From: Eubacteriales bacterium
Lineage (GTDB): Bacteria > Bacillota > Clostridia > Oscillospirales > CAG-272
DNA length: 51,940 bases
Direction: 5' to 3'
Assembly (NCBI GenBank): GCA_045605745.1
Contig: JAZUQN010000031.1
Span: 1-51,940 of the forward strand
This document shows, piece after piece, positions 1 through 51,940 of the stretch. The stretch's first letter is position 1, and the number at the start of each line of letters is the position of its first letter. The notes under the pieces were generated by a model. That model searched no databases. It worked only from the letters and a program-made list of their open reading frames with translations, and was not told the origin of the DNA. Position numbers and translations under genes: made by a program.

Positions 1-488
1 CGCTTATTGTGCATCATCCTCACACGAAGCTCCGGATTGGTGGTATGAACGGAAATATTCACCGGAGAGATGTGCATCTCCCGGATGCGGTCAATATCCT
101 CCTGATGCAGATTCGTCAGAGTGATATAGTTTCCGTGCAGAAAAGAGAGCCGGGAATCGTCATCCTTGAAATACAGGGATTTTCGCATTCCGCGCGGCAG
201 CTGGTCTATAAAACAGAAGATGCACTTATTTTCACAGGAATGCTTTTTATCCATAAGAGGTCTTTCAAATTCAAGACCGATATCCTCATATTCGTCCTTA
301 CTGATACTTGCAGTGTATTCTATGGCCTCTCGAAGGAGCTTAAGCTCAATTTTCTCGGCCGCCAGATAAAAGCGGTAATCAAGAACATCGTTTATATCGT
401 TTCCATCGATAGAAACAAGGATATCAAAGGGCTCAATGCCCGATTTTGCTGCAAGGCTATCTTTTATAACATCGGTTATTTCGACCAT
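1..488 (-). CDS. DUF512-type PDZ plus radical-SAM-like Fe-S protein (N-terminal part; the gene runs off the left edge)
   Basis: This gene is not in the ORF track because it is open at the window edge. The reverse complement reads MVEITDVIKDSLAAKSGIEPFDILVSIDGNDINDVLDYRFY...HSCENKCIFCFIDQLPRGMRKSLYFKDDDSRLSFLHGNYITLTNL. GGAGG lies 5 nt upstream of the ATG (488-486). A PDZ-like N-terminus followed by a CxxxCxxC cluster (CENKCIFC) is typical of DUF512 proteins. Confidence 0.75.
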   Translation of the reverse strand, partial: MVEITDVIKDSLAAKSGIEPFDILVSIDGNDINDVLDYRFYLAAEKIELKLLREAIEYTASISKDEYEDIGLEFERPLMDKKHSCENKCIFCFIDQLPRGMRKSLYFKDDDSRLSFLHGNYITLTNLHQEDIDRIREMHISPVNISVHTTNPELRVRMMHNK

Positions 489-553
489 TTACCCCTCCAT
501 AATTTTCAGCATACCATCGTAATTTATCATTATATCACAAATAGCAGATTTTG

Positions 554-1468
554 TCAATCAAAACGTGCGGCATAAAACATATATTGCTGAGCGATACCCG
601 CATAGTCACCAAGAGTTTTGGGATCAAAGCTATCAGGGAATTTTTCACTGAGAATGCGGCGAATCCAGACATCTATCGGAAAGGAATCGTATTTTTCCAT
701 GCAAAACAGTGCAGTGCAGGAGGCAACCTTCATACCAACGCCGTAAACCATGCAAAGAGCCTCAAGGCACTTCTCACATGAAAGCTTAGAAACAGCATCA
801 AGATCAAGCTCGCCGTCTGCCACCTTTTTTGCGGCATCATATATGTATGCTGCTCTGAATCCCACACGAAGCTCTCTGAGTCCGTCCTCGCCAAGCTCTA
901 AAACAGCTTCAGGAGTTGGAAACGAATATTCCTTTTCACTGGCGCCGTGCTCTCTCATGCCAGTCACATCAACTTCATTTCCGCATTTGGCAGAAAGATG
1001 GCGAATGATCTTTTTGATTCTCGGAATATTGTTGTTTTGGGAAATGATAAACGAACAAAGCGTTTCCCATTTTTCCTGCCTGAGTATTCTTATTCCGTCT
1101 CCACGCTCCATAGCCGAAAGCATGTATTCACCGGGACAGCGTGCTTCAATATCCCGTCTTATATTTTCATAATCAATGTCGAGTCCAAGATAAGCCCTCA
1201 TATAACCAAGATAAAAATCCGAATCGCAGTTATAGATATAAATACTTTCTCCATCCTGTGCCACAGAAATAAATTTTCCGCAGATAACCCCTGAAAATTC
1301 CGTCTCGTGCTTTGTTTCCGGCACAGGCTCAAATCTAAAGCACTGTCCGCAGTCAAAGGTTTTTGAAACCGAAAATCCTCTGACATTATCGATTTTTATA
1401 TATGTAACCCCATTCTCATTTCTCTCTTCAAAAATATCCATGGGGCGTTTTTCTAAACAAATGTTCAC
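554..1468 (-). CDS. ogg: 8-oxoguanine DNA glycosylase / AP lyase (Ogg family, HhH-GPD)
   Basis: 304-aa ORF with a GTG start and GAGGA 6 nt upstream. It has the N-terminal FDCGQCFRF motif, a helix-hairpin-helix GVGMKVASC with a Lys, and a downstream PIDVW Asp. Confidence 0.75.
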   Translation of the reverse strand: MNICLEKRPMDIFEERNENGVTYIKIDNVRGFSVSKTFDCGQCFRFEPVPETKHETEFSGVICGKFISVAQDGESIYIYNCDSDFYLGYMRAYLGLDIDYENIRRDIEARCPGEYMLSAMERGDGIRILRQEKWETLCSFIISQNNNIPRIKKIIRHLSAKCGNEVDVTGMREHGASEKEYSFPTPEAVLELGEDGLRELRVGFRAAYIYDAAKKVADGELDLDAVSKLSCEKCLEALCMVYGVGMKVASCTALFCMEKYDSFPIDVWIRRILSEKFPDSFDPKTLGDYAGIAQQYMFYAARFD

Positions 1469-1498
1469 TTTAAATCCTCAAAAATTCATATTTTGTAC

Positions 1499-1528
1499 TT
1501 GCATTGGGCATATCAAAAGTGTTATAAT
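1499..1528 (+). promoter_or_regulatory. sigma-A type promoter for the 1604 gene
   Basis: TTGCAT (1499-1504), an 18-nt spacer, then TATAAT (1523-1528). Confidence 0.5.
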
Positions 1529-1603
1529 GATAAATGCTATGCTTGCTTAATATATTATATATTATTTTTTTGGATATTACAAGAGCAAATTTAAGGAGTA
1601 TTT

Positions 1604-2314
1604 ATGGAACAGATCTATGCAATACCGGTGAACGAAGCTTTTAGAGAAGGAGCCGAAAAGCCCGAGGTCGGTTGCCCATTTTGCGCAATTTACAGAAAGC
1701 TTGAGGAAAACGAGCTTGATCTCATACTCGGAGCCTCAATGATGGAGCCGGACACAAGAATAAAAACCAATAAAGAAGGCTTCTGCCGCACTCATTATGA
1801 TATGATGTTTGTTCGCAAAAACCGCCTTGGCATGGCGCTGACTCTTGAAAGCCACCTTAATGAGCTTAGAGACGAAATGAAGGATACTCTTGCAGGAAAG
1901 CTTGCCGGAAAGAGGGGCGAGCGTGCGGTGAAGCGCATAAAAGCTCTTGAGAGTACCTGCTATGTTTGCTCTCGCATCGAATATCACTTTGAGCATATGA
2001 TAGAGACCTCTGTTCTTCTTTGGGAAAGCCAAGCCGATTTTCCTGCACTTGTTAAAAATCAACCCTATTATTGTCTGCCACACTATCGCAGAATGGTTGG
2101 ATATGCAATGGATAGGCTAAATAAAAAGAAATACAGTGAATTTGAAGAGCACTGCTCAGAGCCTCAGTATAAATATTTTGATAAGTTAAGAAATGATGTT
2201 AGCTGGTTCTGCAAAAAATATGATTATCGATATGACGAAGAGCCTTGGTATGATTCAAAGGACGCCGTGGAGCGTGCAATGAAATTCCTGCGCTCGGACA
2301 TACATAAAAACTAA
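1604..2314 (+). CDS. Cys-rich conserved hypothetical protein (DUF6062-like, from memory)
   Basis: 236-aa ORF with AAGGAG upstream. It has two halves, each with a CxxC ... CxxH pair: CPFC/CRTH and CYVC/CLPH. Confidence 0.5.
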   Translation: MEQIYAIPVNEAFREGAEKPEVGCPFCAIYRKLEENELDLILGASMMEPDTRIKTNKEGFCRTHYDMMFVRKNRLGMALTLESHLNELRDEMKDTLAGKLAGKRGERAVKRIKALESTCYVCSRIEYHFEHMIETSVLLWESQADFPALVKNQPYYCLPHYRRMVGYAMDRLNKKKYSEFEEHCSEPQYKYFDKLRNDVSWFCKKYDYRYDEEPWYDSKDAVERAMKFLRSDIHKN

Positions 2315-2328
2315 GGAGAAAACCGACA

Positions 2329-2880
2329 ATGCTTGATCTTCTTGAGCTTCATAAACGCTTTATATTAAATCACTTAGGAGAAGGCGATACGGCAGTTGAT
2401 TTTACAATGGGAAACGGATATGACACCGCATTTTTATCAAAAACAGTTGGAAAGAGCGGTCATGTTTATTCCTTTGACATTCAACAGCAGGCTCTTGATT
2501 CAACAGCTAAAAAACTAAGAGAGCTTGGGTGTCCCGAAAATTACACCCTCATAAAGGATTCGCACCACAATGTGCTGAATTATGTTGAAGGTCCTATAAA
2601 AGCCGGAATGTTTAACCTTGGATATCTTCCGGGCGGTGACAAAAGCATAACAACAATGCGTGAAACAACTATGCCTGCAATCAAGGCGGCAATCAGCCTG
2701 CTGGGAGCAGACTCGGTGCTTAATGTGGCTGTGTATCCCGGTCACGCCGAGGGTGATGCCGAAGGTAAAATGATATGCGAATATCTTGAGGGACTTGACC
2801 GAAGAAAGATCTGCTGCACGCAGATCAAAATACTTAATTCTAAAACATCACCGTATTTTATCGTTATCGAAACAAAATAA
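2329..2880 (+). CDS. class I SAM-dependent methyltransferase, MnmM/YtqB-like (putative tRNA/rRNA methylase)
   Basis: 183 aa. Contains DFTMGNGYDT (SAM motif I-like), YSFDIQ and PGH motifs. It lies 14 nt after the upstream gene. Confidence 0.6.
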   Translation: MLDLLELHKRFILNHLGEGDTAVDFTMGNGYDTAFLSKTVGKSGHVYSFDIQQQALDSTAKKLRELGCPENYTLIKDSHHNVLNYVEGPIKAGMFNLGYLPGGDKSITTMRETTMPAIKAAISLLGADSVLNVAVYPGHAEGDAEGKMICEYLEGLDRRKICCTQIKILNSKTSPYFIVIETK

Positions 2881-2904
2881 AAGGTGACAGAGAAAGGCTG
2901 CAAG

Positions 2905-4395
2905 ATGAATAATTTTGATGAAAACAACGAGTTTGTGAAAAGACCTGCAAGCTCAAACACGCAGGTGCCGCCGAGAAATATCCCCGGCCAGGTCAGAAGG
3001 CCAAGCACAAACGGCACACAAAACCATGTTCAGAATAGACCTGCAAATAGCGAAAGAAAAGTTTTTTCAAGCAATCAAAGGCCAATAAGCAACAGCAGAA
3101 TTATGCCAAATTCAGCTAATGTCAAAAAAGCCTCTCCCACCATAGAAAGAAAGGCTAAAGCTCCTAAAGATGTAAAAAGCATCTTGAAAAATGTGCTTAT
3201 ATTCTTTGCTATGCTCATCGCAATGCTTGTTATCGGCTTTTCGCTTTTGCTTTCCTCTCTTTATGTTGCCCCTGAAAAAGCGAACACAAGCTATAGCTAT
3301 ATTATGGGTGAGAATGAGCTTTCATCCCTCACCGTCAATAACGTTCTTTATATGAACATAACCGAGCTTTCCGATATGTGCAGCTTTATCGTCAGCGGCA
3401 CAAAGGATTCCCTCCGATACACCGCTTCAAATGAAGAATATATCGAATTTACCATTGGCAGCAGATCTGCAAAGATCAATGGAGATATAGTTAATATGGA
3501 GGGTGCGGCACTTGTGCGTGAGAGCGAAAATGTTTGGATTCCCCTCTCCTTTGCCGAGCTTTATATTAACGGTATCAACATAGAAAAAAGCGAAGAAGAA
3601 CATATTATAGCCATCTGTCGCACGGAAAAAGGTAAGGATGATGAGGGAGTTCCATATTATTCTGAGATCACCTTCCGCATAAAGGGCTCTCAGTCGCTTG
3701 AAGGAATTGAAGAGGATCCAGATATCGGAGATATAACCGATCTTGATTTTGTAAATGATCTTTCGGAATACGAGCAATATATGAATCCCGAGGATAGAGA
3801 CGCATATCTCATTCTCGTAAACAAAACCAATCATATTTCAGAGGATGATATACCCGAAAATCTGATATCAATTGTGAATGTCAGACAGGACGGTCGCAAG
3901 GAGCAGATGGTCGAATGTGCCGAAAAAGCACTTGAAGCAATGTTCATTGAGCTTAAAAGCGCAGGCTACACAGATGTTTCGGTCACAAGCGGATATCGCT
4001 CATATCAAAAGCAGGTGTCCCTTTTCACAACATATCTTCAGCGTGAAATGGCTCAAAATCCAAATCTAAGTGAAGCTGAAGCTAAAGAAATAGTGCTCAC
4101 ATATTCTGCTTTTCCGGGCACAAGCGAGCACCAAACCGGTCTTTGCTGTGATATGCACAATCTTTCCTCTGCCGATGTGGCTTTTGCGAAAAAAGAGGCT
4201 TATACATGGCTAAAGGAAAATTGCCACAAATTTGGATTTGTAATACGCTTTCCCGAGGATAAGGTTGACATAACCGGCTATAGCTTTGAGCCTTGGCATT
4301 ACCGCTTTGTCGGCAGATACCACGCAACAAGAATGTATAAGCTGGGTATGTGCCTGGAGGAATATACCCTGCACCTGGCAAAAGCAGAAGACTGA
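2905..4395 (+). CDS. membrane-anchored D-alanyl-D-alanine carboxypeptidase, VanY/M15B family
   Basis: Carries the motifs SGYRSYQKQ, SEHQTGLCCDM and EPWHYRFVG. It has an N-terminal low-complexity cytoplasmic tail and one TM helix (ILKNVLIFFAMLIAMLVIGFSLLLSSL). I prefer the ATG at 2905 (GAAAGG 7 nt upstream) over the GTG at 2884. Confidence 0.8.
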   Translation: MNNFDENNEFVKRPASSNTQVPPRNIPGQVRRPSTNGTQNHVQNRPANSERKVFSSNQRPISNSRIMPNSANVKKASPTIERKAKAPKDVKSILKNVLIFFAMLIAMLVIGFSLLLSSLYVAPEKANTSYSYIMGENELSSLTVNNVLYMNITELSDMCSFIVSGTKDSLRYTASNEEYIEFTIGSRSAKINGDIVNMEGAALVRESENVWIPLSFAELYINGINIEKSEEEHIIAICRTEKGKDDEGVPYYSEITFRIKGSQSLEGIEEDPDIGDITDLDFVNDLSEYEQYMNPEDRDAYLILVNKTNHISEDDIPENLISIVNVRQDGRKEQMVECAEKALEAMFIELKSAGYTDVSVTSGYRSYQKQVSLFTTYLQREMAQNPNLSEAEAKEIVLTYSAFPGTSEHQTGLCCDMHNLSSADVAFAKKEAYTWLKENCHKFGFVIRFPEDKVDITGYSFEPWHYRFVGRYHATRMYKLGMCLEEYTLHLAKAED

Positions 4396-4528
4396 TGTGC
4401 TTATAACACAAAAATTTATAATGTGAGCTTGTGAATGAGGGCTGCAGAACAGGTGTAACACTTGCTATGATATCAAATCTGTTTGCGGCAATAACAATAC
4501 CATTGTTAATATAAAATATACTAACCCC

Positions 4529-4564
4529 AAATAGGCTGATGAGTGTCAATCAGCCTATTTTTAT
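4529..4564 (+). terminator. intrinsic terminator after the VanY-like gene
   Basis: AATAGGCTGAT / ATCAGCCTATT stem followed by a T-run. Confidence 0.7.
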
Positions 4565-4620
4565 ATTTGAATTTTGATTTATTGAGTCTCAAATATAAGA
4601 TGCGGTTTGCTTTATTTCTC

Positions 4621-4649
4621 TTGACGATTAGCAGAAAGTATGATAAAAT
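4621..4649 (+). promoter_or_regulatory. sigma-A type promoter for the FHA gene
   Basis: TTGACG, a 17-nt spacer, then TAAAAT. Confidence 0.55.
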
Positions 4650-4690
4650 GTAGCTTAGCATCTTACGGAATTTTCACTAAGGAGTTATAA

Positions 4691-5926
4691 ATGGAAAATA
4701 GTAACCTTCAGGCAGATATTGATCTCGCAGCAGGTCAAAGAATATTTATTTTCGATGCCGAAAAAGAGCCAATTGAGATATACCTCTCTTCTTTCGGCAA
4801 GAAAGAGGTGCTTTGCGGCCGAAATACAGCCGGCGATATTGTACTTTCATCAAAGATTTCATCAATGAATCATGCGAGGTTTATTTTTGAAAACGACAGA
4901 TGGAATCTTTATGACCTTGACAGTATACTCGGCATTTTGTATGATGGCAATAATGTTGACGGTGTTATCGTTACTGAAGACGATTTTGTCAGAATAGATA
5001 ATAAGAATAAAACAATAAAAGACGGTGTTCTTATTCTTTTCGCAAATAGGAAATATGCACCAAGATGGACTCGCTTTTCAATTAGTGACGAGGGCGAAAC
5101 CGAGCTTCAAAATCTTGATGCAACTCTTGAAGGGGCTGCGATATTACATAACGGTTCTGATTTTGAATTCGTCATCCCCGTGGGACAGAGCATAACCATC
5201 AATAATGATATTATCTCCGGACGCTATAAGCTTTCCGAAAAGGATGTTATTGCAACCCCGGAGTGCCGCTTGGTATTCACTTCAAGCGCACTCTATTATA
5301 ACAAGATAAAGGATCGCCCTTTGCCCAAAAACATACCTGTGCTCGATCTTGCTATGATTGAGCAAGATGAAAAGGATAATGCCGACATATTGGCTGATGA
5401 GCCTTCAGACTTTGAGAAAGAGCCGTTAGCAGAAGAGTCATCTTATGTACCCACCGAACAAAGCAGTTTCTCCAATATAGCATCCGGTCTTGCCTCAACA
5501 AAAGTGAAGCCTGTTCAAAACAATACTTATCGGGCACAGACCGATTATGTGTCAAACGGCTATTCCTGTGGAAACAATAAAAGCACTCATTGCAAGAATC
5601 CTTTTTGGAGTAAGTTAAAGGGTTTCTTTATATCTAAATTGGGATACTATGCAATGGTTGCGGTGTTTGCCTATGTCCTTTGGGGGATAACCATCAATTC
5701 TTTGAATTCTGATGGGGCGGTCGCTTTGATAATTATGCTGTGTTGTACTTATTTCGGCTGGAAAACACTTAGCAGAATTCAGCCCGAAGCTTTCTCGTGG
5801 CTCACAGGAATAGCTTGGCTTATTTATATTTGGACAAAGTTTTCTGTTTCTGTTTTTATCGGAGTTGTTGTGGCGCCCTTTAGGTTGGCAAAACGGATCA
5901 CCTGTCTTATAAACGATAAGCTGTAA
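4691..5926 (+). CDS. FHA domain protein with a C-terminal multi-TM region
   Basis: FHA signature in CGRNTAGDIVLSSKISSMNHARFIFENDRWNLYDLDS..G. The C-terminal ~100 aa contain several hydrophobic helices. AAGGAG RBS. Confidence 0.7.
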   Translation: MENSNLQADIDLAAGQRIFIFDAEKEPIEIYLSSFGKKEVLCGRNTAGDIVLSSKISSMNHARFIFENDRWNLYDLDSILGILYDGNNVDGVIVTEDDFVRIDNKNKTIKDGVLILFANRKYAPRWTRFSISDEGETELQNLDATLEGAAILHNGSDFEFVIPVGQSITINNDIISGRYKLSEKDVIATPECRLVFTSSALYYNKIKDRPLPKNIPVLDLAMIEQDEKDNADILADEPSDFEKEPLAEESSYVPTEQSSFSNIASGLASTKVKPVQNNTYRAQTDYVSNGYSCGNNKSTHCKNPFWSKLKGFFISKLGYYAMVAVFAYVLWGITINSLNSDGAVALIIMLCCTYFGWKTLSRIQPEAFSWLTGIAWLIYIWTKFSVSVFIGVVVAPFRLAKRITCLINDKL

Positions 5927-5968
5927 AAAACAAAACCTGCCGGGCTATATAGCTCAGCAGGTTTTGTT
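5927..5968. terminator. bidirectional intrinsic terminator
   Basis: AAAACCTGC...GCAGGTTTT stem, with an A-run on the left and a T-rich stretch on the right. It sits between convergent genes. Confidence 0.7.
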
Positions 5969-5979
5969 ATGTAATATCA

Positions 5980-6210
5980 TTATACATCCGGAAATTCTAT
6001 TTCCATATTTGCGGAGGCAGACATAGAAGGCATACGCTTAGGGATTCTTTTGAGAGGATCGTATGCAAATCGGCGGCAATGATGCGTAAGAGAAACTACC
6101 CCACGTTTTTCGCAAAGCACATATTCGTCACCGGCAAGGGGAGTTGCCTTCTCGCAATAAGCACAGCATTTTACTATTTCAAGATTTTCTTCTGCATATT
6201 TGCGTTTCAT
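5980..6210 (-). CDS. small zinc-ribbon-like Cys/His protein (76 aa), function unknown
   Basis: MKRKYAEENLEIVKCCAYCEKATPLAGDEYVLCEKRGVVSLTHHCRRF... GAGGAAGGA lies upstream of the ATG at 6210. The longer 99-aa call has no RBS. Confidence 0.5.
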   Translation of the reverse strand: MKRKYAEENLEIVKCCAYCEKATPLAGDEYVLCEKRGVVSLTHHCRRFAYDPLKRIPKRMPSMSASANMEIEFPDV

Positions 6211-6368
6211 ATAAACTGCTATCCTTCCTCTTTTTATGACATACACATGTATTATATAACAATTTTTCTGAAAAATCAAGAGCTAATACAGCATTTTGAT
6301 AGATATGAATAAATTTTCATTAAATGGAAAAAAATGAAATGAAGATGCTAAATTATTGCTAAGACTCA

Positions 6369-6397
6369 TTGACAAAATCCACACTTTGTGATAAAAT
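6369..6397 (+). promoter_or_regulatory. sigma-A type promoter for the MinD-like operon
   Basis: TTGACA, a 17-nt spacer, then TAAAAT. Confidence 0.6.
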
Positions 6398-6434
6398 ATA
6401 CTAAAATAATTTTCTTAAAAGGAGGTTTTTTGGT

Positions 6435-7268
6435 ATGGATGATGCGACAACGGATACTGCGTTTGCAAAATCTTCTTGCCAAACAATAATTATAACCTCC
6501 TGCAAGGGTGGAGTTGGAAAGTCAACCGTAACAGCCAATCTTGCTTTTGCAATTGCCAATAGAGGCAAGAGAGTTTTGACTGTTGATTGCGATTTTTCAA
6601 ACCGTTCTCTTGACCTGATATTTGGTTGTGAAGATTCTGTTGTTTATGATATCTGCGATGTTATTTGCGGCAGATGCGATATAGAGAGAGCTGTGCTTGC
6701 AGACCGAAGAAATGAAAATCTTTTTTTCTGCGCAGCCCCCCTTGAAGCCGAAGAAAGCTTTGGTGCTGAGAAAATTTCAGAGGTTTTGGCGGCTGCAAAA
6801 GAGAAATTCAATCTTGATTATATTCTTATTGATACACCGGGGGCTTCTCCCGAAACTGTTGAGCTTGTTTCAAGCGAAGCCGATATGGCTTTGATTATTG
6901 TTTCCCATCAGCCCACTGCTGCAAGAGCCGCTGAAAGAACGGGAATGACGCTTGATCGTCTTGGTATCAAAGATCAAAGATTGATCGTTAATTCATTTGA
7001 TGCAGAAGCTGTTGTAAGTGGTCTTAGGACAGGTATAAATGAGCTTATAGACAAAACTCATACAAGGCTTGTTGGTATAATTCCACATGAATATGAGCTT
7101 TCTCTTTCTCAGGAATATGGAAAGCTTTGCGCTGAGGTTGATAATAAAAATATGAGGCGTATTTCAGCGGCTTTTGATAATATTGCTGCCAGAGTATGCG
7201 GTGTTTCACGCCCGCTTCTCAAAAAAGTCTATTATGGTAAAAAACGCAGAGATCTGCTTGAAAAATAA
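6435..7268 (+). CDS. MinD/ParA-family P-loop ATPase (orphan; no minC or minE nearby)
   Basis: Deviant Walker A SCKGGVGKST. DCD and DTPG motifs. Basic C-terminal tail LLKKVYYGKKRRDLLEK. GGAGG RBS. Confidence 0.75.
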   Translation: MDDATTDTAFAKSSCQTIIITSCKGGVGKSTVTANLAFAIANRGKRVLTVDCDFSNRSLDLIFGCEDSVVYDICDVICGRCDIERAVLADRRNENLFFCAAPLEAEESFGAEKISEVLAAAKEKFNLDYILIDTPGASPETVELVSSEADMALIIVSHQPTAARAAERTGMTLDRLGIKDQRLIVNSFDAEAVVSGLRTGINELIDKTHTRLVGIIPHEYELSLSQEYGKLCAEVDNKNMRRISAAFDNIAARVCGVSRPLLKKVYYGKKRRDLLEK

Positions 7269-7294
7269 AAACGAAATAAGAGAGGGATGAATTG

Positions 7295-7723
7295 ATGCAT
7301 ATAGCTATTATTGCACACGACACAAAGAAGGAACTTATGACTCAGTTTTGTATAGCCTATTGTGGCATACTCAGCAAGCATAATTTGTGCGCAACGAGTA
7401 TCACGGCAAAATACATTTCTGAGGCAACAGGTCTTAAGATAGAAAAGCTCATGACAGGTGAACACGGCGGCGAGCAACAAATTGCATCAAGAATCGCATA
7501 TGACGAGGTTGATATTTTGCTGTTTTTCAGAAGCACAAGTCCCGGAACTTCATATGACGAAGAGGAATTTGAGCTGCTCAGTATGTGTGATAGACACAAT
7601 GTTCCGGTTGCAACCAATATTGCAACTGCGGAGGTGCTGATTTGCGCACTTGAAAGAGGAGATCTTGATTGGCGCGATATTGTCAATCCCCACTCTGAGT
7701 ATAACCGCCAAAGAAACGGATGA
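7295..7723 (+). CDS. methylglyoxal synthase-like (MGS fold) protein with non-canonical active-site residues
   Basis: MHIAIIAHDTKKELM...CATSITA...GEHGGEQQ...SYDEEE...VPVATN is colinear with MgsA. The canonical motifs ATGTTG, GGDQQ and PHDPDV are all altered. Confidence 0.65.
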   Translation: MHIAIIAHDTKKELMTQFCIAYCGILSKHNLCATSITAKYISEATGLKIEKLMTGEHGGEQQIASRIAYDEVDILLFFRSTSPGTSYDEEEFELLSMCDRHNVPVATNIATAEVLICALERGDLDWRDIVNPHSEYNRQRNG

Positions 7724-7736
7724 ATTTATAAAATCA

Positions 7737-7767
7737 AAAGAGCTGAGAATTTGTCTCAGCTCTTTTT
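7737..7767 (+). terminator. intrinsic terminator after the MGS-like gene
   Basis: AAAAGAGCTGAGA / TCTCAGCTCTTTT stem followed by a T-run. Confidence 0.75.
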
Positions 7768-7803
7768 GATTGCAGAAAGGAGCGTATAAGCTGTGAGAAA
7801 AAG

Positions 7804-7897
7804 CAAACAGGGGTTTATGAGAGAGTTGCAGTTTTACAAACAAGAGCCCTCTGCGAAATTTTTATAAAACCACAACTCCCCTATAAACCCCTGTTTG
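7804..7897 (+). repeat. 94-bp mini-foldback; member of the dispersed repeat family seen at 17.15 kb and 43.8 kb
   Basis: CAAACAGGGGTTTAT (7804-7818) is a perfect complement of 7883-7897. The next 16 nt pair at 13 of 16 positions. The left end is homologous to the outer ends of the 0.8-kb foldback. Confidence 0.7.
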
Positions 7898-7909
7898 ACA
7901 AATCAATGC

Positions 7910-7946
7910 AAAAAAATCAGGCTAAGACTTAAGCTTAGCCTGATTA
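7910..7946 (-). terminator. intrinsic terminator of the aminotransferase operon
   Basis: AATCAGGCTAAG / CTTAGCCTGATT stem. An A-run on the plus strand corresponds to a U-run on the minus-strand transcript. Confidence 0.7.
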
Positions 7947-7950
7947 CATT

Positions 7951-9117
7951 TTAAAATGTATTTATAAATTTTTCAATTCGCAAGAGCGCCTCGTCTATAT
8001 GCTTAATTGAATATGCATATGATATCCTTGCAAAGCCTTCGCCTGTTTTTCCAAAGGCAGTGCCGGGCACAATTGCACACTTATATTCATTCAGCAGCCT
8101 CTCGCAAAATTCATCGCTTGAAAGACCAAACTGTCCAATGTTCGGAAAAGCGTAAAAAGCCCCCTCCGGTTCAAAACATTCAATACCAATCTTTTCAAAC
8201 CTTTTCAGCAAATATTTGCGGCGGCGATCATATTCTTCCTTCATCATTTCAATATCCTCATCGCCGTTTTTAACAGCCTCAAGCGCTGCAAACTGACTTG
8301 TTGTCGGCGCACACATAATAACATACTGATGAAGCTTCAGCATTTGCTTTGCCAAAGCTGCAGGAGCAGCTATATATCCCATTCTCCAGCCTGTCATAGC
8401 ATAGCTTTTTGAAAATCCACTGGCAAGGATAGTGCGCTCCTTCATATCCTCAATATTTGCAATAGAGGTATGCTTTTTGCCGTATGTCAGCTCAGAATAA
8501 ATCTCATCAGAAAGCACAACGATATTTGTTTCCCGTATAACATCGGCAATATCCTCAAGCTCTTCCCTTGTAAGTATAGCACCTGTGGGATTATTGGGAT
8601 ACGCAAGCACGAGCATTTTAGTTTTTGGTGTTATAAGACTTCTCAGCTCCTCCGGATCAACCTTGAAATTGTTTTTTGCCTTGGTTTCAAGTATCACCGG
8701 CACGCCTCCTGCAAGGCGAACGGCAGGCTCATAGCAAACAAAGCACGGGGTGGGAATAATAACCTCATCCCCCGTCTCAACGCAGGCCCTAACCGCAAGA
8801 TCTATTGCCTCAGAGCCGCCAACCGTTACGACCACTTCACGCTCCCCATCATATTCGAGAGAAAATCGGCGTTTAAGATATTTTGCTATTTCAATTCTCA
8901 GCTCCAAAAGACCGGCGTTTGAAGTATAATATGTTTTTCCTTCCTTTAAACTGTCTATACCGGCTTCTCTGATGTGCCAAGGGGTGACAAAATCCGGCTG
9001 ACCAACCGTCAGACCAACCACTTCATCCCTGCCTTGAAGCAGGTCGAAAAATTTTCGTATACCTGAGGGCTTCATCTCGGTAACGGTTCGGGGTAGCACC
9101 TTTGAATAATCAAACAT
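7951..9117 (-). CDS. class I/II PLP-dependent aminotransferase (aspartate/aromatic type)
   Basis: 388 aa. PLP-Lys motif SKSYAMTGWRMGY. NPTG motif. Its start overlaps the upstream stop as TAATG. Confidence 0.8.
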   Translation of the reverse strand: MFDYSKVLPRTVTEMKPSGIRKFFDLLQGRDEVVGLTVGQPDFVTPWHIREAGIDSLKEGKTYYTSNAGLLELRIEIAKYLKRRFSLEYDGEREVVVTVGGSEAIDLAVRACVETGDEVIIPTPCFVCYEPAVRLAGGVPVILETKAKNNFKVDPEELRSLITPKTKMLVLAYPNNPTGAILTREELEDIADVIRETNIVVLSDEIYSELTYGKKHTSIANIEDMKERTILASGFSKSYAMTGWRMGYIAAPAALAKQMLKLHQYVIMCAPTTSQFAALEAVKNGDEDIEMMKEEYDRRRKYLLKRFEKIGIECFEPEGAFYAFPNIGQFGLSSDEFCERLLNEYKCAIVPGTAFGKTGEGFARISYAYSIKHIDEALLRIEKFINTF

Positions 9118-9590
9118 TACAGTTCTCCTCTGATATCTGCATCGGGCACTCTGTATTCAACGCCCTTGTCCTTATATTTACGCAGAACAAAATGAGTTGA
9201 GCAGGACATTACATCCTCCAGAGTTGAGAGCTTATGGGTCACAAAATAAGCAACCTCACGCAGAGTTTTGCCCTCGATAAGAACGGCAAGATCAAAAACG
9301 CCGCTCATAAGGTACACACTCTGAACCTCAGGATATTGGCTTATAGTTCTTGCAACCTTGTCATAGCCAAAATCATGCTTTGGAGTGATCTTGACCTCGA
9401 TGAACGCACTTACATATTCACGATCGGTCTTATCCCAGTCAACCAGTGCTTGGTATCCAAGAATAACACCTTCCTTTTCATATTTATCAATAGTGGCTCG
9501 AAGCTCATCCTCGCTTCGGTCGCACATTGCTGCAAGCTGTTCAACCGTATATGTTGCATTTTGCTCAAGCAGGTTTAAAATCTTATCCAT
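9117..9590 (-). CDS. Lrp/AsnC family transcriptional regulator
   Basis: MDKILNLLEQNATYTVEQLAAMC forms the HTH, followed by an AsnC-type ligand domain. GGAGGGAG RBS before the ATG at 9590. Confidence 0.8.
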   Translation of the reverse strand: MDKILNLLEQNATYTVEQLAAMCDRSEDELRATIDKYEKEGVILGYQALVDWDKTDREYVSAFIEVKITPKHDFGYDKVARTISQYPEVQSVYLMSGVFDLAVLIEGKTLREVAYFVTHKLSTLEDVMSCSTHFVLRKYKDKGVEYRVPDADIRGEL

Positions 9591-9621
9591 TTTTATCTCC
9601 CTCCGCATCAAAGATGCAAAA

Positions 9622-11235
9622 TTATTTTATTCGCTTAATAATATTATCGTATGTGAGGCCGTATTTTTCGGCAATATCTCTTGCATAGCTCTTTCCGTCA
9701 GGCTTAGCTCGCACTATCTTAAATGAACGCTTGCCATCATAAATTCCCGCAACAAGAGTGTCTATCCTTCCGCCGCCTTCTTTTTCGCTTTGCTCGTTTA
9801 TGCGGTCTATCTCGGCGGCAAGCTCGTGAAGATGCGTTGAAAAAAGGCAACGGCAGCCAAATTTTGCAAGGCCCGACAGCACCTCAGCAGCAATATATGA
9901 AGCCTCATATGAGCCTGTTGACGAAAGGGATTCATCAAGGAGAACAAGACTGTTCTTAGTTATCTTATCAAAAATGTCCATAAGTCTTGCACATTCTTCG
10001 CCAAGTCGTCCCTTATCAATAGTGTCATCAGAACCGGTTGGAAAATGAGTGAAGATGCCGTCCACCGGGCTTATGGTTGCCTCTGATGCCGGCACAAACA
10101 TTCCAAGCTGCATCATAGCCTGAGCAAGACCAATAGCACAGGTAATGACGCTCTTGCCGCCACGGTTAGGCCCGGTTAAAACAAACACAGATGCCTCAGA
10201 ATCAAATCGAATGTCATTTGGCACAACCTCGTCTTCGATTTTCAAAGCAACGCAGGGGTTATAAAGATCCCTCGCAATAAATTTTCCCTCCTCCATCGGC
10301 ACAATAGTTGGAGTGACCAGCTTGCAGCCTTTAGCCTCAAGATCGCGCATCATTGCAGTTGCCTTACCGATAAATTCGATCTCGGGCATAAGATTAAGCA
10401 GAAAATCAGTGTTTTCAAGAACATATGTCTGAACGATTTTTTTCCAAGAACGGAGGGATGATTTATAAACATCATTTATTGCGGAGTTAAATGCAAGAGA
10501 AAGTGCTGTCTTTTGATTCTCATTCTGCTTTTTGCCAAATGGAACAAGGCTTGCAATGCAGGTGTAACCATCATTTTTCTGACCTATATGGAGAATCTTG
10601 TCAAGAACATCACCCGAACGGAATTTTTCGGGGTTTATCGAAAGAACACCTGCCTCCGTTGCTCTGAGCTGAGCGTCAAGATTAACTCCGATAGTGACAG
10701 ATTTTATTTCACGCACACGGTTTGTAAGCTCGTTCAGCTTAACATTCAGTTCTTTATAATATTCGCTTTCAGAAAGCTCGTATATCCTATCGGCAAGCAT
10801 CTTGAACGCCTCGCTCTTAAGAGAATCACGAAGGGGCAGAAGATAGCGCCTTAGGAGATCTACGCTTGAAATATAAAGCTCTATTTCCGTGATGCACATA
10901 AGATAGTCCTCGGCATTTCCGGTGTCAGCCTCGAGGCGGCGCAGCTCTCCTATATCGGAAAGTATGGGAATAACCGAGTTTAACATTTTGCCAAGATCCT
11001 CAAAATCAAGCATATCGCGAAACATAGTGCGGCGATAATCCATCACGGCACTGTCAGTTGTGAAATACTCGCAAAGGTCACGGCTGCTTGGATTTAGAAA
11101 TTCAAGAAGTCCAAGCTCGCCGAGCTCATCCATGCTGATATTCGGAACATCATTCTGAACAGAAGTGCTCAAGCCGTTTTCTTTAAGGGGATAAAGCAAA
11201 CTGAAATTTTTAAGATCGTTCATTTTTTTCTCCAA
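9622..11235 (-). CDS. MutS-family ATPase paralogue (domain V only; no mismatch-recognition domain)
   Basis: Walker A LTGPNRGGKSV, Walker B LVLLDESLSSTG, and STHLHEL. Confidence 0.75.
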   Translation of the reverse strand: MEKKMNDLKNFSLLYPLKENGLSTSVQNDVPNISMDELGELGLLEFLNPSSRDLCEYFTTDSAVMDYRRTMFRDMLDFEDLGKMLNSVIPILSDIGELRRLEADTGNAEDYLMCITEIELYISSVDLLRRYLLPLRDSLKSEAFKMLADRIYELSESEYYKELNVKLNELTNRVREIKSVTIGVNLDAQLRATEAGVLSINPEKFRSGDVLDKILHIGQKNDGYTCIASLVPFGKKQNENQKTALSLAFNSAINDVYKSSLRSWKKIVQTYVLENTDFLLNLMPEIEFIGKATAMMRDLEAKGCKLVTPTIVPMEEGKFIARDLYNPCVALKIEDEVVPNDIRFDSEASVFVLTGPNRGGKSVITCAIGLAQAMMQLGMFVPASEATISPVDGIFTHFPTGSDDTIDKGRLGEECARLMDIFDKITKNSLVLLDESLSSTGSYEASYIAAEVLSGLAKFGCRCLFSTHLHELAAEIDRINEQSEKEGGGRIDTLVAGIYDGKRSFKIVRAKPDGKSYARDIAEKYGLTYDNIIKRIK

Positions 11236-11392
11236 AAAATTAATTACTATATATTATAACGCATTTATTTCCTTTTTGCAATATTATTTTAAAAAAGTAT
11301 TGCATTTGTTCTTAAAAAAGAGAAAGCTACTTGAAAAATACAAATAAATGTGGTAGAGTTACAATGAGTAAATTTACAAAGGAGAGGGTTTT

Positions 11393-12811
11393 ATGAAAAA
11401 TTTTATGGATGAAAAATTTTTGCTTTCTAATGAGACAGCAGAAATACTTTATGAAAACTATGCTTCAAAAATGCCAATTATCGATTATCACTGCCATCTT
11501 CCGATAAAGGAAATTGCTGACAATGTTTCATATTCTAACATAACCGAGCTTTGGCTTTCAGGCGACCATTATAAATGGAGAGCAATGCGCTCTTGCGGTG
11601 TTGATGAAAAATTCATCACGGGGGATTCCTCTGCATATGAGAAGTTCCGGCATTATTGCAAAATCATGCCCTCTCTTATCGGCAACCCTGTTTATCACTG
11701 GAGCCATCTTGAGCTTCGCCGCTATTTCGATTGCGATCTCATCATAAACGAAAAGAACTGCGATGAGATATGGAGAATCACTGCAGAAAAGTTGGCAAAT
11801 CCCGATATGAGCGCAAGAAGCCTTATCGAAAAGAGCAACTGCGTTCTTCTCTGCACAACAGATGATCCTGCTGATTCTCTTGAATATCACAAGCAGATCG
11901 CAGAAGACAAGAGCTTTAAAACACAGGTTCTGCCTGCATTCCGCCCCGATATGGGTATAAATATCGACCGTGAAGGCATAACAGCATATATCGAAAAGCT
12001 GGGACTATCTAACGGAAAAACCATCACAGACCTAAAGAGCCTTATGGAGGCATATGAGGTATCACTTGACAGATTTGAAGCTCTCGGCTGTAAAACAGCA
12101 GACCACGGAATGGATGAGATCACCTTTGTAAAGCCTGATGAATATCACGCAGATCTTATCTTTAAAAAGGCTCTCGCATCTGACGGCAAGGATGTAACTG
12201 CTGAAGAATTTACTCTCTTTAAGAGCGAAATGATGTATTTCTTTGGCAAGCAATATAAAAAGCGCGGTTGGGTTATGCAAATACACTTTGGCGTTGCACG
12301 CAACCCCAACTCGATAATGTTCAAAAAGCTTGGTAAGGATAGCGGATATGACAATATTCACGGTCAGAGCTACACGAGAAATCTTGGATATCTGCTTGAT
12401 TATCTTATGGTTAATGAAGCACTTCCGAGAACCGTCATTTATTCCATCAATCCTGCAGATAACGAAGCAATAGGCACGCTTCTCGGCTCTTTCCAGAGCT
12501 CAAATGATAATATGCCAACCGTTATGCAGGGCAGTGCTTGGTGGTTCAATGATAATATAGACGGCATGAGAAACCAGATGAGATCTCTTGCAAATCTCAG
12601 TGCTTTTGGCAAGTTTCTCGGTATGCTGACAGACTCCAGAAGCTTCACCTCCTATCCTCGTCATGAATACTTCCGCCGCATACTCTGCGATATTATTGGA
12701 ACCTGGGTTGAGGAAGGTCTTTACCCTGCCGAATTTGACGATTTGGCACAGCTCGTTTGCGATATTTGCTATAATAACACCAAGGATTTCTTCGGTTTTG
12801 ATCTTGTTTAA
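11393..12811 (+). CDS. uxaC: glucuronate isomerase
   Basis: 472 aa. Contains PIIDYHCHL and SGDHYKWRAMR. The length and colinearity are typical of UxaC. Confidence 0.85.
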   Translation: MKNFMDEKFLLSNETAEILYENYASKMPIIDYHCHLPIKEIADNVSYSNITELWLSGDHYKWRAMRSCGVDEKFITGDSSAYEKFRHYCKIMPSLIGNPVYHWSHLELRRYFDCDLIINEKNCDEIWRITAEKLANPDMSARSLIEKSNCVLLCTTDDPADSLEYHKQIAEDKSFKTQVLPAFRPDMGINIDREGITAYIEKLGLSNGKTITDLKSLMEAYEVSLDRFEALGCKTADHGMDEITFVKPDEYHADLIFKKALASDGKDVTAEEFTLFKSEMMYFFGKQYKKRGWVMQIHFGVARNPNSIMFKKLGKDSGYDNIHGQSYTRNLGYLLDYLMVNEALPRTVIYSINPADNEAIGTLLGSFQSSNDNMPTVMQGSAWWFNDNIDGMRNQMRSLANLSAFGKFLGMLTDSRSFTSYPRHEYFRRILCDIIGTWVEEGLYPAEFDDLAQLVCDICYNNTKDFFGFDLV

Positions 12812-12834
12812 CGCAACCATAAAAAGCTTTTAAT

Positions 12835-12874
12835 AAAAAACGGGGCTGAGCCAAAAGGCTCAGCCCCGTTTTTG
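12835..12874. terminator. bidirectional intrinsic terminator
   Basis: AAAAACGGGGCTGAGCC / GGCTCAGCCCCGTTTTT stem. Confidence 0.85.
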
Positions 12875-12930
12875 CAATTATTTAGAAATGCTCCATCGAG
12901 ATTTTATCGGGATAAATGATAATTCAACAT

Positions 12931-14070
12931 TTATTCTTTTATCGCCTCGTATATCAGGTTTCTTATGCAAGGATGAGCACGCTCATAAAGATAACTACTA
13001 CCACGCACATGAGTGGTCAAAAATACGGAAAGCTTTTCACAGGGGTCGATAATTGCATAAGAGCAGGCTGCTCCGTCCCAACCAAATTCACCCACATTGC
13101 TTTTTGAAAGAGAAGCAAGAGGATTCATCATAACTCTACCGCAAAGGCCGTAACCGTAGCCATACCATCTTGGGGACTGTGTGTAGGTTCTGAATTGAGC
13201 ATCGGTTGTAAGGCGATTGACACCAAGCATTGCAACAGTTTCCTTTTTCAGAAGCCTGTAGCCGTTTTCAGCTTCGCCGTCATTTGCAACAGCATCTATT
13301 ATCTTTGAATAATCGCTGAGATTGGAATAAAGTCCGGCTCCACCGCTTTCATATTTATCGCTAAGGCAATAATTATTATATGGCGCATTTGCTGTGGCTT
13401 TGTTAAACACCGAATCATAAGAATACTGAACCGTCATCCTCTTTTCATCACTCGGAGAAAGATGAAATCCCATATTTTTTATTCCGAGGGGGGTGAACAT
13501 TATCATATCAAGATAATCACCGAACGTCATTCCCGAAACGACCTCGATAACAGCCGCAAGAACATCATGGCAAAGGCTATAGCGATAATTTGTGCCCGGC
13601 TCAAATTCAAGAGGAGTGCGTGAAAGCACCGAAACAATCTCTCTTGTGCTTGCTTTGGGATTTGCTCGAGCCTCCATAAATTCAGGAGTTCCAAAATCAT
13701 ATGTAAAGCCTGCGCTCATTGTGAAAAGGTGCAAAATTGTGATCTTGTTTTTGGCATCAACAATCTGACCGTCTCCTGCTTTAACCTTCATATTTGCAAA
13801 TTCGGGCAGATATTTATCAAGTGTATCCTCAAGCCTAAGTCTTCCCTCTTCAACAAGTCTCATTGCGGCAAGACAGGTGATGACCTTTGTACAGGAAAAC
13901 AGCCAATAAAGATGCTCGTCACAAAGCTTTACCTGTTTTTCAGCATCCGCATATCCCATAAAATGCCGGAGAAGTATATCATGCCCCTGTCGCACTTCAA
14001 TGCCGCAAAGGTTTATATCAACCTGCTGCAGTGAATCAATAAAATCTTTAACCTTTTTTAAATCTGCCAT
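12931..14070 (-). CDS. serine hydrolase, beta-lactamase/transpeptidase-like (class C fold)
   Basis: 379 aa. SxxK motif in LFSCTKVIT. No signal peptide. Confidence 0.7.
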   Translation of the reverse strand: MADLKKVKDFIDSLQQVDINLCGIEVRQGHDILLRHFMGYADAEKQVKLCDEHLYWLFSCTKVITCLAAMRLVEEGRLRLEDTLDKYLPEFANMKVKAGDGQIVDAKNKITILHLFTMSAGFTYDFGTPEFMEARANPKASTREIVSVLSRTPLEFEPGTNYRYSLCHDVLAAVIEVVSGMTFGDYLDMIMFTPLGIKNMGFHLSPSDEKRMTVQYSYDSVFNKATANAPYNNYCLSDKYESGGAGLYSNLSDYSKIIDAVANDGEAENGYRLLKKETVAMLGVNRLTTDAQFRTYTQSPRWYGYGYGLCGRVMMNPLASLSKSNVGEFGWDGAACSYAIIDPCEKLSVFLTTHVRGSSYLYERAHPCIRNLIYEAIKE

Positions 14071-14086
14071 TTTCTTTTTTCTCTAT

Positions 14087-14932
14087 TCATTCAAAATGCT
14101 TTGCAGGTTTAACTGTTTCTATCCACTGAATAGCAAGTGGGAACCATGTTCTGAGATGCTCGTGGAGTTTTGTGTTTTGTCCGCTTGAAACCTCAGGGGT
14201 TGCAAGGGATATACCGTGACTTCCCTCGGGATATATATGAAGCTCAAAAGGAACACCGTTTTCTCTAAGTGCTCCGGCCATAATTAGGGAGTTTTCAACC
14301 GGCACACAGTTATCGGCAAAGCTATGCCAAATAAATGCCGGTGGAGTTTCTCTGTCAACAAAATTTTCAAGAGAGAAGCGTGCCATTTCCTCGTCTGTTG
14401 CGTCATCCTTTCCGCAAAGATTGAGGAAGGAGCCTCTGTGGGCAAATTCTCCCGAGGTTATAACCGGATAAGAGAGAATCATGCCCGTTGGGCGGCAAAT
14501 ACCGTCCGAAACATCACCAAGAGCGTCTGCAATAATTGGGTGCTTCCAGAAAACTCCTGTTGAGCCTGCAAGATGTCCTCCTGCAGAAAAGCCCACGGTG
14601 AAAACATAATCGGGATCAATGCTGAAATGACGAGCATTTTCTCTGATATACTTAATTGCAGTGAGGGCTTGAATCTGTGGACGGAAATCGGCGGCATACG
14701 GCTTAACACTGTAGCAAAGAACAAAGGCATTAAAGCCGGCGGCAAGAAAAGCTCTTGCAACCGCATCACCCTCCCTGTCAGTACAAAGCATGCCATATCC
14801 GCCACCGGGAATGACAAGAACTGCCTTTCTCAGCGGTTCAAAATTCGGCATATTATCACATATATATGCCTTTAAAAATGTTTTTTCATCATTTGGAAAA
14901 AGATTTATGTCTTCAAATCTCATGCTTAACAC
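14087..14932 (-). CDS. alpha/beta hydrolase (acetyl esterase/lipase type)
   Basis: IPGGGY oxyanion motif. GFSAGGHL nucleophile elbow. It lies 16 nt upstream of the serine hydrolase gene. Confidence 0.75.
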   Translation of the reverse strand: MLSMRFEDINLFPNDEKTFLKAYICDNMPNFEPLRKAVLVIPGGGYGMLCTDREGDAVARAFLAAGFNAFVLCYSVKPYAADFRPQIQALTAIKYIRENARHFSIDPDYVFTVGFSAGGHLAGSTGVFWKHPIIADALGDVSDGICRPTGMILSYPVITSGEFAHRGSFLNLCGKDDATDEEMARFSLENFVDRETPPAFIWHSFADNCVPVENSLIMAGALRENGVPFELHIYPEGSHGISLATPEVSSGQNTKLHEHLRTWFPLAIQWIETVKPAKHFE

Positions 14933-15083
14933 CTCAGATATAATTTATATTGTATTAATGTTATCACATTTCTCGGTTTTTTTCAAGTATTTTTTGGAAA
15001 TCTCTATTGAAAAAAATACAAAATTGTGGTAACATAAAACAAATAGTAGCTTTAGATCGAACAAAATAAAAAGTAGGTTAATA

Positions 15084-16511
15084 ATGGATAAATATAAGAA
15101 ATTAGTTTCAAACACAGCAATACTCAGTGTTGGTACGTTGGCCTCGAAGGTGCTGGTTTATCTTCTGTTGCCGCTATATACCGGCTATCTGAGTACAAGC
15201 GAATACGGAACAGCTGAGCTTATTTCTCAAACCGCAAATCTTCTTTTGCCTATTCTTGCAGTTGGAATGGTTGATGCAGTGTTCCGCTTTGCTATAGACA
15301 GCGAAGGAGAGGACGGCAGAAAAAAGGTATTCTGTGTCAGCACATATATGATAGTCATAGGCTCTCTCGTGGCCCTTGCGCTAATACCCATTCTTGAGCT
15401 AACCGGTTTTTTCGAGGGCTATTCTTGGCTCATTCCCCTTTATGTAATTGCTTCAAATTTTCATTGTTCTGCCGCACATTTTTTGCGTGGCTCCGGAATG
15501 ACCAAGCTTTTTGCCCTTCAGGGCATTCTGACAACCGCAATTACAATTGCACTTAATATCCTTTTTCTCGTTGTTTTTAAAATGGGAATAGCAGGCTATG
15601 TTCTTTCGGTTGTTCTTGCAGATTTTATAATGACTGCCTTCCTTTATGTAAAAGAAAAGCTTTTCGGTTATCTCCGATATTCAAATTTCGATACCGAGCT
15701 TCTCAAAAAAATGATAAAATACAGCGTTCCGATGATCCCTACAACGATCTTTTGGTGGATAACCAATGTCTCGGATAGATATATGATTGTAGGAATTATT
15801 GGCGGTGATATAGGAGAGGCAGTAAACGGACTTTACACTGCAGCATTCAAGGTGCCAACGCTGCTTATTCTCGTCTCGGGAATTTTCAGTGAGGCCTGGC
15901 AATATTCTGCTGTGACCGATGGCGCAGATTCAGATAGAAGACGCTTTTTTTCAAGAGTGTTTGACTCATTTCAATCAATAGTGTTTTTCGGAGCTTCCTG
16001 CCTTATCATTCTATCAAAGCTGTTTTCTGCTCTCCTTTTCGCAGATTCATATTATGAAGCTTGGAAATATATGCCCATCCTTGTTGTGGCAACCGTTTTT
16101 TCAAGCCTTGTAACCTTTATGTCAAGCGTTTATGTTAAGCATAAGAGATCTTTCAATTCATTTATAACTGCCATGATCGGTGCATTTACCAATGTGGTGT
16201 TGAACCTTATTCTCATTCCAAAGCACGGTGCACAGGGAGCCGCAATTGCAACTGCGGCTTGCTATGTTGTTGTTTATATTATACGCTCTATTGATACTCA
16301 AAGATATGAAAAATTTAATACAAAGCCATTTGTTATGGTCATCAATTCCCTTATTATAGCCTTTCAGTCTATAACGATGCTCCTATTCAAAAAATACTGG
16401 CTTATATGCGGAATTTTTTCGGTTTGTGCCATAGGGCTTATCAATTTTAGAGCACTGCTTTCTTCCGCAAAAACGGTTGTTGGCAGTGCGCTTGGCAAAA
16501 TAAAGAGATAA
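15084..16511 (+). CDS. oligosaccharide/polysaccharide flippase (MOP/Wzx family)
   Basis: 475 aa and polytopic. The N-terminus LVSNTAILSVGTLASKVLVYLLLPLYTGYLSTSEYG is typical of this family. Confidence 0.7.
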   Translation: MDKYKKLVSNTAILSVGTLASKVLVYLLLPLYTGYLSTSEYGTAELISQTANLLLPILAVGMVDAVFRFAIDSEGEDGRKKVFCVSTYMIVIGSLVALALIPILELTGFFEGYSWLIPLYVIASNFHCSAAHFLRGSGMTKLFALQGILTTAITIALNILFLVVFKMGIAGYVLSVVLADFIMTAFLYVKEKLFGYLRYSNFDTELLKKMIKYSVPMIPTTIFWWITNVSDRYMIVGIIGGDIGEAVNGLYTAAFKVPTLLILVSGIFSEAWQYSAVTDGADSDRRRFFSRVFDSFQSIVFFGASCLIILSKLFSALLFADSYYEAWKYMPILVVATVFSSLVTFMSSVYVKHKRSFNSFITAMIGAFTNVVLNLILIPKHGAQGAAIATAACYVVVYIIRSIDTQRYEKFNTKPFVMVINSLIIAFQSITMLLFKKYWLICGIFSVCAIGLINFRALLSSAKTVVGSALGKIKR

Positions 16512-16546
16512 TTTTACAAAAAAATCAAAAAAATTCAAAAAAGCTA

Positions 16547-16575
16547 TTGCAAAATCAAAAAGATTATGTTATAAT
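16547..16575 (+). promoter_or_regulatory. strong sigma-A promoter of rplS with upstream phased A-tracts
   Basis: TTGCAA, a 17-nt spacer, then TATAAT. Three A-tracts (CAAAAAAAT, CAAAAAAATT, CAAAAAAG) lie directly upstream at 16515-16543. Confidence 0.65.
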
Positions 16576-16666
16576 ATCCGTGTTATGCGTATTTTGCATA
16601 AAGAATTAAGAATGGTCCTCTGCCTATGCTCGGCACGAACATTCGGATTATAAGGAGGAGCCAAAA

Positions 16667-17011
16667 ATGGATCTTATTAAGGCTTTTACAAATGAGCAGC
16701 TGAAGGAGACGGCACCTGTTCTCAATATTGGTGACACTGTCAGAATTCACAACAAAATCGTTGAGGGTACAAGAGAAAGAATCCAGATGTTTGAGGGAAC
16801 TATCATCTCCAAGCACGGCGGTGGAATCTCCGAGACCTTCACAGTTAGACGCATTTCCTACGGTGTAGGCGTTGAAAAGACCTTCCCTGTACATTCTCCT
16901 AATGTAGTTAAGGTTGACATCATTCGCTCCGGTAAGGTTAGACGTGCTAAGCTTTACTACATCCGCAAGAGAATTGGTAAGGCATCTAAGGTTAAGGAAC
17001 AGATCGTTTAA
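16667..17011 (+). CDS. rplS: 50S ribosomal protein L19
   Basis: 114 aa. Contains [58 protein letters not shown]. Confidence 0.95.
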
Positions 17012-17024
17012 TATAATAAACGAA

Positions 17025-17060
17025 AAGAAAAAGCTCGGCTAAGCCGAGCTTTTTCTTTTC
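17025..17060 (+). terminator. intrinsic terminator of rplS
   Basis: AAAAAGCTCGGC / GCCGAGCTTTTT stem followed by a T-run. Confidence 0.85.
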
Positions 17061-17147
17061 CCCATAAAAACAAACTAAATTTACAAAAGCATTGACAGAT
17101 ATAACGATGCATGAGACAATATAGGTAAATTTATAATACATACTATA

Positions 17148-17245
17148 AACAGGAGTTTATGGGAGAGTTTGATTTTACAAAAAAGAGCACACTGCAAAGT
17201 TTTCACTATAGAGTAGCTGACCACATACGAAAGCAGTGTGCTCTC
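17148..17245 (+). repeat. solo copy of the dispersed repeat head plus H1-type hairpin
   Basis: AAACAGGAGTTTATGGGAGAGTTTGATTTTACAAAAAAGAGCACACTGCAAAGTTTT aligns with the 7.8-kb and 43.8-kb copies. AGAGCACACTGC (17184-17195) pairs with GCAGTGTGCTCT (17234-17245). Confidence 0.65.
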
Positions 17246-17274
17246 ATATGTCTCCTCGCTAAATCAAAATTTGC

Positions 17275-17312
17275 AAAAAAGAGCTATTTGAATGTTCAAA
17301 TAGCTCTTTTTC
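17275..17312 (-). terminator. intrinsic terminator of the glpP/HAD operon (symmetrical)
   Basis: AAAAGAGCTATTTGAA / TTCAAATAGCTCTTTT stem. Confidence 0.8.
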
Positions 17313-18101
17313 TTATTTTATGTCCTCATAAACCATTCTTATGTTTTCATAAACAAATTCAGGTTTAGTTTCGCTTGCCGCAAGATCCTCCAGCGTACCC
17401 TCACCACTGAGAACAAAAATTGTACTGATTCCTGCATTTACACCGCAAGCAATATCTGTATAAAGACGGTCGCCGAGAAGAACCGTCTCCTCCTTTGAAA
17501 ATCCTGTTTTTTCAATTGCCAGCAAAGCCATATCTGGCTCAGGCTTGCCAATAAACTTTGGCAAACGCTTTGTGGCATTATAAAGCATCGTGCTGACAGA
17601 CCCACAATCCGGAACATATCCATACCATGTTGGGCACACCCAATCGGGGTTTGTAGCAATATAATCAACACCTCTGCCAAGAAGAATACAAGCATCCTCA
17701 AGCTTCTTGAATGTAAGCTCGGTATCAAATCCCATAAGAAGACAATCGATATCGTCCTCAAGAACATCTGTTATAGGAAGTCCGGCATCTCTAAGCTGTT
17801 CCTTAAAAGAGGTTGTCCCCAGTGCATATATCTTTTTATATGGGTGGTTTCCAAGATAGAGCACCGTTGCATTAGTTGATGTTAAAAAATCATCCGGGCA
17901 GGATTCAATTCCAAGACTCGCAAGCTTCTCTATATATTTATCCACACTTTTTGATGAATTATTTGTAAGAAAAATATATTTTCCACCAATATTCTTTATG
18001 TGCTGAAGAATATCAAGAGTTCCGTCAAAAAGGTCATTATCAAGGTATATAGTACCATCCATATCGAAAAGAAATAGCCTTTTTTTCTTAAGTTCACTCA
18101 T
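17313..18101 (-). CDS. HAD-IIA family sugar-phosphate phosphatase (NagD-like)
   Basis: FLFDMDGTIY motif I. LTNNS. GDRLYTDI motif. The start at 18101 overlaps the glpP stop (ATGA). Confidence 0.75.
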   Translation of the reverse strand: MSELKKKRLFLFDMDGTIYLDNDLFDGTLDILQHIKNIGGKYIFLTNNSSKSVDKYIEKLASLGIESCPDDFLTSTNATVLYLGNHPYKKIYALGTTSFKEQLRDAGLPITDVLEDDIDCLLMGFDTELTFKKLEDACILLGRGVDYIATNPDWVCPTWYGYVPDCGSVSTMLYNATKRLPKFIGKPEPDMALLAIEKTGFSKEETVLLGDRLYTDIACGVNAGISTIFVLSGEGTLEDLAASETKPEFVYENIRMVYEDIK

Positions 18102-18652
18102 ATAACACTCTCCCAAAGTTCTTTTTTTCCGCTTGAAATTGCGGTTGCGCCACTGTTTATGGCCTTTTTTACCTCTTCTATGCTGTCAATAATCCCACCT
18201 GCAATAATCGGCACACCGGTAAGGGAACGCAGCCTCTCAATAACCTTATAAACAACGCCCGGCATTATCTCAATCATATCAGCTTTTGAAGCACGAAGCG
18301 AATCCATTGTTGTTTGAATAGAATGAGAATCAACAATAAAAAATCTCTGAACGGTAAAAAGTCCCAGTTCTTTTGCAGACCTTATTATATTCACTCTCGT
18401 GCTTATAATTCCGTCAATGTCAAGGCTTTTTACATATTCAATTCCGCATTTATCCTTTCCGATGCCCTCTGCAAGATCAAGGTGGATAAAGTGCTTTTTG
18501 CCCGCACTATGAACCTTTTGAGTAACGCTTGCCAAGGTGAGGATATTAGGGCAAAGATCAAAAATCATCTCAGTGGGACTTTTAAGCGCAGCTTCAAGCT
18601 CGCTTTCGCTTCTCACTGCCGCAATAACGGCGCATTTTGTAAAATCCGTCAT
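18098..18652 (-). CDS. glpP: glycerol-3-phosphate responsive antiterminator GlpP
   Basis: 184 aa. VIAAVRSESELEAALKS...GIISTR...PIIAGGII. AAGGA RBS. It lies in the same operon as the G3P dehydrogenase genes. Confidence 0.7.
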   Translation of the reverse strand: MTDFTKCAVIAAVRSESELEAALKSPTEMIFDLCPNILTLASVTQKVHSAGKKHFIHLDLAEGIGKDKCGIEYVKSLDIDGIISTRVNIIRSAKELGLFTVQRFFIVDSHSIQTTMDSLRASKADMIEIMPGVVYKVIERLRSLTGVPIIAGGIIDSIEEVKKAINSGATAISSGKKELWESVI

Positions 18653-18662
18653 AATAAAATCC

Positions 18663-19004
18663 TTACATATTTTTTGTTGAAACGATATTGCATCCGAATA
18701 CATTTTCTATTATAACATCTCCAACCGAAATTGGCAAGTGGGCAACAGAATTATTTATAATTTCCATCAGCTCAAACATTTTTTCCTTTGGAATAGGAGC
18801 ATCGGTCTTAACCGGAACAACACTGCCATCGTCACATTTAACCGTCGTTGTTACGGTTCTCATGGGAGCGATGCACTCTGTCTCCGCATATTTTTTGCCT
18901 CGTGGACAGGTGTTACCCTTAACACTCTTAACCTCACCGTTTTCTATCTCAACCTCAAGACTGCAGCCAATGGGGCAGATTATGCAAGTTAGTTCTCTTT
19001 TCAT
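18663..19004 (-). CDS. DUF1667 Cys-rich small subunit of the G3P dehydrogenase module
   Basis: MKRELTCIICPIGCSLEVE...GNTCPRG. AAGGAG RBS before the ATG at 19004. Confidence 0.7.
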   Translation of the reverse strand: MKRELTCIICPIGCSLEVEIENGEVKSVKGNTCPRGKKYAETECIAPMRTVTTTVKCDDGSVVPVKTDAPIPKEKMFELMEIINNSVAHLPISVGDVIIENVFGCNIVSTKNM

Positions 19005-19017
19005 ATCATCAATCTCC

Positions 19018-20253
19018 TTAATTCTGCTCAAGCTTAAATTCAAGCTCGTCGGCTCCGGCAAAGATAGCTTTTGTCAGCTTAACGCTTTCCATCTCACCGG
19101 GAGCTACCTTAGGTCTCTTCTTTGAAAATACCTTTTCACCGTTTTTATATACCGCAACAGTCACATTTCTGAACACATCGGAAACACGGAAATAAACGCT
19201 TACATCCTTATCCTGTGTTATCTTTTGAGGAACTGTATAGCGAATTCTGCCATCGGTCTTTATATCAAGCGAAATAGCGGCAGAGCTCTCTCCTTTTATA
19301 TATGCCGCTGCACTTTTTCCGGCAATTTCAGCTTCTTCTGAAACATAGTCAACAAGATCATGAACATGAAGCACATTTCCGCAGGCATAAATTCCCTCAA
19401 TATTAGTCTGTCTATCCTGGTCTACAACAGCACCGCTTGTAACTCTGTCAAGGCTGACACCGGCACTCTTTGAAAGCTCGTTTTCGGGTATTAGTCCAAC
19501 GCTGAGAAGAAGTGTGTCGCAAGGGATAAATTCCTTTGTTTCGGGAATTGGGCGTCTGTTTTCGTCAACCTTTGCAATGGTAACACCGCAAAGACGCTCC
19601 TTGCCATGAATCTCAACCACCGTATGGCTAAGCTTAAGCGGAATACCAAAATCATTAAGGCACTGCTCAATATTTCTGGCAAGACCTCCTGAATAGGGCA
19701 TCAGCTCACAAACCGCGTGCACCTTTGCACCCTCAAGCGTCATTCTTCTTGCCATGATAAGTCCTATATCACCCGAACCGAGAATAACCACATTCTTGCC
19801 GGGCATATATCCCTCAATGTTTACAAATTTCTGTGCCGTACCTGCACTATAGATTCCTGCAGGACGAGTTCCTGCAATATTGAGCGCCCCTTTTGAGCGC
19901 TCACGGCAGCCCATTGCCAAAATAACAGCCTTAGCCTTGATCTGAAAGATTCCGTCTTCTTCGTTTGTTGCAGTTATAACCTTATCCTCTGTAATATCAA
20001 GAACCATTGTTCCTGTTTTAAAGGGGATATTCATAGCTCTGACCTTTTCTTCGTATCTCCAAGCATATTCAGGTCCTGTCAGCTCTTCGCCAAAGCGATG
20101 CAGACCAAAACCGTTATGTATGCACTGACCGAGAATACCGCCAAGACGGTTATCTCTTTCAAGTATGAGAATATCTCTGATCCCGCTTTCATAAGCCGCA
20201 ATAGCAGCACTCATTCCGGCAGGGCCACCGCCGATGATAACCAGATCTGTCAT
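19018..20253 (-). CDS. FAD/NAD(P)-binding pyridine nucleotide-disulfide oxidoreductase family protein
   Basis: MTDLVIIGGGPAGMSAA and a second Rossmann motif VVILGSGDIGLIMA. AAGGGGGA RBS. The start lies 1 nt after the upstream stop. Confidence 0.75.
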   Translation of the reverse strand: MTDLVIIGGGPAGMSAAIAAYESGIRDILILERDNRLGGILGQCIHNGFGLHRFGEELTGPEYAWRYEEKVRAMNIPFKTGTMVLDITEDKVITATNEEDGIFQIKAKAVILAMGCRERSKGALNIAGTRPAGIYSAGTAQKFVNIEGYMPGKNVVILGSGDIGLIMARRMTLEGAKVHAVCELMPYSGGLARNIEQCLNDFGIPLKLSHTVVEIHGKERLCGVTIAKVDENRRPIPETKEFIPCDTLLLSVGLIPENELSKSAGVSLDRVTSGAVVDQDRQTNIEGIYACGNVLHVHDLVDYVSEEAEIAGKSAAAYIKGESSAAISLDIKTDGRIRYTVPQKITQDKDVSVYFRVSDVFRNVTVAVYKNGEKVFSKKRPKVAPGEMESVKLTKAIFAGADELEFKLEQN

Positions 20254-20254
20254 C

Positions 20255-21688
20255 TTATTTATCCCCCTTTGTTTTTCCGTAATTGAGGCGAGATTCTCCG
20301 CCAAACTTAGTTACATCCTCATAGGCAATGCCAAGCTCTCTTGATAGAAGCTCAACAATTCTGGGCGAGCAAAAGCCACCCTGACAGCGTCCCATTTGGC
20401 TTCTTGTTCTTCGCTTGACACCGTCAAGATCACGGGGCTTCGGATTTGTGCGTATAGCCTCAAGAATCTCTCCCTCAGTGACAGTTTCACAGCGACAAAC
20501 TATCTTGCCATAAGCCTTATCCTTTGCAATGATAGCATTCTTTTCTTCAATCGAAGCCTGTCTGAAATGATGCATAGGCTTTCTTATGGGATTAAAAGCC
20601 TTATTTTCGTGAAGCGCAAGACCGCTTTCACGAAGAATATCAACAACATATTCGGCAATTGCCGGAGAAGCGGAAAGTCCGGGGGATTCGATTCCTGCAA
20701 CATTGACAAAGCCGCGAAGCGGAGATGTTATAATAAAATCGCCCGTACTTCCAACCGCACGAAGTCCGCAGAAGGATGTTATGGTTTTGCCAAAGGGTAC
20801 TCCCTCAACATTCTCGGCAGTCTCCTTTATAACATGAGCAAAACCGCCTGCAGTTGTTGATTTATCCTCCTTGTCCTCCATATCAACCGATGTGGGGCCT
20901 GTTAAAAGATTTCCGTCAACTGTTGGAGAAACAAGAATACCTTTGCCCATTTTGCTTGGCGTTCTGAAAATAGTATGAGACACGATATTTCCACACTCTT
21001 TATCAAGAAGGATATATTCACCTCTTCTGGGATGAACCGTAAACGAGTCATCGCCAACCATTTTTGCAATGGCATCCGAATATACTCCTGCCGCATTGAC
21101 AACATATTTTGCTGTTATACTTCTGTCATTTGAGCATATCTCATAGACGCCGTTTTTGCGCTCAATAGCAGTAACGGGAAAACTGAGTTCAAGCTCTGCC
21201 CCATTATCCATTGCGTTACCGATAGCTGCAACAGTCAACTCATATGGGCATATGATTGCGCCCGTGGGTGCTCTCAGCGCACAGCTTGCGTTTTTGCCTA
21301 TATTTGGCTCAAGGCGGTGAAGCTCGTCTCTGTCAAGTATAGAAAGCTCACGAACGCCGTTTTTAACTCCACGCTCGTAAAGTGCCTTGATAGTCTCTTT
21401 ATCTTCATCCGAAAAGCCAATAACAAGAGAACCGTTGCGCTTATATTTAACGCCGAGCTCCCTTGCAACCTGCTCCATCATTTCGGAGCCTTTAACATTA
21501 AGCTTTGCTTTAAGAGAGCCTTCCTTGGCATCAAATCCTGCATGAACGATCGCAGAATTTGCTTTTGTTGCCCCCATTGCAACATCATTTTCCTTTTCAA
21601 GAAGAACGACGCGGAGATTATAACGGGATAGCTCTCTGGCTATCAGACCTCCAACAACTCCTGCACCGATTATGGCTACATCATACAT
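20255..21688 (-). CDS. FAD-dependent glycerol-3-phosphate dehydrogenase-like oxidoreductase with a C-terminal BFD-like [2Fe-2S] domain
   Basis: MYDVAIIGAGVVGG. C-terminal CRCETVTEGEI...GRCQGGFC. The 32-codon upstream extension in the ORF track overlaps the leader and has no RBS. Confidence 0.75.
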   Translation of the reverse strand: MYDVAIIGAGVVGGLIARELSRYNLRVVLLEKENDVAMGATKANSAIVHAGFDAKEGSLKAKLNVKGSEMMEQVARELGVKYKRNGSLVIGFSDEDKETIKALYERGVKNGVRELSILDRDELHRLEPNIGKNASCALRAPTGAIICPYELTVAAIGNAMDNGAELELSFPVTAIERKNGVYEICSNDRSITAKYVVNAAGVYSDAIAKMVGDDSFTVHPRRGEYILLDKECGNIVSHTIFRTPSKMGKGILVSPTVDGNLLTGPTSVDMEDKEDKSTTAGGFAHVIKETAENVEGVPFGKTITSFCGLRAVGSTGDFIITSPLRGFVNVAGIESPGLSASPAIAEYVVDILRESGLALHENKAFNPIRKPMHHFRQASIEEKNAIIAKDKAYGKIVCRCETVTEGEILEAIRTNPKPRDLDGVKRRTRSQMGRCQGGFCSPRIVELLSRELGIAYEDVTKFGGESRLNYGKTKGDK

Positions 21689-21760
21689 AATAATAACCTT
21701 TCTGTCTGCCTGTTTTTTCTCTGCCGCCGCAGACAGGCGGAGAGCTGAGATGCCAAAAAG

Positions 21761-21820
21761 GCAAAAAAAGACGCACCAAAACAAAGGGTATATAACAATA
21801 CCATTTGTTTTGATACGTCT
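21761..21820 (-). promoter_or_regulatory. leader intrinsic terminator upstream of the G3P dehydrogenase operon (candidate GlpP antitermination target)
   Basis: On the minus strand the stem is AGACGTATCAAAACAAATGG / CCCTTTGTTTTGGTGCGTCT, followed by TTTTTTT. It lies between the promoter and the ATG at 21688. Confidence 0.6.
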
Positions 21821-21841
21821 CCAAATCTCTGTATCGCTTTT

Positions 21842-21870
21842 ATTTTAATACTTTTTGCGAATTTTGTCAA
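21842..21870 (-). promoter_or_regulatory. sigma-A promoter of the G3P dehydrogenase/glpP operon
   Basis: On the minus strand: TTGACA, a 17-nt spacer, then TAAAAT. Confidence 0.6.
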
Positions 21871-21899
21871 TGGTTTTAAGAAAATTAATACAGATTTTT

Positions 21900-22757
21900 T
21901 TAAAGCTCAGATTTTGATGGCAAAAACTCTTTAATGCTTTCACGAACAATATGGAAATCGTTTGTCATAATAGTATCGATTCCCATTTCAATATGTTTTC
22001 TTGCAGTTTCTCCGTCATCTGCCTGGCAATAGTTGCATTTAATTCCATGGGCATGGGCTAGGTCTATCAAATCCTTCTCAAAAGGTCTCCAGAAAACAAA
22101 CTGTACTTTATCAAAGCCGTGCTCAATGGCAAGCTCAACCATTTTTTTGTTTCCCTCTTGCCCATGCTGAGATCCCTGACAATAAGAAGCATCCGGCAAG
22201 AGCTTTCTCATTTCAAGCAAGCTTTCGGTATGTGTACTCATAAAATAAATATGCTTTTCACAGTTATATTTTTTTATGAGTGCGGCAACCTGCTCATACC
22301 GAGGATCGGTTTTGTTTTCCGTATCGTCAAGAACATCCCATATTTTCATATGAATATTCATTATCACCCTACCGGCAAATTGCTGCAATATTTCCTCAAA
22401 AGTAGGAAGCTGAAGGCCACAAAGCTTTTCGCTGAATCTGCTGCCAAAATCCAATTTTTTCAACTCTTCAAGAGTATAACGGCCGATAAATCCCTCTCCG
22501 TTTGAAACTCTTTCGAGCCTTGCATCATGTGCTGTTACAAGCTCGCCGTCCTTTGTTGACCAAATATCAAATTCTATCTCCTCTGCCCCAAGGGAAATTG
22601 CGGCGGCAAAAGCAGGCATTGTGTTTTCGGGAGCTACGGTGTTAAAGCCACGGTGGGCACAAACACGGGGATAAGGCATATCCTTGTCATCCGGCACAAT
22701 ACCTAAGCTACCCAAAGGATATCCAAACTTACCCTTATCATTTGCAACAGTATTCAT
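21900..22757 (-). CDS. glycerophosphodiester phosphodiesterase (GDPD family)
   Basis: 285 aa. CAHRGF..APENT. EIEFDIW. AGAGGTG RBS. Confidence 0.8.
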   Translation of the reverse strand: MNTVANDKGKFGYPLGSLGIVPDDKDMPYPRVCAHRGFNTVAPENTMPAFAAAISLGAEEIEFDIWSTKDGELVTAHDARLERVSNGEGFIGRYTLEELKKLDFGSRFSEKLCGLQLPTFEEILQQFAGRVIMNIHMKIWDVLDDTENKTDPRYEQVAALIKKYNCEKHIYFMSTHTESLLEMRKLLPDASYCQGSQHGQEGNKKMVELAIEHGFDKVQFVFWRPFEKDLIDLAHAHGIKCNYCQADDGETARKHIEMGIDTIMTNDFHIVRESIKEFLPSKSEL

Positions 22758-22819
22758 CTTCTATGCACCTCTATATAAACTTAACCGGCATTTGGCTGAA
22801 CATGCCGACTTTTTTAAAT

Positions 22820-23183
22820 TTGTAACCGAGCCTATAAGCCGGGTTCTGTCGTGAGCGATCATCAATCTGTGCGCAGTGTTGCCACGGCGCTCAAGCGCAA
22901 ATGCGCTTTGCCACCTGCGGATATATGTCGGGCAAACGATCCGCTTGCGGTGTTGCTTCGGATAGGGTTTACATGGCACCCCTTGTCACCAAGGGGTCGG
23001 TGAGCTCTTACCTCACCATTCCATCCTTGCCTGCGAAAAACGCATAGGCGGTTTATTTCTGTTGCACTTTCCCTAAGGTCACCCTCGGCTGATGTTATCA
23101 GTTATCCTGCCCTATGAAGCCCGGACTTTCCTCATGATAATACCTTTCGGCACCATATCACGCAACCGCTCAGCTCGGTTACT
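22820..23183 (-). ncRNA. rnpB: RNase P RNA
   Basis: The minus strand contains GAGGAAAGTCCGGGC (P4 5' strand; rc of 23121-23135) and ACAGAACCCGGCTTATAGGCTCGGTTAC at the 3' end, which pairs with GTAACCGAGC at the 5' end (P1). The ends are approximate. Confidence 0.9.
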
Positions 23184-23188
23184 ATAAC

Positions 23189-23217
23189 ATTATACAGCAA
23201 AAGCACACCAAAGTCAA
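23189..23217 (-). promoter_or_regulatory. sigma-A promoter of rnpB
   Basis: On the minus strand: TTGACT, a 17-nt spacer, then TATAAT. It ends about 6 nt before the predicted P1 5' end. Confidence 0.65.
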
Positions 23218-23296
23218 TCGTGAATTTTATTTATAGATAAATTCACATGAAGGTGTGCTTTTGCATATTATATTTGCATTTTTATTTTAAGTTAGC

Positions 23297-23977
23297 TCAA
23301 AACTCTTTTGCTTTAAGCTGAGGCAAACGGGCAATAACAAGGGCAACGATTGCAGTTAAAATGATCTCGGGTATCATATATAGTCCGTTATAAATAACAG
23401 AATAAACGAGAGCAAGCATTTTGCCATCGAAAGCTGAGAGAATCTTATCCCCTATACCACCTACATTAAATGTCTCTGTAAAGAACCACTCGGCATATGC
23501 GCCCCAGAAAATAAAGCCGGAAATAATATGGGCTATGTATCTAAAGGTGGTTGCAACAATGGCACCGAGGAAAAGTCCCTGTGACCTGTTTTTGCTTTTT
23601 CTGAAAGCACCGCCTATGCCAAGAACTCCATAGGCAATTATATAGTCAATGAGTGTTATTGCAATTGCGGCAAAAAGCTTCATTCCACCCTCGTCTTCGG
23701 GAAGAAAATATGCAATGATAGTTGAATTTTTGCCCATCATCAGATCCATAAGTATCTGCAGAACTGCATAGGTAAATGATGTGAAAAAACCCCATTTCAT
23801 TCCATAAACATATGAAACGATTATAATCGGCAGCATACTTGCAAGGGTCAGCGTGCCACCATAAGGAAGCTGCAAAAAGGGTATAAGGGCACAAACAAGA
23901 GCTAAAACTGCCGCAAGGGCAATCATAACGCCGCTGAAGGTTAGTCGGTGAATATCGATTTTTTTCTTTGTATTCAT
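23297..23977 (-). CDS. thiT: thiamine transporter ThiT (ECF S-component / YuaJ family)
   Basis: 226-aa polytopic membrane protein. AAAGGAG RBS before the ATG at 23977. A TPP riboswitch lies directly upstream. Confidence 0.75.
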   Translation of the reverse strand: MNTKKKIDIHRLTFSGVMIALAAVLALVCALIPFLQLPYGGTLTLASMLPIIIVSYVYGMKWGFFTSFTYAVLQILMDLMMGKNSTIIAYFLPEDEGGMKLFAAIAITLIDYIIAYGVLGIGGAFRKSKNRSQGLFLGAIVATTFRYIAHIISGFIFWGAYAEWFFTETFNVGGIGDKILSAFDGKMLALVYSVIYNGLYMIPEIILTAIVALVIARLPQLKAKEF

Positions 23978-24059
23978 TTTGAATACTCCTTTCTTTGCAA
24001 TATGTAAAGGCAGCCTCACGAATAGCCGTGTTGCTGCCTTAAAAATGCAAAAAAAGATC

Positions 24060-24145
24060 AAACAACTTCCTACGCCGGTATTATCCGTATCAGGTTATAA
24101 GGGTTCGGATCTCTCCGTCTCAGCCAAAGGCACCCCTGCGTGTGA
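24060..24145 (-). promoter_or_regulatory. TPP (THI-box) riboswitch
   Basis: The minus strand reads CGCAGGGGTGCCTTTGGCTGAGACGGAGAGATCCGAACCCTTATAACCTGATACGGATAATACCGGCGTAGGAAG. It contains the conserved CTGAGA and ACCTGAT.CGGATAAT.CCGGCG elements. Confidence 0.9.
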
Positions 24146-24174
24146 CTGCGTCACATATTAAATTTTACTTTTTC

Positions 24175-24202
24175 ATTATATCATATTTTTCCCATTTGTC
24201 AA
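24175..24202 (-). promoter_or_regulatory. sigma-A promoter of the TPP riboswitch/thiT unit
   Basis: On the minus strand: TTGACA, a 16-nt spacer, then TATAAT with a TG at the extended -10 position. Confidence 0.6.
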
Positions 24203-24257
24203 GTGTATAACAGTAAAATCTCCAACATTGTTTTATTATTTTTATCGCCCAAAAATA

Positions 24258-24286
24258 TTGACACTTTCAGAAAATTATGGTAAAAT
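24258..24286 (+). promoter_or_regulatory. sigma-A promoter of the two-micropeptide unit
   Basis: TTGACA, a 17-nt spacer, then TAAAAT. Confidence 0.6.
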
Positions 24287-24333
24287 ATAGCAAAGACATT
24301 TATTGTCAAATATGTAAATGGGGGGTGAATCCA

Positions 24334-24480
24334 ATGGTGATCAAAAACATTTGGAATACTATTACAATTACTTCAATCACTGCTTCAGCAAATTCTTCAC
24401 AAGAGTTAGGTTTTTCTGTGACATATAACCAAGAGGGTTCATATTTTGAAACTTTCAGTACACCCGAAGTAAATTTCTGA
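24334..24480 (+). CDS. 48-aa small protein, unknown function
   Basis: MVIKNIWNTITITSITASANSSQELGFSVTYNQEGSYFETFSTPEVNF. A GGGGGGTGA RBS lies 5 nt upstream. The ATG at 24277 in the ORF track falls inside the promoter spacer. Confidence 0.45.
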   Translation: MVIKNIWNTITITSITASANSSQELGFSVTYNQEGSYFETFSTPEVNF

Positions 24481-24495
24481 TTAGGAGATGTTTTT

Positions 24496-24630
24496 TTGAA
24501 GACTTCAACTGCTATTATAATGGCATTAATCATAGGTATTTGCATAATAATCGCTGCGGATAACATAGGCGATGCAATTATTGAAGCTGGGGCGAGACTT
24601 GGCAGTAGCATCTCTGCCAAAAGGATATAA
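24496..24630 (+). CDS. 44-aa single-pass membrane micropeptide, unknown function
   Basis: TTG start with AGGAG 7 nt upstream. (M)KTSTAIIMALIIGICIIIAADNIGDAIIEAGARLGSSISAKRI. This ORF is not in the ORF track. Confidence 0.45.
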   Translation: MKTSTAIIMALIIGICIIIAADNIGDAIIEAGARLGSSISAKRI

Positions 24631-24646
24631 TACCTAATATTAATTC

Positions 24647-24680
24647 TGCCGCATTGCCATTTGGCAACGCGGCTTCAATT
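24647..24680 (+). terminator. hairpin ending the micropeptide unit (weak T-run)
   Basis: GCCGCATTGCCA / TGGCAACGCGGC stem followed by TTCAATTT. Confidence 0.45.
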
Positions 24681-24757
24681 TGTCGAAAAACTGTCATCTA
24701 TCATTGAGAATTCAATAATAAATAATGTTTTTCTACAAATGCGAAAGCTCGCCACTG

Positions 24758-24786
24758 TTGACAATAGTCACCTTTTATGTTAAAAT
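24758..24786 (+). promoter_or_regulatory. sigma-A promoter of the 24826 lipoprotein gene
   Basis: TTGACA, a 17-nt spacer, then TAAAAT. Confidence 0.6.
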
Positions 24787-24825
24787 AAACCCATAGATAA
24801 ACAAATATTTTATAGGAGGGGCGAT

Positions 24826-26271
24826 ATGAAATCAAAGCTCTGTTTTTTCATAATAACACTGTGTTTTCTTTTTATCTTCGGATGCGGTGAAAAAGCTTTA
24901 GAATATTCATTTACAAATGTTATAGAGGAAAATGTCACCTCCGATGGGCATTCGAGAAATGTGCGCATTATGCGTCTTGATACCAATTCAAAACATTCCG
25001 ATGAAATAAACGATGCGCTATCCACTAAATTTGTCAACATATATAATGACTATATGGCAGGCAAGGGAGACACCTTTGGCTCTCTTGTGATTGATTATAC
25101 ATATCATCTTGGGGGAGATATTCTCTCGGTAACAGGTATTGCTGACATTCCAAAGGCGGAGATGCATACTCTGTTTTCGAGAAGTATATATCTTGACACG
25201 GAAAAAGATGTGCTCTACACCGCCGAAGAATATTCTGAGATCCTTGGTATAGACTTAAACGCCGTAAAAGAAAAAGTTTCAAAGGAAATCGGCGGAGATC
25301 TTGATGTAGAGCCATCGTTTGACGGCCTGTTTCATCACAACGGCGACATTGTTTTTATATTCAGCAAAGAGAACCCTTGGCATGGCTACACCGTTTTTTA
25401 TAACTATACAAAAAACACCTATGGCCAGGCAAGCGGCCTCGGATTTTCCGGATTTGATTCTCTTAAAATAGAAAAGGCAGAGCTGCACTTTTATGAAAGT
25501 GATATGCATATCCCGGAACAGGTGAAATTGGTCGGAAAAACTATACATTTCAAAAATACAATAGGAGAAAGCGAGCCTCTCTATTTTTCAAGCTTTTTCA
25601 ATCGTTATTTTGCGGGTTTTTATGGCGATATCAGCATAGAAAAGATTTTTGTGGGTGAGGCTGTGCTTGAGGTTTCACCTTCACATTATAATGATTATAT
25701 GGGATTAAAAGCCCTTAATATCAATTCAATATCCGCTTTTGGGCACACACTTGAGCTTTATAACCCTATTTTGCTTGATGGATTAAAACGTGTACCGATT
25801 TATTATACAGACGATTACTTTCTGTTTTCAGATAACCTGATTATAACAAAGCAAGGAATACACCTCTTTGAAGATTATTCTAACGGGGGATGGACAGAAA
25901 ATACTATTGTTACCGAAATATTTATCGAATATGACGGAAGCCTTGCTTATATAAAAAGACCAATAAAATATCCTATTGCGTATAATGAGCATCGTGAAAG
26001 AATACTTAAAAATTGCACTTCAACCGATGAATTTTGCCGAGAATACGGAAGGATCCGTATTGAGGACGGGAACTTAAGCTTTGTTCCGGAAAAAACTTTC
26101 ACCGTTTCCGAAGTCTACAATCTTTCTGCTATGCTTGATTATCTTTATGAGACATATGATGAGAACACTGTCAACAGCCGACTCGGTATACAAGAAAAAA
26201 TGACACTCTCCCAGCTTATTGCATACAATGCCCTGAAATACAGCAATGAAAATGCGAGTCAAACGCCGTAA
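24826..26271 (+). CDS. lipoprotein of unknown function (481 aa)
   Basis: Signal peptide with a lipobox, LFIFGC. GGAGGGG RBS. I recognised no catalytic motif. Confidence 0.6.
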   Translation: MKSKLCFFIITLCFLFIFGCGEKALEYSFTNVIEENVTSDGHSRNVRIMRLDTNSKHSDEINDALSTKFVNIYNDYMAGKGDTFGSLVIDYTYHLGGDILSVTGIADIPKAEMHTLFSRSIYLDTEKDVLYTAEEYSEILGIDLNAVKEKVSKEIGGDLDVEPSFDGLFHHNGDIVFIFSKENPWHGYTVFYNYTKNTYGQASGLGFSGFDSLKIEKAELHFYESDMHIPEQVKLVGKTIHFKNTIGESEPLYFSSFFNRYFAGFYGDISIEKIFVGEAVLEVSPSHYNDYMGLKALNINSISAFGHTLELYNPILLDGLKRVPIYYTDDYFLFSDNLIITKQGIHLFEDYSNGGWTENTIVTEIFIEYDGSLAYIKRPIKYPIAYNEHRERILKNCTSTDEFCREYGRIRIEDGNLSFVPEKTFTVSEVYNLSAMLDYLYETYDENTVNSRLGIQEKMTLSQLIAYNALKYSNENASQTP

Positions 26272-26309
26272 TTTGGCGAAACAGGCAGATTTATCACCAT
26301 AAAGTTGCC

Positions 26310-26338
26310 TTGACAAAAAATTATTTATGTGATATACT
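26310..26338 (+). promoter_or_regulatory. sigma-A promoter of the 26372 lipoprotein gene
   Basis: TTGACA, a 17-nt spacer, then TATACT. Confidence 0.6.
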
Positions 26339-26371
26339 GTTTAAGTTACATATGTGCAAGGAGGTTATGAA

Positions 26372-27199
26372 ATGAAATTAAGTATACTAACGGCAGCTCT
26401 GATTGTTTCATTGCTTTTTGCAATATTTATGACATCCTGTAAAAAAGAAACGGCTACAAATAATGCCGAAACCGATATAAGCACAGATACAAATTTTATT
26501 ACCGAAACAGCTGCGGAGAGCACCCCGGTCTCACCGGATACCGAAGCTGAGTCTGAGGACACAGCTCCAGTTGTTTCGCCAAACGAGAATTTAAGAGTGC
26601 CCCTTGAAAACGAAAAAGCAGTTGATATGATAGAATTTCAGTATAAAAAGGCCACTGAAATCATCGACTGGGTAAAAAACGGGTCCCTTAATGCAGATAT
26701 TAACGATCCGATAGCGATGGAGGACGGCAGTATTTACTTCCCCATTATCGACACTGTGGCAAGACCTGAGCTTGACGGTAGATCTATTTGCACATTTGAC
26801 GATCTTTCTGCATATATCAAGGGGGTTTTTGCGCGTGCAATAGCTGCCGATCTTGTTGATATGGCAAAGGAGCATTATGCTGATGTTGACGGAATCCTTT
26901 GCAAAGAGGCTACTTATACAGACACAGAACCTGATGTAATGCCGCCGCAGGACGAACCCGACAATTCCGAAGAGCAGCCTCAAAAGCCAAAGGTAGTTCT
27001 GACAGAGTTTTTTCTCAGCAAATTTACGGATTCTATGTTCAGATATACTGCAAAAGTTACCTATGAAAAGCAATTTGATGAGGTAGCTGAAAATCCCGGC
27101 GATATAAATGCTGCTGAGAGCAACATAGAGTATTTTGACTTCATTTTTGAAAACACGGGAAGTGGATGGTATTGGACAGAGTTCCCTGCTCTTCCGTAA
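26372..27199 (+). CDS. lipoprotein of unknown function with an acidic Thr/Glu/Pro-rich linker (275 aa)
   Basis: MKLSILTAALIVSLLFAIFMTSCKKE contains the lipobox. AGGAGG RBS. The low-complexity linker is ETDISTDTNFITETAAESTPVSPDTEAESEDTAP. Confidence 0.6.
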   Translation: MKLSILTAALIVSLLFAIFMTSCKKETATNNAETDISTDTNFITETAAESTPVSPDTEAESEDTAPVVSPNENLRVPLENEKAVDMIEFQYKKATEIIDWVKNGSLNADINDPIAMEDGSIYFPIIDTVARPELDGRSICTFDDLSAYIKGVFARAIAADLVDMAKEHYADVDGILCKEATYTDTEPDVMPPQDEPDNSEEQPQKPKVVLTEFFLSKFTDSMFRYTAKVTYEKQFDEVAENPGDINAAESNIEYFDFIFENTGSGWYWTEFPALP

Positions 27200-27274
27200 T
27201 AAGCTTGGTGCTATGCGCGGTTTCAGAGCCGCACTTTGCATATAAATATAATATAAAGAGAAGGAGGTGAATAT

Positions 27275-27943
27275 ATGATAGAAGAGCTCACTTGCTCTGC
27301 TCTGTTTGAGCGTGGGCACAGTGCGGCAGAGAAGCTTATTTTTTCCTATGAATACCCTTGGGAAGTTCTTTCTCATATTGGTGATTTTATCCTTGAATAC
27401 GGCAAGACGCTTTCAAAAGACGGATACGATTCTCCCTCAGAAGGCATATGGATCGCAAAAAGCGCAAAGGTTAGTCCCCTTGCTAATATCAGCGGACCTT
27501 GTGTTGTGGGTGAGAACACTGAAATTCGTCAGTGCGCCTTTATTCGCGGCAAAGCACTTATTGGAAACGGATGCGTTATCGGAAACTCCACAGAGCTTAA
27601 GAACTGCATAATTTCCGATGGATGCCAGGTTCCTCATTTCAATTATGTTGGAGATTCTATCCTTGGCTACAAGGCTCATATGGGCGCAGGCTCGGTAACA
27701 TCAAATGTGAAGAGCGACAAGACACTTATAGCTATAAAAGTGGATAATATGAAAATTGAAACCGGACTTAAAAAATTCGGTGCTATGCTTGGCGACTATG
27801 CCGAGATCGGATGCAACAGCGTCCTCAATCCCGGAACAGTTATCGGCAAAAATTCAAATGTTTATCCCCTTTCAAGCGTCAGAGGCTTCGTGCCGCCAAA
27901 AAGTATCTTTAAAGCCCCACATGATGTGGTAACGAAAAAATAA
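27275..27943 (+). CDS. left-handed beta-helix (hexapeptide) acyltransferase resembling the GlmU C-terminal domain only
   Basis: 222 aa. Repeated [LIV]G-x4 hexapeptides (IGNGCVIGNSTELKNCIISDGCQV, LGDYAEIGCNSVLNPGTVIGKNSNV). No N-terminal nucleotidyltransferase domain. It lies immediately upstream of glmM. Confidence 0.65.
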   Translation: MIEELTCSALFERGHSAAEKLIFSYEYPWEVLSHIGDFILEYGKTLSKDGYDSPSEGIWIAKSAKVSPLANISGPCVVGENTEIRQCAFIRGKALIGNGCVIGNSTELKNCIISDGCQVPHFNYVGDSILGYKAHMGAGSVTSNVKSDKTLIAIKVDNMKIETGLKKFGAMLGDYAEIGCNSVLNPGTVIGKNSNVYPLSSVRGFVPPKSIFKAPHDVVTKK

Positions 27944-27962
27944 TCAAAAGGAAGGTATTCAA

Positions 27963-29351
27963 ATGGGAAGACTATTCGGTACAGATGGCGTTAGAGGTAT
28001 CGCCAACACCGAGCTAAGCTGTGAAAGGGCAATGGAAATCGGACGCGCAGCAGCTGAAGTTTTAGCTGAGGGCTGCAGACGTAGACCGCTTTTTGTCATT
28101 GGCTCAGACACAAGAACCTCATCCGATATGCTTTCATGCGCAGTGATGGCAGGAATTTGCTCTATGGGTGCTGATGTTATCAGCCTCGGAGTTGTGCCAA
28201 CACCGGCGGTGGCTTACCTTGTCGGAAAATACAAGGCAGATGCGGGAATTATGATCTCCGCTTCTCACAACCCCTCTGAATTTAACGGAATCAAGATTTT
28301 CAGCGGCGACGGCTATAAGCTGCCGGATGCTCTTGAAGAAAGGATCGAAGCTATAGTTCTTGATCACGAGACAGCTCTCCAAAAGCCCACAGGTGCTGAG
28401 GTTGGAAAAATCACTCATGCAAATAAGGCTATTAAGGACTATATCGACCATGTGAAAAGCAGCGTGCTCTATTCTCTTGACGGTATGAACATTGCGGTTG
28501 ATTGTTCAAACGGCAGTGCAAGCGCAAGTGCAGCTCAGCTTTTCTCAGATCTGGGTGCAAAGGCTCATATCCTTAATGATTCTCCCAATGGAGCAAACAT
28601 CAATGAAAACTGCGGTTCAACTCATATCGATGCACTTGCAAGCTATGTGGTTGAAAACGGCCTTGAATGCGGTGTTGCTTTTGACGGCGATGCTGACAGA
28701 TGTCTGGCGGTTGACGAAAAGGGCAATGTTATCGACGGTGATATGATCATGGCTATATGTGCTCTTGATCTCATGGAGCGCGGCAGACTTAATCGCAGTG
28801 CAGTTGTTGGAACTATTATGACAAACTTTGGCTTTGGCAAATTCTGCGAAGAAAATGATCTGAAATTTGTTGCCACAAAGGTTGGCGATAGATTTGTCCT
28901 TGAGGAAATGCTGCTTGAAGATTATTCCTTTGGCGGTGAACAGTCCGGACACATAATTTTCAGAGATTTTGCTACAACAGGTGATGGCCAGCTTACAGCT
29001 TGTCAGCTTCTTTCTCTTATTCGCCGCAAACAGAAAAAGCTCTCCGAGCTTGCATCTGTTATGACACGCTATCCTCAAAAAATAGTGAATCTTTCGGTGA
29101 ATTCAGAAGGCAAGCTTCTCTTCTACACAGACAAGGATGTAAAGGATGCCATTGAAGAAGCAAAGACCACTCTTGGAGACAGCGGAAGAATAGTTGTTCG
29201 TCCTTCGGGCACAGAGCCGCTTATAAGAGTTATGGCAGAGGGCAAGGACATGAAGCAGATCGAGGAGGTTTGCGAGACGGTTGCCTCGGTTATCGAAAAG
29301 AAGCTGGGCGGCACAAGAAAAATTAAGAAAACTAAAGCGCCAGACCTTTAA
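27963..29351 (+). CDS. glmM: phosphoglucosamine mutase
   Basis: MGRLFGTDGVRG. SASHNP phosphoserine loop. FDGDADRC metal loop. GEQSGH. Confidence 0.9.
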   Translation: MGRLFGTDGVRGIANTELSCERAMEIGRAAAEVLAEGCRRRPLFVIGSDTRTSSDMLSCAVMAGICSMGADVISLGVVPTPAVAYLVGKYKADAGIMISASHNPSEFNGIKIFSGDGYKLPDALEERIEAIVLDHETALQKPTGAEVGKITHANKAIKDYIDHVKSSVLYSLDGMNIAVDCSNGSASASAAQLFSDLGAKAHILNDSPNGANINENCGSTHIDALASYVVENGLECGVAFDGDADRCLAVDEKGNVIDGDMIMAICALDLMERGRLNRSAVVGTIMTNFGFGKFCEENDLKFVATKVGDRFVLEEMLLEDYSFGGEQSGHIIFRDFATTGDGQLTACQLLSLIRRKQKKLSELASVMTRYPQKIVNLSVNSEGKLLFYTDKDVKDAIEEAKTTLGDSGRIVVRPSGTEPLIRVMAEGKDMKQIEEVCETVASVIEKKLGGTRKIKKTKAPDL

Positions 29352-29470
29352 AAAAGGTTGACGAGGAGAGAAATTATCGAAATATTCGGCGGATGTTTCT
29401 CCGGCAGTGCATACTGTCGCAGTCTGTCAGCAAATATACGAGCAATTGTAAAACAAATGGACAGACAAAA
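29336..29470 (+). ncRNA. glmS ribozyme (GlcN6P-dependent self-cleaving leader)
   Basis: A/GCGCCAGACCTTTAAAAAAGGTTGACGAGGAGAGAAATTATCGAAATATTCGGCGGATGTTTCTCCGGCAGTGCATACTGTCGC matches the conserved core (AGCGCC, GACGAGG, TATCGAA, TTCGGCGGATG). It lies directly upstream of glmS. The 3' boundary is approximate. Confidence 0.85.
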
Positions 29471-29547
29471 ATGCAAAATAAAATTTTTCAGAAAGATCGG
29501 GCAGAACGCCTGACTTTTCGGGCTTCTGCCCGCACAGGTAATTATAT

Positions 29548-31386
29548 ATGTGTGGAATTATTGGCTACACGGGAGAAAAAAACTCTCTCCCTTATCTGCT
29601 TGAAGGCCTCCGCGCTCTGGAATACCGCGGATATGACTCTGCAGGAGTTGCGCTTCAAGAAGAGGGGGTAATAAACACCGTTAAATCAAAGGGCAGAATT
29701 GATAATTTGGAGGAAAAAATAAATTCTTCCAAAGAGAAAACCGAGGGTCATTGCGGCATTGGTCATACTCGCTGGGCAACTCACGGCGCACCGTCCGATG
29801 TAAATTCTCACCCCCACAGTTCAGAAAATCTCTCACTTGTACATAACGGAATAATCGAAAACTATGCCGAGATCGAGGAAATGCTGAAGGGCGAAGGCTA
29901 TAGCTTCCTTTCCGAGACGGATACAGAAGCGGCGGCAAAGCTGATTGACTATTATTATGTTAAATTCAATGATCCTGTCAAGGCAATATTTGAGGCCACT
30001 GATATCATAAGAGGCTCATATGCCTTTGGAGTTATATTTAAGGATAAGCCCGGCGTTATATACGCAACAAGAAAGGATAGTCCACTAATTGTTGCTTCGA
30101 ATGAAGAGGGGGGTTTTATTGCCTCGGATATTCCTGCAATTTTACGTCACACAAGCAGTTATTATCAGCTTGATGAAGGAATTGTTGCGTCAATCGGCAA
30201 AAGCGGTACAAGCTTTTTTGATAGAAAAGGCAATGAACGCTCCCAAAAAAGACTCACCGTCGATTGGAATGTTGAGCAAGCGCAAAAAGGCGGCTTCCCA
30301 CATTTCATGATCAAGGAGATTCATGAAGAGCCTGAAGCTATACGCAAAACGATCTCAACTCGCATAGGCGAGGATGGTTTGCCGAACTTTGGAATCAAGG
30401 AGCTTGATATTTTGCGACTTGCAAAATTCAAAAACATCCATATTGTTGCTTGCGGAACAGCTATGCACGCAGGACTCATTGGCAAACATATCATCGAAAA
30501 GCTGGCAAGGGTGCCGGTTAATGTAGATATCGCCTCAGAATTTCGCTATCGTGATCCTATTCTCGGCAAGGATGATCTTGTGATTCTTCTTTCACAATCC
30601 GGCGAAACAGCAGACACGCTTGCAGCGCTCCGCCACGCCAAGTCACAGGGCGTTTACACCCTTTCAATTGTGAATGTTATTGGTTCAAGCGTTGCAAGAG
30701 AGGCAGACAGCGTGCTATATACTTGGGCCGGTCCCGAAATTTCGGTTGCAAGCACAAAGGCATATAGCGTTCAATGTGCTCTGCTCTATCTCTTTGCAAT
30801 TCAGCTTGCAAGGGCTTGCGGAAGGCTGGATGACGAAAAAGCAAAAGAGCTTTGCCACACGCTTTGCGAAAAAGTGCCAAAGGATGTTTCAAATGCACTT
30901 TTGCTGAATGATGACATCAAAAAGAGCGCAAGACATTATCTTTCAAGCGAGCATCTTTTCTTTATTGGAAGAGGCATCGACAGCGCACTTTGCTCTGAGG
31001 CATCACTGAAGCTTAAGGAAATCTCATATATTCACAGCGAGGCTTATGCTGCCGGAGAGCTAAAGCATGGAACGATATCTCTTATTACAGATGGGATTCC
31101 GGTTGTTGCGCTTATAACCTCCATGTCTCTTGCAGAAAAAATGATCTCGGGCATAAGAGAGGTTAAAAGCAGAGGCGCAAAGGTTCTTTGCATAACAACG
31201 AGAGAGATTGCAGAAAAATACGCAATACCCGCAGATAAAATAATTTCGGTTTCGGATACAGAAGAGGATTTTGCAGCCTTTTCTGTTGCAACACTAATAC
31301 AGCTTTTCGCATATCATGTTGCCGCACAGCGCGGTTGCGATGTGGATAAACCAAGAAACCTTGCAAAATCCGTTACCGTTGAATAG
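29548..31386 (+). CDS. glmS: glutamine--fructose-6-phosphate aminotransferase
   Basis: MCGIIGY with the N-terminal nucleophile Cys. Two SIS domains. C-terminal KSVTVE. Confidence 0.95.
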   Translation: MCGIIGYTGEKNSLPYLLEGLRALEYRGYDSAGVALQEEGVINTVKSKGRIDNLEEKINSSKEKTEGHCGIGHTRWATHGAPSDVNSHPHSSENLSLVHNGIIENYAEIEEMLKGEGYSFLSETDTEAAAKLIDYYYVKFNDPVKAIFEATDIIRGSYAFGVIFKDKPGVIYATRKDSPLIVASNEEGGFIASDIPAILRHTSSYYQLDEGIVASIGKSGTSFFDRKGNERSQKRLTVDWNVEQAQKGGFPHFMIKEIHEEPEAIRKTISTRIGEDGLPNFGIKELDILRLAKFKNIHIVACGTAMHAGLIGKHIIEKLARVPVNVDIASEFRYRDPILGKDDLVILLSQSGETADTLAALRHAKSQGVYTLSIVNVIGSSVAREADSVLYTWAGPEISVASTKAYSVQCALLYLFAIQLARACGRLDDEKAKELCHTLCEKVPKDVSNALLLNDDIKKSARHYLSSEHLFFIGRGIDSALCSEASLKLKEISYIHSEAYAAGELKHGTISLITDGIPVVALITSMSLAEKMISGIREVKSRGAKVLCITTREIAEKYAIPADKIISVSDTEEDFAAFSVATLIQLFAYHVAAQRGCDVDKPRNLAKSVTVE

Positions 31387-31398
31387 AATCTTTTTTGA

Positions 31399-31436
31399 AA
31401 AAAAGGGCTGATTCGTTTGAATCAGCCCTCTTTTCG
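31399..31436. terminator. bidirectional intrinsic terminator
   Basis: AGGGCTGATTC / GAATCAGCCCT stem flanked by an A-run and a T-run. Confidence 0.8.
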
Positions 31437-31442
31437 GAAAAA

Positions 31443-31544
31443 TCAGCAGCCGCAATGGCAGCAGGAAAGAAGAAGGATAGCTATGATGATAAGCCAAATA
31501 ATGTTGTTGTCATCAAAAATGTTGCAAAGGCAGTTGTTATTCAT
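31443..31544 (-). CDS. 33-aa Cys-rich membrane micropeptide
   Basis: MNNNCLCNIFDDNNIIWLIIIAILLLSCCHCGC. GGAGGAA lies 5 nt upstream of the ATG at 31544. The 99-aa ORF-track call is an upstream extension with no RBS. Confidence 0.5.
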   Translation of the reverse strand: MNNNCLCNIFDDNNIIWLIIIAILLLSCCHCGC

Positions 31545-31642
31545 ATAAGTTCCTCCAAAAATTTTTGAGGGCTTTTTTGCCTCTCTGTTAGCATAATATG
31601 TCGCTGCTATAATTTTGTTACTCTTTTTTGTCGAAAGAGAGC

Positions 31643-31671
31643 TTGAAAAAAATTTTTTATTATGGTACAAT
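31643..31671 (+). promoter_or_regulatory. sigma-A promoter of luxS-mtnN
   Basis: TTGAAA, a 17-nt spacer, then TACAAT. Confidence 0.55.
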
Positions 31672-31700
31672 ATATCAAACAAAAAAGCTTGGAGGCTTAA

Positions 31701-32177
31701 ATGAATACACCAAGAAAAATCGAATCCTTTAAAGTTGATCACGACTTTATCTTGCCCGGAATATATGTTTCAAGAATAGATGGGGACATCACAACCTATG
31801 ATATGCGAACCAGAGAGCCCAATATGGGAGATTATATGGATGATCTTACTATGCATTCGATGGAGCATATGTTTGCCACCTTTGTGCGTAGCTCAAGGAT
31901 AGGCGAAAAGGTGATATATTTTGGTCCTATGGGATGTCAAACAGGTTTTTATCTTTTAGTCAGAGATGCGGATAATAATGAAGTTTTGGCCGTTGTTAAG
32001 GACGTGCTAAAGCAAATAATCGAGCATCCCGGAGAAATGTTTGGGGCAAGCCGAAAGGAATGTGGAAATTATATGAACCTTGATCTTGATGCCGCAAAAA
32101 AGGAATGCCGCCGATATCTCTCGGCACTTGAGGAAAAAAAGAATATTGATTTTGTTTATCCCACGGAGGCGAAATAA
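31701..32177 (+). CDS. luxS: S-ribosylhomocysteine lyase
   Basis: HSMEHMFATF (HxxEH metal site) and GCQTGFY. Confidence 0.9.
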   Translation: MNTPRKIESFKVDHDFILPGIYVSRIDGDITTYDMRTREPNMGDYMDDLTMHSMEHMFATFVRSSRIGEKVIYFGPMGCQTGFYLLVRDADNNEVLAVVKDVLKQIIEHPGEMFGASRKECGNYMNLDLDAAKKECRRYLSALEEKKNIDFVYPTEAK

Positions 32178-32178
32178 A

Positions 32179-32871
32179 ATGAGAATAGGAATTATCGGTG
32201 CTATGTCCTGTGAAACAGAGGCACTTAAAAATATGCTCACTGAGGCGGTTTCAGAAAAATTCAGCGGTGTTGAATATTCTATCGGCAAGCTCTTTGGCAG
32301 AGAGGTCATTATTGCCACCTGTGGCATCGGAAAGGTCTTTGCTGCTATATGTGCACAAACAATGATACTTCGTTATTCACCTGATGTTATTATTAATACA
32401 GGCGTTGCAGGCACTCTTTGCGATAGGCTTTCTGTGTGCGATATTGCCATTTCATCGAATGTTGTTCAGCATGATATGGACACGTCTGCCATCGGAGATC
32501 CTGTTGGACTGATCTCCGGCATAAACATTATAAATATCCCCGCAGACAAGGAGCTTTGCAGTGCTGTATATACTCACGCAGATAAGCTGGGCATCAAAGC
32601 TGTTTGCGGTACCATTGCATCGGGCGATGTTTTTGTTGCTGATGCGGAGAAAAAGAAATATATAACCGACACCTTTGGTGCTGTTGCCTGCGAAATGGAG
32701 GGGGCCAGCATAGGACAGGTCTGCTATGTAAATTCTGTGCCCTTTGTTGTGATTCGTGCGATTTCAGACGGTGGCGACGAGAGTGCAGCTATGAGCTATG
32801 ATAAATTTGTCACCATAGCGGCAGAAAATTCCGTTAAGCTTGTCTGTGAACTTGTGAAAAATATCAAGTGA
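32179..32871 (+). CDS. mtnN: 5'-methylthioadenosine/S-adenosylhomocysteine nucleosidase
   Basis: MRIGIIGAMSCE, VACEMEGASIGQVC and RAISD. The ATG lies 1 nt after the luxS stop, with a GGAGG RBS. Confidence 0.85.
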   Translation: MRIGIIGAMSCETEALKNMLTEAVSEKFSGVEYSIGKLFGREVIIATCGIGKVFAAICAQTMILRYSPDVIINTGVAGTLCDRLSVCDIAISSNVVQHDMDTSAIGDPVGLISGINIINIPADKELCSAVYTHADKLGIKAVCGTIASGDVFVADAEKKKYITDTFGAVACEMEGASIGQVCYVNSVPFVVIRAISDGGDESAAMSYDKFVTIAAENSVKLVCELVKNIK

Positions 32872-32878
32872 TTAGTGT

Positions 32879-32921
32879 AAAAAAATGCATATCGCGCTTG
32901 CTTGCGATATGCATTTTTTTA
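32879..32921. terminator. bidirectional intrinsic terminator
   Basis: AAAAAATGCATATCGC / GCGATATGCATTTTTT stem. Confidence 0.85.
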
Positions 32922-33719
32922 TTTTCCCAAAAATCTTTTTTTATATTCCATTGGAGAGAAGCCGGTTATTTGGCGAAAAATCCTTCTGAAATATATGTGG
33001 GAATTAAAATTCAGCTTGTTGCTGATTTCTGTCATAGTGTAATTTCCGTCCTCAAGATATTCAATCGCTTTTTTAATGCGGAGATCATTTCTATAATGAA
33101 TCGGCGAGCAATGCATTTCCTCCCGAAACCTATGATAGAGACGGGATTCTGATAGGTGGCAATACCCTGCAATATCCGAAACAGAAAAATTGGTTAAATA
33201 TTCTGAATGGATAAATTCAAGAGCTTTTGCAATAGCAGGAGAAAAAGCAGGCTTTTCCTTTGCTCTTAGCTTGGACAGCATTTTGCTCCAAAGTATGTAA
33301 AAATTTGAGAGAGACAAGAACCTTTGTTCATCATCCTTTTCATAATATTCATATATCTTGCGGATTATATTTCCTATATCTTCCGAATTATCTTTCTCTA
33401 TCATTTGAAGGCAGAAGTCTTGGTCTGGTCTAATCTCTTCCGGATGATTAAAATAAAAATCCACACTGAAAAACTCAATATTTGGGGTGCCGGTCCACAC
33501 AGTTGTGTATTTTACGCCACCGGGCAAATAAAGGATATCGCCGGGTCCTGCGCAAATCTCTCCCCCCGAAGCTTTTATCACCACACTGCCCTTTTCTATA
33601 TAACCGATACGAGTGTTCTGCTTACCGTTTTTTGCAACACTGATCTCCTTATGTTGATAGGAAAAATGGGTTGATGAAAAGGATGAGAGCAAAAATTGGC
33701 TTGTGCAAATTCTATTCAC
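32919..33719 (-). CDS. AraC family transcriptional regulator (cupin plus HTH)
   Basis: C-terminal AraC HTH (YCHLSESRLYHRFREEMHCSPIHYRNDLRIKKAIEYL...IYFRRIFRQITGFSPMEY). I prefer a GTG start at 33719 with AAAGGAG 8 nt upstream. The longer call overlaps the upstream gene by 68 nt. Confidence 0.75.
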   Translation of the reverse strand: MNRICTSQFLLSSFSSTHFSYQHKEISVAKNGKQNTRIGYIEKGSVVIKASGGEICAGPGDILYLPGGVKYTTVWTGTPNIEFFSVDFYFNHPEEIRPDQDFCLQMIEKDNSEDIGNIIRKIYEYYEKDDEQRFLSLSNFYILWSKMLSKLRAKEKPAFSPAIAKALEFIHSEYLTNFSVSDIAGYCHLSESRLYHRFREEMHCSPIHYRNDLRIKKAIEYLEDGNYTMTEISNKLNFNSHIYFRRIFRQITGFSPMEYKKRFLGK

Positions 33720-33762
33720 AAAAAAGCTCCTTTCTAAGAAAAAGCTGTTTAATGATCTGTTA

Positions 33763-35859
33763 TCATCCCTCTGAAAATACGATCTTATCTCCCACAGGAG
33801 GATTATAAGAATGTGTGCGGTTTTGACCAAATGTTATAGATTTGGGGCAGTTTAATGCATTATACATAGCAGCAACTCCGGCAGGAGGACAAAGTGTGTC
33901 TCCAAGTCCTGCACTGATTGAAACCGTGCACTTTATGCGTGCGGCAAAGCTTGCCGTATCAAAATAGCCAAGACCTTCGGCAAAATCCGGTCTGAAGGTA
34001 CTCTTGATTCGCTTTCCGTCAGTAGAGGCGCCAATGTCGCAGAGCCAAGGAACACCTGCGCTTATATAGTCTACATCCTTATCAAGGGCAGCAAGAGCGA
34101 TAACCTGGAAACCGCCCTGGCTTGATCCCGTCAGTTCAATAGTGTCTCCGTCCCAAAGATTAAGTCCGCTTGAGCCGAAATATTCCTTCATAAATCTGAG
34201 TGCTTGCAGATCTCGGAGGAGCATATAGCGATAATATACATTCATTGGATCAGCATTTTCACTTGCATACCAGCCGTATTTATTTAACTCATTACTCTTT
34301 AGAGAGTTATAATATGAGTCCTCCTCGCCCTGCTCAATGCTGTGAGCGCAAACGGTGAAAACGATATGGGAGCCGCTATATGAAGGCTTTGTGGAGTTAA
34401 CCCCATATCCCTGGAATCTCGCCTGAATTTTCAGAGACTTTGGTGAAGCATTTGAGGGATATGTCAGATATCCGGCAAGATATGTTTCACCTGTCCATTT
34501 AGTGTTTCCTGCACAGGCTATCTTCATTTTATAAGCCTTGTAGCCGCTGTTTCCCTTGATTTCTTCCATTTCTATGATCTCGGGTGCAACGCCGTCAAGC
34601 TCCTCTATTGCCTTTTCCCAATATTCATCGAAATCTGAGGGTTCTTCCTTTGTGATAGTCAGAAGCTCGGGATGAACTCCCGCAGCACCGGAAAATCTGA
34701 TTTCTTCATCTATCTCTTTTCCGTCAGCACCCATTGCTTTAACGGTTACCATAACGAAGCCGTTATTTTGAAGGGATGTTTTCAGGCTCAGCGTTCCGGT
34801 TGCTCCAAGCTCACTGCCCGAAGAGGATTGACCATCATCACCAACTATTGACCAATCGAAACGTGCACAAGAAGACAATTCTCCGTTAGCAAAAAGAGCA
34901 ATATCAAATATAATTTCTTCACCTATCTCATATGAAAGAGCGTCTTTGTTTGTTTGGCACACAAAGTAACGCTCATCATCCTCACCGAAAAGCTCAAATG
35001 CCGGAGGATATGCACCGGTTTTTGAGAGAGCAAGCTCATACACCTCGCCAGGAACATTTTTGCCGTCAAGCTCTTTTTCAAATGCACTTACGGAGAAATA
35101 GAGTCCGGTTGCGGTGTCGGCCTCTAAATAGATATTTCCGTCATTTAGTATTTTTGAAGAAAAATATCCTATCTCAAAATCGGTGTCGACCTGAAGGGAA
35201 ATATAATGCCCCTCTTTTTTGTCGGTTAACTCAGGTGTTTTGCCGATTGAAGCAAATATTGCATTACTTATTCTCTCCACGAGAGCATTGGGCACACCGT
35301 CAGAATAGATTTTAAACTCCGAAAGGTCTGCATCGCCTACCATTATTTTGGGTGCAACATATGTATAAGTGTAGCTTTCGCCGCAGATGAGGGTTAAGGA
35401 ACCTTCCTTAATATAATTCTCAATAAAATAATCAACAGCCTCCACTGTTGAAGCATCAGATCCGCCAACAATTGCAACCTTTGCTCCGTCAAAGCTTATA
35501 TTAAAGTCTTTTTCCGAAAGGCCTGATGCGGCATCCTTGCTGTTTTGACGATTGGTGTTTCCAATTAGTATCTCAAGGTCTATTTTTGTTCCGTAATCAG
35601 TTTTGATTTTTGGGAGATTACCCGTTGCCTTTTTGATCTCCTTGCAAAGCTTTGAGGCAACATCCTTGATGGATTTGTCACAGGTGTCGGATCTGACAAT
35701 TGTATATTCACAGCCCTCGCTGTCAGCTAAAACAACACTTTCTCCGTTTTTATAAATCTGAGATGCCTCGTTTGTATTATCGGGAGCCTTTGTACAAGAG
35801 GAAATGGCAATTGCTATGCAAAGCAGAAGCAGAGCTACACTGTTTTTTAAATTTTTCAT
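33763..35859 (-). CDS. surface lipoprotein with a C-terminal CE7-type acetyl(xylan) esterase domain
   Basis: The lipobox is AISSC. The C-terminal ~300 aa carry PSDFDEYWEKAIEEL and the GSSQGG nucleophile motif. The N-terminal ~250 aa module is shared with the GH26 lipoprotein at 41789. Confidence 0.65.
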   Translation of the reverse strand: MKNLKNSVALLLLCIAIAISSCTKAPDNTNEASQIYKNGESVVLADSEGCEYTIVRSDTCDKSIKDVASKLCKEIKKATGNLPKIKTDYGTKIDLEILIGNTNRQNSKDAASGLSEKDFNISFDGAKVAIVGGSDASTVEAVDYFIENYIKEGSLTLICGESYTYTYVAPKIMVGDADLSEFKIYSDGVPNALVERISNAIFASIGKTPELTDKKEGHYISLQVDTDFEIGYFSSKILNDGNIYLEADTATGLYFSVSAFEKELDGKNVPGEVYELALSKTGAYPPAFELFGEDDERYFVCQTNKDALSYEIGEEIIFDIALFANGELSSCARFDWSIVGDDGQSSSGSELGATGTLSLKTSLQNNGFVMVTVKAMGADGKEIDEEIRFSGAAGVHPELLTITKEEPSDFDEYWEKAIEELDGVAPEIIEMEEIKGNSGYKAYKMKIACAGNTKWTGETYLAGYLTYPSNASPKSLKIQARFQGYGVNSTKPSYSGSHIVFTVCAHSIEQGEEDSYYNSLKSNELNKYGWYASENADPMNVYYRYMLLRDLQALRFMKEYFGSSGLNLWDGDTIELTGSSQGGFQVIALAALDKDVDYISAGVPWLCDIGASTDGKRIKSTFRPDFAEGLGYFDTASFAARIKCTVSISAGLGDTLCPPAGVAAMYNALNCPKSITFGQNRTHSYNPPVGDKIVFSEG

Positions 35860-35876
35860 ATTGTTTCTCCTAAAAA

Positions 35877-36752
35877 TTATTTCTGATGTATGGCACTGCT
35901 TCTATATTCAAGCGGTGTTTTTCCGTTGGCAATTCTAAACACTCTTATGAAATATGAAACAGAATGAAAACCTGATTGGGCACTGATATCAGCTATCGAA
36001 AGATCAGAGCTCACCAGCAGATTAGTAGCATAATTAAGCCTTAGCCGCTGGACATAGTCAGTGAAGGGCATCCCAGTTTCTCGCCTAAACAGCTCACCAA
36101 TATAGTTCGGGGTAAGGTGTACCTCCTCAGCAAGCTTTGCAAGGCTTACAGATTCTCTGAAATGTATACGAAGATAACTGACTATATAGCGCACATTACT
36201 GTCCTTTTGGGGAGTTTGCCGCACATATCGTGTGGAATTTTTTGTAAGTGCTCTCCAAAAAATTATAAATATTTTTTCAAAGTGAGCACGAATCATCATT
36301 TCTCTAAGGGGCTTGTCCGTATTATATTCTTCTGTCAGTGCTTTAAACTCTCCGTATAAAACATCATAGTCCTCTCCCGAAACAATAACGGACATGGGCG
36401 CATTGTATTCTCCCAAAAGCCTTATCATTTCAGAGGATATGGCATATTCGTTGAAATTAACATTATAATATTTCATATCCCCATATTCATCCTTTCGGTA
36501 TAGGGTATGAAAATCTGAAGGCGTCAGCAAATGGATCGAGCCTCGGCGAACATCTAATGATTCACCGTTTAGTATATGAACGCCCTCGCCTTCACAGAAG
36601 AATTCCATTTCAAAATAATCGTGCCAATGAAATGCATTTACAAGAAGGGGATCATATTTGTAGTTTCTTTCCTGGATTTTGAAATATGTAGCATTTTCGG
36701 TGTATTTGCGGTCCTCGGTTTGATAAAGAAACAGCTTATTTTCTCTTGGCAA
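35877..36752 (-). CDS. AraC family transcriptional regulator (cupin plus HTH)
   Basis: 291 aa. C-terminal HTH LAEEVHLTPNYIGELFRRETGMPFTDYVQRLRLNYATNLL...SYFIRVFRIANGKTPLEYR. Confidence 0.8.
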   Translation of the reverse strand: MPRENKLFLYQTEDRKYTENATYFKIQERNYKYDPLLVNAFHWHDYFEMEFFCEGEGVHILNGESLDVRRGSIHLLTPSDFHTLYRKDEYGDMKYYNVNFNEYAISSEMIRLLGEYNAPMSVIVSGEDYDVLYGEFKALTEEYNTDKPLREMMIRAHFEKIFIIFWRALTKNSTRYVRQTPQKDSNVRYIVSYLRIHFRESVSLAKLAEEVHLTPNYIGELFRRETGMPFTDYVQRLRLNYATNLLVSSDLSIADISAQSGFHSVSYFIRVFRIANGKTPLEYRSSAIHQK

Positions 36753-36863
36753 AACAATTCACCTTCCTTTGCATGATTTCTTTTTATGCCTATTATACAT
36801 AGATTTTTCCAATTTGTCAACAAAACAACCGTGATTTTTTATATCAATTCCGTTAATAGCTTC

Positions 36864-36892
36864 TTGCAATTACACGGTATGAGCTGTATAAT
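36864..36892 (+). promoter_or_regulatory. sigma-A promoter of the GH2-to-GH26 operon
   Basis: TTGCAA, a 17-nt spacer, then TATAAT. Confidence 0.6.
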
Positions 36893-36927
36893 ATAAATAT
36901 AACAAATCGCCAGAAGGGAGAAAATTT

Positions 36928-39366
36928 ATGAACGGAAAATTTGTACTGGACGGCAATTGGTCTCTTAGCTATGTGGAAAATAAAAAATTCAAAACAGAGA
37001 AACCGATTATTAATACCATAGAGGACATAAAAAAGATTGGATATGATACTGTTCCTGCAATTGTCCCCGGAAATCTTGAAAGAGATCTTTTTCGTGCCGG
37101 AGTTATTGATGACCCTTACTATGGCTCGAATTCTATAGAATATCAGCGCCTTGAAAAGCTGCATATGTTCTATTACAGAACGTTTAATATCGAAAAAAAG
37201 ATATCTGAGGAGATTGTTCTTAATTTTTACGGAATTGACACTGCATCTGAGATTTTTCTCAACGGAGAAAAGATAGGTGAAACCGAAAATATGCTCATCT
37301 CCCATTCCTTCCATGTTGCGGATAAAATAAGAGAGGGAGAAAATGAGCTTATAGTGCATATTATTCCTGCCTGCATTGCGGCAAGAAAATATCCTATCGA
37401 TCCCGGAACAAGGGTGGGTGCACATCACTCCTGTGGAATCGCACTGCGCAAGGCTCCACATATGTTTGGTTGGGATATTATGCCAAGGATAGTTTCAGGC
37501 GGAATATGGAAATCAGTGACGCTTACGCAGCTCGGCGAAGATCGTATTGATGACGTTTATATCTATGCTGTAAAGGTTGATCCGAAAAAAAACTCTGCCT
37601 CTCTTGCCGTTAATTTTAATTGTCATTTGGGAGAAGATGACCCAAAGGAATACTCGGTCAGATTAACGGGAGTTTGCGGTGACAGCGTTATCGAGCATAA
37701 TGTTCAAAGGCTGTGGCACACTGCCGAGACATTTCTTTTCAATGTTGAAAACATTAAGCTTTGGTGGCCCCATAATTATGGAGAGCCAAATGTTTATAAA
37801 TTTAAGACAGAGCTTTTGCATATGGGTAAGGTTGTTGCAGATTACAGCACAAAAATCGGTATCCGCATGGCTGAGCTTGACAGAACCGATATGACAGACG
37901 ATAGTGGCAGAGGCGAATTTGTTTTCCGCATAAACGGAAAGAAGATTTTTGCTATGGGAACTAACTGGGTTCCTGTTGATGCCATACACTCCTTTGACCG
38001 CGACCGACTTCCAAGGATTTTGCCAATGCTCAGCGACACGGGATGCAATATCATAAGAATTTGGGGCGGAAATGTTTATGAGGATGATATCCTGTATGAT
38101 TACTGCGATGAGCACGGAATTATGATATGGCAGGATTTCATTATGGGATGTGCCCTCTATCCCCAGGACGAAGATTTTAAAAGCCGCCTCTATATAGAAG
38201 CCATCGCCGCAGTCAAGCGACTTCGCTGCCACCCTTCAATAGTTCTTTGGGCAGGGGATAACGAATGCGATGAGGCTTATTTCTGGAGTGCAAGGCTTCC
38301 CTATGCACTTCCTTCCCAAAACGCAAATACAAGAGTGGTTCTTCCTGCGGCACTTCGTGTTGCCGACCAAACAAGACCCTATCTTGCATCTTCTCCTTAT
38401 CTTTCGGATGAAATAGTTGCTTCGGAAAGAAGATATTATGCCTCGGAAAACCATCTTTGGGGCCCCCGTGACTATTTCAAGGGCAAATTTTATAGCACGA
38501 ATGTATGTCACTTTGCTTCAGAAACAGGATATCACGGCTGTAATTCTCCCGATGCTCTTGCACGGTTTATTTCCCCCGATCAGCTCTGGCCCTGGACTGA
38601 TGATAAAAAGCCGGAGAGAGGCGTTCTTTGGGATAGAAACAAAAATCTTGCCAAGCCCGATTGGCTCACACACGCTGCTTGCGTCACAAATGACGGAAGC
38701 TCAGGCGAGAGATATCGCATCCCTCTTATGGCAAACCAGGTCATAACCCTTTTCGGTGAGCAACCGGTTGATCTGTTTACCTTTGCCTATCAAAGTCAGA
38801 TCTCGCAGGCAGAGGCAAAGAAGTTCTTTATCGAGCGCTTCCGTGCTTCAAAATGGAGAAGGACGGGCATCATTTGGTGGAATCTCATCGACGGTTGGCC
38901 TCAGATATCCGATGCTGTTGTGGACTATTATGGCTACAAAAAGCTGGCATACCACTATATCAAGCGTTCTCAGCAATCCCTGTGCTTTATTTTTGTAGAG
39001 CCTCAAAACGGAGTTCTGCCGCTAAGGGTTGTAAATGATCTGCAGGAGGATAAAAGGGTCAGCTTCAAAGTTACAGACTTAACAAACGATGATGTACTTA
39101 TCGATAGCACAATAACCGCCAAGGCAGATGTTGTAACTCCGGTTTGGAACAAGGATATGATCGAGGGCGAAAAACGCTTCTATCTTATTGAATGGGAGCT
39201 TGACGGAGTTAAATATAAGAATCATTATTTCACGAATATCATTGATATCGATTATGATTATTATGTTAAGTGCATGAAAAAGGCGGGCTTCTTTGAAGAA
39301 TTTGAGGGTTTTGGCGATGCTCACAAGAGAAGGAGCGAAGAGCTGCCTTATGTTTTCACAAAATAA
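36928..39366 (+). CDS. GH2 family beta-mannosidase (no signal peptide)
   Basis: 812 aa. RIWGGNVYEDDILYDYCDEHGIMIWQDFIMGCALYP matches the beta-mannosidase catalytic-region signature. The N-terminus LDGNWSLSY is typical. Confidence 0.75.
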   Translation: MNGKFVLDGNWSLSYVENKKFKTEKPIINTIEDIKKIGYDTVPAIVPGNLERDLFRAGVIDDPYYGSNSIEYQRLEKLHMFYYRTFNIEKKISEEIVLNFYGIDTASEIFLNGEKIGETENMLISHSFHVADKIREGENELIVHIIPACIAARKYPIDPGTRVGAHHSCGIALRKAPHMFGWDIMPRIVSGGIWKSVTLTQLGEDRIDDVYIYAVKVDPKKNSASLAVNFNCHLGEDDPKEYSVRLTGVCGDSVIEHNVQRLWHTAETFLFNVENIKLWWPHNYGEPNVYKFKTELLHMGKVVADYSTKIGIRMAELDRTDMTDDSGRGEFVFRINGKKIFAMGTNWVPVDAIHSFDRDRLPRILPMLSDTGCNIIRIWGGNVYEDDILYDYCDEHGIMIWQDFIMGCALYPQDEDFKSRLYIEAIAAVKRLRCHPSIVLWAGDNECDEAYFWSARLPYALPSQNANTRVVLPAALRVADQTRPYLASSPYLSDEIVASERRYYASENHLWGPRDYFKGKFYSTNVCHFASETGYHGCNSPDALARFISPDQLWPWTDDKKPERGVLWDRNKNLAKPDWLTHAACVTNDGSSGERYRIPLMANQVITLFGEQPVDLFTFAYQSQISQAEAKKFFIERFRASKWRRTGIIWWNLIDGWPQISDAVVDYYGYKKLAYHYIKRSQQSLCFIFVEPQNGVLPLRVVNDLQEDKRVSFKVTDLTNDDVLIDSTITAKADVVTPVWNKDMIEGEKRFYLIEWELDGVKYKNHYFTNIIDIDYDYYVKCMKKAGFFEEFEGFGDAHKRRSEELPYVFTK

Positions 39367-39401
39367 TCCGAAATTAAAAGGAAATTAAAAGGAAATAGAT
39401 A

Positions 39402-40382
39402 ATGTACTACTTAGGCATTGATATCGGCGGCACAAAATGTGCTGTCAGCCTTGGTTGCGAGATTGAAAAGGATTTTTCGATATGCGACAAGGTAAAATTT
39501 CTCACCGCAGATAAGACACCCGGTGAGGTTCTTGATATGTTTCTTTTGGAGAGCAAGAGGCTTCTCACATCACATGGTCTGGGCTTTTCGGATGTTTCAG
39601 GCATTGGAATCAGCTGTGGCGGACCTCTTGACGCAAAAAGGGGAATAATAATGTCTCCCCCAAATCTTCCGGGGTGGGATGAGGTTCATATAACCGAGTT
39701 TTTCGAGAAAAATACGGGAATAACAACAAAGCTTCAGAATGATGCCAACGCCTGTGCTGTTGCAGAATGGCTTTTTGGCGCCGGAAAGGGCCTTGGAAAT
39801 GTGGTATTTCTCACATTTGGAACAGGTCTTGGCGCAGGCCTTATTCTTGACGGAAGGCTCTATAGCGGAACAAACGATATGGCAGGCGAGATCGGTCATG
39901 TGCGCCTGACAGAGGGAGGTCCGATCGGCTATGGAAAGTTTGGCTCCTGCGAGGGATATTGCAGTGGCGGCGGCATTGCACAGCTTGGAAGAATTGCGGT
40001 AACAGAAGCACTTGCACGAGGTGAAAAGCCAAAGCTTCTAAAGGTTGCCGGTTCTATGGACAAAATTGATGCAAAACTTATTGCAGAGCTGGCTGAAAGT
40101 GAAAAGGACGAGCTTTGTCTTGAGGTTTATCGCAAATGCGGAGAAAAGCTGGGGCAGACTCTTAGCATTCTTGTTGACATTCTCAATCCTGAGATGATCA
40201 TTCTCGGTGGGGTGTTTATGAGAAGCCATCATCTTCTTGTTCCTTCTATGGAAAAGGTTATGAAAAACGAATGCCTGTCTTATGCAAAGAAGGTCTGCAG
40301 AATTGCTCCTGCAGGACTTGGCGAAAACATAGGAGACTATGCCGCACTTTCTCTTGCAACCCTTGCGGCAAAAGATAAATAA
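39402..40382 (+). CDS. ROK family sugar kinase
   Basis: YLGIDIGGTKCAVSLG, NDANACAVAE and GEIGH motifs. Confidence 0.8.
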   Translation: MYYLGIDIGGTKCAVSLGCEIEKDFSICDKVKFLTADKTPGEVLDMFLLESKRLLTSHGLGFSDVSGIGISCGGPLDAKRGIIMSPPNLPGWDEVHITEFFEKNTGITTKLQNDANACAVAEWLFGAGKGLGNVVFLTFGTGLGAGLILDGRLYSGTNDMAGEIGHVRLTEGGPIGYGKFGSCEGYCSGGGIAQLGRIAVTEALARGEKPKLLKVAGSMDKIDAKLIAELAESEKDELCLEVYRKCGEKLGQTLSILVDILNPEMIILGGVFMRSHHLLVPSMEKVMKNECLSYAKKVCRIAPAGLGENIGDYAALSLATLAAKDK

Positions 40383-40407
40383 TAAATATTTAAAAGGAGC
40401 TTATAAA

Positions 40408-41094
40408 ATGGAAAAAAATCTTTTTAATGCCCCAAATGGGCAGTTTGATATCGGATATTACGTATTTCTTCCAAAGGACTATTCTGCGGAAAAGAAATAT
40501 CCTATGGTGGTTTTCCTTCATGGTGCAGGTGAGCGAGGCAATGGCAAGGATCAGCTTGAAAAAATAAAGAAGAACGCTCTGCCGAAATACGCCTCCGAGG
40601 GCAAGGAATATCCTGCTATTCTTCTCTGTCCTCAGTGCCCCGGAAGGATCGTTTGGAACAACATTGTCTTTGAGCTTAAAGCTCTTATAGATAAGGTTGC
40701 CGCAGAATATAATGCAGATATGAGCAGAATAAGCATAACAGGAATCAGCATGGGCGGCTTTGGAACCTGGGAAATGGGATTGACATTTTCTAATTTCTTT
40801 AGCGCAATAGCGCCTGTATGTGGTGGTGGTCTTTCTTGGAGATGTGAAAATCTAAAGAATATGCCAATTTGGGCATTTCACGGAGATGCCGATAATGTGG
40901 TTCCGCCTAAAAATTCCCTTGAAATGGTTGACAGTGTTAATGCTAAGGGCGGAAAAGCAAAGCTGACTATTTTTCATGGTGTTGAACACGACAGCTGGGT
41001 GAATGCATATGAAGAGACTAATGTTGTTGAATGGCTCATCTCTCAGAGGAGAGATGATTTTAGCCAGAACAAGGAAGCTTTTGATGAATTTTGA
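40408..41094 (+). CDS. alpha/beta hydrolase (carboxylesterase / prolyl-oligopeptidase-like fold)
   Basis: FLHGAGERG. GISMGGFGTW nucleophile elbow. FHGDADNVVP. AAGGAG RBS before the ATG at 40408. Confidence 0.7.
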   Translation: MEKNLFNAPNGQFDIGYYVFLPKDYSAEKKYPMVVFLHGAGERGNGKDQLEKIKKNALPKYASEGKEYPAILLCPQCPGRIVWNNIVFELKALIDKVAAEYNADMSRISITGISMGGFGTWEMGLTFSNFFSAIAPVCGGGLSWRCENLKNMPIWAFHGDADNVVPPKNSLEMVDSVNAKGGKAKLTIFHGVEHDSWVNAYEETNVVEWLISQRRDDFSQNKEAFDEF

Positions 41095-41106
41095 TAGGAG
41101 CTCAAC

Positions 41107-41763
41107 ATGAAGGATTCTGTAAAACTTATTTTTGAGGAGCTTTTCAGGAGATATCCGGAGCTTGATGCTTGCCGTGATTCTATTCTCAAAGCTTACAATA
41201 TGATCTGCGCCACCTATGAAAAGGGAGGAACTCTTTTCATAAGTGGAAACGGTGGAAGCTGCTCAGACAGCGAGCATATTGTTGGTGAGCTTCTCAAAAG
41301 CTTTAAATTCAAAAGGAAAATATCTCCCGAGCTTTCGGAAAAGCTTTACTCTCTGGGCGAGGCCGGCAGAGCCCTTTCAAATACTCTTGAGGGGGCGCTT
41401 CCTGCAATTTCGCTTTGCGGTCACAGTGCACTGACAACAGCATTTTTAAATGACACCGAGCCTAAAATGACCTTTGCACAGCAGCTCCTTGGACTTGGAA
41501 AGTCCGGCGACACGCTTATGGTTATTTCAACCTCCGGCAATTCGGAAAACTGCGTCTATGCGGCAACGCTTGCAAAAGCTATGGGGATTCATACAGTTGC
41601 AATGACGGGAAAAAAGGAAAGCAAGCTTTCGGAGCTTTGTGATATAACAATAAAAGCACCTGAGCTTGAGACCTACAAGATACAGGAAAAGCACCTGCCG
41701 ATTTACCACGCACTTTGCGCTATGATAGAAGAAACATTTTTTGAGAATACAGGTCATAAATAA
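41107..41763 (+). CDS. SIS domain sugar-phosphate isomerase (GmhA-like)
   Basis: LFISGNGGSCSDSEHIVGEL and STSGNSEN motifs. Confidence 0.7.
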   Translation: MKDSVKLIFEELFRRYPELDACRDSILKAYNMICATYEKGGTLFISGNGGSCSDSEHIVGELLKSFKFKRKISPELSEKLYSLGEAGRALSNTLEGALPAISLCGHSALTTAFLNDTEPKMTFAQQLLGLGKSGDTLMVISTSGNSENCVYAATLAKAMGIHTVAMTGKKESKLSELCDITIKAPELETYKIQEKHLPIYHALCAMIEETFFENTGHK

Positions 41764-41788
41764 ACTTATAATATTTTTAAGGAGTTAT

Positions 41789-43756
41789 ATGAAAAAGATT
41801 TTTTCGATTTTCTTGATAGCTCTTGTAATTGCTTTGGCGGTATCCTGCAAAAAAGATAACAAAACAGCCAACAGTGATGAGAGCACAAACGCCCCCGTTG
41901 TTACAGATGCTCAAACATCAAAAAAGGACATCGAAACCGAAATAAAGGAACCCGAGGGCATCACAGAGCTTGAAAAACTGACGATATCGCTTGACGGATA
42001 TGTTATCATTCGTGGTGGAAAAAATGTTAATGCTACAAATTTTCAGGAGAGTGTTCTTTTAAGAAGCGGAATAGAAATTCCTATTTACGACAGTTGGCAA
42101 GCAGATGGGATGACAGAGCAGAAAAAAGAGATACTCATCGGTGACACAGGCAGGTTCGAGAGCTCTGAGGCACTTAAAGATATCCGCATAAATGACTACC
42201 TTGTTTCGTTGGTTGGTGACAAAATAGTTGTTGTTGGCGGAAGCTCAAAGTCAATATTTAAGGCCATGCAGTATTTAAGCGACAACTGCCTCTCATTGGA
42301 TGGCAAAAGCCTTTCGATTCCAAAGGATGGCTATCGCATTTCTGATGAATATATGTTTGAAAATTTAACCATTGACGGTATCCCTGCTTCCGAATTTAAA
42401 TTCTATAATGCAGGCTCGCTGACAAACGGTAGAGAGATGTTTGATTGGTTCTCGGCAGAGGTCGTTGGTGCAGATATGAAAACTGCCGAGAAAATGGTTG
42501 AGGGAGAGCACTATATAATTCTTGATGATACATCATTTAAGGCTTATGAATATGACATAAAGATAGAGGATGGAAATCTCATAGTTCGTGGCAGTTATTT
42601 CACTGCAAAGCACGCAAGAGAGCATTTTATGACCAGCTTTCTTTCCGATATTTCAGCAAAAAGCAGAACATATAACCTGACGAGTGCCGACAATGTTCAT
42701 GTTGTCACCGACACCAAGGATATCTACACAAAGGATCAGCTTTACAAAGCCCTTGAGCTTGTCTATAACGATAATGAAAAATTTATTGTTGGAGAAGAAG
42801 CAAATAAACTGACAACAGCATTTGATACTATGGAAAGATTTCGCAAATATTCGGGCAAATATCCTGCGCTTCTCGGAAACGATCTTGGTTGTTACGGACT
42901 CGATCTGCGAGATATAGATAAATCTCAGTGGAGCAAGGCGATTTGCGAATATGTTGACTTCGCTTCAAGGGGTGGAATTATCACTTTTAGCTCTCATTGG
43001 CGCAACCCAACCGGCAATTATAAATATGATTGGGCAGATTGCCGTCAGCTTCTTGGCAAAGAGGATAAATGGGTTGAGCTTCTCACCGAGGGTACAGCAC
43101 TAAATGCAGAATTTAAGGAGCAGATAACTGTTGACGGAATGTTTTTGCAGGCTCTGCGTGACAACGGTGTGCCCGTTATTTGGCGTCCTATGCACGAAAT
43201 GAATGGCTCATTTTTCTGGTTCTGCATAGAACAGGGAGACTATGTTCTTGATGCAAAATATTTTGTGAATATGTGGAGATATGTTCACGATTATTACACA
43301 AATGAGCTTGGTCTTGACAATCTGCTTTGGGAGTATGGCCCAAATATTTCAAACGGAAATTATCAGGATGTTATGTATTGCTACGTTGGCGATGATTATT
43401 GCGATCTTGTGAGCCTTGACTGGTATACAAAGGGCAATTATGAGATAGAAGGTTCGGGAATGTCCTATAAAAAGCTTATGGAAACAGGAAAGATCACAAA
43501 CATGGGTGAATTTGGTCTTTCGGACAACCTTGAAGCAGATGAGGCCAGATACCAAGAGCGTGTTTTCTCGGCTATGAATCTCCTTGAAGATATAATGCTG
43601 AGAATGGTTAATGAGAATGGTTATAAGATGGCATACCTGCTTACATGGACGGGGCGAGACACAATTGGCAGTATGATGCGTGCAGAGCAATTTATGAACA
43701 GTGGATATATAATAGACCTTTCGGAAATGAAAGAGATTTTTGATTCGCTAAAATAA
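41789..43756 (+). CDS. surface lipoprotein with a C-terminal GH26 (beta-mannanase family) domain
   Basis: The lipobox is LAVSC. VIWRPMHEMNGSFFWF, YVGDDYCDLVSLDWY and NMGEFG match the GH26 catalytic regions. AAGGAG RBS before the ATG at 41789. Confidence 0.7.
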   Translation: MKKIFSIFLIALVIALAVSCKKDNKTANSDESTNAPVVTDAQTSKKDIETEIKEPEGITELEKLTISLDGYVIIRGGKNVNATNFQESVLLRSGIEIPIYDSWQADGMTEQKKEILIGDTGRFESSEALKDIRINDYLVSLVGDKIVVVGGSSKSIFKAMQYLSDNCLSLDGKSLSIPKDGYRISDEYMFENLTIDGIPASEFKFYNAGSLTNGREMFDWFSAEVVGADMKTAEKMVEGEHYIILDDTSFKAYEYDIKIEDGNLIVRGSYFTAKHAREHFMTSFLSDISAKSRTYNLTSADNVHVVTDTKDIYTKDQLYKALELVYNDNEKFIVGEEANKLTTAFDTMERFRKYSGKYPALLGNDLGCYGLDLRDIDKSQWSKAICEYVDFASRGGIITFSSHWRNPTGNYKYDWADCRQLLGKEDKWVELLTEGTALNAEFKEQITVDGMFLQALRDNGVPVIWRPMHEMNGSFFWFCIEQGDYVLDAKYFVNMWRYVHDYYTNELGLDNLLWEYGPNISNGNYQDVMYCYVGDDYCDLVSLDWYTKGNYEIEGSGMSYKKLMETGKITNMGEFGLSDNLEADEARYQERVFSAMNLLEDIMLRMVNENGYKMAYLLTWTGRDTIGSMMRAEQFMNSGYIIDLSEMKEIFDSLK

Positions 43757-43770
43757 AACCGGTTAATATT

Positions 43771-43804
43771 TTAGGCTGGGCACATTTGTGCTCAGCCTAT
43801 TTTG
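43771..43804 (+). terminator. intrinsic terminator of the GH2-to-GH26 operon
   Basis: AGGCTGGGCAC / GTGCTCAGCCT stem followed by TATTTT. Confidence 0.7.
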
Positions 43805-43824
43805 ACGTTAACAGATAAATTTTT

Positions 43825-44120
43825 TATCGTGGAGCTGCCTTTTCACAAACAAGAGCACACTGCGAGTTTTCTGTGTGACAATCGGTTATCACAGACGAGA
43901 GCAGTGTGCGGTATGATACACCCTTATTGCGCCGGTCGTCCATGGCGCAATAAGGAAAATAGAATGGCTGACAGCGACATAAGAAAATGCAGAATTGCAT
44001 TTTCGTGGGAGCGTCGGTCTGACTAAGGAAGGGAGTCCTTAGAGGGAAACGCAGTTTCCCTCTAAGTGCGCTTTCGTGTCTTTGGCGCATACCAAAGACA
44101 CTGCCATGCGGCATGAGCAA
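43825..44120 (+). repeat. left arm of the foldback (multi-hairpin module H1-H5)
   Basis: Stems are at 43855-43909, 43922-43955, 43983-44004, 44038-44066 and 44076-44101. Confidence 0.8.
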
Positions 44121-44294
44121 CCGGAGAGAAAACTAATCTCTTTGGTTATTTTAAATGATAAGAATTACTTTATTATCTTAGATTTACTTATATATAAATT
44201 AATAAATTAGGATTATAAGAATTGTAAAGTGTTTAATATACAGTGTTAAAGAAATAACTGCTCAATTTATCAGATAAGCATCGTTTCTTCTTTT

Positions 44295-44590
44295 TTGCTC
44301 ATGCCGCATGGCACTTCCTTTGGCATGCCCCAAAGTAAGCAAAAGACACTTAGAGGGAAACTACTTTTCTCTCTAAGAACACCTTTCCTTGCGCTACCAA
44401 CGCTCCTCTGAAAATGCAATGCTGCATTTTCTAAGGGAGCTGTGCATCACTCTGTTCTTCCTTTTTGCGCCAAAAAGCACCGGCGCAATAAGGGTGTATC
44501 ATACCGCACACTGCTCTCGTCTGTGATAAGCGATTGCTAAGCAAAATTTTCGCAGTGTGCTATTTTTTGTGAAAAGGCAGCTCCACGATA
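44295..44590 (-). repeat. right arm of the foldback (inverted copy of the left arm)
   Basis: The reverse complement begins TATCGTGGAGCTGCCTTTTCACAAAAAATAGCACACTGCG and ends TGCCATGCGGCATGAGCAA, as in the left arm. Confidence 0.8.
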
Positions 44591-44617
44591 AACTACTGTT
44601 TGCAAGGGAAACATCCG

Positions 44618-44652
44618 CAAAAAAGAGGCTGAATTTCTTTCAGCCTCTTTGA
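44618..44652 (-). terminator. intrinsic terminator of the 44709 AraC gene
   Basis: AGAGGCTGAA / TTCAGCCTCT stem. An A-run on the plus strand corresponds to a U-run on the minus-strand transcript. Confidence 0.75.
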
Positions 44653-44708
44653 GTTTTATCCGCATTATTATCTCTTTGTCAATAATCAATAAAGCAATAT
44701 CAAATAGT

Positions 44709-45533
44709 CTACGCCTTCGAATATTGCTTTATAAACTCTGAGGGGGATACCCCAACCTCAGCCTTAAAAACTCGGTTAAAATTAGATACCGAATTAAATC
44801 CGCAAATATCGGCAACCTCTATAATTGCAGTTTTGCTTGTGAGGAGCAGTATTTTTGAATAATTAATCTTCAGAGAATTAAGAAAATCGATATATGTCCT
44901 GCCCGTTAAAGCTTTAAACTGCCTGCAAAAATGTCCCGAGGAATAACCGCATTTTTTTGCCATTTCCTCAATTGTAGGGTTCTCCCTGTAATGCAGAAAA
45001 AGATGCTGCATTCCCTTTTGGATAGGGTCAAGCTCTGAAGAAAAAGCAGGAATACTGTTTTTCTCTGCAAGTCTTAAAATAAATATCAAAAAACACTCAA
45101 GAATATTTTTTGTATATCTTTCGGTATATCTGTCATTTGGCTCACAGCTTTCCCTCAGCTGATTTATTATGTCATTTGCAACCTTCATTTCCTCTGCATT
45201 CATGCATAGAACAATATTGCCAGTTTTATTCATAAATTTTTGCACGATATCCGAGCTATAAAAATAGTTATCAAAGCAGATATTTATAGCTGTTAGCGTA
45301 CTTTCAAAATCAAACATCTGGTGAAAGTCCACAGGCGATAACAGATAAAGACTTCCCTTTCCAATGTCATAAACCGTTCCGTTAAGAAGCTGTTTGCATT
45401 TTCCCGAGATAACAAGCTCTATCTCAAAATAGTCATGCATATGAAGCGGTGTTGTATTCGCGGGTTTGTTAATGATTATCCTTATGTGTTTATTTTCGAT
45501 TATCTCTTTTGGCAATCTATATATCTCAGGCAC
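44709..45533 (-). CDS. AraC family transcriptional regulator (cupin plus HTH), divergent from the GH92-like genes
   Basis: 274 aa. C-terminal HTH MAKKCGYSSGHFCRQFKALTGRTYIDFLNSLKINYSKILL...SNFNRVFKAEVGVSPSEF. Confidence 0.8.
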   Translation of the reverse strand: MPEIYRLPKEIIENKHIRIIINKPANTTPLHMHDYFEIELVISGKCKQLLNGTVYDIGKGSLYLLSPVDFHQMFDFESTLTAINICFDNYFYSSDIVQKFMNKTGNIVLCMNAEEMKVANDIINQLRESCEPNDRYTERYTKNILECFLIFILRLAEKNSIPAFSSELDPIQKGMQHLFLHYRENPTIEEMAKKCGYSSGHFCRQFKALTGRTYIDFLNSLKINYSKILLLTSKTAIIEVADICGFNSVSNFNRVFKAEVGVSPSEFIKQYSKA

Positions 45534-45779
45534 GAAATCACCTCAATCTGTTTATTTTCGATGCTTTGCCGGATCACGATAAGCATTTGTAAAATCAGCA
45601 AATCGACTATACATCAATTTTAACATATTGTTATATCCATGTCAATATAAAACATCAAAATATAATAAGGTTATGACGAAATAATGCAAGATTTTAGCAA
45701 ACAATTGTGATAAAATTAACTTGCAAAACCGTTTATTACAGGCTAATTTTGTGCAACTCTACCAAAAGGAGAAATTCTT

Positions 45780-47930
45780 ATGGAAAGCAAAGAAAAACCG
45801 ATAAAGTTCGTAGATATGACATTTGCTACAGATGCAAGAAGCCTTTGTACCATTGGCCCATCACGTCCTCACTCATCGGTTTCACCCGGCCCCGATACCT
45901 TTCCCGCAAGCTATTCAACAGGTTATCTTGCAGATAAGCCTATACGCGGCTTTTCTCATGTACACGTTAATGCAGGTGAAGCAAAATATGGTAATTTTCT
46001 TTTTTCACCTCAGATAGGTCTTGCAACGGCTCTAAACAGCCACGATTCAGAAAAAGCAAATGAAAATCCCCTGCCTTCCGAATATAACGTCACGCTCACA
46101 AGATATGGGATCGATTGTTCAATGACGCTTACAGATCATTGCGTTTTCTATAAATTCGTATATCCAAAATCAAAAGAAGCAAGCCTTGTCATCGACATAT
46201 CCACCTTTCACCAAATTCATAAAGCACTTGCCGAACAAGTTGAGGTTAAAATTTCGGAAAATGAACGGGGAAATACCATCATCTTCGGTGAAGGTTTCTT
46301 TACAGGTGCAAGATATAATGCGCATTTTTACGCTGAGATAAATAAAAAGATTGCAAAGTCCGGCACATTTATCGGTCATGAAAAAACAGACAAAAAAGAA
46401 CTTGGTCCAATTGATGTCACAGAAGAGACAAGAGATAGCGGCATGGGTGCTTTTTTACAGTTTGAAACCGAAGAAAAAGAAGAAATATACATAAAAGTAG
46501 GAATTTCGTTTAAGGACATCGAAAAGGCAAAAGCGTGGCTCGATAGTGAGATACCCCATTGGGATTATGATAAAATAAAAGAAGAAACCTCGGAGATCTG
46601 GGAAAAAGAGCTTGGCAAGATCACAATTGCCGAAAGTGCAACGCCCGAACAAAAAAGACGCTTCTATAGCTGTCTTTACATCTGCAACAAGCTGCCGCGC
46701 GATCGCACCGGAGATTTCAACGAATATCCGGAGAACGCAGAGATGGTAGACGACCATATTGCTATCTGGGACACATTCAGAACTCTTTACCCTCTTTACA
46801 CCCTAACAGATCCGGAATTTGTTAAAAAGACAGTAAACAGCTTTATAACCAGATTCAAGATAAACGGCTTCATCAGAGATATATATGCCGGTGGCAAGGA
46901 AAGAAGAAGAAACCAAGGCGGAGACAATACAGATAATATCATCGTTGAAGCCTATCTCAAAAAGATTCCCGGCATCGACTGGGAGGGTGCATACGAAATA
47001 ATAAAGCACGATGCGGAAAATTGGCGAGACGATCAGAATTCATGGTTCCCCGAGATGGGCGTGTCATCAACATACCGCGATATAGGCTTTATCCCCGCAG
47101 ATGATGAGGAAAGAAATGTTATGTGCTGTTCAAAGCAGCTTGAATATTGCTATAATGACTATCTTGCAGCTCAGATGGCTCTGGGCATGGGCGACAGAGA
47201 AAACTATGAAAAATGGATAAAGCGCAGTGAAAACTGGAAAAACATCTGGAATCCGGATATGGAGTGTGCAGGCTTCCAGGGGTTCATTTGGCCAAAGGCT
47301 CTTGATGGAAGTTGGCTCGAGCCTAATTCTATCATCCCCGATCCAAAAACCTTTATCGGTTCTTGGAAACCGTATTTCTACGAAGGATATGCATATGAAT
47401 ATTCTTTTATGGTGCCCCATGCGGTTGAAGAAATTGTTGAAAGAATGGGCGGAGATAAGCTTTTCTGCGACAGAATAGAATATGGAATGGACAACGGCTG
47501 CATAAACGGTGGAAATCAGCCGGGAATGCTGCAGCCTCTCCTTCCAAACCACACAAATCAGCCTTGGCGAACGGCAGATATGGTCAAAAAACAGCTTGCA
47601 AAATACAAGCCCAACGGAACACCGGGCTGCGAGGATTCCGGTTGCTTTGCTTCCTATTATGTATTTCTCACACTTGGAATCGTTCCAAACGGAGGTCAAG
47701 ATTTTTACTATATCACAAGTCCAAGCTATGAAAACAGTGTCATAAGTTTTGAAAACGGAAAGCAATTTGTTATCAGAGCAGAAAACTTCTCCGAGGAAAA
47801 CAAGTATATTCAGTCTGCAACTCTTAACGGCAAGCGTCTTAACCGCACTGTGATAAAGCACAGCGAGATCATTTGCGGCGGCGAGCTTGTGCTTAATATG
47901 GGCAGTGAAAAAACCGATTACACAAAATAA
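45780..47930 (+). CDS. GH92-like glycoside hydrolase (putative alpha-mannosidase), cytoplasmic
   Basis: 716 aa with no signal peptide. GPSRPHSSVSPGPDT, IRGFSHVHV, PSEYNVTL..YGIDCSMTLT..FYKFVYP, YEGYAYEYSFMVPH and GTPGCEDSGCFASYYVF are colinear with GH92 conserved blocks, as recalled from memory. Confidence 0.6.
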   Translation: MESKEKPIKFVDMTFATDARSLCTIGPSRPHSSVSPGPDTFPASYSTGYLADKPIRGFSHVHVNAGEAKYGNFLFSPQIGLATALNSHDSEKANENPLPSEYNVTLTRYGIDCSMTLTDHCVFYKFVYPKSKEASLVIDISTFHQIHKALAEQVEVKISENERGNTIIFGEGFFTGARYNAHFYAEINKKIAKSGTFIGHEKTDKKELGPIDVTEETRDSGMGAFLQFETEEKEEIYIKVGISFKDIEKAKAWLDSEIPHWDYDKIKEETSEIWEKELGKITIAESATPEQKRRFYSCLYICNKLPRDRTGDFNEYPENAEMVDDHIAIWDTFRTLYPLYTLTDPEFVKKTVNSFITRFKINGFIRDIYAGGKERRRNQGGDNTDNIIVEAYLKKIPGIDWEGAYEIIKHDAENWRDDQNSWFPEMGVSSTYRDIGFIPADDEERNVMCCSKQLEYCYNDYLAAQMALGMGDRENYEKWIKRSENWKNIWNPDMECAGFQGFIWPKALDGSWLEPNSIIPDPKTFIGSWKPYFYEGYAYEYSFMVPHAVEEIVERMGGDKLFCDRIEYGMDNGCINGGNQPGMLQPLLPNHTNQPWRTADMVKKQLAKYKPNGTPGCEDSGCFASYYVFLTLGIVPNGGQDFYYITSPSYENSVISFENGKQFVIRAENFSEENKYIQSATLNGKRLNRTVIKHSEIICGGELVLNMGSEKTDYTK

Positions 47931-47960
47931 AATTTTATATAAAGGAAGAGGTAAACAAAC

Positions 47961-50900
47961 ATGAAAAAACGCTTTTTAAGTCTTCTCTTGGCAATTATCA
48001 TGGTTATGGGAACAATAAGCATTCCCGTAGCATTTGCCAAAGACACTGCAGAGTCTTATGTATCCGATGCAAATTATGCAGCGGCTACAACAGACGAGGA
48101 TCTGACAAAATATGTCAACATGAGCTACGGAACAGGCACAAACAGTGAGTGCCTCATCGGTCCCTCAAGACCAAACGGCTCTGTTCATCCGGGTCCTGAC
48201 ACATACCCCACAAATAACTACACAGGTTATTATCCCAACAAGCCTATAAGAGGCTTCTCACAGCTCCACATTCAGTCGGGCGAGGGACGCTTCGGACAGT
48301 TCCTCATTTCTCCCCAGGTAGGCTTGTCAGTAGCACTTGACAGCCACGACTCGAATGTGGCAAACGAAAACCCAACAGCAACCGAATATAGCGTAACACT
48401 TGCAAAGTACGATATCGACTGTGCGCTTACGCCTACAGAAAATGCTGTAATCTATAAGTTTACATATCCTCAAGGAACAGATGACGGAAGTATCCTTCTT
48501 GATATGATCCACCACGTTCCGGTTTATAACGAGGCAAACGGCGGCGTTTATAACAAGGAAGCAAAGGATGTAGATATAAAAATTGAGCAGGACGCAGATG
48601 GAAATACCGTTCTTTACGGCGGTGCAAAGTACGGTGCGCACGGCAGTTCTGACCGTTATTACTATTTCTATGCTATTATCGATTCCGCTTCTCTTGCAAA
48701 TAAAACCATTGGTGTTTACAAGCAGGGTGCCATCGTTGACGGAGCAACCTCTATTGACACTGATACAACCGCTGTTGTTGACCCAGACTTTAAGGGTACA
48801 GGAGCATATCTTAAATTTGACCTTGCTGAGAATGCCGAGACAACCGTTAGGATGAAGATTGCAGTTTCCTTTAAGGATGTTGCAAAGGCAAAGGCTTCTC
48901 TTGAAGCTGAGATCCCCGCTTGGGATTATGACAAGGTTAAAAATGACAACAATACTATCTGGAATGATAAGCTTGATGTTATGGAGGTCAGCGGTCTTAC
49001 CGAGGATCAGAAGATAATGTTCTATTCCAACCTTTATGACACATTCCTTCAGCCCCGTTACCGTACAGGCGAGCTTACTGAATACGGCGACGGAATGATG
49101 CTCGACGACCACGTTGCAACCTGGGACACCTTCCGAACCCTTTTCCCACTTCTTACACTCACAAATCCTCAGCTTGTTACGGATCAGGTTGAAAGCTATC
49201 TTGTCCGTTTTGCGGACAAGGAAGAGGGCAGCGCAGATACCGTTAAGGCAGTTAAGGATATTTTCACAGGCTTTGAGCGCTCGGGCACAAACCAGGGCGG
49301 TGATAATATCGACAATGTTATTGCTGAAGCATATGTTAAGGGACTTATCCCCGAGGATATGATGGATGCAGTATATGAGCTTGTGGAATTTGAAGCAAAT
49401 ATGATGCGTGTTGACCGCGGAACTTCGGGTCAAAGTACTGGCTCAGCCAGTTCAACATATAAGGATCTGGGCTTTATCCCCGCAGATCAATATCCTATGA
49501 TGAACTGCAACACCCAGCTTGAATATTGCTATAATGACTACTGTCTTGCGCAGATCGCATATGGCGAGGGCGACATGGAGCTTTATAATAAGCTTATGGC
49601 GCGCAGCGCATCCTGGCTCAATATCTGGAACGAGGATGCTGAGGGAGCCGGATTTACAGGCTTTATCTGGCCTAAAAATTCAAACGGCACCTTTGTTGAG
49701 CCTAACAGCAATCTTACAAGTGCTACCTACAGAGTTGGTTCATGGAAGCCGTATTTCTATGAGGGTACTCCTTATGAATATTCCTTCTTCGTTCCTCACG
49801 ATATGGAAACACTCATTGAAAAAATGGGCGGCGAAAAGGAATTTATTGAGAGACTCCAGGTTGGTATAGATAATGGATATATCCATATAGGCAACCAGCC
49901 GGGTTATATTCAAGCATTCCTGTTCAACTATACAAGCGAGCCTTGGCACACCACCGATTATGTAGAACAGCTTATCAAAAAATATACTATAAACGGCACT
50001 CCCGGCTGTGAGGACTCGGGCGCAAGCTGCGCATGGTATATATTTGCCAACGTAGGCTTTTTCCCCAATGCCGGTCAGGATATTTATTGGCTCACCAGCC
50101 CTAAATATGAGCAGACCACATTCAATCTCGACAACGGTAACACCTTCGTAGTTAAGGCAAACAATCTCTCGGATGAAAACAAGTACATCCAGTCGGTAAC
50201 TCTTAACGGAGAGGTGCTTAACGACACAATGATCAGACATTCTGATATAGTAAACGGTGGCACGCTTGTATTCAATATGGGCGATACTCCCGTTAACTAT
50301 GCTTCACCCGAGGTTGGCAGCGGAAAGACAGCAAACGGCGAATACAACTGGTCCCTCCGCGAAAACGGCGTTCTCAGCATTTCGGGAGAGGGCGACGGCA
50401 CTCTTAATTTTGATACCGTTATAACAGAGGATAATTTCTCCGATATTCCTTGGAATGCTTATAAGAACAGCATAAAGAGCGTAAGCATCGCAGAATCAAG
50501 CGGCATTGTCAGCGTTTCTGATTATGTTTTCGCAGACCTTCCCGTATGTAAAAAGATAATTATCCCCAAGACTCTTACAGATCTGGGTGCAAATGGTATT
50601 TTTGCGGGTGACAGCGCTCTATATACCGTATGCAACCACGACAGCAACACCGAGGGCGAAATAAACCTTAAAACTGTGACAGCTCTTGGAACTGACATAT
50701 TTAAAGACTGCTCTGCAGGGCTCACTGTCAAGGTTCGCATCGGTGAGGCTGATTTTGCTCCCGTAAAATGGTTCACCTCATCCACAACAGTTAATTTTGC
50801 GGTTGACGGCAAAACATCTGCCAGTGAATGGCTTAGTAGCATAGAGACAAATGACACCCGTGACTCAAGCTATAAGTTCACAATTGGTAAAATTGATACC

Positions 50901-51932
50901 ATTGCGGGCGGAGAAAATACAGTATATCAGAATGAATATAGCTGGACTCTTAACACCGAAAGCGGTATTCTTACATTTGTAAACAACCGCAGCGGATATA
51001 ATGAGCTTGCTTTCTCAAAATCCTCCACCGCATTCAATGAATGGGTAGTTGACTGGAAGGATGAAATACAGCATATCGTTATTCCTTCGTTCAGTAAATT
51101 CTCAATAGATAAAGCCTCCAATGGAGTCACATCTCCCTTTGCAGGACTCACAAATCTCAAAACTGTTAAAATTGACACAACAAGATGGCTTCTTAACAGC
51201 CACGCAGTATTTGAAAATTGCAAAAATCTGACCACTCTCGGTAGCTCTGATACATTTGAGACGGGTAAGATAAAGCTTGAAGGCTTCGATATGGAAAATC
51301 TGTGGGGAGGCAGTGCCGCACCTATGTTTAAGGGATGCAAAGCTATCACAAGCGTTGATTATACAGGACTCAATGCTTTCAGCGATGGCGGCAATACCCC
51401 ACAAGATCTTAAGCTTGCCGGAGATACCTTCCTTGACTGCACATCACTTACCGAGGTTATATTTGGTAATGCTACAGCAATCGCTGAAAATACATTTAAC
51501 GGCTGCAGCGCACTACGGGAGATCACAATTCCCGCATCTGTTACATCCATTGGCAAAAATGCCTTTGTAGGATGCACAAATCTACAAACTGTCACCATTG
51601 AATCAACAAGCTTCACTGCCGCAATGGCAAATGCAACCTCTTTCCCGGATCAGGCAGGTCTCACAATATACTGTCCAAACAAAACCGTTAAGGAAGCTTT
51701 CGATTCCTATGGATACACCGAAACCAAGGTAGTTTACGAGCAGTATGTTACAGGCTCTGAAACCGTTAATAACCTTTATAGCTGGACTCTCGATAAGGAA
51801 ACGGGAATCCTTACATTTAAGGATGACAAAGCTGCTGGTGATTGGTGCGAGCTTTCCTTTACAAGCTCGGCAACAGCATTTGCAACATGGGTCAAAGACT
51901 ATAAGGATGAGATAAAGCAAGTCGGATCGTAG
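47961..51932 (+). CDS. secreted GH92-like glycoside hydrolase fused to BspA-type leucine-rich repeats
   Basis: Signal peptide MKKRFLSLLLAIIMVMGTISIPVAFA. The first ~770 aa are paralogous to the upstream gene. The C-terminus carries LRR_5-like units (NTFNGCSALREITIPASVTSIGKNAFVGCTNLQTVTI). The stop codon lies 8 nt from the window end, in the middle of a repeat module. Confidence 0.65.
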   Translation: MKKRFLSLLLAIIMVMGTISIPVAFAKDTAESYVSDANYAAATTDEDLTKYVNMSYGTGTNSECLIGPSRPNGSVHPGPDTYPTNNYTGYYPNKPIRGFSQLHIQSGEGRFGQFLISPQVGLSVALDSHDSNVANENPTATEYSVTLAKYDIDCALTPTENAVIYKFTYPQGTDDGSILLDMIHHVPVYNEANGGVYNKEAKDVDIKIEQDADGNTVLYGGAKYGAHGSSDRYYYFYAIIDSASLANKTIGVYKQGAIVDGATSIDTDTTAVVDPDFKGTGAYLKFDLAENAETTVRMKIAVSFKDVAKAKASLEAEIPAWDYDKVKNDNNTIWNDKLDVMEVSGLTEDQKIMFYSNLYDTFLQPRYRTGELTEYGDGMMLDDHVATWDTFRTLFPLLTLTNPQLVTDQVESYLVRFADKEEGSADTVKAVKDIFTGFERSGTNQGGDNIDNVIAEAYVKGLIPEDMMDAVYELVEFEANMMRVDRGTSGQSTGSASSTYKDLGFIPADQYPMMNCNTQLEYCYNDYCLAQIAYGEGDMELYNKLMARSASWLNIWNEDAEGAGFTGFIWPKNSNGTFVEPNSNLTSATYRVGSWKPYFYEGTPYEYSFFVPHDMETLIEKMGGEKEFIERLQVGIDNGYIHIGNQPGYIQAFLFNYTSEPWHTTDYVEQLIKKYTINGTPGCEDSGASCAWYIFANVGFFPNAGQDIYWLTSPKYEQTTFNLDNGNTFVVKANNLSDENKYIQSVTLNGEVLNDTMIRHSDIVNGGTLVFNMGDTPVNYASPEVGSGKTANGEYNWSLRENGVLSISGEGDGTLNFDTVITEDNFSDIPWNAYKNSIKSVSIAESSGIVSVSDYVFADLPVCKKIIIPKTLTDLGANGIFAGDSALYTVCNHDSNTEGEINLKTVTALGTDIFKDCSAGLTVKVRIGEADFAPVKWFTSSTTVNFAVDGKTSASEWLSSIETNDTRDSSYKFTIGKIDTIAGGENTVYQNEYSWTLNTESGILTFVNNRSGYNELAFSKSSTAFNEWVVDWKDEIQHIVIPSFSKFSIDKASNGVTSPFAGLTNLKTVKIDTTRWLLNSHAVFENCKNLTTLGSSDTFETGKIKLEGFDMENLWGGSAAPMFKGCKAITSVDYTGLNAFSDGGNTPQDLKLAGDTFLDCTSLTEVIFGNATAIAENTFNGCSALREITIPASVTSIGKNAFVGCTNLQTVTIESTSFTAAMANATSFPDQAGLTIYCPNKTVKEAFDSYGYTETKVVYEQYVTGSETVNNLYSWTLDKETGILTFKDDKAAGDWCELSFTSSATAFATWVKDYKDEIKQVGS

Positions 51933-51940
51933 CCATGTCG

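Follow-up and report, generated by a model that had tools for sequence, protein, structure and literature searches.

A palindromic intergenic element in a Clostridia genome, most likely a transposon-like repeat rather than a structured RNA gene

What is the near-palindrome of about 800 nt (43808–44606) that separates two convergent transcription units in a Clostridia genome? A sequence-only reading had proposed three candidates: a foldback or MITE-like mobile element, two copies of an undescribed structured RNA of ~300 nt, and an insulator between the convergent operons. We weighed these and further explanations using the whole 51,940-nt stretch of DNA that carries the locus (the window), loci of related genomes and sequence collections.

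Arms, core and setting of the foldback

The element consists of two arms (43823–44120 and 44295–44592) that are inverted copies of each other around a unique core, and it is enclosed by the terminators of the neighbouring genes:

43771–43804, plus strand: terminator-like hairpin of the GH2-ROK-esterase-SIS-GH26 operon; the element begins 4 nt downstream
43823–44120, plus strand: left arm, delimited by repeat search, MAFFT and BLASTN
44121–44294 (174 nt), unstranded: unique AT-rich core, 15–29% GC against 40–50% GC in the arms
44295–44592, minus strand: right arm, the more decayed copy, with mismatches in hairpins H2, H4 and H5
44622–44650, unstranded: bidirectional terminator of the convergent AraC-family gene (44709–45533, minus strand)

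The operon genes were assigned by Pfam (GH26 = PF02156), and the terminator at 43771–43804 was omitted by the consensus scan because its tail holds only 4 T. In the repeat search the arms appeared as three collinear blocks in inverted orientation, with 87% identity over 135 nt, 73% over 70 nt and 81% over 96 nt, and BLASTN aligned one arm to the other at 81% over 299 nt (E 5e-73). Consistent with the sequence-only reading, which had placed the inverted repeat here and judged four fifths of its positions to match, MAFFT aligned the arms end to end with 243 of 297 aligned columns identical and 2 gap columns. The arms differ at 54 aligned positions (23 transitions, 31 transversions) in a pattern that looks neutral, and one block of 51 nt is identical in both, the arms being otherwise 82% identical. 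Repeat search found no tandem subrepeats in the arms. The 174-nt core is as AT-rich as had been noticed. A palindromic core was rejected, the score of one half against the other being equalled or beaten by 528 of 2000 shuffles.

Could the palindrome be a fold-back chimera from metagenome assembly? The contig does come from a metagenome-assembled genome, but fold-back artefacts yield identical arms, and these arms, with 54 differing positions and 2 gap columns, are too diverged. The palindrome also lies inside a 52-kb contig, where the genes and terminators on its two sides are intact and differ from each other, and comparable diverged palindromes are present at two more loci and in assemblies independent of this one (see below). 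Thus, the foldback is almost certainly not an artefact.

Protein coding was rejected as well. Arm substitutions fall on the three codon positions as 21/15/18, indels are present, the plus-strand frame that runs open through the left arm meets a stop in the right one (VELPFHKK*), and the 98-aa ORF had no relative among 5.8 billion proteins. The earlier claim that the locus is non-coding therefore stands, as does the claim that the window holds no transposase, recombinase or reverse transcriptase: a Pfam scan of 39 ORFs found no such domain.

A terminal module shared with two smaller elements and resembling repeat tips in related genomes

The outer ~45 nt of each arm follow the pattern AAACAG..TTTAT..GAG..TTTTCACAAAMAAGAGC. 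The window contains six copies of this tip; they form three inverted pairs, which bound the foldback and two smaller elements, B and C:

43808–43854, plus strand: left terminal module, AACAGATAAATTTTTTATCGTGGAGCTGCCTTTTCACAAACAAGA; six-copy alignment, nhmmer E 1.8e-29
44561–44606, minus strand: right terminal module, tip AAACAGTAGTTTATCGTGGAGCTG; 18/24 match to the tip of the repeat in the related locus L066
17147–17275 (~130 nt), plus strand: element B, a tip, an H1-like hairpin (12-bp stem AGAGCACACTGC) and an inverted tip
7804–7897, plus strand: element C, the minimal member, a 94-nt palindrome of two tips

Searching the window by nhmmer with the tip profile returned exactly six copies, and the next match had E 0.93. 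BLASTN of the arms against the window matched 17156–17241 (E 1e-10) and 7814–7863 (E 1e-4). The right arm is 76% identical to B over 97 nt (BLASTN E 2e-11), and in self-BLAST B matches C at 83% over 58 nt (E 1.5e-7) and C matches itself as a palindrome (E 1e-9). The 45-nt tip has no internal palindrome; the hairpin is the adjacent H1 only, and the shared module reaches ~30 nt beyond the H1 stem and its U-tract. B and C show the pattern of deletion derivatives: B keeps both tips and H1, C keeps both tips, the 5' half only of H1 and the first loop bases, and neither has a core.

All three elements sit between the terminators of convergent genes, at 3 of the 6 convergent junctions in the window, B between the rplS terminator (17022–17060) and a terminator at 17276–17311, and C between terminators at 7736–7766 and 7915–7945. 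No direct repeat that could be a target-site duplication was found in the flanks of the foldback, B or C. In relatives, a TA beside the tip is indistinguishable from the tip itself.

Metagenome-assembled genomes of related rumen Clostridia carry palindromic elements of 44 to 215 nt, whose interiors are unrelated strings of perfect hairpins. In the L066 locus two copies of a 215-nt palindromic element, 93% identical, are separated by 11 kb, and two further loci, L065 and L071, have a 108-nt hairpin block in common (81%). In the relatives' loci (175 kb), AAACAATAATTT has 7 occurrences, all of them at tips of palindromic elements, as against 0 in unrelated loci (477 kb). When anchored at the tip, the window termini match the relatives' tips at 16–18 of 24 positions, a level reached by few control 24-mers (at least 16 matches in 0.45%, at least 18 in 0.025%). 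This likeness rests on 24 nt, and nhmmer with the window tip profile gave no significant match in the relatives. Among relatives reached via GH26 (64–67% identity) and the flippase (75–80% identity), no empty site was found because the flanking gene order differs at all three sites; these relatives are at most 80% identical in a neighbouring protein. An exact look-up for the AraC-family protein, GH26 and L19, meant to reach identical strains, returned no record. A palindrome in another locus, L005 (20960–21065), has weak H1-like similarity (E about 0.003), unproven. A literature word search on the L066 element motif GATCCTTCGCC...TCAGGATGACA returned nothing relevant.

The arm interior (H2–H6 and the core) had no second copy in the window or in ~175 kb of relatives' loci. 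We also ran exact-word scans for the arm interior and the tips in genome, metagenome and viral collections. The genome collection gave 0 matches in one scan and 16 chance matches in the other, none of which extends; the metagenomes gave 3 chance matches, and the six patterns scanned against viral contigs gave chance matches only, where any. Among the viral chance matches are the start of a gene in a proteobacterial phage, with 20 nt in common with B, and an unrelated small hairpin.

An interior unique to its locus is what one would expect of a one-off local inverted duplication of a hairpin-rich spacer, immobile and functionless. The outer module would then be a diverged form of a terminator-type sequence common in the genome, whose terminators do share an A-tract/GAGC...GCTC/T-tract style. 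The neutral-looking arm differences, the decaying right arm and the failure to find either a target-site duplication or a transposase are in keeping with such an event. We nevertheless consider it possible but unlikely because (i) the shared module runs ~30 nt outside the H1 stem and U-tract; (ii) the module comes in inverted pairs every time (3/3); (iii) repeats demonstrably dispersed in related genomes have tips like the module's outermost 24 nt; and (iv) a 51-nt block without a single difference, in arms 82% identical elsewhere, is hard to square with pure neutrality.

Local hairpins, transcription signals and the RNA alternative

Each arm forms five to six strong local hairpins, and H1–H5 were found as the sequence-only reading had described them. 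The hairpins and transcription signals of the foldback are as follows:

43855–43909, minus strand: H1 of the left arm, GCACACTGC...GCAGTGTGC, followed on the minus strand by UCUUGUUUGUG (43844–43854)
43922–43955, unstranded: H2 of the left arm, perfect 12-bp stem
43983–44004, unstranded: H3 of the left arm, perfect 9-bp stem
44038–44066, unstranded: H4 of the left arm, perfect 13-bp stem
44076–44101, unstranded: H5 of the left arm, perfect 10-bp stem
44119–44147, plus strand: weakly terminator-like hairpin at the left arm's inner end, 11 pairs (4 G-C), tail ATTTTAAA
44221–44249, minus strand: best promoter-like site of the region, TTAACA-17-TACAAT, 10/12, a consensus match only, pointing into the left arm
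44506–44560, plus strand: H1 of the right arm, followed on the plus strand by UAUUUUUUGU (44561–44570)

Perfect hairpins (stem of at least 9 bp, loop of 3–12 nt) number 18 in the window as against 1–3 in shuffles; a 180-nt stretch of the left arm contains four of the 18, and the right arm has one. Folding energies are −130 kcal/mol (z −8.1) for the left arm and between −98 and −103 kcal/mol (z between −4 and −5) for the right.

Is this structure maintained as RNA? In the MAFFT alignment of the arms, the H2 and H5 loops differ just as had been reported. The broader statement that stems are kept while loops diverge is moderately true: substitutions affect 31 of 205 paired columns and 26 of 96 unpaired ones (Fisher p = 0.018, one pair of sequences). 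Stems do change less, but to read this p-value from a single sequence pair as constraint on structure was an overstatement. Between the two arms, 76 of 107 predicted pairs are unchanged. H5 alone carries compensatory changes (two pairs altered on both sides and still paired), one double change broke its pair, and single-sided changes in stems show no consistent strand preference. The single mismatch of right-arm H4 is a G-U on the plus, outward-reading strand. The left-arm stems are all perfect Watson-Crick, with zero G-U in at least 53 hairpin pairs, and thus fit DNA palindromes better than an evolved RNA. As judged from these sequences, the evidence for RNA structure in the arms is weak. A giant arm-to-arm RNA hairpin under selection was rejected: G-U-compatible transitions have no strand bias (10 vs 13), and the arms are thus not selected to pair as RNA.

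Rfam 15 gave no gathering-score match on the foldback and nothing relevant even at E up to 10, the best match being a spurious snoRNA over the flanking terminator (E 0.0023). An Rfam search of the relatives' palindromic elements also gave no match, and a tRNA/tmRNA search found none. With no Rfam match, no homologue of the interior in the collections searched and only two compensatory pairs, the proposal of two copies of a ~300-nt structured RNA is not supported, though still conceivable.

In each arm, H1 and the U-tract behind it form a terminator-like site that faces outward and may act as a terminator. The insulator idea has its one observable basis in this same pair of outward-strand U-tracts behind H1, a putative function. 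Alternatively, the arms could be two paralogous sRNA genes of ~300–370 nt that diverge from the AT-rich core (left arm on the minus strand, right arm on the plus strand), each ending at H1 and its U-tract. Such a pair would account for the U-tract on the outward strand (UCUUGUUUGUG left, UAUUUUUUGU right, and UUUUUUG in B on the equivalent strand), for the location of the region's best promoter-like site (10/12) in the core, directed into the left arm, and for the outward-strand G-U that is the lone mismatch of right-arm H4. Element C folds at −51.6 kcal/mol on the minus, equivalent strand and at −37.8 kcal/mol on the plus strand, a preference of 14 kcal/mol in the same sense, to which the greater conservation of stems than of loops and the two compensatory pairs in H5 can be added. 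Several observations make the sRNA pair quite unlikely, however. Neither an Rfam match nor a homologue of the arm interior was found in the collections searched, the right arm is without a matching promoter, and the core halves are unrelated. The ~30 nt past the U-tract are the best conserved part of the family, both between copies and between genomes, which an RNA ending at the U-tract does not explain; half of H1 is gone in C while the tips are still perfect; and both the zero G-U count of the left arm and the lack of a consistent strand preference among single-sided changes count against the sRNA pair.

Perfect Watson-Crick stems are equally good on either strand, and together with the AT-rich core and the cluster of distinct hairpins they might indicate a DNA-level site that uses hairpins or a cruciform beside an easily melted core, such as a replication or transfer origin, a single-strand origin, a recombination site or an invertible segment. 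This is highly improbable: the chromosomal setting is one of housekeeping and sugar-use genes, a replication initiator, relaxase, recombinase or invertase was not found among 39 ORFs, BLASTN in distant mode returned no plasmid or phage match, and the smaller relatives B and C are coreless. An inverton (invertible promoter segment) was rejected, there being no recombinase in the window; both flanks are gene 3' ends behind terminators, and a flipped promoter would thus have no gene to drive.

A probable MITE-like family and its known counterparts

Tips that are conserved around interiors that vary point to foldback elements of a MITE-like family. We hold with middling confidence that the foldback belongs, as the largest local copy, to a family of non-coding, transposon-like (MITE-like) palindromic intergenic repeats; that it is a transposon-like repeat rather than a new structured RNA gene is the most likely interpretation. 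The family would be defined by a terminal module of ~24–45 nt, apparently always as an inverted pair, and its interior seems to vary, with unrelated perfect hairpins and sometimes a unique core. The earlier foldback or MITE candidate is strengthened by the recurrence of inverted tip pairs in B and C, copies that the sequence-only reading had missed, and by the likeness of these tips to those of dispersed palindromic repeats in related genomes, but neither a target-site duplication nor an empty site nor a transposase was found to go with it; none with matching ends was found, and the window has no transposase.

How might such a family spread? We predict that the tips bind a transposase whose gene lies elsewhere in the genome. 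To form the long arms, the hairpin cargo may have been duplicated in inverted orientation or have grown as a palindrome, the right arm now decaying. The terminator-flanked gaps of convergent genes would be safe landing sites, and an outward H1 and U-tract at both ends could block transcription leaving the element and so make it harmless to its neighbours.

Further observations run against the MITE-like reading: stem conservation above that of loops (p = 0.018) is not required of a purely selfish, decaying element, the interior was seen at a single locus in the collections searched, and arms of 300 nt far exceed the inverted repeats of typical bacterial MITEs.

A bolder version, which we regard as speculative and improbable, is an undescribed foldback superfamily in uncultured rumen Clostridia, with a ~24-nt tip AAACA-N4-TTT-RT-CG-GGAG, a cargo of unrelated perfect hairpins, arms growing to 300 nt and insertion beside intrinsic terminators without target duplication, the largest member having been co-opted as divergent self-terminating hairpin RNAs or as a two-way insulator between convergent operons.

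If true, the MITE-like reading extends the known transposon-like palindromic repeats by a lineage from rumen Clostridia, a poorly studied group, with an unusual build of conserved tips, hairpin-string interior and very long arms. Such elements can pass for RNA genes, can break or confuse metagenome assemblies and are usable as strain markers, and their site between convergent-gene terminators, together with outward terminator-like ends, could affect read-through. The finding opens no long-standing question and demonstrates no new mechanism.

Among known systems, the arms recall the OLE, ROOL, GOLLD, raiA and HEARO/omega RNAs in their ~300 nt, their several hairpins and their Clostridia genome; unlike these RNAs they matched nothing in Rfam, gave no conserved homologue in the collections searched, lack G-U pairs in the left-arm stems and show almost no covariation. 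Eukaryotic foldback (FB) transposons also pair very long inverted arms with a short unique middle, and many of their copies are non-coding, but FB arms are built of tandem subrepeats, which are lacking here, and the present host is bacterial. BIMEs of Escherichia coli are mosaics of REP units and other short motifs; the present family is likewise a mosaic of a recurring module and varying hairpin units placed after genes or between convergent genes, although it has no sequence relation to BIMEs and the foldback's hairpin units are not repeated in the sequence at hand.

REPINs are REP doublets that form hairpins and are mobilised by RAYT transposases; they measure 71 or 110 bp and are built of short REP sequences tracked as 16-mers (Bertels and Rainey 2011, PMC3116915). 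They consist of inverted conserved modules around a less conserved spacer, are extragenic, are predicted to form hairpins in ssDNA or mRNA, and give rise to singlets and clusters through decay (PMC3116915). C, B and the foldback are similarly two inverted modules and a spacer, hairpin-forming and extragenic; no RAYT (Y1 transposase) gene was found among the 39 ORFs of the window. To our knowledge, REPINs are also without target duplications. Each REP is a small palindrome in itself, whereas the ~45-nt module here is not palindromic.

Bacterial MITEs and palindromic intergenic repeats include Correia/NEMIS in Neisseria, ERIC in enterobacteria, RUP and BOX in Streptococcus pneumoniae and bcr1 in Bacillus cereus, and some of these families have terminator or promoter activity. 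A typical bacterial MITE is usually below about 500 bp, with inverted repeats usually of 50 nt or less. B (~130 nt) and C (94 nt) fit this size range, whereas the foldback, with arms of 300 nt and ~800 nt in total, is large for it. The foldback family further departs from bacterial MITEs in that it showed no target-site duplication, has no known parent insertion sequence and, in the foldback, has a string of unrelated perfect hairpins as its interior. Like MITEs, its members are non-coding, intergenic and lineage-specific, with terminal inverted repeats and strong hairpin potential, and the foldback, B and C are size variants that resemble deletion or insertion derivatives. As to dispersal, three elements lie in one 52-kb contig, and in L066 the two 93%-identical copies lie 11 kb apart.

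Setting and layout of the foldback

The contig, part of an uncultured Clostridia MAG, is of chromosomal origin, with RNase P RNA, a TPP riboswitch, a glmS ribozyme, rplS and glmS on it. Its closest relatives among those found, ruminant-gut MAGs and assemblies, have protein identities of 64–67% for GH26 and 75–80% for the flippase.

Known RNAs of the window above the Rfam gathering threshold
22819-23181, minus strand: RNase P RNA class A
24049-24147, minus strand: TPP riboswitch, upstream of a thiamine transporter gene
29325-29476, plus strand: glmS ribozyme, upstream of glmS

Around the foldback, the gene calls of the sequence-only reading agree with Pfam: a plus-strand run of GH2, ROK, esterase, SIS and GH26 genes ends at 43756, and a convergent AraC-family gene ending at 44709 is followed by two GH92 genes. 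These tandem genes (45780-47930 and 47961-51932) are 58% identical in DNA over 2.2 kb, and the second encodes a BspA-type leucine-rich repeat region at its C-terminus. The reported absence of mobility genes was also borne out, as a scan of 39 window ORFs found no transposase, recombinase or reverse-transcriptase domain. Pfam (E up to 1e-5) gave no match for two neighbouring ORFs, 24826-26271 (481 aa) and 26354-27199 (281 aa).

A repeat search outlined 43808-44606 as a long imperfect palindrome with three collinear inverted blocks (135, 70 and 96 nt at 87, 73 and 81% identity). MAFFT aligned 43810-44125 with the reverse complement of 44290-44606 over the full length, and BLASTN matched arm to arm over 299 nt (81%, E 5e-73); by column count, 243 of 297 aligned positions are identical, with 2 gap columns. 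GC is 15–29% in the 174-nt core (44121-44294) versus 40–50% in the arms. Thus, the near-palindrome with inverted arms around an AT-rich core is real, and the local hairpins listed for the arms are all present. When the two core halves were compared, 528 of 2000 shuffled sequences scored as high or higher, so their similarity does not exceed chance; the locus is therefore built of an arm, a unique core and an inverted arm. That this is an inert local inverted duplication we regard as unlikely. A fold-back assembly chimera was rejected because the arms differ too much and the structure is internal to the contig, between intact unrelated genes; an assembly artefact is accordingly very improbable.

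The whole 52-kb window contains 18 perfect hairpins with stems of at least 9 bp, versus 1–3 in shuffles. Nine are obvious terminators; a 180-nt part of the left arm accounts for four and the right arm for one. Folding energies are -130 kcal/mol for the left arm (z -8.1) and about -100 kcal/mol for the right (z -4 to -5).

A tip module in smaller elements, and a similar tip in relatives

When the arms were compared with the window by BLASTN, their outer 50–87 nt matched twice more, at 17156-17241 and 7814-7863, both times in smaller palindromic elements (B and C).

Elements sharing the terminal module (tip), with flanking terminators
7804-7897: element C, two tips forming a palindrome of 94 nt (self-match E 1e-9); terminators 7736-7766 and 7915-7945
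17147-17275: element B, about 130 nt, a tip, an H1-like hairpin and an inverted shorter tip; terminators 17022-17060 and 17276-17311
43808-44606: foldback; terminators 43771-43804 and 44622-44650

The hairpin of B has the same stem (AGAGCACACTGC) as H1, the outermost arm hairpin. B matches the right arm over 97 nt (76%, E 2e-11) and C over 58 nt (83%, E 1.5e-7). Because C retains only the 5' half and first loop bases of H1, it looks like an internal-deletion derivative. Alignment of the six tips gave the consensus GCAAACAG-(G/T)RG-TTTAT-(G/C)RG-GAG-YTG..TTTT(C)ACAAAMAAGAGC, and a tip profile search of the window returned exactly six sites (next match, E 0.93). Each element sits in the gap between both terminators of a convergent gene pair, and together they occupy three of the six convergent junctions counted from the ORF map. 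C neighbours mgsA and an aminotransferase gene, and B lies downstream of rplS. Just upstream of B, a good promoter-like site (TTGACA-17-GACAAT, 17092-17120, plus strand) could, with the terminator at 17276-17311, frame a ~190-nt transcript containing B. The divergent promoter region that precedes the flippase gene contains an AT-rich imperfect palindrome (14950-15042, 94 nt, 68%), which has no relation to the tip family.

The ~175 kb fetched from relatives held no copies of the window tips or arms; these loci bear palindromic repeats of their own. In L066 (GCA_017461635.1, JAFTXK010000051.1), a 215-nt palindromic element occurs at 1550-1762 and 12703-12915, 11 kb apart and 93% identical, and again in the independent assembly L068, from position 10377. 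Both its arms contain GAGATCCTTCGCCGARGCTCAGGATGACA; similar sequences are presumably the source of spurious '...RFAQDD...' ORFs in many bacteria. The element matched no Rfam family, and a literature search gave no relevant paper. L005 has a 66% identical relative (21059-21226); adjoining it, upstream of a type III glutamine synthetase gene, is a ~105-nt palindrome (20960-21065) whose inner part weakly resembles arm H1 (E about 0.003). L065 (6542-6649) and L071 share a 108-nt perfect-hairpin block (81%), located in L071 just downstream of the GH26 orthologue and flanked by two terminators. The L071 cluster at this place comprises four different perfect hairpins (11900-12140), and the part of it that recurs in L065 terminates in the tip AAACAATAATTT. 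At 7590-7633, upstream of the flippase gene, L065 carries a minimal 44-nt foldback (AAACAATAATTTATCAGTTAGTGAGGACGACCAAATTATTGTTT); the T and A flanking it could be a TA target duplication or merely part of the tip. In L062, a 270-nt imperfect palindrome (5110-5366) overlaps the 3' end of a tyrosine-recombinase (XerC/D-like) gene and contains the perfect hairpin CCACATAAT...ATTATGTGG twice.

All seven occurrences of AAACAATAATTT in the relatives' loci are tips of palindromic elements, and 477 kb of unrelated loci contain none. In comparisons anchored at the tip, the foldback's right tip (AAACAGTAGTTTATCGTGGAGCTG) agrees with that of L066 (AAACAATAATTTGTCGAGGAGAAG) at 18 of 24 positions, and both tips of B match relatives' tips at 16 of 24; control 24-mers starting AAA reach at least 16 matches in 0.45% and at least 18 in 0.025% of cases. 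Element interiors are unrelated between families, each being a string of perfect hairpins. Because tips are conserved across genomes while interiors are free, sizes vary and copies within a genome are near-identical, the foldback, B, C and the relatives' repeats look, from their sequences, like a non-autonomous transposable-element family.

Coding and RNA readings of the arms

The arms proved non-coding, as had been proposed: their differences spread evenly over codon positions (21/15/18), indels are also present, all frames open in one arm are closed in the other, and the 98-aa ORF across the left arm has no relatives among 5.8 billion proteins. A search of the arms against Rfam 15 at E up to 10 gave no meaningful match to a known RNA family, and no tRNA-like genes were found.

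Are the stems conserved as RNA? With the left-arm fold as guide (107 pairs), 76 of 107 pairs are unchanged between arms. The suggestion that stems are kept while loops diverge holds only moderately: paired columns differ less than unpaired ones (31/205 versus 26/96, Fisher p=0.018), and in H5 just two pairs changed on both sides and still pair, and one double change broke pairing. Single-sided changes favour no strand. No G-U pair occurs in the hairpin stems of the left arm, which are Watson-Crick throughout; this is natural in DNA palindromes and unusual in evolved RNA. Among the arm substitutions (23 transitions, 31 transversions), those transitions that would create G-U if the arms paired with each other as RNA are spread over the strands without bias (10 versus 13), so we rejected maintenance of the giant foldback as an RNA duplex. 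It seems improbable that the locus is a site acting at the DNA level, for example an origin or an invertible segment.

In both arms, a U-rich run comes after H1 on the strand that leads out of the core (UCUUGUUUGUG on the minus strand of the left arm, UAUUUUUUGU on the plus strand of the right arm). The equivalent strand of B has UUUUUUG after a 12-bp H1, and in C UUUGCUUUUUCUC follows. C folds better by 14 kcal/mol on that strand (minus, -51.6 kcal/mol, versus plus, -37.8), because 5 of 6 transition differences become G-U there. H1 and its run are a terminator-like signature facing out of the element, which a terminator consensus scan left unlisted because the H1 loop is long. The sole good promoter-like site by consensus match (TTAACA-17-TACAAT) is a minus-strand site in the core that is directed into the left arm; the scan gave no counterpart for the right arm. 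These ends and this site are the basis for reading the foldback as a divergent pair of self-terminating small RNAs, which is doubtful, as the sequence that is most strongly conserved in the family lies past the U-tract.

A MITE-like repeat as the most likely reading of the foldback

What kind of element is the foldback? The most likely reading, which we hold with about even confidence, is a MITE-like foldback repeat. The tips would be its functional ends and the hairpins its cargo, inverted duplication or palindrome growth may have produced the long arms, and terminator-flanked convergent gaps would provide safe sites. We infer that the family is mobile; no target duplication at the foldback, B or C, no empty site and no transposase was found. 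The foldback would work like bacterial MITEs and REPIN-type palindromic repeats (PMC3116915). We do not class it as a REPIN, since the module, taken alone, does not form a small palindrome and no RAYT was seen; the MITE class fits only loosely, because target duplications were looked for and none seen and no parent element was identified. The foldback represents a new sequence family of unusual build within a known kind of element.
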